A stretch of DNA of 58,292 nt. Origin: a virus (lineage: Duplodnaviria; Caudoviricetes). The DNA lies in the IMG/VR virus record IMGVR_UViG_3300030328_005013, positions 1 to 58,292 of that record; one strand, written 5' to 3'. The position numbers were made by a program, and so were the translations under genes. Positions 1 through 58,292 of the stretch are shown here, piece after piece. Positions within the stretch are counted from its first letter, which is position 1. The number at the start of each line of letters is the position of its first letter. The notes beneath the pieces were generated by a model. That model worked only from the letters and a program-made list of their open reading frames with translations. It ran no database searches and was not told the origin of the DNA.

Positions 1-2792
1 TCGAACTCCGCGCTCGTAACGCCAGTCGCATACAACGCTTCCAAGTAGTCGATCTCCGCAGACGAAAGGTTTTGAAGTTCGCTATCTAACGAAAGGTCAC
101 TAAGGACTTCGCTAGCAGACCGACTCTCCAATCCACTCGATGTGAAACGAGCGAACTCATCGTCTGCTACGCTAGCACTGTCGATCTTGACTGCGTTCGT
201 ATTTGAGATGCCGAACGTAAGAGACGCTTGCTTTCCGTCAAGCGCAGCTTGTAAACCGCTCGTTCTCGCTATCGTTAAGTCACCATCTCCTATGGTCGCT
301 TGTTTCCCGTCGAGTTGCGTCTGGATCGCACTACTAACGCCATCAAGGTAATCGAACTCCGCATTTGATACGTTTCCAGAGGAACCGATAAGGTTCGCAT
401 TCAATCGACTGGAGGCACTTATCGTTGCTTGTTTGGCATCTAACTGCGTCTGGATCGCACTGGTAACGCCATCAAGGTAACCGAACTCTGTATTTGATAC
501 GTCTCCGTTCGCTCCGATAAGATTCGCATTTAATCGACTGGAAGACGTAATCTCGTCTTGATATCTCCCATCGAGATCGACCGTTACCGTTGCGGAATCG
601 GTGCGAGTCAACGTCAGAACTCCGTCAGAGGTTCCGAACGCTGCGCTCGATACATAAACATTTCCATCGTTGCTATCAACGTAATCTTTAACAGCCGCCG
701 AAGTCGGGATCGTCGTATCGTTGTCGTTAGATCCGATACCCTCAGACTCCGTTACGAGTGTCGAAGCTTTAAGGTTACCGACCACCAAGTTTGAAACGGT
801 GACGCTATCGGCATCGACCGCACTAAGGGTAGCGAGCGATCCTAAAGAAAGATCGCTACGAACATCGCTTGCGGAGCGTCCCTCAAGACCGTTAGCAGTA
901 AAACGAGCATACTCGTCATCACTTGGGCTACCATCAACTAGCAAGCCTTTACCATCAGATATACCAAAAGAACTTCCTCCTATAGAGCCATCCACTGTGA
1001 GAGTGTGACTTGGGACAGCAGAACCAATTCCTATTTTACCATCTGACTTGATGGTCATTCTTGCAGAACCCGCAGTATGAAAATCTATTGTATCATCCGC
1101 TGGGTAACCCATCTTAGTGTTTGAGTCACTATTATGGATTAAATAATCAGATATATAGTAATCGGAAGAGGAAGTGCAACAAGCAACACTGATTTGATAA
1201 CCACAACCTCCGCCTACAGCAGCAATTGTTACCGCCGCTGGTGAAGATGGATCAGCCTTAAGGGTATGAAACTGCTCATAATTAGTTGAGTCATTACAAC
1301 CTTTATATGGTTGGTATCCATCTGAGTTACAGTTCTCTAACTGTGTTTTTATTTGAGTTTGGCAATCTGTGTGACTTTCGGTTCCTATACCACATCCAAA
1401 AGATAAAGCTCTAAACTCGTCTACATTATTTGCTGTGCCTTTAAAGGGTTCCCAAAGGAAATCAGGGCTTGTAACAGTGCCTCCACAATTTGCTGAAATT
1501 GTTCCTGATATTGTCGTTACGCAACCGTCAGCACTTGAATCAAAGGTAATCCCGTCACCCGCTTTTAGACCTCTAAATTTAGCTGGTCTTTTGGTGTCTG
1601 CTACATAAGCCCACCAATCAGCCGCACCGTCTGATAAATCTCCACAATTACCATAAGAGCTTTCAACTCCTCCCGTATCAATGCTTATTGTAGTAACGCA
1701 ATAATTTTCGCCAGCAGCATCTTTATCAAAGAATACCCCAGTTCCAGCTTTTAAACCTCTAAATTTCGCGGGTCGTTTGCTCCCATCTACATAGGCCCAG
1801 TGATCAGCAGCATTCAAAGTGCCGCCGCAAATCTGATCCTCTGATTTGATCTCGATTGTGCTTTGACCTTCTGCCCAAGTAATTTCTACGTTTTCTTCAC
1901 CAGTAAGAGTTCTGAACTCAGAAGGCATTAAGGTATACTCATTATAAACTTGAGCACCACCACCTATGTTTTCTCCTGACCATTGTCCACTAGCAGAGTC
2001 TCCTGATGACTCCATAGCTATGATGATCATCTTATCGTCTTCTGACACAGATATTTTTACATCACCGCTACCAGTTAAGTATCTAACTCTTACAGGTTCA
2101 TCTTCACTTTGATGACCGCTTTCTTGTAAAATTTCAGCGCAGTTTGGACCTAAAGTGCCGCCCTCTCCTGATCTCCCGTATTGGAGAAACTGCCTGTCTG
2201 ATAAAATAATATCACTACGCTGATATAATTCAGCTAACTGGCCATCAATTAATCTACAAATGGGATAATATCCTGTAAAACTAAACCCTGAAACTCCACT
2301 ACCGTCTTTAGCTCCTGCTAGATCAAGATTTTCTTCTACTCTTTCGAATAAAATATGCGGGAAGTTTGTGTCAATCTTTTGTAATGCTTCTTTATCTTTT
2401 ACAATATCAAACCCTGTATATGTAGCACTGTTAATTAAAAAGTTATATTTATTTATTACAACCTCAACGTAATATTCTCTTTCGTGTTGTCTGGGAAGCT
2501 CCTCCTTGTTCCCAAGTCCCATTTGCTCTATCTTCCGTTGCAGAGGCTCCTGAAGTTGCGATTCAGAAATTCTATTATAGATATAGGCTTGGTTCCAAGA
2601 TACATCATACCCCCTAATGGCACCCATAGGGTCGTCTTCCTCGGCATTAAATCTTACCTCTATATTAGGGACGAATGGTGCAGATTCCTCTACTGAAAAT
2701 CCCTCTCCAGCAGCCCCCTTCCACTGCATATCTGCATTTGCGACCTCCTCTTCTTCCCAAGAGTCTCTCCTTGATGCTGGTTCTTCAGACAT
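1..2792 (-). CDS. Large tail-fibre/receptor-binding-like virion protein, 3' end beyond window (>930 aa)
   Basis: Manual translation from ATG 2792 (TAATG overlap with upstream stop) stays open to position 1: MSEEPASRRDSW...; contains the tail-fibre motif RMTIKSDGKIGIGSAVPSHTLTVDG and several internal repeats; absent from the ORF track because it has no stop in the window. Confidence 0.8.
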   Translation of the reverse strand, partial: MSEEPASRRDSWEEEEVANADMQWKGAAGEGFSVEESAPFVPNIEVRFNAEEDDPMGAIRGYDVSWNQAYIYNRISESQLQEPLQRKIEQMGLGNKEELPRQHEREYYVEVVINKYNFLINSATYTGFDIVKDKEALQKIDTNFPHILFERVEENLDLAGAKDGSGVSGFSFTGYYPICRLIDGQLAELYQRSDIILSDRQFLQYGRSGEGGTLGPNCAEILQESGHQSEDEPVRVRYLTGSGDVKISVSEDDKMIIIAMESSGDSASGQWSGENIGGGAQVYNEYTLMPSEFRTLTGEENVEITWAEGQSTIEIKSEDQICGGTLNAADHWAYVDGSKRPAKFRGLKAGTGVFFDKDAAGENYCVTTISIDTGGVESSYGNCGDLSDGAADWWAYVADTKRPAKFRGLKAGDGITFDSSADGCVTTISGTISANCGGTVTSPDFLWEPFKGTANNVDEFRALSFGCGIGTESHTDCQTQIKTQLENCNSDGYQPYKGCNDSTNYEQFHTLKADPSSPAAVTIAAVGGGCGYQISVACCTSSSDYYISDYLIHNSDSNTKMGYPADDTIDFHTAGSARMTIKSDGKIGIGSAVPSHTLTVDGSIGGSSFGISDGKGLLVDGSPSDDEYARFTANGLEGRSASDVRSDLSLGSLATLSAVDADSVTVSNLVVGNLKASTLVTESEGIGSNDNDTTIPTSAAVKDYVDSNDGNVYVSSAAFGTSDGVLTLTRTDSATVTVDLDGRYQDEITSSSRLNANLIGANGDVSNTEFGYLDGVTSAIQTQLDAKQATISASSRLNANLIGSSGNVSNAEFDYLDGVSSAIQTQLDGKQATIGDGDLTIARTSGLQAALDGKQASLTFGISNTNAVKIDSASVADDEFARFTSSGLESRSASEVLSDLSLDSELQNLSSAEIDYLEALYATGVTSAEF
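295..545 (-). repeat. Tandem 129-bp (43-aa) imperfect repeat inside the tail-fibre gene
   Basis: tgcgtctggatcgcact at 317 and 446; peptides SSRLNANLIGANGDVSNTEFGYLDGVTSAIQTQLDAKQ and SSRLNANLIGSSGNVSNAEFDYLDGVSSAIQTQLDGKQ. Confidence 0.9.
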
Positions 2793-3136
2793 TATACTTC
2801 ATCTTTCGCAAGTAGAGATGAAGTTTTTTCTAGATTGCCATTGTCTATCTGACATACTGAGCCATCCTCATCAAAATAAAATAAACGATCAAACCAGTTA
2901 AAACTATGATAGTTTAATGGTTTAATTTCCTTCTCTATTTCGTCTCCATGAAGAGTTGAGTGGAAGTATTTCATACCTCCTCGTTTTAGAGAACCATCAG
3001 GCCACAAATATTGTTTTTCAGCAAAGTAACAGTCTTTTAACGTGCTATTACGCCAAACTTCAATATATGCAAAATCATTATCAAAGTCATGTCGCTTTGT
3101 TTCTAGTCTTATTACCTTTTTTACGATGGTTTTCAC
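2792..3136 (-). CDS. Hypothetical protein
   Basis: 114-aa ORF with GTG start, coupled to the tail-fibre gene, preceded by a GTGTAA motif. Confidence 0.65.
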   Translation of the reverse strand: MKTIVKKVIRLETKRHDFDNDFAYIEVWRNSTLKDCYFAEKQYLWPDGSLKRGGMKYFHSTLHGDEIEKEIKPLNYHSFNWFDRLFYFDEDGSVCQIDNGNLEKTSSLLAKDEV

Positions 3137-3157
3137 TTTAATAATGATATTAAATAC

Positions 3158-3163
3158 TTACAC
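3158..3163 (-). promoter_or_regulatory. GTGTAR upstream motif (candidate phage late promoter element)
   Basis: GTGTAA 21 nt before start at 3136; recurs before 9 minus-strand genes. Confidence 0.5.
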
Positions 3164-3189
3164 CTATTTCAAATATTTGTGTGCTAGCC

Positions 3190-3227
3190 AAAAAAATACG
3201 AACCCTAAAAAGAGTCCGTATTTTTTT
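3190..3227 (-). terminator. Intrinsic terminator
   Basis: Minus-strand UACGGACUCU-UUUU-AGGGUUCGUA stem (with G-U pairs) followed by a U-run, downstream of the 3278..4243 gene. Confidence 0.7.
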
Positions 3228-3277
3228 ATTTAAATTATTTTTTATTATCTACAGACCGTAGATTATTTAAAAGACTA

Positions 3278-4243
3278 TCATCCACCCTTGGGTTTAGGCT
3301 TGGGTTTTGGCTCTGTCTCTGGCTCTGGCTCTGTTTCTGAGCCTTTGGCTCTTTGAACCTGATCCTCAGTAGGAGCACCTTTTTCCCCTTTTTTCCTCAT
3401 TTTTTCCCCAGAACCCCTCTTGATTCTCTCTCTTTTCTTTCTGATATTCTCCCAGAGACTGCTATCAGATTTCTCTTTTTCTTTTAGAATCTCCTTGTGA
3501 CGCTTCATAAAAGCTTCATGGTTAGGTCCAGCCATGTAAAGAGTCTTGCCTTCCTCTGTTTTATGAGTATGAACTCCTTTCAAACCCATCTTTTCAGCAT
3601 CTTTCATAGCTTTCTCTTTGCTATCAAAGTAGTGGTCCTTTTCATCTGGAGATCCATAGGAATATTTTTTCTTTTTATCTCCGTAGGCAGCTTCAGAAAC
3701 TTCAGCTAAAGCGGGACATTCTCTAAGCAAATCTTCATGGTCAAAAAAGGTCTCACCATCCCACTCATAATCTTCAGAACCTTTTGTCATATTTGTAACA
3801 CTCTTCTTGCTCCACATTTTACAAGACCAGTATCTAGCCTTCCATTTAGGACCAGCGTTATCGCAATTATGACGACTTCTAAAAGCCTTCCTTCTTTTTG
3901 GGTCGTCTCTCTTAATTTCCATATTGGGGTCGCCAAAGTTGACCTTAACCACGTTTCCTTTTTCGTTTTTTACATAAACAGAGAACTTTTTCGGACCCTT
4001 TGGGGTTCTAAACGGCTTATTTAAAGTTTTATTTTCGTTCGCAGATTCTGAGAAGAATAAAGTAGTATCCTCCCCATCATCAAAAACAACAGATGCTTTG
4101 GACTGAGCATCTTTAAATATATTCATACAAACAGCTACCCGCTGTTTATTATCGTTAAATTCTTTTTTGTCAGTTAAGTCTGATACGCAGCGACCAACAA
4201 AATCACTGCGCTTCTCATTATTTCTTGGAGTGGGCAATGGCAT
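3278..4243 (-). CDS. Basic, modular phage protein (DUF6321-like central domain)
   Basis: N-terminal MPLP..FVGRC...QRVAVC module; VYVK...KVNFGDPNMEIKRDDPKRRKAFRSRHNC...ARYWSC module; LWENIRKKRERI..GAPT module; EP/KP tail. Confidence 0.7.
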   Translation of the reverse strand: MPLPTPRNNEKRSDFVGRCVSDLTDKKEFNDNKQRVAVCMNIFKDAQSKASVVFDDGEDTTLFFSESANENKTLNKPFRTPKGPKKFSVYVKNEKGNVVKVNFGDPNMEIKRDDPKRRKAFRSRHNCDNAGPKWKARYWSCKMWSKKSVTNMTKGSEDYEWDGETFFDHEDLLRECPALAEVSEAAYGDKKKKYSYGSPDEKDHYFDSKEKAMKDAEKMGLKGVHTHKTEEGKTLYMAGPNHEAFMKRHKEILKEKEKSDSSLWENIRKKRERIKRGSGEKMRKKGEKGAPTEDQVQRAKGSETEPEPETEPKPKPKPKGG

Positions 4244-4251
4244 ATTTTTGT

Positions 4252-4257
4252 TTACAC
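4252..4257 (-). promoter_or_regulatory. GTGTAR upstream motif
   Basis: GTGTAA 8 nt before ATG 4243. Confidence 0.5.
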
Positions 4258-4790
4258 TACAAAAGTTCCATAGGGGAACGATATTCTTCGTATGGTAAGA
4301 ACCAATGTTCGCAGGTATTTAGTATATCATACAGTAAAACAGTGGTCATTAAGTCCTCTCTACCCTTCCTCGTATATCCTTTATACAGGGAGTCTTTGAA
4401 ATTTGAGACCTTTTTAGTCCAGTCACAAGTGTGAGCGAGATCAAATAAGTCGTCATTTTTAACACATAAAAAGAAAGCCCCATAGTCGAATGCTATCCAT
4501 GCTGGCTTTTGTTCGCCATTGCACCAGCCCATTTTCCCTTGCACATTCTTTATTTCTAAGACGACTTTACCTTCTTTTTGGGTTTGTTTCAGCCCTTTTA
4601 CGTCAAATCCTACGCCATCAACTACAAAATCAGTATGATTTTTTATATCATCGTGCTGACTGGTTTTCTTTATTTCTTTTCCCGCTGCTCTACAAGAATC
4701 GTAGAATCTTTGTTGACCTTCATGGCCAATATTTATTGATTTTTTAATATGCCCAGCAGATGACATATTTTTAGCTTTGTCTGATATCAT
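4257..4790 (-). CDS. Putative PD-(D/E)XK-fold nuclease
   Basis: HTDFVVDGVGFDVKG fits the D...(D/E)xK pattern. Confidence 0.55.
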   Translation of the reverse strand: MISDKAKNMSSAGHIKKSINIGHEGQQRFYDSCRAAGKEIKKTSQHDDIKNHTDFVVDGVGFDVKGLKQTQKEGKVVLEIKNVQGKMGWCNGEQKPAWIAFDYGAFFLCVKNDDLFDLAHTCDWTKKVSNFKDSLYKGYTRKGREDLMTTVLLYDILNTCEHWFLPYEEYRSPMELL

Positions 4791-5128
4791 AAAGTCATTG
4801 ATTTTGTTTCCCCTGTCCTCACATCTGTCATGAAAAAATCCCTTACATTAAATGCCTTGTCGTCTATCCAGTAATCATATGGTGGTTTACCCATTCTTAA
4901 CTCTGTCCTCTTCACCCCCCATTGGTCTAGTTGTTTTTTAGTCAACTCGCTATGATCTACTCCACTATTACCTCCTCTAGCAGTCCAATAAATTATTGTA
5001 TGTCCAGCATCATATAATTGATTAAAAAAATCTATTCTTTCTTTTATTGGTTTCCCTCTGCTATACGGAGTTGTGCGGCTATCGTGTCTACAAATTGTGC
5101 CATCAATATCTACAATGTAAGTTTTCAT
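4787..5128 (-). CDS. Small capless HAD-family phosphatase (EcbF/BcbF-like)
   Basis: VDIDGTIC motif I, YWTAR motif II, MGKP..YWIDDK motifs III/IV. Confidence 0.85.
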   Translation of the reverse strand: MKTYIVDIDGTICRHDSRTTPYSRGKPIKERIDFFNQLYDAGHTIIYWTARGGNSGVDHSELTKKQLDQWGVKRTELRMGKPPYDYWIDDKAFNVRDFFMTDVRTGETKSMTL

Positions 5129-5619
5129 TTTATTTTTTTAATAATATTTGAAGTGCTAGCACCCTCTAAAAGAGGCACTATTCTTACGGCGCTGTTGCCT
5201 TTGGCTTTTAATTCTCTTTTATTTAAGTCCTCTAATTTATAATCCCCTCCTTTGAACCAGAAATCAGGTTCCAGTTCTTTTAATTGTTTTGATACTGTTT
5301 TCGTATCATAAATAAAAACATAATCAACAGCTTCATGACAAGCTACGGTATATGCTCTCTGAGCAGCAGGAATTATTGGGCGACTATCTCCTTTTAGGGA
5401 TTTTACGCTTTTATCGCTATTTACTCCCACAATCAATCTTGAATTGTTACTAGAAGATTCTTTTATAGTGTTTAGTAAATAAGCGTGTCCTGTATGGAAT
5501 AAATCAAAACACCCATTTGTGAAGGCTATAAATTTTTTAATACCGAAAGATTCCATCTGACGAAATTGCTCTCTCTCTTTTAAGATATCTCCAAAAGTAA
5601 ATATTTTTTTATGCTTCAT
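5125..5619 (-). CDS. hldC: Heptose-1-phosphate adenylyltransferase (HldE/RfaE domain II-like)
   Basis: FTNGCFDLFHTGH, LIVGVNSDKSVKSLKGDSRPI, KGGDY, EGASTS; start moved to ATG 5619 (ATGA overlap). Confidence 0.85.
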   Translation of the reverse strand: MKHKKIFTFGDILKEREQFRQMESFGIKKFIAFTNGCFDLFHTGHAYLLNTIKESSSNNSRLIVGVNSDKSVKSLKGDSRPIIPAAQRAYTVACHEAVDYVFIYDTKTVSKQLKELEPDFWFKGGDYKLEDLNKRELKAKGNSAVRIVPLLEGASTSNIIKKIK

Positions 5620-6362
5620 ACTGTCGCGACTCCTTTCTTTCTTATAACCTTTTGGCAGCAATCTTGAGCAAATATAATGGCTGTATTAATTTTTTTGGTA
5701 GAAGTAAATGCATAAGAAAACCCAGCCAGAAAGGTGTCTCCTGCTCCAGAGACATCTCTTATTTCAGAGGGATATTGTATAGCGTAATCTTTATATTTGT
5801 AAGAACAACCTTTTTCTGCTTTTGTTACAATTATATTTTCTGCCATATGTTTCCATCCGTTTTCTAAATATTCCTTTTCATTTATTTTTATAAACGTAAA
5901 TGAATCTGCCCAGTCAATATTGAATTGTTTTTTAGTGTCTAAAAAAGAAAGCCTACTCCTCTTAGCTATTTCCTGAAGATCTGAATCTTTTAGGAATCCT
6001 TTATCGTAATCTGAAACTACAACTGCATCATATTCTTCTATGTTTTCTGGAAGTTCGCCACAATGAGTGTAGCTATCTGTATCTACTCTTAGAAACATTT
6101 GGTTTGATGTCGAATCAATATACCTTGTTTTGTGACCGTTTGCCTCGTTCGTAAATAAATCAATAGTATTGTCAAACGGTATATCTTTTGTGGTTTCTTT
6201 TTCTATGGCTACAAGGTTATTATAAACATTTGTTGCCATTCCTAGATTATTTATACCCTCGCTAGGTATAAATACAGGAGCAGGGGCTTCAGGGCATAGA
6301 CGATCAGCTTTGCCGTAGCAAAACCTATCACTACAAGTTTCTCCTATTACTAGAAACTTCAT
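5616..6362 (-). CDS. hldA: Heptose-7-phosphate kinase (HldE/RfaE domain I, PfkB family)
   Basis: RLCPEAPAPV, VVSDYDKG and DVSGAGDTF motifs typical of the HldE kinase. Confidence 0.85.
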   Translation of the reverse strand: MKFLVIGETCSDRFCYGKADRLCPEAPAPVFIPSEGINNLGMATNVYNNLVAIEKETTKDIPFDNTIDLFTNEANGHKTRYIDSTSNQMFLRVDTDSYTHCGELPENIEEYDAVVVSDYDKGFLKDSDLQEIAKRSRLSFLDTKKQFNIDWADSFTFIKINEKEYLENGWKHMAENIIVTKAEKGCSYKYKDYAIQYPSEIRDVSGAGDTFLAGFSYAFTSTKKINTAIIFAQDCCQKVIRKKGVATV

Positions 6363-6730
6363 TGAGAGGCACCCTTTTCTACTCTATAAGAATCTTCGTT
6401 AAAATGTTGAGTGCTGACCTCAAAAACATGAGCATCCTCTAAAGCGGTTAACTTATGGGGTATACAGGGCTTCAAGTGAACCACATCACCCTCCACTAAT
6501 TCTTTCTCTAGCCTTTCAGCTTTCTCTAGATCAAAATATTCTAACTTTAGTTTGCCCTGAGTAACGCACCAAGTTTCTTCTTTTCTTATGTGATAATGCA
6601 TAGAAAAGGATGAACCCTTCTTGAATCTCAATATTTTACCACAATATTTTTCATTGTTGGTAATCCACAATTCATCACCCCAACCCTTAGGGTGTGGTTC
6701 TAAGCGACTAAAGCAAGGCTGTATACTCAT
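6359..6730 (-). CDS. Cupin-fold protein (phosphosugar isomerase-like)
   Basis: PKGWGDE, SMHYHIRKEETW, PHKL, FEVST...DSYR. Confidence 0.8.
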   Translation of the reverse strand: MSIQPCFSRLEPHPKGWGDELWITNNEKYCGKILRFKKGSSFSMHYHIRKEETWCVTQGKLKLEYFDLEKAERLEKELVEGDVVHLKPCIPHKLTALEDAHVFEVSTQHFNEDSYRVEKGASQ

Positions 6731-6737
6731 TCAGAGT

Positions 6738-6765
6738 ATTATAGCCTTGTTTATGTAATATTCAA
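6738..6765 (-). promoter_or_regulatory. Sigma70-like promoter, probably giving a leaderless mRNA for the heptose cassette
   Basis: TTGAAT-N16-TATAAT-N7-ATG. Confidence 0.65.
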
Positions 6766-6770
6766 GGAAA

Positions 6771-6959
6771 TTATTCCCCTTTATCTTTGCTTTTACCGAT
6801 ATTTAAAGCAGCCCAATCAATAAGTGAGTAGACTTTAGCCCAAAAAGTTCCCTTTTTAGGAGTGGGAGTTGCTGCGGTAATAGCAGAGGCGAGAGCAACA
6901 GCAGAAGCTACTACACCCCACCAAGGATTGTCCTGAATCAATTGAATAATTGTGTCCAT
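6771..6959 (-). CDS. Small membrane protein, holin-like
   Basis: Hydrophobic helix WWGVVASAVALASAITAATPTP then IDWAALNIG, a pattern seen in small phage membrane proteins. Confidence 0.55.
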   Translation of the reverse strand: MDTIIQLIQDNPWWGVVASAVALASAITAATPTPKKGTFWAKVYSLIDWAALNIGKSKDKGE

Positions 6960-6985
6960 AGTAAATTATATGCCTTTTCTATATA

Positions 6986-6991
6986 TTACAC
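6986..6991 (-). promoter_or_regulatory. GTGTAR upstream motif
   Basis: GTGTAATATATA 26 nt before ATG 6959. Confidence 0.5.
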
Positions 6992-7011
6992 TACTCAAAT
7001 TTTGAGGGGAA

Positions 7012-7902
7012 TTATATTCTAGTATACGAATAAGTCCTTCCCATGTCGTATTTTAAAGTATTAAAATACTGCCAACCAAAATCCACCCATGTATTAAACT
7101 CACTAAAACCACTGCTTAATGGGTCAAAACTAGCAGAGTGGAAACAAGGCGGTTCATTTGATTCTTTCATTATTATTTTCTTAGCTATATGAGGATAGCA
7201 ATTAGCTATATGGATAGGGCCGCTATTTATTCCAATAAAAATAGAACTTTCTGATATGGTTTTTACTGTATCCCAAATTTTCAAGCCTCTCTTATCTGTA
7301 AAAGGAGACGAGTTATCTGTTTTTGCGCCCACTTGTATTATATTGTAATTAGCATACCTTTTAGCTATAGTTTGCAATACTTCGTCGGGTATGAATTGTA
7401 ATTTACAATTATTACTTGGCCCAACATGTATTGTTATTTGGTCTGGCTTAACACCAAGGGGGTCTTCGTGTTTATATAAACGTGGACCTCTTGGTAAACA
7501 TAGATCAGGTCTTGTCCAGTCTTGTATGCCTAGCGTTTTATAAAACCATCGAGACCTACTATAGCACCCCAATTGATTTGGAGGGTGCCATAAGTTAATT
7601 ATTTTAGTTTTTTGACGGGGTGTCGGAACTTCAACTGGCTCAACCCAATCGTGAGGCTTGCAATACACAGCGGGATACCCGTCAATATTTTCATTAGTTT
7701 CAGCATTTTTAAAACGCAAAGGTCTTATTTCATCTGGGTGAAAAAGTCTGCGAACGTATGGATTTCTATCAAAAACCCAACATCTATGAACATCTATTAA
7801 TTTTACTCCATACCACTTATAAAACGCTTCGGGTATGCAAGAGTATTGAACCTTGTCACCAATTCCTACTGCTCCCCTTAAATCTATACCTATATTTTTC
7901 AT
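7012..7902 (-). CDS. GT9-like (heptosyltransferase-fold) glycosyltransferase
   Basis: N-terminal GIGD; C-terminal IIQVG...IFIGINSGPIHIA resembling the GT9 DSGxxHxA motif. Confidence 0.7.
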   Translation of the reverse strand: MKNIGIDLRGAVGIGDKVQYSCIPEAFYKWYGVKLIDVHRCWVFDRNPYVRRLFHPDEIRPLRFKNAETNENIDGYPAVYCKPHDWVEPVEVPTPRQKTKIINLWHPPNQLGCYSRSRWFYKTLGIQDWTRPDLCLPRGPRLYKHEDPLGVKPDQITIHVGPSNNCKLQFIPDEVLQTIAKRYANYNIIQVGAKTDNSSPFTDKRGLKIWDTVKTISESSIFIGINSGPIHIANCYPHIAKKIIMKESNEPPCFHSASFDPLSSGFSEFNTWVDFGWQYFNTLKYDMGRTYSYTRI

Positions 7903-8195
7903 TAAGACAGATCCAAAGAATCAGGAGCGATTTCCTCTAACTCTTCACATATTCTATCTATCTCATCAGGCATCATGTGCCTAGCGCAGTTCCTAAGCTT
8001 TGTCACCTCCCACTCAAACTTGCAGAATTTATCATCTTGAGTTATATTTTTCTTTTCTTTGCTATCGTAAATAAATGTGTCGAAAACCTCGTATCTTAAA
8101 GGGTCGATGCATTTTTCGATAGGATCGAATGTGGAGCGACTAGTGACATAATCAAAGATGTCATACCTACTTACTTTAATTTTGACTTTTTGCAT
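7902..8195 (-). CDS. Hypothetical protein
   Basis: 97-aa ORF coupled to GT9; upstream TAGACT-N17-TATAAT. Confidence 0.65.
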   Translation of the reverse strand: MQKVKIKVSRYDIFDYVTSRSTFDPIEKCIDPLRYEVFDTFIYDSKEKKNITQDDKFCKFEWEVTKLRNCARHMMPDEIDRICEELEEIAPDSLDLS

Positions 8196-8239
8196 TAGAG
8201 TCTAATATACGAGATTATATATTAGATTTTAGAAAAAGT

Positions 8240-8860
8240 CTAGACAATCCTAATTCTGCTCCTGATTTTTGAAACGTGCCTTTTCTTTTCTAAGACAGAG
8301 CCGCCCTCCCTGCTTCCAGCACCGTTTGTGTTACCTTCAATAGTAACTACATAACCACTTGAGTCTGCGTCTTTTACAGCTAATCCAATATGAGAAAAAG
8401 TAAATACAACGATATCACCTGCTTTAATATCTTCGTTTGTAGGTTTGCGGAGTTCCACGCCTTTTGTGCTTTCTTGTTTAGCCCAGTTCTCAAAATCCCA
8501 AGCTCCAGCGGTTCTCGGTCTTTTGAATGCTACATCCTCTCCTTCAATAGCCTCTCTAACTAACCAGCAAATAAAAGCAGCGCACCAAGGCCAACCTTTG
8601 TCTGCGTCTAGCCATGTGGCAGCTTTGTATTCATCTACTCTTGGCCCACAATTACTGCCGTCAACTTCGGAGACTCCTATTTCTTCTCTCGCTAAGGACA
8701 CCATTTTCTCTGCTACACTCCCACCAGAAGCAGCAGGTTCTTTGGTCGATAGCTTTGCTAAAATAGCATTCCAAGTTACAGGACCATCGGCACCATCAGC
8801 AGAAACCCCGAGAAGCTTCTGCACTGCTTTTACTACTTCTTTCTTGCCTCTAAAATTCAT
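8240..8860 (-). CDS. Endolysin: peptidoglycan-binding domain plus CHAP catalytic domain
   Basis: VQKLLGVSADGADGPVTW (PG-binding), PWCAAFICW (catalytic Cys), SHIGL (His), TIEGNT; start ATG 8860 (TAATG overlap). Confidence 0.9.
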   Translation of the reverse strand: MNFRGKKEVVKAVQKLLGVSADGADGPVTWNAILAKLSTKEPAASGGSVAEKMVSLAREEIGVSEVDGSNCGPRVDEYKAATWLDADKGWPWCAAFICWLVREAIEGEDVAFKRPRTAGAWDFENWAKQESTKGVELRKPTNEDIKAGDIVVFTFSHIGLAVKDADSSGYVVTIEGNTNGAGSREGGSVLEKKRHVSKIRSRIRIV

Positions 8861-9465
8861 TACCCACACCTCCTACTAAACCCAGCACATATTGACATAA
8901 CAACTGATAATACGATAGCTAAAATCATAAAGTCGCTGTATTCTTTAATTTTAATGTTTAATAAATCAGACTGTTCCTCATTATAATACATTTTTGTATC
9001 CATAATATTGTTGATCGCACCAATTGTAGGGTCAGTCATTTCATACATTTTAGGAACTGATGACTTAATCATTTCAATATTATTTGTGTTACCCCATTCA
9101 ATTAATTGGTTAACATAGATATTTATTTTCTTCTCTTGCTCAAAAACAAACTCAGCATACTCTACTTCTTTAGGCGTTATATCTTTTTTATAACCTTGTA
9201 AATACTCATCCTTATACACCCTCTCTTCTTCTAAAATTTCTACCATTTCTGCGGGTGTGATTACTCCATGAGAAGTTTTTACTACTGAGTTTACTATAAT
9301 TACTCCATACCAATCAAAGCACATGCCTATTTCCATAATGGAAGACTCTGATTGTCGAGCATTCTCTTTTAGTGTGTTTTGAATATCTTCCGTAAGGCTT
9401 AACCCTTTGAAGCCAAAGGCTAAACAAATAGCGGCTAAACAGTATACAATAAACTTTGGTCTCAT
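8860..9465 (-). CDS. Two-TM membrane protein with a chemoreceptor-like (4HB_MCP/Tar-type) periplasmic domain and no cytoplasmic signalling domain
   Basis: TM1 FIVYCLAAICLAFGF, TM2 FMILAIVLSVVMSICAGF; segments YGVIIVNSVVK, YKKDITPKE and MYEMTDP..AINNIMD recall 4HB_MCP sensor domains. Confidence 0.6.
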   Translation of the reverse strand: MRPKFIVYCLAAICLAFGFKGLSLTEDIQNTLKENARQSESSIMEIGMCFDWYGVIIVNSVVKTSHGVITPAEMVEILEEERVYKDEYLQGYKKDITPKEVEYAEFVFEQEKKINIYVNQLIEWGNTNNIEMIKSSVPKMYEMTDPTIGAINNIMDTKMYYNEEQSDLLNIKIKEYSDFMILAIVLSVVMSICAGFSRRCG

Positions 9466-9779
9466 TTTTTAAGAAATTTTTCTGGGTTCTTAGCAAATTT
9501 TTCGCCCATTCTTACTATCCCACTAATAACCTCTGGGCTTATTACGCCAATAATACCGTAAGTAATCGCCTTAGTTAAAGATGATACGTCAGTTTGTTCT
9601 AAAACAAACCAAGCAATGCCAGCAGCTAGGGCCGCTGTAATCACCCTTTTAAACTGTTGTTTAAGCGTTAATCCATTATTACCTGATAAGAGCCTAGCAA
9701 ACATCGCAGCAGCGCCTACAAGCGGGACTAACCAACCTCCACTGAGGAATTCTTTGATTAAAGACTTTTCAGGTTCCAT
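9462..9779 (-). CDS. Holin (LydA-like, about 3 TM)
   Basis: 105 aa, three hydrophobic segments, basic C-terminus, first gene of the operon ending in the endolysin. Confidence 0.7.
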   Translation of the reverse strand: MEPEKSLIKEFLSGGWLVPLVGAAAMFARLLSGNNGLTLKQQFKRVITAALAAGIAWFVLEQTDVSSLTKAITYGIIGVISPEVISGIVRMGEKFAKNPEKFLKK

Positions 9780-9790
9780 GTAATTACATT

Positions 9791-9796
9791 CTACAC
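9791..9796 (-). promoter_or_regulatory. GTGTAR upstream motif
   Basis: GTGTAG 11 nt before holin ATG, directly after a terminator. Confidence 0.55.
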
Positions 9797-9827
9797 AAAA
9801 AAAGCCACCCGTGCAGGTGGCTTTTTT
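9797..9827. terminator. Bidirectional intrinsic terminator
   Basis: aaaaaagccacc-cgtgca-ggtggctttttt. Confidence 0.85.
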
Positions 9828-9852
9828 ATTTTATAATTAAAAGTAATTTAAA

Positions 9853-10545
9853 TTAGAACTTGTAAGAGACTCCTGCTCCGACAGACCACTCGTTATCTAA
9901 GCTATATGCGCTAGAAGAATCGAGGTCATTGTCGTTATAAGCGCCTTTTACAAAAACAGAAGCACCGTCTGTAATTTTATAAGCAGCAGCTAGACCTGCC
10001 TCAAGAGCAGTGTATTCATCAGCAAGATTAAGTCCGACAAAAGGTGTCAACACAAGACCTTCTACTGGAGTAGCAATGTCGCGAGAGAGAATGAACTCTA
10101 CGCCATAAGAGCCACCAGAACCTCCTCCAACTTCATGCCATGCAGTTGCTGTAAGATCTGCAAGAGTATGGCTATAAGTAAGACCCACTCCAACTTCGTC
10201 CCAGCCTCCAAAGGAAGAATCAACCCTTTGAAAATAAAACTCAGCCCCGAGGTCTTGGCCAAGAAGAGTAACCCCCCTTGAGTAAGCAAGGGAGATGTCT
10301 TGTTCGTATCCCTCGTCAACGTCAAAGATGTCGATACCGACAGAAGCAGTGCCTCCAGCTTTTACTGGGGCAGAGAGTGTAAGTGAATAACTAAAAGCGT
10401 CATCCCTAATGCCAACTCCTCCGCTAGTCGAAAGAGTGCTATATGAAACACCACCTTCTACAGAGACATCTGCCAAAGTGGTTGCTTTAACTGCGCCAAC
10501 CATAGCAGCGCCCATAAGTAGTGTTGTAAGAATAAGTTTCTTCAT
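9853..10545 (-). CDS. Outer-membrane beta-barrel protein
   Basis: Sec signal peptide (MKKLILTTLLMGAAMVGAVKA), alternating amphipathic strands, C-terminal beta-signal VGAGVSYKF. Confidence 0.85.
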   Translation of the reverse strand: MKKLILTTLLMGAAMVGAVKATTLADVSVEGGVSYSTLSTSGGVGIRDDAFSYSLTLSAPVKAGGTASVGIDIFDVDEGYEQDISLAYSRGVTLLGQDLGAEFYFQRVDSSFGGWDEVGVGLTYSHTLADLTATAWHEVGGGSGGSYGVEFILSRDIATPVEGLVLTPFVGLNLADEYTALEAGLAAAYKITDGASVFVKGAYNDNDLDSSSAYSLDNEWSVGAGVSYKF

Positions 10546-10551
10546 GAGATT

Positions 10552-10580
10552 AATATATATTACAGAATTGTAATGGTCAA
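10552..10580 (-). promoter_or_regulatory. Sigma70-like promoter, probably leaderless
   Basis: TTGACC-N17-TATATT-N6-ATG. Confidence 0.65.
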
Positions 10581-10608
10581 GGGAAAAATTATCCAGAAAT
10601 AAGGAAAA

Positions 10609-10824
10609 TTAAACAGCTTCTACAGCCTCTAGAGGCTCAGCAAATTCAGGGCTAACCTCCTGTGTGATAGGAGTGTTATCAATGCCTCTGGCAGCTTGCT
10701 TGATTTTAGTGGCTAACACTAATGCGTTTTGTGCTACATTTAGTCCTTGTGCTCTTACGGCTACATCTAAAAGGCCAATAAGTGCATTCATTTCCTCGTC
10801 GGAGAATTCGATTGTAGTATTCAT
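10609..10824 (-). CDS. Hypothetical protein
   Basis: 71-aa ORF; upstream TTGATT-N16-TATAAT. Confidence 0.7.
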   Translation of the reverse strand: MNTTIEFSDEEMNALIGLLDVAVRAQGLNVAQNALVLATKIKQAARGIDNTPITQEVSPEFAEPLEAVEAV

Positions 10825-10857
10825 ATATGCAATATTATAAATTAATAATACAAAAAA

Positions 10858-11142
10858 TCAAGGCCAAGTTACAAAATGTGTTTGGCCTGTATAGGAATAT
10901 CCTGCGTTGTATGGAGCCAGAAATAAACCTGTGGTTTCCCAGATGCCAGACATTATGTCAACCTTCCTGTTATACTCCCTCATATCATGATACGCCAAAT
11001 CCATACCCTCAAATCCTGTGATACCAGATCCACTTAAGAAACGCCCTGTCAATTCAGCACGATAAACCTGCCAAACCCCACTACCTGTAGCTGTTTCGGA
11101 GTGGATTTGACCTCTAAGTGGACTGCCTTCTTGATATGCCAT
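10858..11142 (-). CDS. Small (S/T)G-rich probable virion protein
   Basis: 9 TG/SG dipeptides in 94 aa; GTGTAG upstream. Confidence 0.6.
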   Translation of the reverse strand: MAYQEGSPLRGQIHSETATGSGVWQVYRAELTGRFLSGSGITGFEGMDLAYHDMREYNRKVDIMSGIWETTGLFLAPYNAGYSYTGQTHFVTWP

Positions 11143-11151
11143 TACTAGAAT

Positions 11152-11157
11152 CTACAC
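11152..11157 (-). promoter_or_regulatory. GTGTAR upstream motif
   Basis: GTGTAG 9 nt before ATG 11142. Confidence 0.5.
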
Positions 11158-11167
11158 TTAAAAGTGT

Positions 11168-11437
11168 TTATTTCCCGCTAGGAAAATAAAGCTGTCTCTC
11201 TAAGCGTCTAAATCTAGCATCAGAATGCCAGACTTCATTTTGTTGTGGAGTATAGATTCCTTTACTTGTCTCGATTGGAGTCCCTTTTGTCAAACTGAGA
11301 GTAGAAGGCTGATAGATGTTTAAAGGAGTTGTCTTCACGGATGAGTTCGTCGCGCAAGAGATCAGCACGGTCGGGATCACCGCCAATAGCCCTAATATTC
11401 TCAAGTTCTTGAATAATTCTTTCTCTTTCTTCTTCAT
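11168..11437 (-). CDS. Lipoprotein, putative o-spanin (Rz1-like)
   Basis: Basic N-terminus, hydrophobic stretch, lipobox LIS-C, Pro/Thr-rich mature part; overlaps the upstream ORF in another frame. Confidence 0.6.
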   Translation of the reverse strand: MKKKEKELFKNLRILGLLAVIPTVLISCATNSSVKTTPLNIYQPSTLSLTKGTPIETSKGIYTPQQNEVWHSDARFRRLERQLYFPSGK

Positions 11438-11528
11438 GGTCTCTTTTTAATTGTAAATAGAAAGTCTTATTTTTTAAAGATAAAAATAACTCAATTGATT
11501 TTAAAACAGATTTAATTAAGGAAAGCAT
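11262..11528 (-). CDS. Putative i-spanin (Rz-like)
   Basis: Amphipathic N-terminus plus charged helical region, overlapping the lipoprotein gene by 176 nt. Confidence 0.45.
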   Translation of the reverse strand: MLSLIKSVLKSIELFLSLKNKTFYLQLKRDHEEERERIIQELENIRAIGGDPDRADLLRDELIREDNSFKHLSAFYSQFDKRDSNRDK

Positions 11529-12357
11529 CTATGTTCTCTTCTACATAATCCTCTACACTTTTCCAGTTATATTCGCCGATTATTTCGGTAATTTTAGAAT
11601 TATCAGCTTTAGTTAATTTTTGATATTGGCCTTTCAGTTCTTTCGGCATTGGTATTTGTTTTATACTACAATTGCATCGTGATTTAATTATTTCTGCTAC
11701 ATCTCTAAAAGAAATAGCATTTCCTGTCCCTATATTAAAAACACCTGAAGCATCTGAGTTTAAAAGCTTTACATGCATTTCGCAAACATCTTCAACAGAA
11801 ACAAAATCTCTTTTATATTTCTCACTTTTATCAAAAATTTCTATCTCGCCACTCCTCTGGGCTTGGTTAATAAACTTAGAGACAGGACTAGCTTGCTTGC
11901 CTTTTTTATCTTCCCCCAATCCATAAACATTAAAATACCTTAATCCTTGGTAGGGGTAATCTTGATTCATTAGCCAACAATCAAAGATGTATTTACTAAA
12001 TGCGTATGGGCTAAGTGGTTTACAGAAATCAGTTTCTTTAAAGGTTTTGGAATCACCATAAACAGAGCCACTGCTAGCATATTGAAACTTAACGTCATAA
12101 CCCTCACATAACTCGTAAAGCATTACTGAAAACTCAAAATTCTGTTTTAGAATTTTTTTAAGGTCTTTTTCCGTAGTTGATGAATTTGCCCCCAAATGTA
12201 TTACGACATCTTGACTGCCTACATCGGGAATTGCATTTGGATCGCCTTTATTTATGTCAAATCTTGTAACATCGTATCCACGATGTTCCAAGTATGAGCA
12301 CAAATTGCCACCTATGAACCCTCCAGAGCCTGTTACTAGTATTCTATTCAGAGTCAC
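11512..12357 (-). CDS. hldD: ADP-L-glycero-D-manno-heptose 6-epimerase-like SDR
   Basis: VTGSGGFIG, HLGANSSTTE, YASSGSVYG, YAFSK, LRYFNVYG..E..KG..AS; probable GTG start at 12357. Confidence 0.85.
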   Translation of the reverse strand: MTLNRILVTGSGGFIGGNLCSYLEHRGYDVTRFDINKGDPNAIPDVGSQDVVIHLGANSSTTEKDLKKILKQNFEFSVMLYELCEGYDVKFQYASSGSVYGDSKTFKETDFCKPLSPYAFSKYIFDCWLMNQDYPYQGLRYFNVYGLGEDKKGKQASPVSKFINQAQRSGEIEIFDKSEKYKRDFVSVEDVCEMHVKLLNSDASGVFNIGTGNAISFRDVAEIIKSRCNCSIKQIPMPKELKGQYQKLTKADNSKITEIIGEYNWKSVEDYVEENIDAFLN

Positions 12358-12832
12358 AATCGCAATCTTCTTCGCAATCCGAAGTGCATTCTTCTTCTTT
12401 TGGAGAGGGTTGTTTAAAATCTGCGAGCTTAGGCATCTTATCAGATAAACCAAAAATCTCAGCAATTTTTTCCATTTTAAAGTCCGAGGCTTTTATTTCA
12501 TTTAAAAGCCTGTCAAGCTCTTCCTCTCCTGTTTCCTCTATTTCTGCTTCTGCAAAGTAATTAAAGTTATCAGAAAATTGTATATTTTCAATTAATTCAA
12601 CAACAAGCTCATCACCTTTAAAGGATTTTTGAATTGAATAAGAAGAGTGTGTTCTGGAATATTGATCTCGCAGATTGCTTTCTCCCAAGTCTACTTCTCC
12701 TCCAGCCTTTCTATATTCTTTTAAAACCCAGACTTTTTTGCTGTATTCTGAGGCTTCAGGGAATTGCATATCTGCGTCAAAGGATAAGCTTTGACGCAAT
12801 TTGTCATCTAGGAACGTAACAGTGTAAGGCAT
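12344..12832 (-). CDS. Hypothetical protein with acidic Cys-rich tail
   Basis: Ends EEECTSDCEEDCDCDSE; GTGTAA upstream. Confidence 0.7.
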   Translation of the reverse strand: MPYTVTFLDDKLRQSLSFDADMQFPEASEYSKKVWVLKEYRKAGGEVDLGESNLRDQYSRTHSSYSIQKSFKGDELVVELIENIQFSDNFNYFAEAEIEETGEEELDRLLNEIKASDFKMEKIAEIFGLSDKMPKLADFKQPSPKEEECTSDCEEDCDCDSE

Positions 12833-12842
12833 TTTTAGTGTC

Positions 12843-12848
12843 TTACAC
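12843..12848 (-). promoter_or_regulatory. GTGTAR upstream motif
   Basis: GTGTAA 10 nt before ATG 12832. Confidence 0.5.
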
Positions 12849-12851
12849 CTA

Positions 12852-13076
12852 TTATGCCTTTTGACCCTCTGTTTTCTGCTGAGTTTCTTCTACTTTTTTA
12901 GAAAGTTCTTCAAGAGCCGATTCTTTTTCTTGATCAGACATCTCTTCTAAGTTTTTTTCTACCTCCCCAATAGCTATATTGTGGATAATATTAATAGACT
13001 CAGCAAGAGTTACTCTTGAGACCATTTCTGCGGTAAGAAGATCTCTAAGTTTATTTTCTTTTTCTTCAGATAGCAT
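12852..13076 (-). CDS. Hypothetical helical acidic protein
   Basis: Start reassigned to ATG 13076 (MLSEEKEN...), directly after the upstream stop. Confidence 0.65.
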   Translation of the reverse strand: MLSEEKENKLRDLLTAEMVSRVTLAESINIIHNIAIGEVEKNLEEMSDQEKESALEELSKKVEETQQKTEGQKA

Positions 13077-13077
13077 A

Positions 13078-13296
13078 TTACTCTTCTTTTTCTTTGCTGG
13101 CATAGATTCTAATATCAGGCTGATTGGAGCCTTTTTCTTTGAATGTGTTGGGGAAGCAAACAATTTTTACATCATTACCTTCTGAATCTTTGATAGATCC
13201 GCTATAGTAAGACTGCTTGTTTCCGTCAACTCTCCAGAGAGCGCCTAATTCGCGCTTGCTCCACTCACTTTTTTCTTTTGTATTATCTTCAGACAT
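13078..13296 (-). CDS. DUF736-like small protein
   Basis: ELGALW...YYSGSI...FPN...NQPDIRIY. Confidence 0.6.
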   Translation of the reverse strand: MSEDNTKEKSEWSKRELGALWRVDGNKQSYYSGSIKDSEGNDVKIVCFPNTFKEKGSNQPDIRIYASKEKEE

Positions 13297-13301
13297 AAAT
13301 T

Positions 13302-13469
13302 TTAATCTTGGTTATCAAATCGACCTTCCATTTTCTTCCAGAAAACTTCTGGTCCGAGAGCATTATACTGCGACTTCAATCGCTTGTAAAGGTTTTTTTG
13401 GATTGGATTGGCATTTTTTTTGTCATATCCAATTAATCTACGGATTTTTTTAGCTACTGAACCACTCAC
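13302..13469 (-). CDS. Small basic hypothetical protein (55 aa, not in ORF track)
   Basis: GTG start overlapping the Clp stop (GTGA): MSGSVAKKIRRLIGYDKKNANPIQKNLYKRLKSQY...; fills the operon gap. Confidence 0.65.
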   Translation of the reverse strand: MSGSVAKKIRRLIGYDKKNANPIQKNLYKRLKSQYNALGPEVFWKKMEGRFDNQD

Positions 13470-15814
13470 GCAATATCATCGCCTTTTGTTTGTTTTTTGT
13501 CAACAAAAAGTTTTATATTTTTGTCTCCTTTTAAAGTTTTATCAGATATATATGGTGTTATTTGTGATAATATCTTTTTATTTAAGGCTTCTGTTTTGTT
13601 TTTAGCTTTGCAAATTTGCTCAGTAACCCTCTTTATATAATCAAAATCAAAGTTTAGATAAATATCATTATCTTCTAACCTGTTTTTTAGTCTTTTTAAT
13701 TTCATCCACAACAGTCTCCGTAGATCTTTTTCAGTGAGTTCTTTTAGGATAAAATAATCATCTATTTGTGATAAAAGCTCTGGGTGAATCATTAGATTGT
13801 TTTTACCTTCACCTGCTGCTTGAAATCCCATAGAGGATTGGCTGCTTGACAGAGAGCATGTCAAAAATATTTTACAGTTTGAAAAATCTGCGATATCCCC
13901 ATTGGTCATTTGGAACCTCCCATGCTTGAAGATTTGACTGAAAATAGCGATTGAGGAGTTGTCTATCTTGTGAAAGTCATCAATAATTAAAACGCTATTA
14001 GGGGTGATATTTATTTTTTCACATATTGATGTATTTGTTCCCTGCGAAGAAGCTATTTTATGTGGAGCGAAATTATCGGAAAAATGCACACCACTGTAAG
14101 ATAAAACATTTATACCTCTTTTTTGAAGAGAGTCTTTTAGCAAGTCTAGAAAATAAGACTTACCGCTAAAACTAGAACCACTAACTACAAAGCAATCAGG
14201 TGATGAAAAATTATCAGATTTTTTTAATCCTAAACCAGAGAGAATTAGTTTTTCTTTAAGATTATTTAAGAAATCTCTTTGACCAACTAAGCTTTTAGAT
14301 AAGCATTTAAATAACTTGTCTATAGTATCTTTGTTGCTTAATGGGTTCTTCTTTTTATCAAAGAAATCTTTTAAATGCTTAAGTTTTACTATAGGTGTTT
14401 TATCCTCAACCCCTTCTGTCCATTTCTCTAAGCTGGCATTTAGCTTTTCTAGTAATTCTGCGTGATCTTTCTCAGGGTCAAGCGCGGCCTTAACTGTCTC
14501 AGTTTGTATGGCCTTTATCGAAGGTGTAACGTGCCAAAAATTAACTTTAGCTTGAGCACCACAATGATCAATTACGTCTATAGCTTTATCTGGGTAAAAC
14601 TTATTGGGGATATATTTTTCACAATATTCTATTATATTATTTAAGAATCTATCACTATACTCAACTGCATGAAACTCTTCGTAATATGATACAATAGTTG
14701 GAAGGATTTCTTCCATCTGGAATTTAGATGGTTCTTTAATTATAACTCTCTCAAACCTCCGATCTAATGCAGTATCTTTTTTTATCGTATTTGTATATTC
14801 ATTAATTGTTGTAGCGCCTATGCAACTTATTGTGCCTCTAGCAAGTTCTGGTTTGAGTATATTAGAAGCTTCTAGTGAATTATTTGTCGCTCCTCCTGCC
14901 CCTATTAAGGTGTGAACTTCGTCTATGAAGAGAATTAAGTTTGAGTATTGTTTAGCTTCATTAACAAAATCCTCTAATCTTTTCTCAAACTGCCCTCTGT
15001 ATTCAGTGCCAGCGACCATGCTAGATAAACTAACAGAGTATATTACTTTATTTGCTATAAGTTCTGGAGCATCTCCAGCAACTATTTTAGCCGCTAACCC
15101 TTCTACTAGAGAAGTTTTTCCCGTTCCCGCTGGGCCTACCAATATTGCGTTCGGTTTTTTCTTTCGACAAAGAATCGTAGCCAGTTCATCAATTTTCCCA
15201 TCGAAATCAACAATCTTATCAAACTCCTTATTTAAAGCTTTTAAGTTTAAGTTTTCTGCAAATTGACACAAAATTGGATTCTGCTCAAACATGTCTATCC
15301 AGTGTTCTGGAGTTTCGACATCTGCTTCTAAAGGACCAAAGGTGTCATCAAATTCAAGATCTTTTATTCCTAAGGAACATTCTGTTATGAACCCTAAAAC
15401 TGTAGCGTCTGATTTATCGTCTTTTTCAGGGTAAAGCTCTTTAATTACTTTAGGAGAATGAACATTATCAAAAAAAGTCATTAAGATTATTTCTGGGGGA
15501 ATATAATCTAAGTCAAAGCTTTCTTCAGCTATGCCTTCAGCAGTTGCTAAAAGTTTTCTAACATCTGTTTTTACAGTTCTTTTTACATTTTTATTTTCTC
15601 TTTTTTTACTTAAGCAATGCCTAGATTCTTTGAGCCATTCTTTTGGATCTATATGAACCCTCTTGAAAATAGAAGAGCAAGAAAGACTTAAATCGCTTAA
15701 GAAGCAGTGAAAAAATAAATCAATGTCTACCCCATTCCTTTTTAAGATGACGGATAGGTCTTGAGATTTTTCTAAAACTCCCTCTATGTGGGGTGTCAAA
15801 GGAAGTTTAGTCAC
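13466..15814 (-). CDS. ClpA/ClpC-like AAA+ ATPase
   Basis: Clp N-domain-like start; D1 GPAGTGKT, AGTEYRGQFE, LFIDEVH, ALDRRF; PDKAIDVID; divergent D2 with SMGF loop. Confidence 0.9.
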   Translation of the reverse strand: MTKLPLTPHIEGVLEKSQDLSVILKRNGVDIDLFFHCFLSDLSLSCSSIFKRVHIDPKEWLKESRHCLSKKRENKNVKRTVKTDVRKLLATAEGIAEESFDLDYIPPEIILMTFFDNVHSPKVIKELYPEKDDKSDATVLGFITECSLGIKDLEFDDTFGPLEADVETPEHWIDMFEQNPILCQFAENLNLKALNKEFDKIVDFDGKIDELATILCRKKKPNAILVGPAGTGKTSLVEGLAAKIVAGDAPELIANKVIYSVSLSSMVAGTEYRGQFEKRLEDFVNEAKQYSNLILFIDEVHTLIGAGGATNNSLEASNILKPELARGTISCIGATTINEYTNTIKKDTALDRRFERVIIKEPSKFQMEEILPTIVSYYEEFHAVEYSDRFLNNIIEYCEKYIPNKFYPDKAIDVIDHCGAQAKVNFWHVTPSIKAIQTETVKAALDPEKDHAELLEKLNASLEKWTEGVEDKTPIVKLKHLKDFFDKKKNPLSNKDTIDKLFKCLSKSLVGQRDFLNNLKEKLILSGLGLKKSDNFSSPDCFVVSGSSFSGKSYFLDLLKDSLQKRGINVLSYSGVHFSDNFAPHKIASSQGTNTSICEKINITPNSVLIIDDFHKIDNSSIAIFSQIFKHGRFQMTNGDIADFSNCKIFLTCSLSSSQSSMGFQAAGEGKNNLMIHPELLSQIDDYFILKELTEKDLRRLLWMKLKRLKNRLEDNDIYLNFDFDYIKRVTEQICKAKNKTEALNKKILSQITPYISDKTLKGDKNIKLFVDKKQTKGDDIA

Positions 15815-18365
15815 TTTTTACCTCCCTCAGTTTCATGTAAATGTCGGTATCAATTGGTTTGATTGTTTCGACAAAGAAGCTATCTCTGCTTTTAGAGCCA
15901 TTTACAATAATAACTTGGGTTTTTTTCAATTTATTATACTGTAGAAAATCTGTGAGTTTATTGCCTCTACTTGTATCCATGAATAAGAAATTCTTAGTAG
16001 CGGTATTATCTGCGAGAGATATGATCATATACTTGTTACCGTTTTGAGAGGTTCTTGTAAAGAAATCTTTTACCTCCCCTGCGACTTGAAATGTTTCTCT
16101 TTCGGGCAATTCTGAAATTACCTTTAGGTCTTGGAGGTTGGGGTATCTTTCTTTAAAACATTCTCTTAAGTCATGTGAGTAGCTGTAACCAAGTAGCGAA
16201 CTTTCATACCTCCATTTAGCAAACATCTCATGTTTTCTGTTTTGAGAATATATTTTTTTATACTGATCAAACTTAGTTTTAAATGTTTTAAATCTTTTTT
16301 CAGACATGATGGGTTTGTTGTCATCTCCTAAGATTTGCTTTCCTATAACTTCTGATATTGCATCAAGTATATCATATCCAAACCTCTCTCCTATCTTGCA
16401 AAAGTTTCTTTTTTCTCTGTCTGTAAGAAGGTTGAATGCTTGAGCTTCTAGGACCATGCGGGTTCTGTTGGTCCCCGCATGATCCATTGTCCCAGCTTGG
16501 ATTAAGGCCGCAAGCACAGAGATGTTGATACCGCACTGTCTGGCAGCTAGAAAGACTTCATATTTGTTTGAGAACTCTATCCCTCTAAACTCTACAAGGC
16601 TCTCCATTGCTTTGAGAGAGATTCCTTTAATGCTGTTTAATCCATATCTAATATCCTCTCCCTCTATTTTAAAATCAAAATCAGATTTAAATAAACAAGG
16701 AGGAAGCATCTTCATGCCGAAATCCTCCAACTCTTCATTAACTCCAGATATGGTAGTCAAAGGTTCTGGATCAAAATCAGCACACTCAAGAACAGAGAGG
16801 AAAAAATTTTGAGGGTAATTATGTTTTAGGAAAACTGTTTTGGCTGCTAAATCTGCGTAAGCAAAGCTGTGAGATTTATTAAAAGAATAATGCGAAGCAG
16901 CTATCAATGAATTCCAGTAAAAGTCTGCTATTTGATCAGTTAAGCCTCTAGACTGAGCGGCTTCATAAATCCTATCTTTCCACTTAGGCATCTCATCAAC
17001 TTTTTTCTTACCAACAATTCTTCTCAAGACCTCTGCTTCTTCAAGACTAAGGCCAAAAACTTTATGAGCTATTTGCATCAATTGTTCTTGATATAAAATA
17101 ACATTTTTTGACCAAGATAATATTTTGTCTAACTCAGGATGAATTTCCTGCACCAAAGAATTATTTTTGTTGTCCCTGTATGTGTCAACAAATTCAAGTG
17201 CTGCTGGTCGAGCGAGAGCAACAACGTCAGAAAGTTCATTTAAGTCATCAGGCTTGACCTGCCTACAGACCTTAAAGTTTGTTTCAGCCGATATTTGGAA
17301 AAGGCCCACAGGGTGCTTAAAATCCTGTAATATATCATAAATAATTTGTGAATTAGGGTCTATGTCTTCAATTTTTATACCCACCTTTTCACATGTTTTG
17401 TGGGCAATGGTTAGTGTTCTTAACCCAAGAATATCAAACTTAACCATTAAATCTGCGACATCTGTCATATCGTAACCAGTAACTAAGTCTCCATCTTTAG
17501 TTTTTTGCAAAGGAACTACGTTCTCTATTTTTTCAGAACAAATGGCGATTCCAGATGGATGGACTCCAGTATTCTTTGGCAAGTTTTCTATTTTTAATGC
17601 ATTTTTAAAAGTTCTCTTGTGGTCTTTTACCCATCTTTTAAACTTACCACTTTCTTCCCTAGCTTGCTCTAGGGGAAATACATTCCCGTGAAGCTTTGGT
17701 ATCATATCTGATACTTGGTTCGCCTGATCTTCTTTTACCTCATCAAAGAACTTTGTAGCTTCTCTTATGCAAAGCTTAGCACTAAAGGTATTAAAGGTTA
17801 GTATTTTGGCGGTTCTCCCTTCATGTTTACGCTCAATATATTGAATAACTTTATATCTTTGCTCATAAGAAATATCTGAGTCTACATCAGGCAAGAGACT
17901 GCCGACTAGAAATTCTTTGCCTCTTTTGTCAGTGACTTTCTTCGCTCTAGATTTAGACACAAATCTTTCAAAAAAGAGATCGTGAGGTATGGGGTCAATA
18001 TTTGTTACTCCGAGGAGATATAGAACAAGAGAACCAGCAGCAGAGCCACGGCCAGCACCAGTTGGAATATTGTTATCATGGCAAAAGTTTAAAACGTCCC
18101 AGTTAAGTAAAATGTAATCTGTAAATCCAAGCTCCTCAAAAGTCTCTAGTTCTTGTTTGGCTCTATCGTAGTATGCATCTTTGTTTTCGTATTTTGTTAT
18201 GCCTTTATCGCGTAAACCTTTTCTGGCTAACTCGTAAAGAATATCCTTGGTAGAACTATCTACGCTAAGACCAAGCTCTTCTAGCTTACTAGGATCAACG
18301 ATTGTTTTAGGGAGTTCAACTCCCGCAGGTTCGCAATCGTCATATGGTGTGAAATCTTCAAACAT
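15807..18365 (-). CDS. dnaE: DNA polymerase III alpha catalytic core (no PHP domain)
   Basis: GAGRGSAAGSLVLY, LPDVDSD, HPSGI, KFDILGL, ILYQEQ, YSFNKSH, C-terminal OB-like region. Confidence 0.95.
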   Translation of the reverse strand: MFEDFTPYDDCEPAGVELPKTIVDPSKLEELGLSVDSSTKDILYELARKGLRDKGITKYENKDAYYDRAKQELETFEELGFTDYILLNWDVLNFCHDNNIPTGAGRGSAAGSLVLYLLGVTNIDPIPHDLFFERFVSKSRAKKVTDKRGKEFLVGSLLPDVDSDISYEQRYKVIQYIERKHEGRTAKILTFNTFSAKLCIREATKFFDEVKEDQANQVSDMIPKLHGNVFPLEQAREESGKFKRWVKDHKRTFKNALKIENLPKNTGVHPSGIAICSEKIENVVPLQKTKDGDLVTGYDMTDVADLMVKFDILGLRTLTIAHKTCEKVGIKIEDIDPNSQIIYDILQDFKHPVGLFQISAETNFKVCRQVKPDDLNELSDVVALARPAALEFVDTYRDNKNNSLVQEIHPELDKILSWSKNVILYQEQLMQIAHKVFGLSLEEAEVLRRIVGKKKVDEMPKWKDRIYEAAQSRGLTDQIADFYWNSLIAASHYSFNKSHSFAYADLAAKTVFLKHNYPQNFFLSVLECADFDPEPLTTISGVNEELEDFGMKMLPPCLFKSDFDFKIEGEDIRYGLNSIKGISLKAMESLVEFRGIEFSNKYEVFLAARQCGINISVLAALIQAGTMDHAGTNRTRMVLEAQAFNLLTDREKRNFCKIGERFGYDILDAISEVIGKQILGDDNKPIMSEKRFKTFKTKFDQYKKIYSQNRKHEMFAKWRYESSLLGYSYSHDLRECFKERYPNLQDLKVISELPERETFQVAGEVKDFFTRTSQNGNKYMIISLADNTATKNFLFMDTSRGNKLTDFLQYNKLKKTQVIIVNGSKSRDSFFVETIKPIDTDIYMKLREVKSD

Positions 18366-18979
18366 TACAGATCCATGTGCTTCTTAAGTTTAAGAAAAAT
18401 TTGATAACACATCTTAATATCGTAAAGAGCGTTATGTAATTTACTCTCGTCAAACTCTATATCAAAAAACTTTAGAAGTTGGTTTTGAGAAACCTTTGCT
18501 TTAAGGCTTCTATCATTAATTATCTTATATTGCCAACTCAGCAAGTTTCCTTTAGGTCTTTCTAGTTCCTCTCTGTAAGCCTTCCCTAAAGCCCTAGTGT
18601 CTAAAATACGAGGCAAGTAAGAATACTCTGGTTCTTGACCCAATAACCTTTGTAGCACAGCAAGCATGTAAACATCGAAGCCTAGAAGGTTTTGTCCCAC
18701 TACAATGTATTGAGGGTCAAATATATACTTTTCAAACTTGTTCCAAACCTCGTCTAATGGTTTAGCTTTTCTGTTATAAGTGTCCCAATTAAAACCTGTA
18801 ATCTTCTTGACTACTTCGGGAATATTCAATTCTTTGTGGATTATAAACTCGTCATGAGTTTCTAATATTTTATTTCCCTGACAAACTATCCAAGATAGCT
18901 GCCATGTTTTAGAAGAGAATAAATTTAAACCTTCTGTTTCAGTATCAAATACTAGATATTTTTGGTTACTTGGCAACAT
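18365..18979 (-). CDS. DEDDh 3'-5' exonuclease (DnaQ-like proofreading subunit)
   Basis: FDTETEG, GQNLLGFD, LHNALYD. Confidence 0.9.
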   Translation of the reverse strand: MLPSNQKYLVFDTETEGLNLFSSKTWQLSWIVCQGNKILETHDEFIIHKELNIPEVVKKITGFNWDTYNRKAKPLDEVWNKFEKYIFDPQYIVVGQNLLGFDVYMLAVLQRLLGQEPEYSYLPRILDTRALGKAYREELERPKGNLLSWQYKIINDRSLKAKVSQNQLLKFFDIEFDESKLHNALYDIKMCYQIFLKLKKHMDL

Positions 18980-19664
18980 TTTCTAAATATGATTCGTAGC
19001 AAAATTCGTTGGAAGAAAAGTCATTCAGGCGAGGATTACTAAAAGTAGGCACCCTGCCCTGCTTTCTATTACAGACAGCTTTATACATTTGAAATGCTTC
19101 AAAGTCATCCTTATTTTTGTAATATATGCTTTTGCACTTCTCTGTTTTTACTTTTAGTTTTTTCAGTGCTGAACTTATCTGAAAATCAAAGGGGTGTTTA
19201 TTGTCCTCTTCCATATAAAAATGATCATACTTGTCTAAGAATAGATCGCACATTCCAAAATGGAAAATATTATTGCATACATAAGAATCATAAAAGGGGA
19301 CTCCTATGCTAATGTCGTCAAGCTCTCCTTCGCCCAGATCTGACATGTTTAAATATTCCCCGACACTTGTAAAACACTTAGTATAAAGGTTTCTAGCAAC
19401 AGCTACGCCTTTGTTGTTTTTGGGGAAGAAAATCAATTTACTGGGTTTCTCGGTAATGCTTGACTGAACTACAGGCAACTTAACTCCATACACCATAGAA
19501 ATTCCTATGTGGAGGAAGGCTTTATTAATTACCCTAAAACCATAGAAGTTATCTTCTACTAAAATCATTTTTTTGACATCCCCGCTTTGAGCAATGTCAA
19601 CTAAATCCTCAACCCTCAGAAGAGATCGCCCTATACTGAAGGTGCTTTTAAATAATGGTATCAC
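18966..19664 (-). CDS. Stand-alone degenerate PHP domain of DNA polymerase III alpha
   Basis: PLFKSTFS..RSLL..EDLVDIA...ILVED...GISMVYG parallels the DnaE N-terminus, with the metal-binding His residues lost. Confidence 0.7.
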   Translation of the reverse strand: MIPLFKSTFSIGRSLLRVEDLVDIAQSGDVKKMILVEDNFYGFRVINKAFLHIGISMVYGVKLPVVQSSITEKPSKLIFFPKNNKGVAVARNLYTKCFTSVGEYLNMSDLGEGELDDISIGVPFYDSYVCNNIFHFGMCDLFLDKYDHFYMEEDNKHPFDFQISSALKKLKVKTEKCKSIYYKNKDDFEAFQMYKAVCNRKQGRVPTFSNPRLNDFSSNEFCYESYLENVAK

Positions 19665-19673
19665 TCCTGCACT

Positions 19674-20714
19674 CTACAGAAGTTCCATTGGTTTGTCAAA
19701 GGAAAAAGCGGGGCATCCGTCATATTTAACCTTCTCCATCTTCAAGTCTTTAGTTTTCTTGTCCTTAAGGTCTTTTTTGAGGTCGGCTGATGCCACTCTA
19801 ACACCCTTTTTATCTACTAGCACATAAAATTCTCTAGCAAATTTAAATGGGCAATGCCACATGGGAGTGCCATCTTTTTTAAGTTGCCCAGCAAACTCTG
19901 CTCTACCGCAAACCACCCTTCCAGCGAAACCGTCATCTCTTCCCAAATAACCCTTGTCATAGGCTAAGTTTTTAGAGGCTATATCTTCATTAAAATTATT
20001 AATAATTTGTTGAACTTCAGTCAAAAAATATTCAAAACCTTCAAGTTCATCTGCATCAAGAGGTTCCATTTCACAGCACCCATCATTGTTGCAGTCAAAC
20101 TTTACAAACAAAAATTCCATCTTTCTTTTAAGAAACTCTGGGTATAGATGCTTTACCGCCAAACAATACATTAAATTCTGCATGTTGTCGGTATACTCCT
20201 TGCCAGAAAAAATTTGTTTCGAGGTTTTAAAGTCTCTTATAAGGGCGGTTTTTTTTCTCTTAAATAAAAACAATTTATCAATAAATCCAAGTATGCGGTA
20301 GTTTTTGCCTTCTTCGTTTACGGATATATCAAAATCTTTTTCACTGATGGATTTAGTAGGCTTACCCTCTTTGTCTCCAAAGAAATCATAATTAAGACCC
20401 TCCACGGTCATCTGGTTGATTAGATCCATATTCTCAAAATCGTCTATATTATGCTTTTTAGCATATGCCTCTATCATCCTTTTTACAGGGGGCGAGGCAA
20501 AAGCGTTTTGAGTTTTAATTATGCGGGTATAGTGTTTTTTATGTTTTGGGTTCCCCAAATTTTCGAAAACAGCGTGGCAAATAGTTCCACGCAAACTACC
20601 TTCGTTAGCCTTATCAGGAAGTTTAAGGTGATATTTACACCAATACTGCCAAGAACACATTTGTAGCGTCTTTATTCGTGACGCTGAAAGCGGTTTGTTT
20701 TCAGAAGCCTCCAT
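19674..20714 (-). CDS. PD-(D/E)XK exonuclease (AddB/Cas4-like)
   Basis: LSASRIK..C, GTICHAVFE, LGFID, IRDFKTS, QNLMY, C-terminal Cys residues. Confidence 0.85.
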   Translation of the reverse strand: MEASENKPLSASRIKTLQMCSWQYWCKYHLKLPDKANEGSLRGTICHAVFENLGNPKHKKHYTRIIKTQNAFASPPVKRMIEAYAKKHNIDDFENMDLINQMTVEGLNYDFFGDKEGKPTKSISEKDFDISVNEEGKNYRILGFIDKLFLFKRKKTALIRDFKTSKQIFSGKEYTDNMQNLMYCLAVKHLYPEFLKRKMEFLFVKFDCNNDGCCEMEPLDADELEGFEYFLTEVQQIINNFNEDIASKNLAYDKGYLGRDDGFAGRVVCGRAEFAGQLKKDGTPMWHCPFKFAREFYVLVDKKGVRVASADLKKDLKDKKTKDLKMEKVKYDGCPAFSFDKPMELL

Positions 20715-21747
20715 AATGAAAGTCGTTCTTCTTTATTAACTTTTTAAAAGAAGAAGAAAAATTCTTGTTTACACCTCTACTATCCATTTTTTCAGCAATT
20801 TCAATAACTTGCCCTATGGATTCTTGATGTTGTATATTATAGCAATCTGAAGCGTATTTTTCTATTTGATCTTTAGTCATTTCCCCAAAGTCATTCTCTT
20901 CAGGAGGAATAAAGTATATCTTTTCAAAATCAATCGACTCAACCAATTTAAAAATAGATTTAATTGCTCCTTCAAATCCTCTGTTAACAGAAGATGTGTG
21001 ATCGTTATTAAAGGATACAAAAACTTTTTTTATGGGCAACAAAGATAGCCTTGCTATGAATTTTGGAGAAATATTCAAGCCAAAGGAAACAAGAACATTT
21101 TTTATACCATAATTATATAGAGATAAACAGTCTCCTACGGACTCCACAATGTGAACCGCCTCTTTTTCTTCTATAGCTTTTTGGACTTTATCAATATTGT
21201 AATACGGAAAAAACCAACCTGATGACTTCCCCATATGTAACCACTTTGGTCTATCATCGCTAGTAACCTTTCTGCCAGAAAACCCATGTATTCTGCCGTC
21301 TTTCCTGAAAATTGGGAATATCACCCTTTGATACATTTTACCAGACATAGCTAACCCGCACTTAAAGTCCTCAAGAGCTTCCTTTCTAATGCCTTTCTCT
21401 AAGTAAAAATCGTGATGTGGTAAAAGCTTTGCTAAAACTTTAGCGGGATATGTTTTTTCCTCTTTCAATAAGTGTTTTTGTTTGATTCTAGCGCCTATGT
21501 TTACACCATTATCCTTTAAATAATGCTTCACTGCATTAGGATCTTTTGTGTTTAAAGTTTTCTGGAGCAGTGCCTCAAAGGGCATAAACTGAGAATCCTC
21601 TACATAATCTTTCCAGACTCCAGTATCCTTGTAGATTTGAAGTGCCGTGGAGTTATCTCCAGACCTGTATACAGCATTTGTTCTCCAGTATGACCCATGA
21701 TCCCTGAGACGATAACCAAGGTTTTCTAAGACATCTTTATAGTCCAT
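20701..21747 (-). CDS. dnaG: DNA primase (DnaG-like, TOPRIM)
   Basis: RVIFPI...IHGFSGR, PKW, IVESVGDCL, FNND; adjacent to DnaB. Confidence 0.85.
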   Translation of the reverse strand: MDYKDVLENLGYRLRDHGSYWRTNAVYRSGDNSTALQIYKDTGVWKDYVEDSQFMPFEALLQKTLNTKDPNAVKHYLKDNGVNIGARIKQKHLLKEEKTYPAKVLAKLLPHHDFYLEKGIRKEALEDFKCGLAMSGKMYQRVIFPIFRKDGRIHGFSGRKVTSDDRPKWLHMGKSSGWFFPYYNIDKVQKAIEEKEAVHIVESVGDCLSLYNYGIKNVLVSFGLNISPKFIARLSLLPIKKVFVSFNNDHTSSVNRGFEGAIKSIFKLVESIDFEKIYFIPPEENDFGEMTKDQIEKYASDCYNIQHQESIGQVIEIAEKMDSRGVNKNFSSSFKKLIKKNDFHYGGF

Positions 21748-23285
21748 TACGCCCTAAGGTTGATTGGTATTTCCTCTACCTCGTTTGTTCTGACCTCTAT
21801 CCCCTCTCCATTGAATGCGTCCACCACATCTTGAAGGTCTCCACGCTCAGTAATTCTAAAGTTTTCGATATTTAAATTAATAAAATTTTGTTTCTTTGTT
21901 CCATCTGGCATTTCTACTGGATGTATAGCTCTTAATGCGCTCTTCCCCAAGTGCCTAGACTTCAAATTTATTAACTTATGGGTTCCGAAATTAGACCCCT
22001 CTTCATGGATTTCATCTGCCACCTTTCTTCTAAGTAGGAATAAGTGAGAGCAAAACTGAGTAATACCATCAGATAGAGAGACTACGCTTTCGTCGTCCAC
22101 AATAGAACCAGCGTTCCTGTTATTGGTTATTCCTAACCTGTTAGACTGGACCGAGGTAATCATTGATACGCAAGGTTTTCCATCAAAAGCTAAGTCACGG
22201 TGAATTGTTTGTTTAAACTTGTGAACCATGTAAGAAACTTGTTGCCAACCATCAACTTTCCCGATGCTGCCAAAATCGCTTTTAATGTAATCGAAACTGA
22301 AAATCAGTGGGTTGCCTCTACCAATCTTTGAGAAGTAAAACCTCTTCAAAAGAGAGCACATTTCATCAGGAGATAGACCAGCCACATTCTCATAATAAAA
22401 CTTCATGTTTTTTATTTTTGACCAAGCAGATCTAACCTTTGCAATCACTTCATCTACAGACCAATCTTTGTATGCTGTTGTTCTCCATTTACCTGTCTGC
22501 AAAAGCCACACAGGTATACCCGTCATGGCAGAACACTGCCTGAAAATAAGCTCTTCTTCGCTCATTTCTCCATTATCAAAATGAAGCACAGGGACACCAT
22601 GTTCAGCAGATGCTTTTGTGGTGAAATCCATGCAGAAATTCGTCTTGCCAACCCCCGAGCGAGCTACAATCACTGATATATTGCCAGCTAGGAGTAATGA
22701 TCCATACATCTCATTCATTCTGGGATGAGGACCAAGCATTCCGAAATCATCTACTGGATTATTTCCTCTTTCCTCAACAACCTCCTCCATCATCTCAAAG
22801 AGATTGACAGGGCCAGCTTCTGTCATCTCGAAATCTTTTATGTTTTTATTATAAAGTTGATCTGATTGTTCTATCAGTTCCCCATATTTTAAGTTAGGGT
22901 CGGCGCTTTTTACAAATGAGGCTACCTTCTTACAGCTATTGTATATCTCTCTACGGGCAGTGTATTTTTTAAGCTCTCTAACAGAGGAAATAAGAATTTT
23001 TTCTGTTATCTTATAAAAAGCTAATGAATAAATATATTCCCCTATGTCGATGCTATCAGGGAAGCTTGCTTTAAGCTGTTGAATTCTCTGGACTAAAATA
23101 GTTTCATCAATATCTTCTGCATTATTAAGAGCATTTTTTAATAATTTAAATATTGATACATTTACTTTAGAGTCCTCTGAATAAAAATCACTTTCATTTA
23201 GAAAGCTAGATACTTCTTCCCACTTATGCTGATGTTGCAACAATCCGCTGAGAACTTTCTTTTCTAAATCATAAGAAAATATCAT
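21747..23285 (-). CDS. dnaB: Replicative DNA helicase
   Basis: ARSGVGKT, NGEM, FDYIK, VQSNR, KSRH. Confidence 0.9.
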   Translation of the reverse strand: MIFSYDLEKKVLSGLLQHQHKWEEVSSFLNESDFYSEDSKVNVSIFKLLKNALNNAEDIDETILVQRIQQLKASFPDSIDIGEYIYSLAFYKITEKILISSVRELKKYTARREIYNSCKKVASFVKSADPNLKYGELIEQSDQLYNKNIKDFEMTEAGPVNLFEMMEEVVEERGNNPVDDFGMLGPHPRMNEMYGSLLLAGNISVIVARSGVGKTNFCMDFTTKASAEHGVPVLHFDNGEMSEEELIFRQCSAMTGIPVWLLQTGKWRTTAYKDWSVDEVIAKVRSAWSKIKNMKFYYENVAGLSPDEMCSLLKRFYFSKIGRGNPLIFSFDYIKSDFGSIGKVDGWQQVSYMVHKFKQTIHRDLAFDGKPCVSMITSVQSNRLGITNNRNAGSIVDDESVVSLSDGITQFCSHLFLLRRKVADEIHEEGSNFGTHKLINLKSRHLGKSALRAIHPVEMPDGTKKQNFINLNIENFRITERGDLQDVVDAFNGEGIEVRTNEVEEIPINLRA

Positions 23286-23512
23286 AAACCTATTTCGCCT
23301 TCTTTTTTCGCCATAGCTAGCTCTATTAATTTACTAAGAGCCATCTCTACACAAGGGTTTTCTGTTTTGGTAGTCATACTAGGGCAACCATTTTTGTCAA
23401 CATAAAGAAGTAAAAAACCTCTATTACCACCGTTTGCGGAGCCAGTGGAGTCATAAATTTTATCAAGAAGAGATTGAGGTAATCCTTGTTGTTCATCGTC
23501 TTGTAACTTCAT
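23282..23512 (-). CDS. Hypothetical protein
   Basis: 76-aa ORF with ATGA overlaps on both sides. Confidence 0.7.
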   Translation of the reverse strand: MKLQDDEQQGLPQSLLDKIYDSTGSANGGNRGFLLLYVDKNGCPSMTTKTENPCVEMALSKLIELAMAKKEGEIGL

Positions 23513-23925
23513 TTCAATAGCTTAATCAAACTTTGTGGGTATTTTTTTGAATCCAGAACATCAGACTCTAGGACTCTAATTAATTCAATTTTATTAATTT
23601 CACAGAAATATTCTTTCTTTTCATCTCTGTGGAGTTGATGAAGGAATTTTTGTCGAGAATTAGAATGGAAAAACTGATTATATCTATAGTGCTGATTGCC
23701 ATCCACTTCTACTGCTATTTTTTGTGTAGAGTTGTAGAAGTCTAAACTCATTCTAGTTCCCGCGACAGGAAACTCTTCAAAAACAACATCAGCAAACCAG
23801 TAGTCTTTTAATTGATCTTTTACGTCTTTTTGTATCCCGCTTTTGCAGTCAGATTCCCAATCAATAAGGTATTTGCTGACGTTTTTTATCTTCCTCTCTC
23901 GACCATTAGAGCATAAAAATATCAT
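23509..23925 (-). CDS. Vsr/DUF559-like endonuclease
   Basis: EEFPV...LDFY...AVEVDGNQH...RDEKK..FCE.N.I.LIRV. Confidence 0.8.
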   Translation of the reverse strand: MIFLCSNGRERKIKNVSKYLIDWESDCKSGIQKDVKDQLKDYWFADVVFEEFPVAGTRMSLDFYNSTQKIAVEVDGNQHYRYNQFFHSNSRQKFLHQLHRDEKKEYFCEINKIELIRVLESDVLDSKKYPQSLIKLLK

Positions 23926-25046
23926 TGCTTGAGAATATTCTGTTTTACAAAGTCAACAAGAAGAGAAGTAATTTTTTCATCCGACTCTAAAAACTCATAC
24001 ACTGCTTTAATTCCTTGATAGGAATCTTTTATTTCAATTTTATTATCCTTCAAATAACTTTTTACTTTATCGTCGAGCTTGATCCAAGCCCCTGATTTCT
24101 CTAGGTAACCCCACATCAAAAGCATGTCAACAACTTCCCTCTCAAGCCAAATAGATTTTCCGTTATTGCGACCATGCTTGATTGGATAAGTTACAATTTG
24201 TCCTGTGGCTTCATTCGTTGATTTTAAAATTAAAACCTTGGCGTTATGACCATAAATTTTATTATCAGGAGTGATTTGTTCTTTTGGATTTTCTAGAATC
24301 TTGTCGCTTTTGTTTTGTTTTTTGAATTCTAGAATCCAATCTGGGTAATGTAAGATAGCATTTCCCCCACTGCTATTTGTCTGGTTATTTGGGTCTTGCT
24401 TAGCATACATGCTAGTATTGATGCTTGATCTAACCTGAGAAATCATGATACACATGTGTCCAAACTTGCTCATACCCAAGCTGACTCTTTTTAGAAAGTC
24501 AGAGGTCATTAAAGCTCCTCCTGCGACTTTCCTAGCATCAGAAGATCCTTTTTCTAAATCTTCTTTTGTAATTAGGCCATCCATGCTGTCGATTACAATA
24601 CAGAATTTTTCTTTGTCTGGATTGTTTTTTAATAACCCTCTAAGAAAATCAATCATGGTATCCATGATATGACACTCAAGAACTAAACATGTTCCTACAT
24701 CCCAATCTTCTGCTGAATGAACGAACTTAATCCCCGCTCTGTCTTTAACTTCTTGGCTGAGCCTTCCTTCAGCCATTACGAAAAGACCCTTTGAGTTATC
24801 TACGGTTTTAAGCATGTTGTGCATTACATGAAGAGCTTCGTTTGTCTTGCCCCCTTCATTAGCTCCAATAAACCTATGCAATCCAGAACCAAACCCACCA
24901 CTTAAAACGTGATCAAGAATCATAGATCCACTCGACACTAGATATGGTTCTGCCCCCTCTTCTAAATTGTAGTGGTAATCTTTGTTTGATTTGAGGAATG
25001 CCTCTGTATAGTCCTTTGATCCGCTTTTCTTCTTCATTTTAGTCAT
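23922..25046 (-). CDS. recA: RecA/UvsX-like recombinase
   Basis: SSGSMILDHVLSGG, GANEGGKT, IVIDS, ISQVR, SGGNAILHY, EKSGAW. Confidence 0.9.
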   Translation of the reverse strand: MTKMKKKSGSKDYTEAFLKSNKDYHYNLEEGAEPYLVSSGSMILDHVLSGGFGSGLHRFIGANEGGKTNEALHVMHNMLKTVDNSKGLFVMAEGRLSQEVKDRAGIKFVHSAEDWDVGTCLVLECHIMDTMIDFLRGLLKNNPDKEKFCIVIDSMDGLITKEDLEKGSSDARKVAGGALMTSDFLKRVSLGMSKFGHMCIMISQVRSSINTSMYAKQDPNNQTNSSGGNAILHYPDWILEFKKQNKSDKILENPKEQITPDNKIYGHNAKVLILKSTNEATGQIVTYPIKHGRNNGKSIWLEREVVDMLLMWGYLEKSGAWIKLDDKVKSYLKDNKIEIKDSYQGIKAVYEFLESDEKITSLLVDFVKQNILKQ

Positions 25047-25482
25047 TTAAAAAATCTCTTAGTGTTCTAGCCTTTTTCTTCACAGTATCTTCTCCAACTT
25101 TTATGCCCGTGTCAACAAATTTATCTTTCTCTGGTGGCTTGTAATTAAATTCCTTATATTTTTTGCTTAAATATTCTCTTCCGTCTTTGGTTAAAAAATA
25201 TTTAATAGTGCCTTTTAATTCAAAAGGTGGTTTAATCTTACTTAAAAAGTCGAGATCGTTGTCAAACTGTGCGAAAATCTTTGTCACAGTAGACATTTCA
25301 AAAACATAATTTATCGGCTTTGAGCCGCCGAGCATACGTTTTAAAAATTCTTTTCTTTCTTTGAAGAAAGGCTTAGCTTGCTTCTTAGCTTTTGGCAAAA
25401 ACTCATGACCACAATCACAGACCTTTACCCGCGCTCCGAGTAGAGTATTACAGGATGGGCATGACTTTTTACCTCTTGGCAT
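25039..25482 (-). CDS. Zinc-ribbon protein of unknown function
   Basis: CPSC...CDCG at the N-terminus; first gene of the replication operon. Confidence 0.7.
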   Translation of the reverse strand: MPRGKKSCPSCNTLLGARVKVCDCGHEFLPKAKKQAKPFFKERKEFLKRMLGGSKPINYVFEMSTVTKIFAQFDNDLDFLSKIKPPFELKGTIKYFLTKDGREYLSKKYKEFNYKPPEKDKFVDTGIKVGEDTVKKKARTLRDFLND

Positions 25483-25488
25483 ACAGTC

Positions 25489-25516
25489 AAGATAACTGCA
25501 TATATGATAAAGTCAA
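25489..25516 (-). promoter_or_regulatory. Sigma70-like promoter for the replication operon, probably leaderless
   Basis: TTGACT-N16-TATCTT-N6-ATG. Confidence 0.55.
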
Positions 25517-25520
25517 TGCT

Positions 25521-26498
25521 TTAGACTTCTTTTTCCCAATATGAAACCATATCATGGACTAAACCTTTAAAATCAAATTTTGGTTTCCAATTAAGAGCTT
25601 TTCTTGCCCTAGTGGAGTCTCCTTTTAATACAGCGAGTTCCTCTGGTCTCATGAATTTTGGATCTTGGGATACATAATCTTTATAATCTAAGTCAAAATA
25701 TCCAAAAGCTTCTTTACAGAAATCTCTAACAGAGTGGCTTTCTTTAGATGAAATAACAAATTCATCTGGCTCATGATGTTGCAGCATCAAATGCATCGCT
25801 TCAACATAATCTTTAGAATGACCCCAATCTCTATAAGCGTCTAGGTTTCCTAAAACTAATTTATCTTTTTTACATGCTGCGATCTCTGCGACTCCTTTGG
25901 CAATTTTTGCCGTCACGAAGTTTTCTCCCCGTCGAGGAGATTCATGATTAAAAAGAATTCCATTAGATGCAAAAAGGTTGTATGAGTTCCTGTAGTTTCT
26001 CACAATGCAGTAAGCTGCTAGTTTGGAACATCCATATGGGCTAACAGGTTTCATGTTTGTGGTTTCCCTCTGGAAGCCGTCTTCGTCTATCTCATTGCCA
26101 AACATTTCTGATGAGCTAGCTTGATAAAATTTAGAATCAGGGCAAGAAAATCTATACGCCTCCAAAAGATTTAAAGTTCCTATCATGTTTGTTTGCAAGG
26201 TAAACTGAGGAACATCGAAACTAACTCTAACGTGACTTTGGGCAGCTAAATTATAAATTTCATCAGGTTTAATTAATGCCATCAACCTATTCAAAGACGA
26301 GGCATCAAGTAAATCAGCATAGTCCGTTTTAACCAACCCTTTACCTACTAAATGATCTATTCTGCTCTCTTGAGTGCTTGCTAAGGAGTGTCTACGAATA
26401 AGACCGTAAACATCATAATCTTTTTCTAGCAAAAGCTCCGCTAGATAGCTCCCATCCTGTCCTGATATTCCCGTTATAAGGGCTTTTTTCTTTTTCAT
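25521..26498 (-). CDS. gmd: GDP-mannose 4,6-dehydratase
   Basis: ALITGISGQDGSYLAELLL, NLAAQSHV, QASSSEMFG, NGILFNHESPRRG, RDWGH. Confidence 0.97.
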   Translation of the reverse strand: MKKKKALITGISGQDGSYLAELLLEKDYDVYGLIRRHSLASTQESRIDHLVGKGLVKTDYADLLDASSLNRLMALIKPDEIYNLAAQSHVRVSFDVPQFTLQTNMIGTLNLLEAYRFSCPDSKFYQASSSEMFGNEIDEDGFQRETTNMKPVSPYGCSKLAAYCIVRNYRNSYNLFASNGILFNHESPRRGENFVTAKIAKGVAEIAACKKDKLVLGNLDAYRDWGHSKDYVEAMHLMLQHHEPDEFVISSKESHSVRDFCKEAFGYFDLDYKDYVSQDPKFMRPEELAVLKGDSTRARKALNWKPKFDFKGLVHDMVSYWEKEV

Positions 26499-26506
26499 TT
26501 TAATTA

Positions 26507-27169
26507 TTAAATATTCTTAGGAATGAATAAGTAAGAAAAGGTTTCATTCTTTTGTGGGTTAAAGTCATCGTCTAAGCCTAGTATTATTGGATCTTCCCAT
26601 AGCCTATCAGGGTCTTTCCAGTTAAATTTTTTTACAATGTATGGATGTTTTTTTAAACTATTCCAATCAAAGCCTCCCTCTTGAGGAAATTTAAAGGTGG
26701 GAAACCAAGTATGCATTTCAACATAAAAGAAAGTTTTACCTTTTTCCAAAATAGACTCTATCGTTTTAAAAAACAAACTTTCAAAGCCTTCAATATCTAC
26801 TTTTATAAAATCTGGAAAGGGCAAGTCCTTCTCTTTCATGTAGCTACCTAAAGAACGAGCACCCCTTTGATTTTCAACGATAATTTCTTCGTCATCATTG
26901 TCGCTAAGAGCGATTCCATGATAATCAATATTAGAAAACTCTTTGGTGTAATCTTTTAATTGCTCAAAAAGAAATGGGACTGGCTCAAAAGCGTGAACGT
27001 GCTTGGCTACTTGGCAGAAATATTCGGACATCCACCCAGTATGTGCTCCCAAATCATATACAATGTGGTCTTTTTGTATATAGTCCTCATAAATATTCCA
27101 CTCATCGTAAGAATCGGTCTCGGCTGGCCCGTTTCTTGTCTTAAACTTAATCTCCATTTCCATTTCCAT
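26507..27169 (-). CDS. FkbM-family SAM-dependent methyltransferase
   Basis: YDLGAHTG, AFEPVP, FIKVDIEGFE. Confidence 0.9.
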   Translation of the reverse strand: MEMEMEIKFKTRNGPAETDSYDEWNIYEDYIQKDHIVYDLGAHTGWMSEYFCQVAKHVHAFEPVPFLFEQLKDYTKEFSNIDYHGIALSDNDDEEIIVENQRGARSLGSYMKEKDLPFPDFIKVDIEGFESLFFKTIESILEKGKTFFYVEMHTWFPTFKFPQEGGFDWNSLKKHPYIVKKFNWKDPDRLWEDPIILGLDDDFNPQKNETFSYLFIPKNI

Positions 27170-27219
27170 TTTTAAATTTAATTATATTAATAATGAAATG
27201 TTTAAATGTCAAATATACT

Positions 27220-28428
27220 TTAGATAAACTCTTTGTGTATTATTGTCTTCTGCAATTCTTCCGATTGCTTAGATAGTTTGTCTTTATATTCTGACCACTC
27301 AGAGGCACTTAGTTCTTCATGTTTTTTGTAGATGTCCCAAACAGCTTTATTGCTTTCGTGTGGTTTGCATAATTTAGTGCAATTTTTAAAACACTCTACA
27401 TTTTCAATTGTATTCATGACTTCTCTTCTAGAGATTAAATCATTCCAGATATCTTTAAACGATTTATCGTCATACAAACAACCATAGCTATATTGTTTCC
27501 ACCCTCTATGATTAGTGCATACATACACATGACCATCAGCACCAACACAAGGTGAAATTTGAGACCCCAAGCATTTTTTATAATTCCTACCAAATTTTTC
27601 TCTGTCCATAGCTAGGTCTTCTAGCTTATAACCATTTACCTGAAATTTATTACCCAAGATTTCATTAGCCTCGTCTAATAAGGGTTGAACTTCGTCTCTC
27701 CAAAACTCTATGTCTCTTTGTTGCCCCCCGTCTTCTCGGATAACAATTTCAGGCTTATATTGACAATAAGTTACGTTAATATTTTCGAAAAACTTAGCAA
27801 AATCAACTATGCCGTGGTAGGTGTCAGGAGATATTACATAGCCAACTCCTATATCAATTTTATTTCCTTTTAATTCATTTACTCTAATTAATTCTTTTAC
27901 ATTAGAAACCATTCTGTCCCAATTAGCTCCCCCTTTTGGGCTTCTAATTTTGTCGTATTCTTCTGCCGTCCCAGTATCTATTGAAACTCTTACCCATGAC
28001 ATATTATCTACCAAGGTTTCAAATAAATCTTGCTTATCCAGAAGAGTGCCATTTGTAAACATGCCCATTTTAATACCATGCTTACCGCAATAAGTGATAG
28101 CTTCTTTTAAGTGTCTATTTAGTGTAGGTTCTCCTCCTCCAGTCCAGTTCACTGCCCTAACCCCCATTTCAACAAAGTCCTCGCATAAGCTCATTAGCAT
28201 GTCTCGGGGCATCAAAGCTCTGGAAAAAGCCTCTGTGCCTTTATATTTGTTGAAATGTATATAAGAAGATAAGCAAAATGAGCAAGCGTGATTACAAGAG
28301 TTGCTAGGATCTACCTCTATTAATACAGGCGCTGTATTGCCAGTCTCAACAAACTCAACAACCCTGTCTGCGTTTGCATAAACCTTAGATTGAGGGTCAA
28401 ATATAGCTGATTTTCCATATTTCTTCAT
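27220..28428 (-). CDS. Radical SAM enzyme with SPASM/twitch domain
   Basis: CNHACSFC, TGGGEP, C...ADGHVYVC, C-terminal CxxxCxxxC. Confidence 0.9.
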   Translation of the reverse strand: MKKYGKSAIFDPQSKVYANADRVVEFVETGNTAPVLIEVDPSNSCNHACSFCLSSYIHFNKYKGTEAFSRALMPRDMLMSLCEDFVEMGVRAVNWTGGGEPTLNRHLKEAITYCGKHGIKMGMFTNGTLLDKQDLFETLVDNMSWVRVSIDTGTAEEYDKIRSPKGGANWDRMVSNVKELIRVNELKGNKIDIGVGYVISPDTYHGIVDFAKFFENINVTYCQYKPEIVIREDGGQQRDIEFWRDEVQPLLDEANEILGNKFQVNGYKLEDLAMDREKFGRNYKKCLGSQISPCVGADGHVYVCTNHRGWKQYSYGCLYDDKSFKDIWNDLISRREVMNTIENVECFKNCTKLCKPHESNKAVWDIYKKHEELSASEWSEYKDKLSKQSEELQKTIIHKEFI

Positions 28429-29202
28429 TTATATTGATAAGTCGTTTTCTACTTGTTCTGGATAAACAAAAATTTCATTTTTAGCTAAGTTTACTACTTT
28501 TTCGTGGTAATCTTCGTCTCTAGTTTGACAAGCGTTCCTTGAATAATACACGTTAGTAAGATCATCAAGGTCAATTTTTTTAAAAGCAGTGCCAAGCCTT
28601 TGCATAAATTCTGTATCCTCTTTAAATCCCATCGGGTTCTCTTCCCACGGCAACCAATATCCAATTTTATTAACAACTTTTTCTATGCTATGAGCTATGC
28701 GTAGCATATCGGGATATTTGGTTATAAAATTTACAGCTTCTTCGTCACGATTGTAGTAGAGTAAATTTAATTCATTTTCAAGACCTTTGTTTATAATTTC
28801 TTTTATTAAAAAATTGCCATTTCCTAAGTGAAAATGAAACCCAGAGGTTGATATATAATCAAATTGTCCTTTTTGATGTTCTTCGTAGATTACTCTAAAA
28901 TGATTGGGTAAAAATATATTATCATCACACAAGTAAGTTATGATATCTGAATTTGCATTTTCTAATCCATAATTAACTCCAACTGCCCCAACATTTTTAA
29001 TCCATTTATTTGGATTCTCTACAAATATTATTCTAGAATCATTCTTAAAGTAATTTTCGTAGACTAAGCTAGCCTTAGGGCAATGGTCTGAAAAAATTAT
29101 ACACTCCCAATCTTCAAATTCTTGTAACTGAACAGACTTGATCGCTCTAGCTAATAAATCAGGTCTATGATAGGTCGGTATTATGGTGGTTATTTTAGGC
29201 AT
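28429..29202 (-). CDS. GT2 glycosyltransferase
   Basis: IIPTYHR, NYGL, YLCDDN, ED.EF. Confidence 0.9.
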   Translation of the reverse strand: MPKITTIIPTYHRPDLLARAIKSVQLQEFEDWECIIFSDHCPKASLVYENYFKNDSRIIFVENPNKWIKNVGAVGVNYGLENANSDIITYLCDDNIFLPNHFRVIYEEHQKGQFDYISTSGFHFHLGNGNFLIKEIINKGLENELNLLYYNRDEEAVNFITKYPDMLRIAHSIEKVVNKIGYWLPWEENPMGFKEDTEFMQRLGTAFKKIDLDDLTNVYYSRNACQTRDEDYHEKVVNLAKNEIFVYPEQVENDLSI

Positions 29203-29788
29203 TTTTAAAAATATCCATCTGTGTTAAGTCGGGCCAATCGTAAAAATCCCACTTTCTAGGATTCTTGTTGATCGCGTCATCTAACCTATTTAAACCCTTG
29301 ATTGCTGTTTCAGGTGTCATGTAGTAGTGGTATCCGTAAGAAGATATATTTTGTTCCCTCCAAGGCTTGTCGGGGAGCCTTCCATCATAAGACATTTTTT
29401 TTAATTCATGAGCGGCATCTGCATTATCCGTTAAAATCATTCCTCCTCTCCCAAGACTTAAATGTTTTTGATATTGGAAGCTTAAACACATAAAAGTCTT
29501 TGGAATGTAGCTATTTTGTTTCCATAAAACAGCAGCATCAATAACGGATGTGCCTCCTAAATAATAATAGTCTTGCCACTCTTCGTCCCTCCATTCAAGA
29601 GGCAGATTTAACTTGTTAGCTAAAAAGGGTATAGAGATATATGTTCTTTTAGGCACTGATACTTTTTCTGCGTTATTTAATCGCAAACATAATTCTATTC
29701 CGTGAGTGCAAGAATCAACAGCAACTCCGTAAGGAGAACCAAACCAAGAGGAAACTTCGTCCTCAAACTCTTTTACTAATTCAAACAT
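29195..29788 (-). CDS. Short DegT/DnrJ/EryC1-type PLP sugar aminotransferase
   Basis: AVDSCTHGI, IDAA, SFQYQK (PLP Lys), GRGGMILTD, GYHY; only 197 aa. Confidence 0.8.
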   Translation of the reverse strand: MFELVKEFEDEVSSWFGSPYGVAVDSCTHGIELCLRLNNAEKVSVPKRTYISIPFLANKLNLPLEWRDEEWQDYYYLGGTSVIDAAVLWKQNSYIPKTFMCLSFQYQKHLSLGRGGMILTDNADAAHELKKMSYDGRLPDKPWREQNISSYGYHYYMTPETAIKGLNRLDDAINKNPRKWDFYDWPDLTQMDIFKNA

Positions 29789-30410
29789 CTAGCTTTTTGT
29801 TTTTAAGCAAAACATTGTGTCCTATTTCTTCTATTTTTTCAAAATTAGAAAGTTTCTCTGTAATCCAATCTAAATTGACTTGTCCCGCCCACATTTCGTT
29901 ATCAAAATATTCTGTATACAGATATCTGGTTTTTTCTTGAAGGGATTTTATTCCCCCTAATATGAATTCTTCTTCAGCGCCATTAACATCACACCAGATA
30001 AAATCAATAATTTGGTCACCAAGGTTATCCTCTACCCAAGAATCTAGTTTTGTGGCGTTAACTGTGATGGGATCTTCTGAAAACGAAACGGGATAGTGGT
30101 TTAAATGATTGTGAGGTTTTTTAAGAGAGCTAGATAGAGACCAGTCTTCTGTTCCATATCTTTTCTCGCTTGAATACCAGTCAATCTCTCCGTCTATATT
30201 GCATACAGCAAGCTCCACTAGCTCAACTTGCTTTGGGTGACCTATAGCTTTAAATGATTCTAAAGATGCAGGGTCAGCTTCAAATGCATAAATCTTACAA
30301 TCTGGCATGACTGAGGCAAACTCATTGGAGTCTTCTCCATCAAAACTCCCTACATCTAAAATGATAGGATCTGGCTTATCTATAAGAGTTTTAATTAAAT
30401 TTTTATTCAT
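29781..30410 (-). CDS. FkbM-family methyltransferase (NoeI-like)
   Basis: LDVGSFDG, AFEAD, IDFIWCDVNGAE. Confidence 0.88.
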   Translation of the reverse strand: MNKNLIKTLIDKPDPIILDVGSFDGEDSNEFASVMPDCKIYAFEADPASLESFKAIGHPKQVELVELAVCNIDGEIDWYSSEKRYGTEDWSLSSSLKKPHNHLNHYPVSFSEDPITVNATKLDSWVEDNLGDQIIDFIWCDVNGAEEEFILGGIKSLQEKTRYLYTEYFDNEMWAGQVNLDWITEKLSNFEKIEEIGHNVLLKNKKLDV

Positions 30411-30838
30411 TAGTCTATAAAAGTTTTATCTTTTGCTTGCCCCATGTATGGGCCAGTTTTTATTTCATAAACCAATGTGTCTTCACTCAGTGATTGGTAG
30501 TTATGACCACCTCTAAAGGTTATTGTAGCGTCTCCTTCATTTAAAATATTTTCTTCTATAAGGTTGTCGTCCTCATCATAATGAAATGTTTTCACAGATC
30601 CTCTAATAACAATCCAACATTCTTGAGTTATGTCAGTTTCCCTTACTAATCTTAAATGTTTGTGACCTCTAAACTTGTGGTCTTTTTTTATTTTCATTGC
30701 CGCAAGTTGTAGAAACTGTGATTCATTGGAAATATCTATTCTGCCATCTAGAGACTCAAGATCTTCTTTTTTGTAAATAATATGTAAAGCTTCGCTAGGG
30801 TTTTTAGGGTTAACTATAGTTCTCATAATCTTTTCCAA
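30410..30838 (-). CDS. Cupin-fold protein (WbuC-like)
   Basis: HKH...TQE.W.V..G, GGHNY, YEIKTGPY. Confidence 0.75.
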   Translation of the reverse strand: MEKIMRTIVNPKNPSEALHIIYKKEDLESLDGRIDISNESQFLQLAAMKIKKDHKFRGHKHLRLVRETDITQECWIVIRGSVKTFHYDEDDNLIEENILNEGDATITFRGGHNYQSLSEDTLVYEIKTGPYMGQAKDKTFID

Positions 30839-31623
30839 TTTTTAGGACAAATATTCATTTCTACTGCACTTCCAGAGGAATCATTCATCCAAATATATGG
30901 TGCTATAACTCTTTTTTCAATATTATTATTAAGTGTAGCCCCCCACCAAGAAAAAGTTGAGTTAGCTATGATTTGGTGGGAACACATGGAAAAAGCGCAC
31001 AAATGAACAAATGCGTTTTTGCTGTAAGGCATGGGGTGTATTTTTTTATAATTAAAATTATTTTTGACCCATTCTAAATCGTCAGACATTACTAGGAATT
31101 CATATCCTTCAAAATCTTGCATCGCTTTTTCATAATAGTCTTTTGCTATAACAGGATGTGCGGATATATTAACGTAGTCTCCCCTTCTAATGTGCAATCC
31201 GACACATTTTTCTGTAGTTAAATTTAGTTTTTTGAATATTGTTCTAGCTTGTTCTTGTATTTCTTTTAAAAACAATGGTTTTGTAGATTCAAAATCTTCG
31301 TAGTAAGACATGTTTTGGAAATATCCAAATATATTTGTTCCGTCTTGTATTTCAAATATAGACGGGTCGAAATTATTATCTAAGTCTCTTTTATACTCAA
31401 ACAGTATTTGATTTTCTAGTTTTGATATTGGAGATTTTTTTATAGGTATGTGAAAGGCGTTATAGAGTTGTTGTATGTTTTGACCATTAGACGGATCAAT
31501 GTGATCTTCGCCAATCGGATATATGGGTTCAAATCCTGTTTTTTTAGCTACTTCTAGTAAAATCGCATAATTAAATAATGCATTACCTATTGCGCGAGTG
31601 CTAATTCCTAAAGATGTAATCAT
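30823..31623 (-). CDS. GT11 alpha-1,2-fucosyltransferase-like protein
   Basis: IGNALF, GYFQ, LHIRRGDY, MSDD, IIANSTFSWWGA. Confidence 0.92.
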   Translation of the reverse strand: MITSLGISTRAIGNALFNYAILLEVAKKTGFEPIYPIGEDHIDPSNGQNIQQLYNAFHIPIKKSPISKLENQILFEYKRDLDNNFDPSIFEIQDGTNIFGYFQNMSYYEDFESTKPLFLKEIQEQARTIFKKLNLTTEKCVGLHIRRGDYVNISAHPVIAKDYYEKAMQDFEGYEFLVMSDDLEWVKNNFNYKKIHPMPYSKNAFVHLCAFSMCSHQIIANSTFSWWGATLNNNIEKRVIAPYIWMNDSSGSAVEMNICPKNWKRL

Positions 31624-32279
31624 TTGTAAATATCAAATTGTTTTTCTATGGTATCTTGTCGAGGGCTAACGAATCCATCTATATCTGAATATCCGTTATA
31701 TTGACAGGCGCAGAGCTTGTCGGGCATATATGAGTTTCCCTCTTTTTGATATTTTCTAAGATGTATATCATGACAAACATTTGCTGATGTCCAGTCAGTC
31801 CAAGATGACCTATCATTCCTCTCAGGAAAATCTTTTACATAGCGTAAAGCGAAGTCTCTATTGTAAGTTATAGCGTGGGCAGTCCCAGCACACATTACCT
31901 TTAGTAAAAAACTTTCTTTAGTTTTTTCTAGTGGGTTTTCGACCCCCTCCTCTCTGGGAGCGCAACCCCAATATAAAAGATCCCAATTATTATTTTTTAG
32001 GCTATTTAGGCATTTAGATATTAAAGAAGCTGTATAATCATAAAAAAATATATCATCCTCAAAAATAGTAAATTGATCTTCTCCACTTAATAATCCAAGT
32101 GTTATAGCATCCCGATGAGCCGCAGAGCACCCCGCTCGCGTGATTGAACTATCTCCCGAGCCAAAATCCACGCCATCAACCCTTGTCAAAAGAGACTCGT
32201 CATCTATTGAAGAAAATTGAGATTTAAATAACTCCCATCTATCTTTTCTTTTTTCTAGGTTAATAACGTAATATTTCAT
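31620..32279 (-). CDS. GT25 glycosyltransferase
   Basis: YVINLEKRKDR, GCSAAH, IFEDD, AHAI. Confidence 0.85.
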   Translation of the reverse strand: MKYYVINLEKRKDRWELFKSQFSSIDDESLLTRVDGVDFGSGDSSITRAGCSAAHRDAITLGLLSGEDQFTIFEDDIFFYDYTASLISKCLNSLKNNNWDLLYWGCAPREEGVENPLEKTKESFLLKVMCAGTAHAITYNRDFALRYVKDFPERNDRSSWTDWTSANVCHDIHLRKYQKEGNSYMPDKLCACQYNGYSDIDGFVSPRQDTIEKQFDIYK

Positions 32280-33114
32280 TTACTTGACCGCATTCTGGAA
32301 TTACTATTTCTCCTAAAATTTCTCCAGTATCTTTATTCATTTTAACAATGCCTCCATCGCACCCTTTGTGCCGCTCAGCCGTAGAAGCTTTTGCAGATGC
32401 TCCAACATACAAAAATTTCTCATCAGTAGATAATCCTCTTAATAAATAAATTGCCTCAGTCTCAATGTGATTTAATGTTTCTAGTTGAGGCGAGGTGTCT
32501 GGATTTTTTACATGATGCTGTTTGCTCACAGAAAAAACACGACCGTTTAATGAATCACAAATCCAAAACCTGTCTTGATGGTATAAAATACTGTGAGAGT
32601 GGTCTCCAAGGAATCTAGACAAGCATAGTGTTTCTTGCGAGTATGGGTTAAATTCATATAGGCAAGATTGTGCATCGAAGCTATCTCTATGGCAAATTAT
32701 CAATAATCTATCATTGTGTCTTTTTATTGTGTTCATGTGCGATCTTTCGCAATTAGGTATACCTTCATGAACTTTCAAAACCTCTCCTTGAAAATTTGTT
32801 TGATATATCCTGTTTGTTTTTGTAGATAGGATATAAATAGAATCTCCAAAGACCTCTATTCCATGAACATCTTCACAGCCCTTTATATCAAATTTATTTT
32901 TTAAATTTAAAGATTCATCAAATGAGCATATTCTTGTATCACAACTAAAACCTGAGTGATCGCCAATTCTAAAGGCGGCAAAAAGTGTTTTGTTAGCTTC
33001 TTCTGTTTTTGCTAATCCAAAACAAACACCCTCATTTTCGTGTGCATATTCCTTTGAGGTTAAATTATAAATACCTCTTGATGTGGAAACTAAAATCACT
33101 TGTCTTTTATCCAC
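32260..33114 (-). CDS. Beta-propeller protein (DUF4915-like)
   Basis: Repeated blades: DVHGI, SHMNT, HSHS, CDS..GRV, LRGL. Confidence 0.6.
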   Translation of the reverse strand: MDKRQVILVSTSRGIYNLTSKEYAHENEGVCFGLAKTEEANKTLFAAFRIGDHSGFSCDTRICSFDESLNLKNKFDIKGCEDVHGIEVFGDSIYILSTKTNRIYQTNFQGEVLKVHEGIPNCERSHMNTIKRHNDRLLIICHRDSFDAQSCLYEFNPYSQETLCLSRFLGDHSHSILYHQDRFWICDSLNGRVFSVSKQHHVKNPDTSPQLETLNHIETEAIYLLRGLSTDEKFLYVGASAKASTAERHKGCDGGIVKMNKDTGEILGEIVIPECGQVNEILRY

Positions 33115-33989
33115 TCTGTTAGTTTTACTTTAGGCTCCCACTTTAGCAGTTTTTTTGCTTTTTTATTACTTGCCAAGGTTATTCTAGCCTCTCCTTTGCG
33201 CGGCGGTATATGAACATATTTTCCTCCTACAAAATCTTTAATTTCTAGTATGGAAAAATTTTCTCCAGTCCCTATATTGAATAACTCGCCAACTACTTCT
33301 TTGTTTGATAAGTTTCCAGCCAAAATATTCGCTTCTACAATATCGCTAACGTGGGTGAAATCCCTTCTCTGTTCCCCATCTCCTACAACAGTCATATCTT
33401 CCCCGTTATCTCTTTGCCTTATAAAAATACCAATAACAGGAGCATATTGGCCCTTAATTGGTTGTCTCTCTCCATAAACATTGAAGTATCTAAAAAATAC
33501 GGTTTCTAGGCCAAAAAGATCTGTATACATTTTACAAAGCTCTTCTCCCCCTACTTTTGTTACAGAGTAAGGATTTAAACAATCTTTTTGCATTGTTTCT
33601 ACGTTTGGAATATCATTTGCTAGGCCATAGGCCGAAGATGTAGAGCTATAAATTACTCTTTTTACGCCAGCCTCTTTCGCACATTGTAAAATAGTGCAAG
33701 TTCCTAAAAAATTGCTTTTAGCGGCTAAGATGGGGTTTAATAAAGTAGGTTGTATTCTGGCTTCGGCAGCTATGTGGAAAACTAAATCAACGCCTTTAAA
33801 TAGGGGTTTGATGTTATCATAATCACATATATCTAAAATATAATTATTGGCTTTTTCGTTCCAATAAAATTGGTCATGTGCGTCACTTGATTCGTTATCA
33901 ATAACTGTTACTTCATAGTCTAAAGAAAGTAGTTTGTCTACTAAGTTTGATCCTATGAAACCTGCTCCTCCTGTTACAATAGCTTTCAT
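33096..33989 (-). CDS. NAD-dependent nucleotide-sugar epimerase/dehydratase
   Basis: VTGGAGFIGS, YSSTSSAYG, YSVTK, RYFNVYG, GDGEQRRDFTHV. Confidence 0.93.
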   Translation of the reverse strand: MKAIVTGGAGFIGSNLVDKLLSLDYEVTVIDNESSDAHDQFYWNEKANNYILDICDYDNIKPLFKGVDLVFHIAAEARIQPTLLNPILAAKSNFLGTCTILQCAKEAGVKRVIYSSTSSAYGLANDIPNVETMQKDCLNPYSVTKVGGEELCKMYTDLFGLETVFFRYFNVYGERQPIKGQYAPVIGIFIRQRDNGEDMTVVGDGEQRRDFTHVSDIVEANILAGNLSNKEVVGELFNIGTGENFSILEIKDFVGGKYVHIPPRKGEARITLASNKKAKKLLKWEPKVKLTEWIKDK

Positions 33990-34834
33990 TTATGTTTATT
34001 ATAGAGATTTAAAATATTCTGAGCAACAGTAAATTTAGAAAACTTATACTGCGCCCACTGTGTCCATTCGCTTAATATAACTGAATGGTAGTGGGTAAAG
34101 TGATTTAATAATCTGTTATATGTGTCATTAATGGATTTTTCATTAGGCTCCGCTACACAAAAGTCAGGACAAAGGTTTGAGTTTGGGTTATCGCTGCAAA
34201 CAAGAGGTATGGCCCCGCAAGCCATTGCTTCTAAAGCTGTTAGACCTAACCCTTCAAACTTAGAAGGTAAAGCAACTATTTTGCTTGAATTATAAAATTG
34301 ATTAAGGACCACATCGCTTACTAATCCTACATATTCCCCGCTAGAACAGCCTCCTTGGGGGGCTATAACATATTTTTCTATATTATCTAATAGATTAAAT
34401 CTTTTATTAGGGTCTTCATGGCGACCAACATATAAACAATTTATTTCTCTTTTTATTTGAGGATCATAAAATACATCCTTTATAGGATTCCATATAACGT
34501 GGGATTCTACTCCCACTTTTTCTAATTGTTCTTTCACGGGAGGGCTTATGCAGGTAACGACATCCGCTTCCGCGACTTGTTCTTTAAGCCTTTCTATTGG
34601 AAAATCTGCTATATGAGGAGGGATGTCTAAAACATTGAAGATTTTAAAACCTTTTTGAGATAGAGCCGAGTCTTTGTGTTGGACATCTACATCTGCATAA
34701 TCAAAATTATTACAATAAACAAAATCATAGTCGTCTCCCGTTACGACTTCGTTTTCTAAGCCCAAAAAACCCTCCCCTATTCTAATTACTTGGCATGTGT
34801 ATCCCTTGTTCCCATATAATTTTATTTTAGTCAT
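33986..34834 (-). CDS. GT4 (GT-B) glycosyltransferase
   Basis: YVGR...KR, PSKFEGLGLTALEAMACG (EX7E). Confidence 0.88.
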   Translation of the reverse strand: MTKIKLYGNKGYTCQVIRIGEGFLGLENEVVTGDDYDFVYCNNFDYADVDVQHKDSALSQKGFKIFNVLDIPPHIADFPIERLKEQVAEADVVTCISPPVKEQLEKVGVESHVIWNPIKDVFYDPQIKREINCLYVGRHEDPNKRFNLLDNIEKYVIAPQGGCSSGEYVGLVSDVVLNQFYNSSKIVALPSKFEGLGLTALEAMACGAIPLVCSDNPNSNLCPDFCVAEPNEKSINDTYNRLLNHFTHYHSVILSEWTQWAQYKFSKFTVAQNILNLYNKHK

Positions 34835-35603
34835 CGTAAATACTGTTCACTTTAGGCATTGGTTCGCCTGTCTTTTTGTAATACTCTTCATCAAACTCTA
34901 AGCAATGGTTTTCGTGGTTCCACTTGTAAGAGCAAGCCCCAAAATGTCTGTGTTGATACTCAACCTTTCTTTTGCCTATCCTGTTATTCAGCCAACTATA
35001 GTGTTTTATTAAGGCAACTCCCTCAGGGATAGTTGTTAATTCTTCTACTTGGCTGTGTCTAAAGAATTCCCCATCCTTGCCATAGGCAATATCATTATCC
35101 CAAATAAACTGCGCTAGTCTATAATCGTTAATCTTTGTTTTAAATATTCTCGGTGGGCGAAAAGGTTCTTCTAAATAATGATCTGTATCAAAAACAAAGT
35201 TTCTGAGACTTATTTTAAATAAGTTTTTATCAGAAGTCTCTACATATTTTTCTATCTCTTCAATATCTCTTTCGGTATAAAATTCGTCAGAATCAACTAA
35301 CCAAATGTAGTCTAGATCATATTTAATTAAGTAAAATAGAGCATGATTTCTAGCCTCTGCTTCAGAAATATACTGGGGTGTATCTACTAAATGTTTTAGT
35401 CTCTTTTGCTCAACCAGTTCTCTTAGTAGATCTGTGGTATGGTCGTGAAAAGAATCTATACCTTTATATTCTTTAAATGGGACAGAAACAGCAGATACTA
35501 TATGGTTATCCCTTTTAAGAAAAGGCTCAATAGACTCTAATACATATTCTTCAGTATTGTAGCCGCAAAATATAATTCCAAATTTTTTCATAAACTGGGC
35601 CAA
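34827..35603 (-). CDS. GT-A/GT2-like glycosyltransferase
   Basis: GYNTEEY, EARN, WLVDSDEFY, HYSW. Confidence 0.75.
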   Translation of the reverse strand: MAQFMKKFGIIFCGYNTEEYVLESIEPFLKRDNHIVSAVSVPFKEYKGIDSFHDHTTDLLRELVEQKRLKHLVDTPQYISEAEARNHALFYLIKYDLDYIWLVDSDEFYTERDIEEIEKYVETSDKNLFKISLRNFVFDTDHYLEEPFRPPRIFKTKINDYRLAQFIWDNDIAYGKDGEFFRHSQVEELTTIPEGVALIKHYSWLNNRIGKRKVEYQHRHFGACSYKWNHENHCLEFDEEYYKKTGEPMPKVNSIYDD

Positions 35604-36364
35604 AGTGGCATTGGTAAATTATGTGGTTGTTTTCTGGGGTCTCCAGATTTTACTTCTTCTGGTTCGAAGTCTGGTGAGTCTATACCAGTTTTTCTTTTAT
35701 GCCAGATTTTTCCCCAAAAGTTTTTATTTATATTGTTTTTATCTTCTAGGTTAAGATATCCTAAGTGAATTATTTTAGGGTCATGTTCGGCAAAAGATAC
35801 TCTTCCTATACATGGAATTAACTGACCTTGATCATCAATTAATTCGCAAGTATCACTTTTTTCAGGATCAAAAGTGCCATCGTTTTTTAATGAGAAGTTT
35901 ACAGAACCCCTATTTGTCCCATCTCTCGTATGAATATACCATTTATAACCTATATTAACAAAACTGTGAACATCTTCATAGAGGTCTATCGTTGGCAACA
36001 TTATACTACAGGGAAAGTCGTGCCTGTTGATTTCAGTAAATAACTCTTTAAATGTGTATTTAGACCCAGATATTCTTTCGTCTAGATCTAATTGTATAAC
36101 AAAATTGTGACTACACGCTTTAAGACCTGCATCTTTTAGTCTTCCGTCCCAATATAAATCTTTGTTTGGGTCTAAATCAGTAGATACAATTTTTATGCGA
36201 TCAGAAAAAGTTGTTTTGTTTATTTCTGTCTTAATTTCTTCAACTTGATTTTCCAAGGTGCTTACAACCACCTCATCAACATAATAAAACCAATTTTCAA
36301 ACACTTGCTTAAAACAAAAGTCGAAGTTGTTTAAATTAAATGCAGTTGTATATAATGAGATCAT
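35588..36364 (-). CDS. GT-A/GT2-like glycosyltransferase
   Basis: DEVVV, QLDLDER, IIHLGY. Confidence 0.7.
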   Translation of the reverse strand: MISLYTTAFNLNNFDFCFKQVFENWFYYVDEVVVSTLENQVEEIKTEINKTTFSDRIKIVSTDLDPNKDLYWDGRLKDAGLKACSHNFVIQLDLDERISGSKYTFKELFTEINRHDFPCSIMLPTIDLYEDVHSFVNIGYKWYIHTRDGTNRGSVNFSLKNDGTFDPEKSDTCELIDDQGQLIPCIGRVSFAEHDPKIIHLGYLNLEDKNNINKNFWGKIWHKRKTGIDSPDFEPEEVKSGDPRKQPHNLPMPLWPSL

Positions 36365-37200
36365 TTGAATATGGGTTTAAAAATTGAAAAATCATGCTTA
36401 TCAATTAAGCCTTCTCTCTGATCTAGAACCTCATACCTATACCAGTCGTTTAAAAACTTATCAAAATCAATACACTCCCGCATATCATCGGTTAGATGAT
36501 TCTTTAAACAATCTTCAACAGATTTTATGTTGAGAGGATTAAACCCTTGATCATAAATTTCTTTTAGAAGTTTTGCTCTGTTTTCATATCTTTTTTTAAT
36601 TAGATTGTGATCATTTTCAAAGCCTAAAACAAGGTGATTGCTGTTAGGGAAAAAATAATATTTAAAATTGTGTTTAATAAAGTGATATGCATCTTGCCTT
36701 CTTTCAGATCTTACATTTTTTTGATACTCTTTTTTCCAAAAAGGATGATTGGATATTTCCGTTGTTTTTGAAACACCCGCGATTCCTTCATGTGGGTTAT
36801 TAACAAAACGAGTCTCTTCATTTAATTTAAATAAAAATCTTTTGTTATAGAGATAAGTTCCATCAATATTTAAATCATCTAACTCTGCACATAATTTCTT
36901 TAAGTTTTTTGTAAAATCTGGCGAAAGTCTCTCTAGGCTGTCTATTGTCAAAAACCAATCACCTATTATTATTGGCCCCTGAAACAAACAATGGTTTCTA
37001 CTAAAATCTAACCTATTGCACCATTTAGTATAGATGATCTCCCCCTCTCCTTTAACACTTTCTAGATAATCTGCGCCACTATCCTTGGGGTAGTGGAATG
37101 TCCAAACCAAGCCGTCAAAGTCATCTTTGATTGGTTCTATAAGTTCACGAAGGTCTTTTTCATGACCTTCATTAGTTACTCCTATAAGCCATAATCTCAT
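36361..37200 (-). CDS. GT-A/GT2-like glycosyltransferase
   Basis: DFSRN, WFLTIDSLER, PHE. Confidence 0.65.
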   Translation of the reverse strand: MRLWLIGVTNEGHEKDLRELIEPIKDDFDGLVWTFHYPKDSGADYLESVKGEGEIIYTKWCNRLDFSRNHCLFQGPIIIGDWFLTIDSLERLSPDFTKNLKKLCAELDDLNIDGTYLYNKRFLFKLNEETRFVNNPHEGIAGVSKTTEISNHPFWKKEYQKNVRSERRQDAYHFIKHNFKYYFFPNSNHLVLGFENDHNLIKKRYENRAKLLKEIYDQGFNPLNIKSVEDCLKNHLTDDMRECIDFDKFLNDWYRYEVLDQREGLIDKHDFSIFKPIFK

Positions 37201-37931
37201 CCTATGTGTTCTGAATATATTTTATTAGTATTAAAAAAGGAAAATGGTGTTCTTGAATTTGTTGCGCCTTTTAATAAATCACCAGACATTAGCTCGCAGT
37301 GATAAGAGCCAAGTTTGTCTAAATAGTTTTGAGCAGACTTCCAAGCGATAAAAACCTCTGTAGTTCTGTTTATATTTGGCTGGAAAGTGAATGTAGGGCC
37401 ATATTTAGTATAGTTAATTGCTTGAGTATATATATTATCATTCTCAACTAAGTGATTGCCCTCAGGCTCTCCGAAGTCTTTAGATCCGTTAAATCTTACG
37501 CAAAGTTGATTTGGATTATCATCAAGAAACTTTAAGGAATCTTTAAAAACCTCCTCTAAACAAACTTTAGAATTAAATATCCAGTCGTCTTCCAACCACA
37601 GAGAATATTTTTGTTTTCTAATTTCTAGGTCCGAATATGCTGTATAAATATCTTTAAAATATCCTGCCGAGTGAGACAAGTGGTTCTCAGAGTGATGCAC
37701 TATATCTTCTTTTGATTCTAGAACCCTAATATCGAGATATGAACAAAATGATTTTATTTCATATGCTATGTCTTCTTCCCCATCTCTTGATTTTAGGTGA
37801 AGAAGTTTGTTTGAAAAAATTGACAGGTCTATCTGGCTATGAAGTTTGTTAAGACAATCCTGATAAGTGTGTCTGCCACCATGACCCATAGTGGTGCTAA
37901 AAACAATAAGATTTAAAGGAAGTGTAGACAT
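37197..37931 (-). CDS. GT-A-like glycosyltransferase
   Basis: LWLEDDW, FTFQP, terminal EHIG. Confidence 0.65.
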   Translation of the reverse strand: MSTLPLNLIVFSTTMGHGGRHTYQDCLNKLHSQIDLSIFSNKLLHLKSRDGEEDIAYEIKSFCSYLDIRVLESKEDIVHHSENHLSHSAGYFKDIYTAYSDLEIRKQKYSLWLEDDWIFNSKVCLEEVFKDSLKFLDDNPNQLCVRFNGSKDFGEPEGNHLVENDNIYTQAINYTKYGPTFTFQPNINRTTEVFIAWKSAQNYLDKLGSYHCELMSGDLLKGATNSRTPFSFFNTNKIYSEHIG

Positions 37932-37998
37932 AAAACCTCTGGGCCTTAGTATCAGACCCAGAGGTTACTATGACCTCAAGGAAATAAATCCTCGACCT
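37932..37998 (-). other. Structured 5' leader (terminator-like hairpin abutting the ATG) of the glycosylation operon
   Basis: 13-bp stem AACCUCUGGGUCU-GAUACUA-AGGCCCAGAGGUU then UU-AUG; upstream hairpin UCGAGGA/UCCUUGA. Confidence 0.6.
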
Positions 37999-38003
37999 GT
38001 CTT

Positions 38004-38032
38004 ATTGTAGAATTAATTGTTATTTTTGTCAA
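38004..38032 (-). promoter_or_regulatory. Near-consensus sigma70 promoter
   Basis: TTGACA-N17-TACAAT. Confidence 0.75.
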
Positions 38033-38152
38033 CTAATCCTCAATAATCTCTTCGCTGATTTTGCCTAGTATATAGGCAAGTGTCTCATCAGTCTCAAAAT
38101 CTGGGGTAGGAACCTCTATTTCCTCATCATTTATTGTGTGCAGGTTAGTCAT
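38033..38152 (-). CDS. Small acidic protein (39 aa, not in ORF track)
   Basis: MTNLHTINDEEIEVPTPDFETDETLAYILGKISEEIIED; GTGTAG 11 nt upstream. Confidence 0.5.
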   Translation of the reverse strand: MTNLHTINDEEIEVPTPDFETDETLAYILGKISEEIIED

Positions 38153-38163
38153 AGTATGACTTT

Positions 38164-38169
38164 CTACAC
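38164..38169 (-). promoter_or_regulatory. GTGTAR upstream motif
   Basis: GTGTAG 11 nt before ATG 38152. Confidence 0.45.
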
Positions 38170-38189
38170 ACAAAATTTACAAAACGGAA

Positions 38190-39836
38190 CTAACCCTCAC
38201 AAGAAGAACAATTTAGTATTGATCTAGCTAATTCTTGACTAGGGTTAGCACTTCTTTGATAATAAAAACTCTTAACTCCTTGTTCCCAGCCGAAAATAAG
38301 TAATTCGCTAACTTGTTTCGGTGGACATTTAGGAGAAATCATTACGTTTAGGCTTTGACCTTGATCAATATATTTCTGTCTCTGAGCAGCCTGTATCACT
38401 ATCTCTTTTTGGGAAATTTCACCGAAAGTTTTAAATACATCTTTTTCATGTTCTGACAGAAAGTCTAAATGTTGAACAGATCCTCCTTTTACTAAAATTG
38501 ACTTCCAAGTAGTCGCATTGTTTTTGCCTTTCTCTTCAAGGAGTTCTTCTAGATGGGGGTTTTTATATGTGAATTTTCCCTTGGCTAAATCCTTGGTAAA
38601 ATAATTACTATTTAATGGCTCAATAGATGGAGAAACTTGACCGAGAATAAATGAGCTAGATGTAGTGGGAGCAATCGCCATAGTGGTCATATTCCTTTTT
38701 CCATAGCCACGAAGATGTTCTGGTTCCCCAAATTCTTCTGCTAATTTGGAAGTAGCTCTGTCGCATCTTTCTCTAATTATATTATGTATCTCTGCATTTA
38801 AAAACTGAGCCTCTAATCCTTCAAAAGCAATATTCTTAGATTGTAAGAGAGAGTGCCAACCGAGAACCCCAAGACCCAAAGCTCTTTGTCTTTTTGCAAA
38901 GTTATGACAAGACTTCATAAAAGGAATGTTTTCTGTTTTGTAGATATATTCCTCCATAACTGCGTCCAGAAACTGAACGAGGGTTTCAACCGCATCGGTT
39001 TCTTTTATTTCGTCCCACCTGAGAAGATTTAAAGAAGACAGACAACAAACAAAAGATTCATCCTCTGATGAATGTAGGGCTATCTCACTGCAAAGATTAG
39101 AAGCGTGGATTTTGAGTTTCTTATCCTTGTATGCTTGTGGAGCATTGTTGTTGGCGTTATCTGTAAAAAATATGTATGGGTATCCTGTTTCAAATCTTTT
39201 CTTTATTACATTCGCCCAAACCTTTCTTTTATCTTTATCTCCATCTACCATTGATTGCATCCACTTATCATCAATACAAACAGCAAACGACATTTCTTGG
39301 ATAGGGTTTCCTTCACTTCTAATTCTTAAAAATTCCTCGATATCAGGGTGATCTATAGGAAGATATGCTGCGAAAGATCCTCTTCTTACATGTCCTTGAG
39401 AAACAATAGAAGCAACCTTGTCGAATAGTTCCATGAAATAAACTGCGCCAGCAGAAACTCCTCCCACGCTAATTGGAATTCCTCTTGCTCTTAAATCACC
39501 AAAATACCCTGATGTCCCAGAACCATGTTTTGTTTGCATTCCAACTTCCGCTTGTTTGCGAAGAATAGAATCCATTTTATCGTCAACATAAACGCCGTTA
39601 CAAGAAATGGGTAATCCTCTGTCTCTGCCAAAATTGGACCAAACAGGACTAGCGAGAGAATAAAACCCTCTCTTCATATAATCTTCAAACTTATCCGCAA
39701 ACCCACTCTGCCTTAAATATTTTTCAGCAGCTTCAGCAATAGCTCTTATTCTTTTTTTAGGGCTTTCTCCTTTTTGTAAGTAGCCTCTTTCAAGAAATTG
39801 TTTAGAATCTTCGTTTAGCCAATAATAGTCTTTCAT
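38190..39836 (-). CDS. nrdA: Ribonucleotide reductase class I alpha subunit (short, no ATP cone)
   Basis: PISC, SNLCSEI, VCCLSS, APTTSSS, KSFYYQRS, C-terminal CSSCEG. Confidence 0.96.
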   Translation of the reverse strand: MKDYYWLNEDSKQFLERGYLQKGESPKKRIRAIAEAAEKYLRQSGFADKFEDYMKRGFYSLASPVWSNFGRDRGLPISCNGVYVDDKMDSILRKQAEVGMQTKHGSGTSGYFGDLRARGIPISVGGVSAGAVYFMELFDKVASIVSQGHVRRGSFAAYLPIDHPDIEEFLRIRSEGNPIQEMSFAVCIDDKWMQSMVDGDKDKRKVWANVIKKRFETGYPYIFFTDNANNNAPQAYKDKKLKIHASNLCSEIALHSSEDESFVCCLSSLNLLRWDEIKETDAVETLVQFLDAVMEEYIYKTENIPFMKSCHNFAKRQRALGLGVLGWHSLLQSKNIAFEGLEAQFLNAEIHNIIRERCDRATSKLAEEFGEPEHLRGYGKRNMTTMAIAPTTSSSFILGQVSPSIEPLNSNYFTKDLAKGKFTYKNPHLEELLEEKGKNNATTWKSILVKGGSVQHLDFLSEHEKDVFKTFGEISQKEIVIQAAQRQKYIDQGQSLNVMISPKCPPKQVSELLIFGWEQGVKSFYYQRSANPSQELARSILNCSSCEG

Positions 39837-40807
39837 TAAAATAAATCTTCAGCGTCAAATGTTTGAGAGTTTTTTGCGTATTCTACAGGGCGCGTATGAA
39901 AAAAATCAGTGGCGTTATTCCCAAGTAACTCTTCTTCAAACCAGATTGTATTCACTAATAGCTCCTTGTCAACGTCAAATGCCTTCTTAAAGCCAATTTG
40001 TTCTAATGATTCGTTAATTCTGTTCTTAATAAATTCTTTTAAAATCGGTGCGCTTATGCCCTTCTCATTATAACCATTGATCATCCAATCTACAATTTGA
40101 GATTCTGCCTTAAAAGCGGCTTGTGATTCTTCTAAAATCTTCTCTTCAAGACCATCATCAAAAAGCTCTGGATGCTCTTCTCTAATTGTGTTGATTATCT
40201 TAATTCCAGCTAAAGCATGAATATTTTCTTCGTTCCTTGTATATTTTACCTGCTGACCAGTATCCTTTAAGACATTCTTGTAGCGATTAAACCAATTAAT
40301 TACATAAAACTGGCTAAACAGTGAAACATTCTCTACAAAAAGTGTAAATAAAATAAGAGCATAAACATATTGCTTTTTAGAGTCTTTATAAAATCTGTGA
40401 GTGTATTTCCTCAGATAATTTACCCTACCCTCAATAAAATCGAGCTTAAGGTTCTGCTCGAAAATATCCTCCAATCCTAATACTTTCAGTAATCTCTCAT
40501 AAGCGTTATTGTGGATAACTTCCACATTAGCCATAACATACCCTAAATCAGTCAAACTGGGGTGAGGTAGATTGTCCCCTAGCTTACTCCAAAATTTCTT
40601 TACCGCAACTTCAATTTGGCCAATAGCAGAGAGAGTCCTGATGATCATCTCTCTTTCTGTATCATTTAAATTTACGCTAAAATCTTGCACATCACTGGTA
40701 AAACTAAATTCTTTATCTGTCCAAAAGCCGTTATGCATGGCCTCAATAAATTCTTCTGCCCAAGGGTAGTGATCTGGCTTTCTGGATATTTGTTCTTCAA
40801 AAATCAT
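39836..40807 (-). CDS. nrdB: Ribonucleotide reductase class I beta subunit (class Id-like)
   Basis: QIEVAVK, EVIHNNAY, VENVSLF, EENIH, DFF..RPVEY. Confidence 0.95.
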   Translation of the reverse strand: MIFEEQISRKPDHYPWAEEFIEAMHNGFWTDKEFSFTSDVQDFSVNLNDTEREMIIRTLSAIGQIEVAVKKFWSKLGDNLPHPSLTDLGYVMANVEVIHNNAYERLLKVLGLEDIFEQNLKLDFIEGRVNYLRKYTHRFYKDSKKQYVYALILFTLFVENVSLFSQFYVINWFNRYKNVLKDTGQQVKYTRNEENIHALAGIKIINTIREEHPELFDDGLEEKILEESQAAFKAESQIVDWMINGYNEKGISAPILKEFIKNRINESLEQIGFKKAFDVDKELLVNTIWFEEELLGNNATDFFHTRPVEYAKNSQTFDAEDLF

Positions 40808-40816
40808 TTCGTAAAG

Positions 40817-40851
40817 TTACACATGTTAGGGGGTGCTAAGAAACCCGTCAA
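40817..40851 (-). promoter_or_regulatory. nrdB promoter: sigma70-like plus adjacent GTGTAA motif
   Basis: TTGACG-N17-TAACAT immediately followed by GTGTAA, 9 nt before ATG. Confidence 0.55.
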
Positions 40852-40861
40852 TCGCTTTTTC

Positions 40862-40963
40862 TCAAAAAAATGCCGAAGGCATTAAATTAATATTAACGGA
40901 TGGGTAGCGTATGGAATATTATTTTAATACGCATCCGTTACGCTCGTATTCAATACGCTCAAT
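40862..40963 (-). ncRNA. Candidate ~100-nt structured small RNA
   Basis: Promoter TTGACA(40997)-N16-TAGAAT(40970); long hairpin TAACGGAT..GCGTAT/ATACGC..ATCCGTTA; ends at an AAUGCC/GGCAUU hairpin plus U-run. Confidence 0.45.
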
Positions 40964-41010
40964 AATTAGATTCTAGACTGTTTTTTTTGGCTGTCAAGAA
41001 AAAAATAAAA

Positions 41011-41039
41011 TTGATATTTTCCTTTAAACAACGTATAGT
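41011..41039 (+). promoter_or_regulatory. Sigma70-like promoter for the phage sigma gene
   Basis: TTGATA-N17-TATAGT, 9 nt before the TTG start. Confidence 0.6.
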
Positions 41040-41048
41040 ATAGCACAA

Positions 41049-41645
41049 TTGATTGAAGATTTAACAGATTGCGCTCTTACCGATTTAATCAAAAGAGAGA
41101 ATAGTGAGGATGCCTTAAATGAGTTGATTTTAAGACATTCTGGCATATATGTCGATATGCTCAAAAAATTTGGATTCAAATGTTTGACAAACAATCAAGT
41201 TCAAGACATCATGAGCGAAAAGGACTATGTTATATACAAAGCGGCTCTTGAATACGATGAAAATAAAGCTAAATTTTCCACCCATTTAGCCAATAAAGCC
41301 AAATACCTTTGTTTAACACAAAAAACTAAAAATAAGAATAATAAAATATCTTCAAATTTTGAAGATGTTCAGTTTTCTCAGAAAGACAAGGGGTCCAACC
41401 CAGCAGAATCTTGTGATTTAAATGATTCTTTTGCTAGAATATTAAACTTGATTAACAAACACAAGGATAAGAGGCTTCAGACCATATTCCACGAAAGATA
41501 TTTTTGTGGCAGAAGAGGAAAACTACAGCCTTGGAAAGAAGTGGCTAAAAAATTAAATCTTTCTGCTCAAGGCTGTATAAATATACACGATAAAGCCATA
41601 AAAGAATTAAATTACAAGATCAACAATGAGACGATTAAATTTTGA
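41049..41645 (+). CDS. Phage-encoded sigma70-family sigma factor
   Basis: Region 2 (ALNELILRH...AALEYDENKAKFSTH) and region 4 HTH (WKEVAKKLNLSAQGCINIHDKAIKEL). Confidence 0.8.
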   Translation: MIEDLTDCALTDLIKRENSEDALNELILRHSGIYVDMLKKFGFKCLTNNQVQDIMSEKDYVIYKAALEYDENKAKFSTHLANKAKYLCLTQKTKNKNNKISSNFEDVQFSQKDKGSNPAESCDLNDSFARILNLINKHKDKRLQTIFHERYFCGRRGKLQPWKEVAKKLNLSAQGCINIHDKAIKELNYKINNETIKF

Positions 41646-42717
41646 TGGCCCAATAAACGGCCTAAGCTTGGGTAATGTGTCTCTTAATATGCTGAGAGAG
41701 ATTAGGGAGAGGGAAATAGATCTGGGTATCTTTCCTATAGGAGATAAAGGTGAATTTGAGGCTTATGATAAACTAGACGAAGAATTTAAACAGTGGGTTG
41801 GAACATTATCAATGAGCCGTCTTAAAAAGATTCATCCAGAAACTCCTACTTTAAAAGTCTGGCATATTAATGGTTCAGAAAGAACTTTGGCTGATCAATA
41901 TTTATATACTTTTTACGAAGTAGATTCTCCAACAGAAGAAGAAATTAATATTGTAAAATTACAAAAACATGTTTTTTTCTCTTCGTCCGAAGCTGCGGAG
42001 AGCTTCAAAGAAAAAGGTTGTGAAAATGTATCTCATGTCCCTTTGGGTTTTGATAAAGATTTTTACGAAGTAGATAAAAAATATCTAGAAGATGATGTAA
42101 TTCACTTTGGCTTAATCGGTAAGTTTGAAAGAAGAAAAAACACACAAGCCATAATTCAATTATGGGCTAATGAATTTGGAAATAATCCAAAATATCAACT
42201 TAGCTGTTTAGTGACTAACCCTTTCTTCAACCAAGAACAAATGACTCAGGCTATTCAATCTTCTACAGGTGGAGCGTCTTTATCTAATATAAACTTTTTA
42301 CCACGACTTGCTACTAACTCAGAAGTTAACGACTTTATGAATTCAATAGATATTGATCTTTCTGGATTGTCTAACGGAGAGGGTTGGAACCTACCAGCAT
42401 TCAATTGCACAGCTTTAGGTAAATGGTCTGTAGTTAGCAACTGCACATCTCATAAAGATTGGGCAACCAAAGAAAACTCTATTTTAGTTGATCCAATTGG
42501 TAAACAACCCTGTTATGACAATTTCTTCTTCAAAGAAGGTATGCCGTTTAATCAAGGGCAATACTACAAGTTAAACGGTGATGATATGCTTGAGGCCATG
42601 AGAGAGGCTGTTAAAAAAGCGGGACAAAAGAACACTGAAGGGACAAAATTAAGGGACAAATTTACCTATTCGGAGACCGTGGATTTAATTTTAGACCGTA
42701 TTTATAGCGATTCTTGA
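41626..42717 (+). CDS. GT4-like (GT-B) glycosyltransferase
   Basis: VPLGFD, GKFERRKN, SNGEGWNLP. Confidence 0.8.
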   Translation: MRRLNFDGPINGLSLGNVSLNMLREIREREIDLGIFPIGDKGEFEAYDKLDEEFKQWVGTLSMSRLKKIHPETPTLKVWHINGSERTLADQYLYTFYEVDSPTEEEINIVKLQKHVFFSSSEAAESFKEKGCENVSHVPLGFDKDFYEVDKKYLEDDVIHFGLIGKFERRKNTQAIIQLWANEFGNNPKYQLSCLVTNPFFNQEQMTQAIQSSTGGASLSNINFLPRLATNSEVNDFMNSIDIDLSGLSNGEGWNLPAFNCTALGKWSVVSNCTSHKDWATKENSILVDPIGKQPCYDNFFFKEGMPFNQGQYYKLNGDDMLEAMREAVKKAGQKNTEGTKLRDKFTYSETVDLILDRIYSDS

Positions 42718-42742
42718 AATGGCACGGTTAATGTTATATAAT
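42714..42742 (+). promoter_or_regulatory. Hsp20 promoter (sigma70-like, with nested sigma54-like TGGCACG)
   Basis: TTGAAA-N17-TATAAT; the spacer begins TGGCACGGTTAATGT. Confidence 0.55.
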
Positions 42743-42750
42743 AATATATT

Positions 42751-43077
42751 ATGAACTATAAATTAAACACTCACCTATTAGATAATTTTTTTGATGCATT
42801 CGGGACTAGCAAACACGCTGATGTAAAAGATTGCGGAGATGTATATTCTGCTGAATTTGAACTAGCAGGATTTGCTAAAGAGGATATCGAAATCACTGCA
42901 ACTAATGACAATTTGGTTATTAAGGCAAAAAATGATAAGCGCCAAAAGGATTTTAAATTAAATTTATATGGAGCAGTTTCTGTTGAAAGCATTTCTTGTG
43001 ATACAGAAAATGGACTTCTAACGGTAACTATGCCTAAAAAGTGCGTCAGCGAGCAACGAAAAATTAAAATTCAGTAG
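42751..43077 (+). CDS. Small heat-shock protein (Hsp20)
   Basis: ELAGFAKEDIEI, ENGLLTVTMPK, RKIKI. Confidence 0.9.
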   Translation: MNYKLNTHLLDNFFDAFGTSKHADVKDCGDVYSAEFELAGFAKEDIEITATNDNLVIKAKNDKRQKDFKLNLYGAVSVESISCDTENGLLTVTMPKKCVSEQRKIKIQ

Positions 43078-43457
43078 TGCCAATATATATTTATAAACAC
43101 CCCGAAGAGGATATATATGAAGAGGTTGTTCAAGGAATGAACGACCCTCATGTATTTTCCAAAGAAGGCGTTGAATGGCAGAGAGTTTTTCTTTCTCCGA
43201 ACGCAGCAATATCGAGCGATGCTGATCCTTTCAGTAGTAACTCTTTTGTCGAGAAAACAGCCAACATGAAAGGCACCTTTGGAGACATGATGGATTATTC
43301 CGCAGAACTGAGTGAGAAAAGAGCAGAAAAATCAGGTGGAGAAGACCCTTTAAAGAGAAAAATGTTTTCAGACTACGAAAAAAGAGTAGGCAAAAAACAC
43401 ATCGCAGATAAAAAGACCACCTTTGAGAAAAACGGTATTAAAGTTGACCTTGATTAA
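43077..43457 (+). CDS. FmdB-like protein lacking the zinc-ribbon cysteines
   Basis: MPIYIY...EVVQGM.D....W.RVFLSP. Confidence 0.6.
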   Translation: MPIYIYKHPEEDIYEEVVQGMNDPHVFSKEGVEWQRVFLSPNAAISSDADPFSSNSFVEKTANMKGTFGDMMDYSAELSEKRAEKSGGEDPLKRKMFSDYEKRVGKKHIADKKTTFEKNGIKVDLD

Positions 43458-44299
43458 GGTGAGGGTGGTGGAGTAGTTAGCAAGGTTCCATACCAAGTAG
43501 CCCCCACAGAGACACAGAGAGTAGTCCCTGATATAGCCATAGCTCCCCTCTGCTGGCTCATGCTCATTCCCTCCCAAGCTGGAAGTTTAAATCCGCTAAC
43601 AAAATCTTTTATGCCGTGGATTGTTTGATCTTCACTTAAATCTACAAATCTTCCTGTCGTATAACCCGTTACGTCATGTATCGTAGCTATATCATAACCA
43701 GTCAAAAATCCACTGGTCTGTATTTCAAATTTCCCAGAGACAATACCAGAATTGTCTATACTAACACTGTTTCCGAAATAATTTTGACCATCTTCAAAAT
43801 AATGACCAGATGCAAACTGCACATAAAATCTATTAGGATCTCCCACTGTTAAAGTGGAGCTTGATTGATCTTTTATAGCCGCACAACCAGTTGCAGCTTT
43901 TGCAAAAGTAACTCCAGCACCTCCTAGTGAAGTATTACTCTCACTTCCAGTGTTAAAAACTATTGAGTTTCCATTCAATACGACATTATTGATACCGCTA
44001 ACTCTGGTTGAATTAGCCACAATTCCTATATTATTTGTTCCAGCTAACTGAGTATTAGACCCAGCCAATAGAACATTACCGCTTTCTACAAGAAAGCTGT
44101 TATCTCCTGTGCTGGCAGTTCCGAAAACTTTTTTGTCCCTTATCCTTAAGTCACCAGTAAAATTAAAATCACCAGTTAAATTTCTAGATAAAACTAGACT
44201 AATCCCAGTATCGCTACTTTGGTCAATGTGAAAATCTCCAGATGGTCCTAAAAAAGTGGGCATCTGAAGCTGTTCTGGTTGAATTTTATTAAAAGGCAT
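43454..44299 (-). CDS. (S/T)G-rich probable virion/fibre protein
   Basis: Start reassigned to ATG 44299 (MPFNKIQPEQL); 18 TG/SG dipeptides; DQTIHGIKDF fibre-type motif; GTGTAA upstream. Confidence 0.65.
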   Translation of the reverse strand: MPFNKIQPEQLQMPTFLGPSGDFHIDQSSDTGISLVLSRNLTGDFNFTGDLRIRDKKVFGTASTGDNSFLVESGNVLLAGSNTQLAGTNNIGIVANSTRVSGINNVVLNGNSIVFNTGSESNTSLGGAGVTFAKAATGCAAIKDQSSSTLTVGDPNRFYVQFASGHYFEDGQNYFGNSVSIDNSGIVSGKFEIQTSGFLTGYDIATIHDVTGYTTGRFVDLSEDQTIHGIKDFVSGFKLPAWEGMSMSQQRGAMAISGTTLCVSVGATWYGTLLTTPPPSP

Positions 44300-44324
44300 C
44301 CTACAATAGATTATCTTTAATAGA

Positions 44325-44330
44325 TTACAC
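44325..44330 (-). promoter_or_regulatory. GTGTAR upstream motif
   Basis: GTGTAA 25 nt before ATG 44299. Confidence 0.5.
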
Positions 44331-44337
44331 GAATTCA

Positions 44338-44904
44338 ATGAAATTTACTCTTTATAAGCCAAACTCTAAAAATACAGGGGCAGCTTTTAGCTTTGACCTA
44401 GCTAAAGACAAGAAAGGCAATGCAGTTATGTATGTATCAATGATCCAGCAACATAGTTGGAATGATAAGACTAAAAGCGGCTCTTTCAAAGAAAATGCCA
44501 AGAATCCTGAGAAATCAGGCACAATTAAGCTCTCCGCAAACGAAGCTGGCGAGGTTCTTTCTTCATTTAAAACAAGAATACCATTTGTTGCTTTTCATAG
44601 GAATAATGAAGATACAACAATTATTAAATTTACGCCTTGGGATAAAAAAAGAAAGATTATGGGCAAAGATGGAGATGAATGGCATGAAACACCAGCTTTC
44701 GGTATAAGCGTAAGTAGGAACTCATCTCAAATATACAAACTCCCTCTTGAAGCAGGAGAAACGGAAGTGTTATCAGAATTATTGAAAAAATATATTTTAA
44801 ACTCTTTTATTACAAATGATTCTTATAAAACTCAACCCCCGAAAGAAGAGCCTCGCAAATCCGAAAAAGCCGCAGAACTTGAAGATCTAGATGTCCCGTT
44901 CTAA
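44338..44904 (+). CDS. Putative single-stranded DNA-binding protein (Whirly/PC4-like fold)
   Basis: C-terminal ELEDLDVPF, like the SSB DDDIPF tail; LYK..AA.SF, IKLSANEAGEVL, LPLEAGETEVL. Confidence 0.6.
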   Translation: MKFTLYKPNSKNTGAAFSFDLAKDKKGNAVMYVSMIQQHSWNDKTKSGSFKENAKNPEKSGTIKLSANEAGEVLSSFKTRIPFVAFHRNNEDTTIIKFTPWDKKRKIMGKDGDEWHETPAFGISVSRNSSQIYKLPLEAGETEVLSELLKKYILNSFITNDSYKTQPPKEEPRKSEKAAELEDLDVPF

Positions 44905-46594
44905 GAAGCTAAAAGTTTTAGTTCACTCTAATCATTCTAGGTTAGTCACTGGATTTGGCAAAAACGCAAGAAATATATTACTTGGTCTGAATGAAGATCC
45001 AGACATAGAGGTAATAGAAGCGGCAAACGGGCCAAGATATGGCACTGATTTGATGACACCTTGGGAATCTTATGGGACACAACCTATAAATTCTTCATTG
45101 ATACAAGCCATTCAAGGAGATCCCGCTAAAGAAAGAGGTGCTGGATATGGGTTTTATACCATAGATCAAATTATAGATGAATGCAAGCCAGATATATATC
45201 TCGGCATTGAAGATATATGGGCTTTCGGGGGCTACGAACACAAGCCTTGGTGGAATAAAATAAATAAAGTTCTTTGGACAACCTTGGATAGTTTGCCGAT
45301 TTTAGATCAAGCCTTACAAATGGAACCTCATTGTGATAAGATGCTAGTTTGGGCATCTTTCGCAGAGGAAGAAATGAAAAGACTAGGTTATAAAAATGTA
45401 GAGACTCTTCACGGTGCTGTAGACTATACAAACTTTAAACCTCTTGATAACAAAAAAGAGCTAAGAGAAAAATTTAACCTTCAAGATAATTATGTAATTG
45501 GATTTGTTTTTAAAAATCAGCTAAGAAAATCTGTCCCAAATCTTTTAAGAGGATTTAAAATTCTAAAAGAAAAAAATCCAGACTTAAAACCTAAATTGCT
45601 TTTGCATACAGATTGGGGAGAAAGGGGCTGGGATATTCCTAAATACATAAAAGAACTAGAATTAGATCCTAGTGATATTCTATCCACTTACGTTTGCCAC
45701 GCTTGTGATCATTATTCAGTCTTACCATATGAAGGTGAGGACAAAAAATGCCCAAGTTGCAATGCAGAAAAATCTTTTAAAACCAAAACAAGCTCTAAAG
45801 GAGTGGGGGAAAAAGAATTAAATGAAATTTATAACTTAATGGATGTTTATTGCCACCCATTTACCAGTGGTGGTCAAGAACTTCCAGTGCAAGAAGCTAA
45901 AGCCGCTGGGCTGATAACTTTAGTCACAGAATATTCCTGTGGGACAGACTCTTGTTATGAACATCAAGGAGGAATTCCGCTAAAATGGAATGAATATAGA
46001 GAGCCTCATACTCAGTTTATTAAAGCTTCCACATGTCCCCACGACATAGCTCAACAGTTGCAAAAAGTTAGCAGAATGAGCGATGATGATAAATTTATTC
46101 TATCAAATAAAGGAACCAAGTATGTAAAAGAAAAATTTTCCGTTTCAGCCACTGTCGAAAAGCTTAAAAAAATTCTTCTTGATCTTAAAAAACCCACTAA
46201 AGAAGAACAAGAAGAAAAAGCTACTGAACAACCACTAATGCTTAATGATGTTCTTGGCGATGAGGGCCAAGAAAACAGAATAGCAGTTGTGCTGCCAGAG
46301 TCAGCGGGAGATATACTAATATTGAATTCTCTAATGGATAACCTCAAAAAACTTTATCCAGAAAAAAACATATATGTATTCACTAAACCTGAGTTTTACC
46401 AAATGATTGATGACAATCCAAATGTGCATAAACTTCTACCATATCAACAATCTTTAGATAACTTGCTTTACTTAGAGGGAAGAGCAGACCACGAAGGCTT
46501 CTTTCAGATGGCATTTTTACCAAACATTGGAACTCAAAGACATCTTAACTATCTTCACAATGGAGAAGATAAAATACAATTTCAATTAACATGA
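44891..46594 (+). CDS. GT4 glycosyltransferase with zinc-ribbon insert, fused to a GT9 N-terminal domain
   Basis: TGFG, NQLRKS, CHAC..CPSC, PFTSGGQELPVQEAKAAG; C-terminal PESAGDILILNSL..NLKKLYP...NPNV. Confidence 0.8.
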   Translation: MSRSKKLKVLVHSNHSRLVTGFGKNARNILLGLNEDPDIEVIEAANGPRYGTDLMTPWESYGTQPINSSLIQAIQGDPAKERGAGYGFYTIDQIIDECKPDIYLGIEDIWAFGGYEHKPWWNKINKVLWTTLDSLPILDQALQMEPHCDKMLVWASFAEEEMKRLGYKNVETLHGAVDYTNFKPLDNKKELREKFNLQDNYVIGFVFKNQLRKSVPNLLRGFKILKEKNPDLKPKLLLHTDWGERGWDIPKYIKELELDPSDILSTYVCHACDHYSVLPYEGEDKKCPSCNAEKSFKTKTSSKGVGEKELNEIYNLMDVYCHPFTSGGQELPVQEAKAAGLITLVTEYSCGTDSCYEHQGGIPLKWNEYREPHTQFIKASTCPHDIAQQLQKVSRMSDDDKFILSNKGTKYVKEKFSVSATVEKLKKILLDLKKPTKEEQEEKATEQPLMLNDVLGDEGQENRIAVVLPESAGDILILNSLMDNLKKLYPEKNIYVFTKPEFYQMIDDNPNVHKLLPYQQSLDNLLYLEGRADHEGFFQMAFLPNIGTQRHLNYLHNGEDKIQFQLT

Positions 46595-47715
46595 GCCATC
46601 TAGCAGAAGAATACGCCAAATGCTGTGGGGTTAAAATAGGAAAACCTGTTTTAAAACCTCACTATTTTCCTGTTCTTTACGATAAATATATAACAATACA
46701 TAACGATAAAAAAGTCCAAGCAAAAGAGTATGACATGTGGCCCGATGTAATTAAAATACTTAAAAAGTATTTGGGTGACATAAAAATTATACAAATAGGA
46801 GCGCAAGGAGAAGAAACAATACAAGGCGTAGATAAACACATGCCTACAGCATCTCTTAAGCAGTCTTCTTATATTATAGATAAAGGATTAGGTCATTTAG
46901 GTATAGATAGTGTGCCAGTTCACATCGCTTCAGCCTTAGATAAACCAGTTGTTGGCATTTATGCACATACTTACGCGAATACATGTAAACCTTTATGGAA
47001 TGATAAATCAAAATCAATACAAATTGAATCTCACAGAAATGGAAGAAAACCTTCTTTCTCTTTAGAAGAGCACCCAAAAACAATCAACCTGATTAAACCA
47101 GAAGAAATAGCCCAAGCTGTGCTTGACGTATTAGATATAAATAAAACAGTAACACATAAAACTATTTTTATTGGTGATCACTATACTTCTAACTTTGTGG
47201 AAGTAATTCCATCTCAGCCAACCACCGTTCAAGCCCCCTTAATTGATGTAAGAATGGATATTTGCCATAATGAAGAAGTGCTCGGTGGAATTCTAGGAAG
47301 AAATGATGTGGAAGTAACTACAAATAAACCCATTTCGCTACCTCTATTAGATACAAGAAAAATTAAAAAAATTGTTTACAAAAGCGATTTTTTTGATGTA
47401 GATTTTTGCGAAGCTGTAAAAAGTAGAGCAATACCAATTTCTTTAGAATGCAGGTCTTCAGATCATCTAAAAAAACAAAGAGCCAGACTTTTTGATTGTA
47501 TGATAAATTTATTAGATGAGAACGAGATAATAAAAAAGAATAAAAAAAGATTACCCGAAGAAGATCTTGGAAAAATAAACATTGCGAGTAACAAAAAAGT
47601 TGTTTGCGGAGATGAGATTTATGAAAGCATATATCATTTGAATGATAAAAAAAATTCAGACGATTTTTATCTTGATTTAGATTTTTATAGAGTTTATACT
47701 GATTCAAATGAGTGA
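46591..47715 (+). CDS. GT9 C-terminal domain-containing protein
   Basis: YITIH, KEYDMW, IIQIG, HLGIDSVPVHIASALDKPVVGIY. Confidence 0.75.
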   Translation: MSHLAEEYAKCCGVKIGKPVLKPHYFPVLYDKYITIHNDKKVQAKEYDMWPDVIKILKKYLGDIKIIQIGAQGEETIQGVDKHMPTASLKQSSYIIDKGLGHLGIDSVPVHIASALDKPVVGIYAHTYANTCKPLWNDKSKSIQIESHRNGRKPSFSLEEHPKTINLIKPEEIAQAVLDVLDINKTVTHKTIFIGDHYTSNFVEVIPSQPTTVQAPLIDVRMDICHNEEVLGGILGRNDVEVTTNKPISLPLLDTRKIKKIVYKSDFFDVDFCEAVKSRAIPISLECRSSDHLKKQRARLFDCMINLLDENEIIKKNKKRLPEEDLGKINIASNKKVVCGDEIYESIYHLNDKKNSDDFYLDLDFYRVYTDSNE

Positions 47716-48484
47716 GAAAAAGATCTACGGACCAGATGTTTACAAGCGCAACGAGCATGGACTGCTTGAAAATGTAGACTATGAATTTAACGAAGATGGC
47801 TCTGTCAACTGGAGAGCTATGATTAAGGAAGAGTTTCTCTATCCTAACAAGGATTGGTTTGCTTCTAGGAAGAAAGATGTGCCTACTTCTGTTGAGGGTC
47901 TCTCTGATAAACAACTTCTCATTATGCTTGGAGGAATTAAAGAGTTGGCAAAACTGAGAGGCTATACTTCTATCAACTTTAAAGTAAATAATGTTTCAGA
48001 TGGCTATGTAACAGCAAAATGCACTATTTGTTGGCAGCAAAATTATGAAACTGATTCAGAGTGGAGAACTGAATATGAGGATGTGGCAAACGCCACTCTT
48101 GCAAATACAGACAATTTCTGCGCTAAATTCCTAGAAACAATCGCTTGTAATCGTGCTTTTGTCCGTTGTGTGCGTAATTATCTCAATATCCACATTGTGG
48201 GTGCAGATGAGATTGATAAGTCAAAAGGAGCTAATAATTCCAACACTGTGGAATATGATGCCTCTAGCGACTCCGCTATGTTGCCTTTAACGCCCTCAGG
48301 AGCACTCCAGAAGGCTTTAGATGAAGATAATGGGGTAAAGTCCTTCGATAAGTTTAAAGAGCTTCTAAGAGCCTTGTGGAAGGAAGAAATCTACAGAAAC
48401 GAAGAGGCTGCGAACTGGAAATCCTATGAAGATATTCCAGCCAAAGAATGCAGAAAGCTCATCGCAATCTGTAAAAAATCATAA
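47708..48484 (+). CDS. Putative ssDNA annealing protein (Rad52/RecT-like)
   Basis: LGGIKELAKLRG, V.AKCTI.W, ETIACNRAFVRCVR; near the SSB gene. Confidence 0.5.
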   Translation: MSEKKIYGPDVYKRNEHGLLENVDYEFNEDGSVNWRAMIKEEFLYPNKDWFASRKKDVPTSVEGLSDKQLLIMLGGIKELAKLRGYTSINFKVNNVSDGYVTAKCTICWQQNYETDSEWRTEYEDVANATLANTDNFCAKFLETIACNRAFVRCVRNYLNIHIVGADEIDKSKGANNSNTVEYDASSDSAMLPLTPSGALQKALDEDNGVKSFDKFKELLRALWKEEIYRNEEAANWKSYEDIPAKECRKLIAICKKS

Positions 48485-51082
48485 TTTAAGCCTGTTTCTT
48501 TGAGTCGCGTTGTATGTGCTAGGCACATTTGACTTAGAATTCATAGCCTCCATTCCTTGATTCATTAGTAACTCAGGATCTGGCGGTATTAACTTAATAC
48601 TAGATTCTGAAATTGTCGTTGTAATTCCCTGTGGACCTATCGACACAGAAACAGAGTTCATTGTTGATTTAAACGCAGGTATATGTAAACCATATAAAGT
48701 TCTAGAGGAGGAAGACGGCCTATCTGACTGTTCCCTGTATTCTCCCCTTAAACCCTTCAAAACTTCTATTTCTGCCAAAGATCCATTATGGCTAGAAAGA
48801 CTTAAATGATTAAGAATATTTGGAGCAGTTGGAGCCTCAAGGGTATACGACCTAAGATCAAACCTATCTGCAAGGTCTGACATTTTTTGAGAACCCTCAT
48901 CACCCCTAGCTATATCTCTATCCTCTTTGTCTGCCCTATCTTTTTCTTCTTCTTCTTCGTCAACCTTATTGACTCTCGTTTTACTTCTAGTATATTCTAA
49001 TTTTAATCTCTTATTGACATTCTTCGCCATTGCGACTTCAAAATTTATGGCAGACTGTCTAGCTATTTCAAGAACCGAAAGAAATATATTTTTACCGTTT
49101 TGTAAGGTTGGTCCCCCAAGATACCACAAAGAGTTCCTTCTAGGGTGTTGAAAAAATTCTAATTTATTAAAAACAGGATCAAAGTCTATTGCTTTATCTG
49201 TTTTTTCGGCTTCTGCTTTTTTCTCCTCAACATTTTTCTTCTCAAGCTTTGGTATGTTTCTTATAGCTAAGAAGAAAAAGGACTCTCCTATAGCTTCAGA
49301 TTTTACAGCCTCATCATTTGTAAACTGCTGCATCTCTCCTACTTTTCTTTTTTCTTTAGGAACACCCAAATGTTCTAAGAGATCATTTAACTCAGCAAGT
49401 TCGTCTACGTCAGCGATATTCTTATCTTCAGAGAGAGGTCCAAATATAGTTATATTGTTTGTATTAGTAAACTGCATCCTCTCTACCTTATATTTGCTAT
49501 AACCATTTGATATAAAAATACCTCCAGCCACAGCAAAATAAGCTGCCATCATTTCCCTCATTTTTGTCCCCGATGGCTTGGGCAACGGTTTTACTATATC
49601 TTGATCTGCCGCTAATAACCCTCCACGCTTGCCCAAGTAAGTTAAAAGCTTGTAGTAAAATCCAGCTTTCCCAGACCTCATCATTGGCTTGCCATCATCA
49701 AGTCCATTGTGAGTTATTTTACTTGGATTCTCTAAGTCAAATTTCCAACCATGACTACCTTGCCACACGAAATCAAATTCTTTTGGATTGGCATCATGTT
49801 TGGCTTGCCACACTTTCATTTCATCCTTGGGGTCTTTTACAGACTTACCCCAAGCAAACAACGTCCCGCAATTCGGTTTTTGCATGTAAAGACTTGATTT
49901 TATCCTTACCTCTTCATTATCATTTAGCGCCCACAAAGGAGGCATCTCATTAGGATCATTAACTCTATTTAAATGCATTAAAGCAAAAGTATATTTATCG
50001 AAAACTTCTGCATCGTCAGCTACACCTTGGTTGAATAGAGCAAACCAGAATTTTAAATCTCTACCCTTCATTGGGAACCTTACCTCATCCCAAGCTTGTT
50101 CAAGATCGACTCTTTTGAAAAATATTGGTCTTGGCCTATCTTCATCAGGACCACTAGATTCGTCTTTTTGTTTCTCCCCACTTCCAATATAACTATTAAC
50201 AATTTTAGTGGTCACTAAACTTTCTGTAAAGCTGGCACTTATGACATTAGAATCATCAGTTTCCGTATAATCGTCTACTGGTATAGAAGCTGCCGATTCA
50301 GTATTAACAAACTCAAGGCCACCAGTGTCTGGATTTACATACCAAAAATAACCAAAATAAGAAGCAATAGCCCCAACAACACTTTCTAGTGTCCCACTAA
50401 CCTCAAACAAAACATCGTCTGATACTGGCAACCCCTTGGCATCAATCCCCACTAAACCAAGCATTGATTTAAACTCACTTAAAGTATATCCAAATTTTAA
50501 TTCATACTGAGCCAAATCTGGAGATGATAAGTATTGATTACTAACGGCATCAATATTAAGAGATAATTCTGGGACTAATTCGTGCTGATGATAACACAAG
50601 CCAACCTTCATTCCGTCAAATTGTGCTCCAGCCTCATAATTATAAACTCTTCCAGCTAATATAGTTGCCCCATTAAGACTTGGACCGCTAGCTGGGAAGG
50701 GATTCAAAGGACTTCCAATAACTTCACTAAAGTAAGGAACTGGTCCTTCATACTCTTTACCAAAAACTGGAGCATTTACACCCCTAACCAAAACTACATA
50801 AGACTTTAAAGTCAAGGAGGTTCTATCTACATATTTTCTACTTATAGATCTTCTGGTTGGACCAGAATTTCTTGTTAATTCAGTGCAAACAAAGTTGTCA
50901 AGTGCTGTTTGTATTTTATCATTGGAAAAATTGTTAACATCACCCAAGGGACCAATAACTGTTCCGAGACCTTCAGTTCCATCTAAATTTTTCGCGCTCA
51001 ATACAGTGCTCACGCTCGCCGTGTGACCGCCTCCTGAGTTTGTAAAATTTAAATCTACTTTTGTAATAGTCTCTTTCTTCAT
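48479..51082 (-). CDS. Large tail/baseplate hub-like structural protein
   Basis: 867 aa downstream of the tape measure; GTLESVVGAIASYFGYFWYV and VSVSIGPQGITTT resemble hub-protein segments. Confidence 0.55.
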   Translation of the reverse strand: MKKETITKVDLNFTNSGGGHTASVSTVLSAKNLDGTEGLGTVIGPLGDVNNFSNDKIQTALDNFVCTELTRNSGPTRRSISRKYVDRTSLTLKSYVVLVRGVNAPVFGKEYEGPVPYFSEVIGSPLNPFPASGPSLNGATILAGRVYNYEAGAQFDGMKVGLCYHQHELVPELSLNIDAVSNQYLSSPDLAQYELKFGYTLSEFKSMLGLVGIDAKGLPVSDDVLFEVSGTLESVVGAIASYFGYFWYVNPDTGGLEFVNTESAASIPVDDYTETDDSNVISASFTESLVTTKIVNSYIGSGEKQKDESSGPDEDRPRPIFFKRVDLEQAWDEVRFPMKGRDLKFWFALFNQGVADDAEVFDKYTFALMHLNRVNDPNEMPPLWALNDNEEVRIKSSLYMQKPNCGTLFAWGKSVKDPKDEMKVWQAKHDANPKEFDFVWQGSHGWKFDLENPSKITHNGLDDGKPMMRSGKAGFYYKLLTYLGKRGGLLAADQDIVKPLPKPSGTKMREMMAAYFAVAGGIFISNGYSKYKVERMQFTNTNNITIFGPLSEDKNIADVDELAELNDLLEHLGVPKEKRKVGEMQQFTNDEAVKSEAIGESFFFLAIRNIPKLEKKNVEEKKAEAEKTDKAIDFDPVFNKLEFFQHPRRNSLWYLGGPTLQNGKNIFLSVLEIARQSAINFEVAMAKNVNKRLKLEYTRSKTRVNKVDEEEEEKDRADKEDRDIARGDEGSQKMSDLADRFDLRSYTLEAPTAPNILNHLSLSSHNGSLAEIEVLKGLRGEYREQSDRPSSSSRTLYGLHIPAFKSTMNSVSVSIGPQGITTTISESSIKLIPPDPELLMNQGMEAMNSKSNVPSTYNATQRNRLKL

Positions 51083-51906
51083 AAGCTTAGATTATCGGTA
51101 TAAAGTCCATTCCTTAAACCGCTATTCACACTAGCACTTACACCAGATTTAATCATCTCGACACCAGTGTAAGTTTCCAAATAGTCGTCAGGATGCTGTA
51201 AAACGCCGTTAATATAGAAACTAGTCCTACCTTCTACGAATCCTGTGTCGCTATACAAATCTGGAGATAGTCCTGTTACTGAATGAGTCCTTACACCTTT
51301 CTTATAGGCGGTATATTTAAATTTATTTTTATTAGAACTAGTAACCACTCCTCCTCCCGCCGAGAAATCAGGCTGATTTGCGGCAGAAGCTCCAACCCCA
51401 AGACCAGAATAAACTTTTTGACCATTTAGAAAATATTCAAAATCTACAAAATTGTCTGCTGCTGACGCAAAGGCGGGGTATCTGCCCATTATGCTTGTTT
51501 TAAGAGATGCCCCCAAATCACCAGTTCCGATAAAAATTCCACCAGTATCAAAGTTGTAAATACCCCTGTAATTAGATTTGTGAGGAGAAGTGGATGCAAA
51601 ATTTAATACATTTGTTTCAACAGGATCTACGCCTGTTCCTTTGACGAAAAAATCTCCCGTTTCTATTTTAAATACAGTTTTATTTGTAATCACTGTTTGA
51701 GAGGGGACTTCTTGAGTATAATTCATCCCATTCATAGACAACTTTATAGTATCCTGCCCAGTGACAATTTTTGGATTATAATTAAACTGATCAAGAGTTC
51801 CCCCAACTTCTAAATTAAAACCATTAAAATTATTAGTTGAAAGATCTTTTGAGTGACAACCAGAAACAGTTTTATCACCTGTAACTATAGTGAAATCGTA
51901 AATCAT
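51079..51906 (-). CDS. Probable virion structural protein
   Basis: Repeated YFLNGQK/FYINGV motifs, TG/SG-rich. Confidence 0.6.
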   Translation of the reverse strand: MIYDFTIVTGDKTVSGCHSKDLSTNNFNGFNLEVGGTLDQFNYNPKIVTGQDTIKLSMNGMNYTQEVPSQTVITNKTVFKIETGDFFVKGTGVDPVETNVLNFASTSPHKSNYRGIYNFDTGGIFIGTGDLGASLKTSIMGRYPAFASAADNFVDFEYFLNGQKVYSGLGVGASAANQPDFSAGGGVVTSSNKNKFKYTAYKKGVRTHSVTGLSPDLYSDTGFVEGRTSFYINGVLQHPDDYLETYTGVEMIKSGVSASVNSGLRNGLYTDNLSL

Positions 51907-53312
51907 AATCCTATCTGCCCCCCTAAATATTTAATAAAGTTTTTCTTAAGAACATAAGAATCGCCTAAGAAATGAACCCCAGAAGATGCTGGAATTTGTT
52001 GATTTATAACGGTTTCATAAAGAGGTTCTTGAATAACACCACTAATACCAGAAGTCACTCCTGTTTGCATCCTAGATCCAAAAAGCTGGACAGCCACTGT
52101 CGCAGCCCCAGAGATGCCCTTTTGTTCAACGTATTCGTTTACCGCAACATCTATACCCCTTAGACCCAACGTGTCAAAAGCTTGTTCTCCTGTCGGCGTA
52201 TACTGGTAACCCGAACCCATGCCCCCATACAAAGCGCCAACTTCTTCTTTTACAAAAGTGCTAACACCACTATCAGATAAAGCATCATTAAAAGAGCGAT
52301 ATATAAAGTATCTATCACCTTCACCAGTATCCACGCTTGACGCATTAAAGAAACTACCAGTTAGCATGTATCTCCCCGTAGATATGTTAACACTACCTGT
52401 ATTTTCATAGTCATATCCTGTTATGCCAGTTTTATATACTATAGTCTGCGAATACCCAGTTACGTTCTTCTTGAAAGTAGTGGTCCCTGCATTTTCAAAG
52501 TAATTCCCCGCCAAACCACTACCAACATCAAACATTACGTTTGCGGGTATATATCCACTGACTAATGCAAAAGAATTTAAACTAACATCAGCGGTCTTAA
52601 ATGAACCATTGGTGCCTCTAAAGTATTCATCAGATCCTCCTATGTAAAATTTATCATTATTGGATATGAATTTAGTATCTAATGAAAATGTTGAACTATT
52701 AACAACATTATTCAAATAGTCACAACTAAATAAAGATATGCTATTAGCTCCTACAGAAAACCCAACAATATTTCTTTTGTTTACCTCTATAGAACTATCA
52801 AACTTAATAAAATCCCCTTTTTCATTAAAGCTCTGATAAAAAAGATGACCTCTGTCAGTTAGACCAAAATTATATCCTTTAGCCCCAACAAAAACTTCGT
52901 CATTCACAGTGTTAGAAGTTTTTTCTAAAGAACCAAATAAAACACAATTACCTACTTGGTTGTTTAATTCAAAATCAAATAAAGCAGAGCATGAAGAAAA
53001 ATCCAAACTAGAGATTCCAGTTACCTCAATATTGGAGTCGTTCAAATGAGCTTGATCACCATTTAGAAAAGTCCCAGTAGTAAAAAGTAAAGAGGTTGCT
53101 GCTACGGCATGTGCAGAATCTCTAACGATGCCGCTATAAAGACCTGTATTTAAAGCGGGATCTGAGTTTTCAAAAACGGTGTAATACAAAGAATCATCAA
53201 GGTTCTCACCCATGCTTCTCCCGCTAAGCCCAGAAAAATCATAATAAGCCAGCAAACGCTTGTTGCTACCAAACGTGGCTTTCATGATGTAATCCATAGA
53301 CTGTCGGCTCAT
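51903..53312 (-). CDS. Probable virion protein with LamG/lectin-like N-terminal domain
   Basis: LLAYYDF, FYIGG, beta-rich, VTGY/ITGY repeats. Confidence 0.55.
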   Translation of the reverse strand: MSRQSMDYIMKATFGSNKRLLAYYDFSGLSGRSMGENLDDSLYYTVFENSDPALNTGLYSGIVRDSAHAVAATSLLFTTGTFLNGDQAHLNDSNIEVTGISSLDFSSCSALFDFELNNQVGNCVLFGSLEKTSNTVNDEVFVGAKGYNFGLTDRGHLFYQSFNEKGDFIKFDSSIEVNKRNIVGFSVGANSISLFSCDYLNNVVNSSTFSLDTKFISNNDKFYIGGSDEYFRGTNGSFKTADVSLNSFALVSGYIPANVMFDVGSGLAGNYFENAGTTTFKKNVTGYSQTIVYKTGITGYDYENTGSVNISTGRYMLTGSFFNASSVDTGEGDRYFIYRSFNDALSDSGVSTFVKEEVGALYGGMGSGYQYTPTGEQAFDTLGLRGIDVAVNEYVEQKGISGAATVAVQLFGSRMQTGVTSGISGVIQEPLYETVINQQIPASSGVHFLGDSYVLKKNFIKYLGGQIGL

Positions 53313-53313
53313 A

Positions 53314-54939
53314 TTAGTAGTATCTACTTAGATTATAAGAAATAGTTTGATCATTTAAACTACTAGATTCACTAAATTTGTAAACCCCAGTAGAATAACC
53401 ACTAACTACGTCCATTAATTCAGGCATCTTCCCAGTTCCTCCTTCGCATGTGGCGCTAATCGCCCATTGTCCAGCACTCCTCTTCATAATTAACTGTTTA
53501 GCGAAACCACCTATACTTGGAACAATACCGCTTTTTTCAATCGGTTTAGTATCAGCGATTGACAATTGCAATCCAGTCAAATTACCTGAGGCTAAATCTA
53601 CTTTATTATCAAATGATGCAGAATAAGTTATAGTAGAAGTGTTTGGGTCTTTTGAGAAATCTTCTGATTTTGCCTCGTTATTAACATAATTACCACTTAT
53701 ATGGTAGCCCGTCCCAACCTCTCTAAAATCTTGCAGAGCTTCTATAGCAAAATTCAACAATCCAGAATTTTCTATAACTCCGCTAAAAACACTATCAACC
53801 TCTAAAAACCTTGCTCCTGTTGCTGGGTCTCCTGTTCCTAATACATCAAAAGGTCCATTATAAGAAAGGTTACCGTTAACAGAAATGTTTACAATGCTTT
53901 CATCTTTAGATGTAGATACACTTGCTGTTCTTTTATGTAAGACGTTCCCAATTTGATCTGTGTTATCTGGATCTTGAAAAGTAAAAGTATAATCTACTTT
54001 ATTAACACCACTATCTATCCTGTAAGAGACAGACTTTGGACCTCTGTTTATAAAACTATAAGCACCACTCTCATAATCTGAAAGAGAGGAAGCTACAGCG
54101 TTAACTGCTATCTCTGCGGCTTGAGTGGAAGTAAACATACCTGTATCAACCAACCCATCTGTATTCTTAGTAGCATCCATGTTGCCTTGAACAGATGCGT
54201 TGACATTGACACTTAAACCCGCATCTTTATCAAATGCTATTTGAGTTGAAGACGTAAAGAAGCCAGAGATATTCTTTATTGGATTTTCGCTAGTGCTATA
54301 TTTATAGTTTTCAGTTATCCCGTAAGTGTTTGAACCTTTATCTATATTCTCTGTTCTTGATATAAGGTATGCGCCACCAGCTATAGCACCCCCTTCAGCG
54401 CCTGTTTGAAAAAGGCTAATGTTTCTACATCCAGTCGCTCTTCCCGTAACAAAATTAATTGCATTTACTAAAGGGGTAGTATTATCAATTTTAATACCTT
54501 GCGCCGAAACTGTATGGGTAGCTGCGGTTATTTTTCCAATCTCTTCTGTGAAGCTCCAATTGTCTACAGGACTTTGAATCCCAAAATATTCTGAAAAAAC
54601 TCCAGAGGAAAAAGATTCAAAACTAACGCTATAAGGAAGGACGGTTGTTAAATCTGAATCACTAAAAGAAATTGAAGTAGGCTTTGAGCATGTAAATTCT
54701 TTATTAGAGTCATCGTTCGATACCGTCAGAGTTTCATATTCTGACATCAACCCACTAATCATTTGCATTTTCTGTAAATGCAACCCGCTCAAATTTGCGC
54801 CCGTTAAATTACCTATAAGCTCTACACCATCCTGATAGTGGTCTAGCTTACCTGCCACATAAACAGGATTCACGCTCTGACCAACTAAAGGAGTGGGGTC
54901 AGGGAAAGTATATGAACCGTATGTTATGCTTTCAGCCAT
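53314..54939 (-). CDS. Probable tail/baseplate structural protein
   Basis: 541 aa, beta-rich and Ser/Thr-rich, in the operon after the tape measure. Confidence 0.55.
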   Translation of the reverse strand: MAESITYGSYTFPDPTPLVGQSVNPVYVAGKLDHYQDGVELIGNLTGANLSGLHLQKMQMISGLMSEYETLTVSNDDSNKEFTCSKPTSISFSDSDLTTVLPYSVSFESFSSGVFSEYFGIQSPVDNWSFTEEIGKITAATHTVSAQGIKIDNTTPLVNAINFVTGRATGCRNISLFQTGAEGGAIAGGAYLISRTENIDKGSNTYGITENYKYSTSENPIKNISGFFTSSTQIAFDKDAGLSVNVNASVQGNMDATKNTDGLVDTGMFTSTQAAEIAVNAVASSLSDYESGAYSFINRGPKSVSYRIDSGVNKVDYTFTFQDPDNTDQIGNVLHKRTASVSTSKDESIVNISVNGNLSYNGPFDVLGTGDPATGARFLEVDSVFSGVIENSGLLNFAIEALQDFREVGTGYHISGNYVNNEAKSEDFSKDPNTSTITYSASFDNKVDLASGNLTGLQLSIADTKPIEKSGIVPSIGGFAKQLIMKRSAGQWAISATCEGGTGKMPELMDVVSGYSTGVYKFSESSSLNDQTISYNLSRYY

Positions 54940-54941
54940 TT

Positions 54942-56489
54942 TTATTCATTTATATATAAAAAATTAATATTCCTACTAGATTTTCCTTCTCCTAATTTTA
55001 CCGAGACTTTATCAGCAGTTATATGAGTTACACCCTCATCAACCAAATCAGTCATTTCTTGAGTTTTTGTTTCCAGAATATCCGCAGCTTCATATATACC
55101 CATGCTTTGACTCACTGTAGCTTCGGCTGTGACAGAAGCGGTGCCAAGCGTTTTTAAATCGCTTGTTATAACCTGTTCCTCTAAATTGCCTAAATCTAAT
55201 ATTTTTTCAACTCGGTCTATCTGAAGTTGCTTATTCATAGTTAGTTTGAACTTTAAAAGACCATCATCATTTGTTTTATAAGCTGGATCAGTGGTAAAAA
55301 CAATTGAATCTTGAATAGTTCCTTCACTCTTGCTAAAACTAGTAGATCTACTTTTTTCATGAAACTCTTCTAGCGGGTGAAATAACCTTTTAACTCTGAG
55401 GTGATTTAAATCCTGTCCACTTTTCCAAAAATCTCTACAATTATAAAACTTATCTATTTTGTTTTTGCCCAAAGCCTTATACATCATTGAAAGAGTATAC
55501 TCTTTAAATTTACCAGCTTTTTTCTGAGTTCCTGTATAGGATAAGTTATTATCTTGAGATTTGTTTGGGTCAGTCGAAAACTGAATAGTCAAGGTGGCAT
55601 TGATGCCATCCTTTGTTATCCCTTTCGAAATAGAAAATGGAGACCCAAATTGCTGCCCTTCATTAGATTTAACTTCATCTACTATTTCACCTATAGCTTT
55701 TGTTAATGTATTCTCAGAATCTTGTCTCAATGACGTTAATTGAATATTAACAGTTTTTTCTAAAAACCCCTGTGGAGTTATTTTTATATCTTGAGTTTCT
55801 TTCCTGCCTACATTTTTATTAGGGTCTACTATCGAAGTCGTAACTGTTTCAGTTAAACTTACATTTAAATTTATAAGGTCGTAAGTCTCTGAAATGTTTC
55901 CTCTGAAATTTTCATCTATTTTTGCTTTTTCAGAAATCCCATCTTCCTGATATCCTAAAGATGGTCTGTTAGCGAAATAATAATTAGTTAAAAATGTTTT
56001 AGCATTATTTAAAAACTGATCACCAGCTTCTTGAGCATAACCTATAGAAACTTTTCGCGTAGAAGTATAGTCCCCACCAGTTCTTGAAAAATCATAAGTT
56101 TCTGAAAAGGACGCGAGCGTGTGGGGGTTCGGAATGTATTTAGCGAATTCAGAAGAAGAATAATCATCTAGTCTTCTTTTTTCTGTTATGCTTATACTAA
56201 CCGTTTCTGCGCCGACTAAGGTGCCTCCTTCAAAGTTATAACTTTGTATTTGACCATTCAGATAGTCATCTGCACCTATCCTTGCTACTAGATTAGGTCT
56301 TCCATAAGCCTCTTTAATAGCATCTCTACCTGACAATAAAGTTGTGTCATTCTGCTCAAACTTTAAATCAGATATATCTACCTGATAATTACCTTTTACA
56401 GTATATCCAAAAAGCTCTATTGTTCCTTGGTAATCATAAGTGATCTCTACAGAAGAACTTAAAACATTATTTACGATTAAAGATGCCAT
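54942..56489 (-). CDS. Probable tail/baseplate structural protein
   Basis: 515 aa, directly downstream of the tape measure. Confidence 0.55.
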   Translation of the reverse strand: MASLIVNNVLSSSVEITYDYQGTIELFGYTVKGNYQVDISDLKFEQNDTTLLSGRDAIKEAYGRPNLVARIGADDYLNGQIQSYNFEGGTLVGAETVSISITEKRRLDDYSSSEFAKYIPNPHTLASFSETYDFSRTGGDYTSTRKVSIGYAQEAGDQFLNNAKTFLTNYYFANRPSLGYQEDGISEKAKIDENFRGNISETYDLINLNVSLTETVTTSIVDPNKNVGRKETQDIKITPQGFLEKTVNIQLTSLRQDSENTLTKAIGEIVDEVKSNEGQQFGSPFSISKGITKDGINATLTIQFSTDPNKSQDNNLSYTGTQKKAGKFKEYTLSMMYKALGKNKIDKFYNCRDFWKSGQDLNHLRVKRLFHPLEEFHEKSRSTSFSKSEGTIQDSIVFTTDPAYKTNDDGLLKFKLTMNKQLQIDRVEKILDLGNLEEQVITSDLKTLGTASVTAEATVSQSMGIYEAADILETKTQEMTDLVDEGVTHITADKVSVKLGEGKSSRNINFLYINE

Positions 56490-56495
56490 GTCTCA

Positions 56496-58292
56496 TTATG
56501 ATCCTTCGCTAGATGGTTCTAGTGCAGTTGCTCCTGTTCCCTCTGCGGGTTCTTCATCCATTAAGTCTTTAATTAAATTCTCCATAGAAAGCATCTTGTT
56601 CGCCAACATCTTCATGCTGTTAGTCGCAGATTTAGCAAACTTAGCTTGCTCTGACAAAAACGGCTGCAAATCTTTAGAAGCCTGTAGGTTTTCATCCAAG
56701 AATTTCAAGACCTCATCTACGCTAGCCTCGCCACTTTCTATTTTTTCTTGTGTTTCTTTGAGTTTTTTAGCAATATCAGCAGTATCTGAGTCTGTTGCAA
56801 ATTTCTCCCAAGCTTTTGTAGCGGCTCCCATAGCTGCATTTAATCCTTTTTGAGTCTCTAGTAACTCGTCCATTTCTGCGGTCGGATCTAATCCTTTGGC
56901 ATCGTCCATCATGCCTTTAAATGATTCACCTTCCCCAGACCTTAATTGCATAAGCATGTTTTTGCCTTCGCCCCCTACCATCCCAGCATCTGCTACTTTT
57001 CCAAGTATCTCCTCTAATTTTCCTTGGCTTACGCCAAACAGAGTAACTAATTTATCTATGCTAACCCCAGTTCCTTGATCATCGAACTCAGACATCATCA
57101 TGCCGATTTTCTCATAATCAATATCAGCAGGGTCTTTCAACATTTCATCAGCGACCTCCTTGCCTTGAGCGTGAACATAATCTAAGTCCATGCCCCCTTG
57201 ACCGAACGCTTGCTGGATATGGCTAACTTGAGCTTGAATTGTTTGTGCTGTGAGTTCAGCCATTTTCTTTTCATTAGCCATCTGCAAGTCGCCAACCTGC
57301 TTCATCTTAGAAAGTATATCTATACCAGCCTTTCTAGCTGCACTTTCAAATTGCTGGCCAGCTTTCTCAAGGTTATTCCTTGCGGCTAAAGTTCCCTTCA
57401 TCAACTCTAGATTTGTTGGAGCACTCCCCTTCTCTGCCGCAGCCTTTGAAGTCTCGGCATATGCCACATCAACACCTGTCTGAGCGTTTACCATAGCACC
57501 TCTAAATTGATCCAAACCTCTCTGTTGAGTTTGGAACCCAGCGCCCATGTTCATGGCTAGAGCATTAGGGCCAGTAGCTAGAGATTGCACTAAAGCTTGC
57601 TGATCTTGAGCCTGAGCAAACGCATCGGCGGTCTTCAGCGTTATCTTAGACTGTCTTTCTTGAATATCTGCTAAAGTGCTTGCATAATCTTTTTGAGCCT
57701 TTGCTAATGTCGCAGTAGCCTCATCCATATCAGCTTGCCAAGACATTTGCATTTGCAAATCTTTATATTTCCAATTTGATATATTAGCTACGACATTTGC
57801 TAAAGCGTCTTGAGCCTTAGCGAGTTCTTCATTGGACTTGTTTAACTTTTCCGTTATCTTTTTCTTTTTCTTTGAGCCTTCTTTTGCTTCCTGCTCTTCT
57901 AGTTGAAGCTCTTCAGATATTTTAGTTTGTTTTTGAACAGCTTGGGCTGCTTTATCATAAGCGTCTGCAAGTGCTTTTGGGTCAGCGGCGTTAGCCATAC
58001 CTTCCTGTAATTGCTCGTTTAAAAATTTAGCTTGCTGATCTGATGTCCCGAAACCCTCAAAATCAGGGGCTTTGTCAAATTTTGTTCTTCCTACTCCTAC
58101 TGCTTTTTGAGTTGCCGCAACTTTTTCTCGAGCTTCCATCATTGCTTTCTCCTCAGGAGTTAACGCTTCTGCTACTCCCTTGCCAGCCGCACCTCCCACT
58201 ATAGCTCCTCCTATACCTCCTACCAATCCTCCTATAGCAACAACTAATGGAGCAGCGGGTCCGAAGAACGGAGCGACCGCAGCCGAAAGCTT
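56496..58292 (-). CDS. Tail tape measure-like protein, C-terminal part (5' end beyond window)
   Basis: Frame open to the window edge (KLSAAVAPFFGPAAPLVVAIGGLVGG...); Gly/Ala-rich hydrophobic segment then long Ala/Gln/Glu/Lys helical region. Confidence 0.7.
   Translation of the reverse strand, partial: KLSAAVAPFFGPAAPLVVAIGGLVGGIGGAIVGGAAGKGVAEALTPEEKAMMEAREKVAATQKAVGVGRTKFDKAPDFEGFGTSDQQAKFLNEQLQEGMANAADPKALADAYDKAAQAVQKQTKISEELQLEEQEAKEGSKKKKKITEKLNKSNEELAKAQDALANVVANISNWKYKDLQMQMSWQADMDEATATLAKAQKDYASTLADIQERQSKITLKTADAFAQAQDQQALVQSLATGPNALAMNMGAGFQTQQRGLDQFRGAMVNAQTGVDVAYAETSKAAAEKGSAPTNLELMKGTLAARNNLEKAGQQFESAARKAGIDILSKMKQVGDLQMANEKKMAELTAQTIQAQVSHIQQAFGQGGMDLDYVHAQGKEVADEMLKDPADIDYEKIGMMMSEFDDQGTGVSIDKLVTLFGVSQGKLEEILGKVADAGMVGGEGKNMLMQLRSGEGESFKGMMDDAKGLDPTAEMDELLETQKGLNAAMGAATKAWEKFATDSDTADIAKKLKETQEKIESGEASVDEVLKFLDENLQASKDLQPFLSEQAKFAKSATNSMKMLANKMLSMENLIKDLMDEEPAEGTGATALEPSSEGS

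Follow-up and report, generated by a model that had tools for sequence, protein, structure and literature searches.

We identified an operon in an uncultured marine phage that probably, on the balance of its gene content and its relatives, encodes the conversion of sedoheptulose 7-phosphate to ADP-glycero-beta-D-manno-heptose with neither GmhA nor GmhB. ADP-heptose is a building block of the Gram-negative lipopolysaccharide core and also strongly stimulates innate immunity, and its synthesis needs an isomerase (GmhA, of the SIS fold), a kinase, a phosphatase (GmhB), a nucleotidyltransferase and an epimerase. To our knowledge, this pathway has been treated as fixed, with GmhA, HldE, GmhB and HldD as its enzymes. 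In the phage operon, a small cupin would take the place of GmhA, and a capless phosphatase of the HAD superfamily that of GmhB. Should the cupin prove to be the isomerase, this well-studied reaction would have a second, unrelated catalyst.

The operon lies on the minus strand of the window, which is the whole IMG/VR record of 58,292 nucleotides. It encodes the cupin (6359..6730, 123 aa), a short PfkB kinase of the HldE domain-I type (5616..6362, 248 aa), a nucleotidyltransferase of the HldE domain-II type (5125..5619, 164 aa) and the HAD protein, of the AfhF/EcbF-BcbF type (4787..5128, 113 aa). The first-pass annotation had described these genes as a four-gene cassette chained by ATGA overlaps; all four open reading frames are present at the coordinates it gave, and inspection of the sequence finds the three overlaps (6362-6359, 5619-5616 and 5128-5125). 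However, it left out a fifth open reading frame (4257..4790, minus strand, 177 aa) that a fourth ATGA overlap, at 4790-4787, joins to the HAD gene; this frame has no significant match in Pfam, NCBIfam or PHROG. The nucleotidyltransferase starts at ATG 5619, which overlaps the kinase stop, and not at the upstream TTG 5661 that had been chosen before. The four overlaps suggest that translation of the operon genes is coupled. The cassette had also been placed under a single promoter. The sigma-70-like candidate that closely precedes the start codon of the cupin gene (TTGAAT-16-TATAAT, 6738..6765, minus strand) agrees with the consensus at 10 of 12 positions, and because 15 such sites occur in the region against 14.5 expected from shuffles, it is a consensus match only. 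A megablast search with positions 4200-12500 returned no match among isolate phages.

Three of the proposed enzymes are homologous to those of the bacterial pathway, in which GmhA, HldE (or HldA and HldC), GmhB, HldD and GT9 transferases act. The kinase exceeds the Pfam cut-off for PfkB (51 bits), keeps the conserved GAGDTF motif, belongs with phrog_8133 (E 1.5e-63) and has TIGR02198 (rfaE_dom_I) as its best NCBIfam family at E 3e-29, the next family reaching 4e-8. The nucleotidyltransferase is above the cut-off for PF01467 (CTP_transf_like, 58 bits) and matches TIGR02199 (rfaE_dom_II) at E 6e-40. An HldD-like SDR (11512..12465, minus strand), the proposed ADP-glycero-manno-heptose 6-epimerase, is located 4.8 kb from the cupin, which agrees with the earlier placement of hldD about 5 kb away; its best family is TIGR02197 (E 5e-67, against 2e-22 for GalE). 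All three proteins score under the NCBIfam equivalog cut-offs, with 102 bits against 345 for the kinase, 136.5 against 181.5 for the nucleotidyltransferase and 226 against 274.6 for the SDR, and the phage kinase also differs from its bacterial counterpart in being shorter and separate from the nucleotidyltransferase.

The window also contains transferases that could use an activated heptose. The protein encoded at 46591..47715 (plus strand, 374 aa) is a member of GT9, the heptosyltransferase family, with 35.3 bits to PF01075 against a cut-off of 22, confirmed by a six-frame search, and is a likely user of ADP-heptose. The protein encoded upstream of the operon at 7012..7902 (minus strand, 296 aa) is a more distant, GT9-like protein. 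PF01075 is matched by 2 of its 33 homologues and not directly by the window protein itself; an hhalign comparison of its family with the GT9 alignment gave a probability of 97% and E 8e-11, over 62 columns only, and an Atlas search provided a supporting lead. Against PDB sequences its family profile found no match, and the single sequence gave one at chance level. Given the HldD-like SDR, the GT9 domain and this distant relative, we propose that the product is a heptose.

The identity of the small HAD protein as a heptose bisphosphate phosphatase standing in for GmhB, which had been put forward from the letters alone, is well supported by sequence and predicted structure. Although its direct matches to HAD families are weak, with 23.6 bits to TIGR01689 against a cut-off of 162, the four catalytic motifs (DxDxT, Ser/Thr, Lys and the acidic pair) are all present, and the residues D7, D9, T11, T49, K81, D89 and D90 do not vary among 30 homologues. 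Its closest solved relative in sequence is AfhF of phage HY126 (PDB 9iqw; 36% identity, E 8e-10), which is also the top match in a Foldseek search, with 1xpj among the other top matches, consistent with homology to AfhF and EcbF-BcbF. GmhB structures appear further down the list of fold matches, at ranks 14 to 20 (E 0.07-0.14). The characterised activity of AfhF is that of a D-arabinose-1,5-bisphosphate phosphatase; it serves the pathway that supplies UDP-arabinose for glycosylated 5-hydroxycytosine, which follows the order of isomerase, anomeric kinase, distal phosphatase and nucleotidyltransferase that we propose for the window phage (PMC13326640).

Since the nearest characterised relative of the HAD protein acts in such a pathway, the cassette might instead supply a nucleotide sugar with which the phage hypermodifies its DNA, and relatives of this protein occur in 389 phage records, among which Escherichia and Acinetobacter phages predominate by organism and by host. 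We consider this highly improbable. The kinase and nucleotidyltransferase are of the HldE type, whereas the AfhF pathway uses an APH-kinase/uridylyltransferase fusion (AfhE), together with a SIS-type isomerase, a pentose sugar and a product that goes onto DNA. In addition, none of the 54 window open reading frames scanned matches a thymidylate-synthase-like hydroxylase, and the GT9-like transferases and a large island of glycan genes point to glycan building.

Gene order, family assignments, conserved catalytic residues and comparative distribution are established directly, and from them we propose a heptose route with the same five chemical steps as the bacterial pathway. The His-His-Glu-His metal site of the cupin would isomerise sedoheptulose 7-phosphate to D-glycero-D-manno-heptose 7-phosphate, a reaction that parallels, with seven carbons, the conversion of fructose 6-phosphate to mannose 6-phosphate by phosphomannose isomerase. 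The PfkB kinase would then phosphorylate C1, the capless HAD protein would take off the 7-phosphate of the 1,7-bisphosphate, the nucleotidyltransferase would add AMP to the heptose 1-phosphate, and the HldD-like SDR would epimerise C6''. The phage GT9-like transferases could subsequently place the heptose on the host envelope or on virion proteins. The main difference from the bacterial pathway is that the cupin and the HAD protein hold the places of GmhA and GmhB. As the first-pass annotation stated, the window contains neither a SIS-fold GmhA (no SIS_2, PF13580, match) nor a canonical GmhB (no match to TIGR00213 at E 0.01). The candidate isomerase is a cupin and not a member of the GmhA family, and it may work like GmhA without belonging to it. 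The annotation had gone on to propose a complete phage route; this cannot be claimed from a record that covers about 43% of the genome (CheckV), and the absence of GmhA and GmhB holds for the record itself.

The assignment of the cupin as a sedoheptulose-7-phosphate isomerase, also suggested in the first-pass annotation, is plausible, and the argument for it is one of comparative genomics. In sequence, the cupin exceeds the cut-off for Cupin_2 (30.9 bits against 27.2) and has weaker matches to Lyx_isomer and to the C-terminal domain of phosphomannose isomerases. Its metal site, His-x-His-x4-Glu with a distal His (H45, H47, E52 and H92), is invariant in 30 homologues, as is K50. The type II phosphomannose isomerase domain PF01050 is matched at E 0.01 or better by 28 of 30 family members and D-lyxose isomerase by 25, against one for FdtA and none for RmlC; the window cupin itself reaches 19.8 bits to PF01050, below the Pfam gathering cut-off of 23.6. 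Searches of PDB sequences with the single sequence or a profile returned mostly generic cupins such as oxalate decarboxylase, which gave no functional pointer.

A different reading of the same protein makes it a CapF/WbuC-type NDP-ketosugar epimerase that tailors ADP-heptose together with the SDR into a modified heptose, the isomerase being a host GmhA or one encoded in the other 57% of the phage genome. Cupins and SDRs are known to tailor GDP-heptoses in Campylobacter capsules. The best NCBIfam match of the window cupin is WbuC, the CapF-like cupin (E 5.5e-6), and in a fold search with its structure model (pLDDT 93.5) the C-terminal cupin domain of CapF, a UDP-4-keto-sugar C3 epimerase like WbuC, came first at Z 15.8, followed by Thermococcus phosphomannose isomerases at Z 15.1 and D-lyxose isomerases at Z 14.8. 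With all of these within 1 Z, the fold evidence, from Foldseek and the VIA comparison, does not separate an isomerase from an epimerase. Nevertheless, we regard the epimerase as unlikely, in part because its family profile leans towards PF01050 as described above. Furthermore, identity to the CapF cupin is 19%, and the CapF cupin is joined to an SDR and works on a nucleotide sugar, whereas the fusions found in the family of the window cupin are to a kinase and to a phosphatase. In one CPR bacterium (L158), the operon consists of a GT2 gene, a kinase::cupin fusion, a nucleotidyltransferase::GmhB-like HAD fusion and an SDR; the cupin domain of this fusion passes the PF01050 cut-off with 28.7 bits, and the 1.2-Mb genome has no GmhA match. 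A giant-virus contig encodes a small-HAD::cupin fusion. A search for longer, fused cupin forms among 5.8 billion proteins returned one protein of 220 aa, without domain names.

The genomic neighbourhoods of the cupin bear on both readings. We scanned the best 80 loci each of three kinds: viral and cellular loci centred on the cupin, and viral loci centred on the kinase. A kinase was found within 5 kb of the cupin in 38 of the best 80 viral and 22 of the best 80 cellular loci, and GmhA within 10 kb in none of these 160. Among the best 80 kinase-centred viral loci, 49 contained the cupin and none GmhA, and where a nucleotidyltransferase was also present, the cupin accompanied it in 42 of 49. Conversely, the cupin was absent from all 11 GmhA-centred viral loci that carried a kinase and a nucleotidyltransferase among the best-scoring loci of that scan. 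One phage cassette (L201) reads kinase, small HAD, nucleotidyltransferase and GmhA, so that GmhA occupies exactly the cupin's position, a replacement that argues for the isomerase and against the epimerase. In 24 of the best 80 viral and 29 of the best 80 cellular loci, an SDR is encoded no more than 5 kb from the cupin, as would suit a tailoring epimerase, but 10 of the 27 viral loci with a full cassette of kinase, nucleotidyltransferase and small HAD lack an SDR within 10 kb.

Co-occurrence with GmhA counts against the isomerase and for the epimerase. One phage lineage (L203 and L228) encodes GmhA no more than 6 kb from a true member of the cupin family (E 1e-48), and a strong GmhA-like gene is present in 7 of the 20 cellular genomes that carry the cupin, kinase and nucleotidyltransferase. 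The corresponding figure for other cupin-bearing genomes is 10 of 60, which ruled out the expectation that GmhA is rarer where the cupin cassette is present. Also counting against the isomerase reading, 35 of the best 80 viral and 39 of the best 80 cellular cupin loci have no heptose gene within 10 kb, so the cupin family is not dedicated to heptose.

The likeness to PF01050 also admits an ordinary phosphomannose isomerase, which would convert fructose 6-phosphate to mannose 6-phosphate and either feed a phage GDP-mannose 4,6-dehydratase pathway or belong to a cassette that yields an activated hexose such as ADP-mannose in place of a heptose. The small archaeal enzymes of this kind (7zvy and 7zvm) are, like the window cupin, single-domain metal cupins of about 110-125 aa, and they superpose on its model at Z 15.1 with an rmsd of 1.8 Å over about 100 residues. 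The window holds a Gmd-like gene (25521-26498), a GT11 gene and further sugar genes, and in some genomes cupin relatives of about 48% identity are encoded directly upstream of gmd. These genomes appear to have no other phosphomannose isomerase: the ManC homologue lacks the usual phosphomannose-isomerase cupin domain in five of five, and type-I ManA was found in none of the five. From these relatives we propose that the cupin family acts on sugar phosphates, which argues against the epimerase as well. However, for the window cupin itself we judge an ordinary phosphomannose isomerase improbable. Its context is one of heptose genes: its stop codon overlaps the start of the HldE-type kinase, phage cupins travel with the kinase, nucleotidyltransferase and HAD, two GT9-like transferases are encoded in the window, and neither ManB nor ManC was found among the 54 window open reading frames scanned. 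Moreover, the SDR partner is HldD-like, and the HldD reaction requires the secondary C6 alcohol of a heptose.

Taking the isomerase reading further, we suggest that small phosphomannose-isomerase-like cupins constitute a second, unrelated type of phosphoheptose isomerase, and that with AfhF-type mini-HADs they form a GmhA- and GmhB-independent route to ADP-heptose. This route would apparently be the most frequent version of the pathway in the sampled phage contigs and would extend to CPR bacteria and DPANN archaea, with phage GT9 proteins heptosylating the host envelope or the phage's own virion. We place the chances of this broader proposal at about even. If the cupin is the isomerase, gmhA-based searches would overlook many phages, CPR bacteria and DPANN archaea that make heptose. 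A literature search returned no paper uniting heptose, cupin, isomerase and sedoheptulose, and the papers that mention cupin together with GmhA seem, to judge by title and the opening of the abstract, to be irrelevant; a function for the cupin may already be given in the primary work on viral heptose enzymes (Tang et al., Science 2024), in that on HY126 (He et al.) or in the supplements to either.

A close known parallel to the phage operon is found in cyanomyophages, whose T4-GC 304-308 cluster (PSSM2_309-313 in P-SSM2; also in S-SM2, P-TIM68, S-CAM1 and S-T4) groups nucleotidyltransferase, kinase, small HAD, cupin and SDR genes of the same five families, at 35-50% identity. Neither SIS_2 nor GmhB is present in any of the five cassette-bearing complete cyanomyophage genomes. 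In contrast to these phages, the window phage has a different gene order and a DnaE-type polymerase, and is not T4-like. A GmhA-like gene was detected in only 19 of 81 sampled picocyanobacterial genomes, so most would have no GmhA to lend, as the epimerase would need; under the isomerase reading, marine phages would instead bring a self-contained heptose supply to hosts that mostly have none. Public cyanomyophage records label the HAD protein 'phosphoheptose isomerase' and the cupin 'cysteine dioxygenase'. Our analysis supports neither name, and the proposed assignments, if true, would correct labels that are widespread in phage databases.

The window is an entire IMG/VR virus record (58,292 bases; completeness about 43%, CheckV) from an uncultured phage. 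It carries five minus-strand ORFs joined through four ATGA start/stop overlaps. The four-gene cassette proposed in the first-pass annotation is confirmed within this chain, as cupin (6359-6730), kinase (5616-6362), nucleotidyltransferase (5125-5619, starting at the ATG at 5619 and not at an upstream TTG) and small HAD (4787-5128), but its extent had been drawn too short, since a 177-aa ORF (4257-4790) overlaps the HAD gene in the same way. This fifth ORF had no significant match in Pfam, NCBIfam or PHROG. A TTGAAT-16-TATAAT match directly upstream of the cupin fits the single promoter also proposed, but promoter-like consensus matches in this region are no commoner than in shuffled sequence. 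Between the cupin and a GT9-like gene lies an ORF of 62 aa (6771-6959) that includes a hydrophobic stretch; its sole match, a weak one, is to a PHROG without assigned function.

For the kinase, a PfkB protein, HldE domain I is far ahead of any other family (TIGR02198, E 3e-29); the nucleotidyltransferase belongs to the HldE domain II type (TIGR02199, E 6e-40), and the hldD gene noted nearby is found as an HldD-like SDR at 11512-12465 (TIGR02197, E 5e-67, versus 2e-22 for GalE); all three score under the equivalog cut-offs. The claim that the window lacks SIS-fold GmhA and canonical GmhB also holds, with no SIS_2 or GmhB match at the above completeness and no SIS_2 match across four incomplete records (21-57%) from close relatives. 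A Pfam-significant GT9 domain is encoded at 46591-47715, and the ORF next upstream of the operon (7012-7902) encodes a distant GT9-like protein; PF01075 is matched by 2 of its 33 homologues, and its hhalign match to GT9 (probability 97%, E 8e-11) spans only 62 columns. As GT9 enzymes use ADP-heptose as substrate, these proteins and the HldD-like SDR point to heptose as the probable product of the cassette. In the (F/L)xxGRSTT motif of the nucleotidyltransferase, position five is Ala, which by the rule given in PMC11573728 suggests use of ATP rather than broad NTP use.

The closest solved protein to the small HAD, both by sequence (E 8e-10, 36% identity) and among the top Foldseek hits, is AfhF of phage HY126 (PDB 9iqw), a D-arabinose-1,5-diphosphate phosphatase, and all four HAD motifs are invariant among 30 homologues. 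According to PMC13326640, an isomerase forms arabinose-5-P, a kinase converts it to the 1,5-bisphosphate, AfhF takes off the distal phosphate and a nucleotidyltransferase then yields UDP-arabinose. Because each step of this route, as outlined there, has its counterpart in the ADP-heptose pathway, the small HAD is predicted with good reason to be a heptose-1,7-bisphosphate 7-phosphatase, and its earlier assignment as a bisphosphate phosphatase is well supported. The usual database label of this protein, 'phosphoheptose isomerase' (phrog_1238 and many phage records), is not supported; the protein is a HAD phosphatase. RefSeq phage records and PHROGs (phrog_1238, phrog_7851) pair this label with 'cysteine dioxygenase' for the cupin, as exemplified by the AfhF-type HAD of P-SSM2 (PSSM2_311, 6719-7063 of the compared locus); both look like propagated errors.

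The structure model of the cupin is confident (pLDDT 93.5). A metal site of classical type is made up of H45, H47, E52 and H92, all of them invariant, as are K15, K32, K50, E104, S106, T107, H109 and the D113-S-Y-R116 stretch. Comparison of the modelled fold does not decide its function: Z is 15.8 for the cupin domain of CapF, which is a C3 epimerase of nucleotide-ketosugars, 15.1 for Thermococcus phosphomannose isomerases and 14.8 for D-lyxose isomerases. The CapF score, together with a top NCBIfam match to WbuC, the CapF-like cupin, would suit an epimerase rather than an isomerase, but PF01050, the phosphomannose-isomerase cupin domain, is matched by 28 of 30 family members, whereas FdtA is matched by one and RmlC by none. 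D-lyxose isomerase is matched by 25 of the 30. Also counting against an epimerase, two gene fusions tie the cupin to enzymes acting on sugar phosphates. One lies in a Levyibacteriota operon (GT2, kinase::cupin, nucleotidyltransferase::GmhB-like HAD, SDR), in a 1.2-Mb genome with no GmhA match; the other is a small-HAD::cupin in a single ORF of a giant-virus contig.

The cupin family spans at least 594 viral stretches and at least 81 in cellular genomes, with carriers including Patescibacteria, DPANN archaea, Planctomycetota and delta/Binatia lineages. We called ORFs in each locus and searched them with local profiles. Among the best 80 cupin-centred viral loci, the kinase (38), nucleotidyltransferase (38), small HAD (28) and SDR (24) occurred within 5 kb; the best 80 cellular loci gave 22, 20, 6 and 29, with a GmhB-like HAD in 6. 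GmhA was within 10 kb of the cupin in none of either 80, but 35 viral and 39 cellular loci lacked all of the heptose genes over that distance, which counts against the isomerase reading. A viral scan that started from the kinase of a GmhA-type cassette recovered the cupin in 49 of its best 80 loci and GmhA in none; where a nucleotidyltransferase was present, the cupin accompanied it in 42 of 49. Conversely, among the best 80 GmhA-centred viral loci, GmhA stood alone in 45, and the cupin was in 0 of 11 with kinase and nucleotidyltransferase. One such locus (L201) has the same cassette as the window with GmhA where the cupin would be, in the order kinase, small HAD, nucleotidyltransferase, GmhA, flanked by SDRs.

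We rejected the idea that GmhA is rarer where the cassette is present, as among 20 cellular genomes that combine cupin, kinase and nucleotidyltransferase, 7 also carry a strong GmhA-like gene, versus 10 of 60 other cupin-bearing genomes. In two loci of one phage lineage (L203, 9899-15664; L228, 9935-15980), a true family cupin and GmhA lie less than 6 kb apart, accompanied by an HldE-type nucleotidyltransferase. The profiles used detected no kinase in either, and a 249-aa ORF follows the nucleotidyltransferase in L203.

In some ten cellular loci that have neither kinase nor nucleotidyltransferase, the cupin lies directly upstream of a GDP-mannose 4,6-dehydratase, four of these dehydratases being verified over the TIGR01472 cut-off. 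In 5/5 genomes of this kind, the match of the ManC homologue to the 467-position GMP_PMI model covers just positions 3 to ~351, and the homologue so lacks the usual phosphomannose-isomerase cupin domain, while type-I ManA was found in 0/5; this makes the stand-alone cupin the likely phosphomannose isomerase there, which favours reading the family as aldose-ketose isomerases of manno-configured sugar phosphates. The reaction from fructose-6-P to mannose-6-P has its seven-carbon equivalent in the conversion of sedoheptulose-7-P to D-glycero-D-manno-heptose-7-P. Because the window holds a Gmd-like gene and a large glycan island, its own cupin may instead be a plain phosphomannose isomerase. On this comparative evidence, we lean modestly towards the GmhA step as the best explanation of the cupin; the proposed sedoheptulose-7-P isomerase is retained to that extent, but an epimerase is a live rival and GmhA can coexist with the cupin.

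The cassette represents a known pathway in variant form, and published phage genomes already carry it under wrong labels; our literature search found no paper linking a cupin to the GmhA step. Cyanomyophages P-SSM2, S-SM2, P-TIM68, S-CAM1 and S-T4 cluster the same five families at 35-50% identity, with SIS_2 or GmhB in none of the five complete genomes. Since a GmhA-like gene occurs in only 19 of the 81 genomes sampled from the picocyanobacterial family, many such hosts are predicted to be unable to supply this step. The cassettes of S-SM2 and P-TIM68 adjoin a 'transketolase central region' protein, a class II aldolase and more sugar genes, which might supply or alter the seven-carbon precursor. 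Pelagimyophage and cyanophage papers (PMC7029224, PMC7378029) mention rfaE or heptose genes among auxiliary genes, and Tang et al. 2024, as relayed by a commentary (PMC11573728), describe viral heptose-pathway enzymes making ADP-heptose.

Positions 4200-12500 of the window have no nucleotide-level match to isolate phages, and the best isolate relatives of the phage are less than 30% identical. Its replication block (13466-23285) encodes a ClpB-like ATPase (phrog_4871), DnaE-type DNA polymerase III alpha, RNase T-like exonuclease, PD-(D/E)XK nuclease, primase and DnaB-like helicase; sampling of this lineage is thin, as the polymerase is less than 30% identical to that of any isolate phage. A probable lysis module (8240-9779) separates the heptose operon from the epimerase gene; in it, a protein resembling endolysins (PHROG endolysin families, E 2e-15) is followed by two small ones that have hydrophobic stretches but match no family. 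The minus-strand glycan island (25521-37931) encodes the Gmd-like GDP-mannose 4,6-dehydratase (TIGR01472, 400 bits against a cut-off of 415), two FkbM methyltransferases, a radical SAM protein, GT2, a DegT-like fragment, GT11 (fucosyltransferase family), a second SDR, GT1/4 and several further ORFs; the sugar chemistry encoded by the phage seems to extend far beyond the heptose operon.
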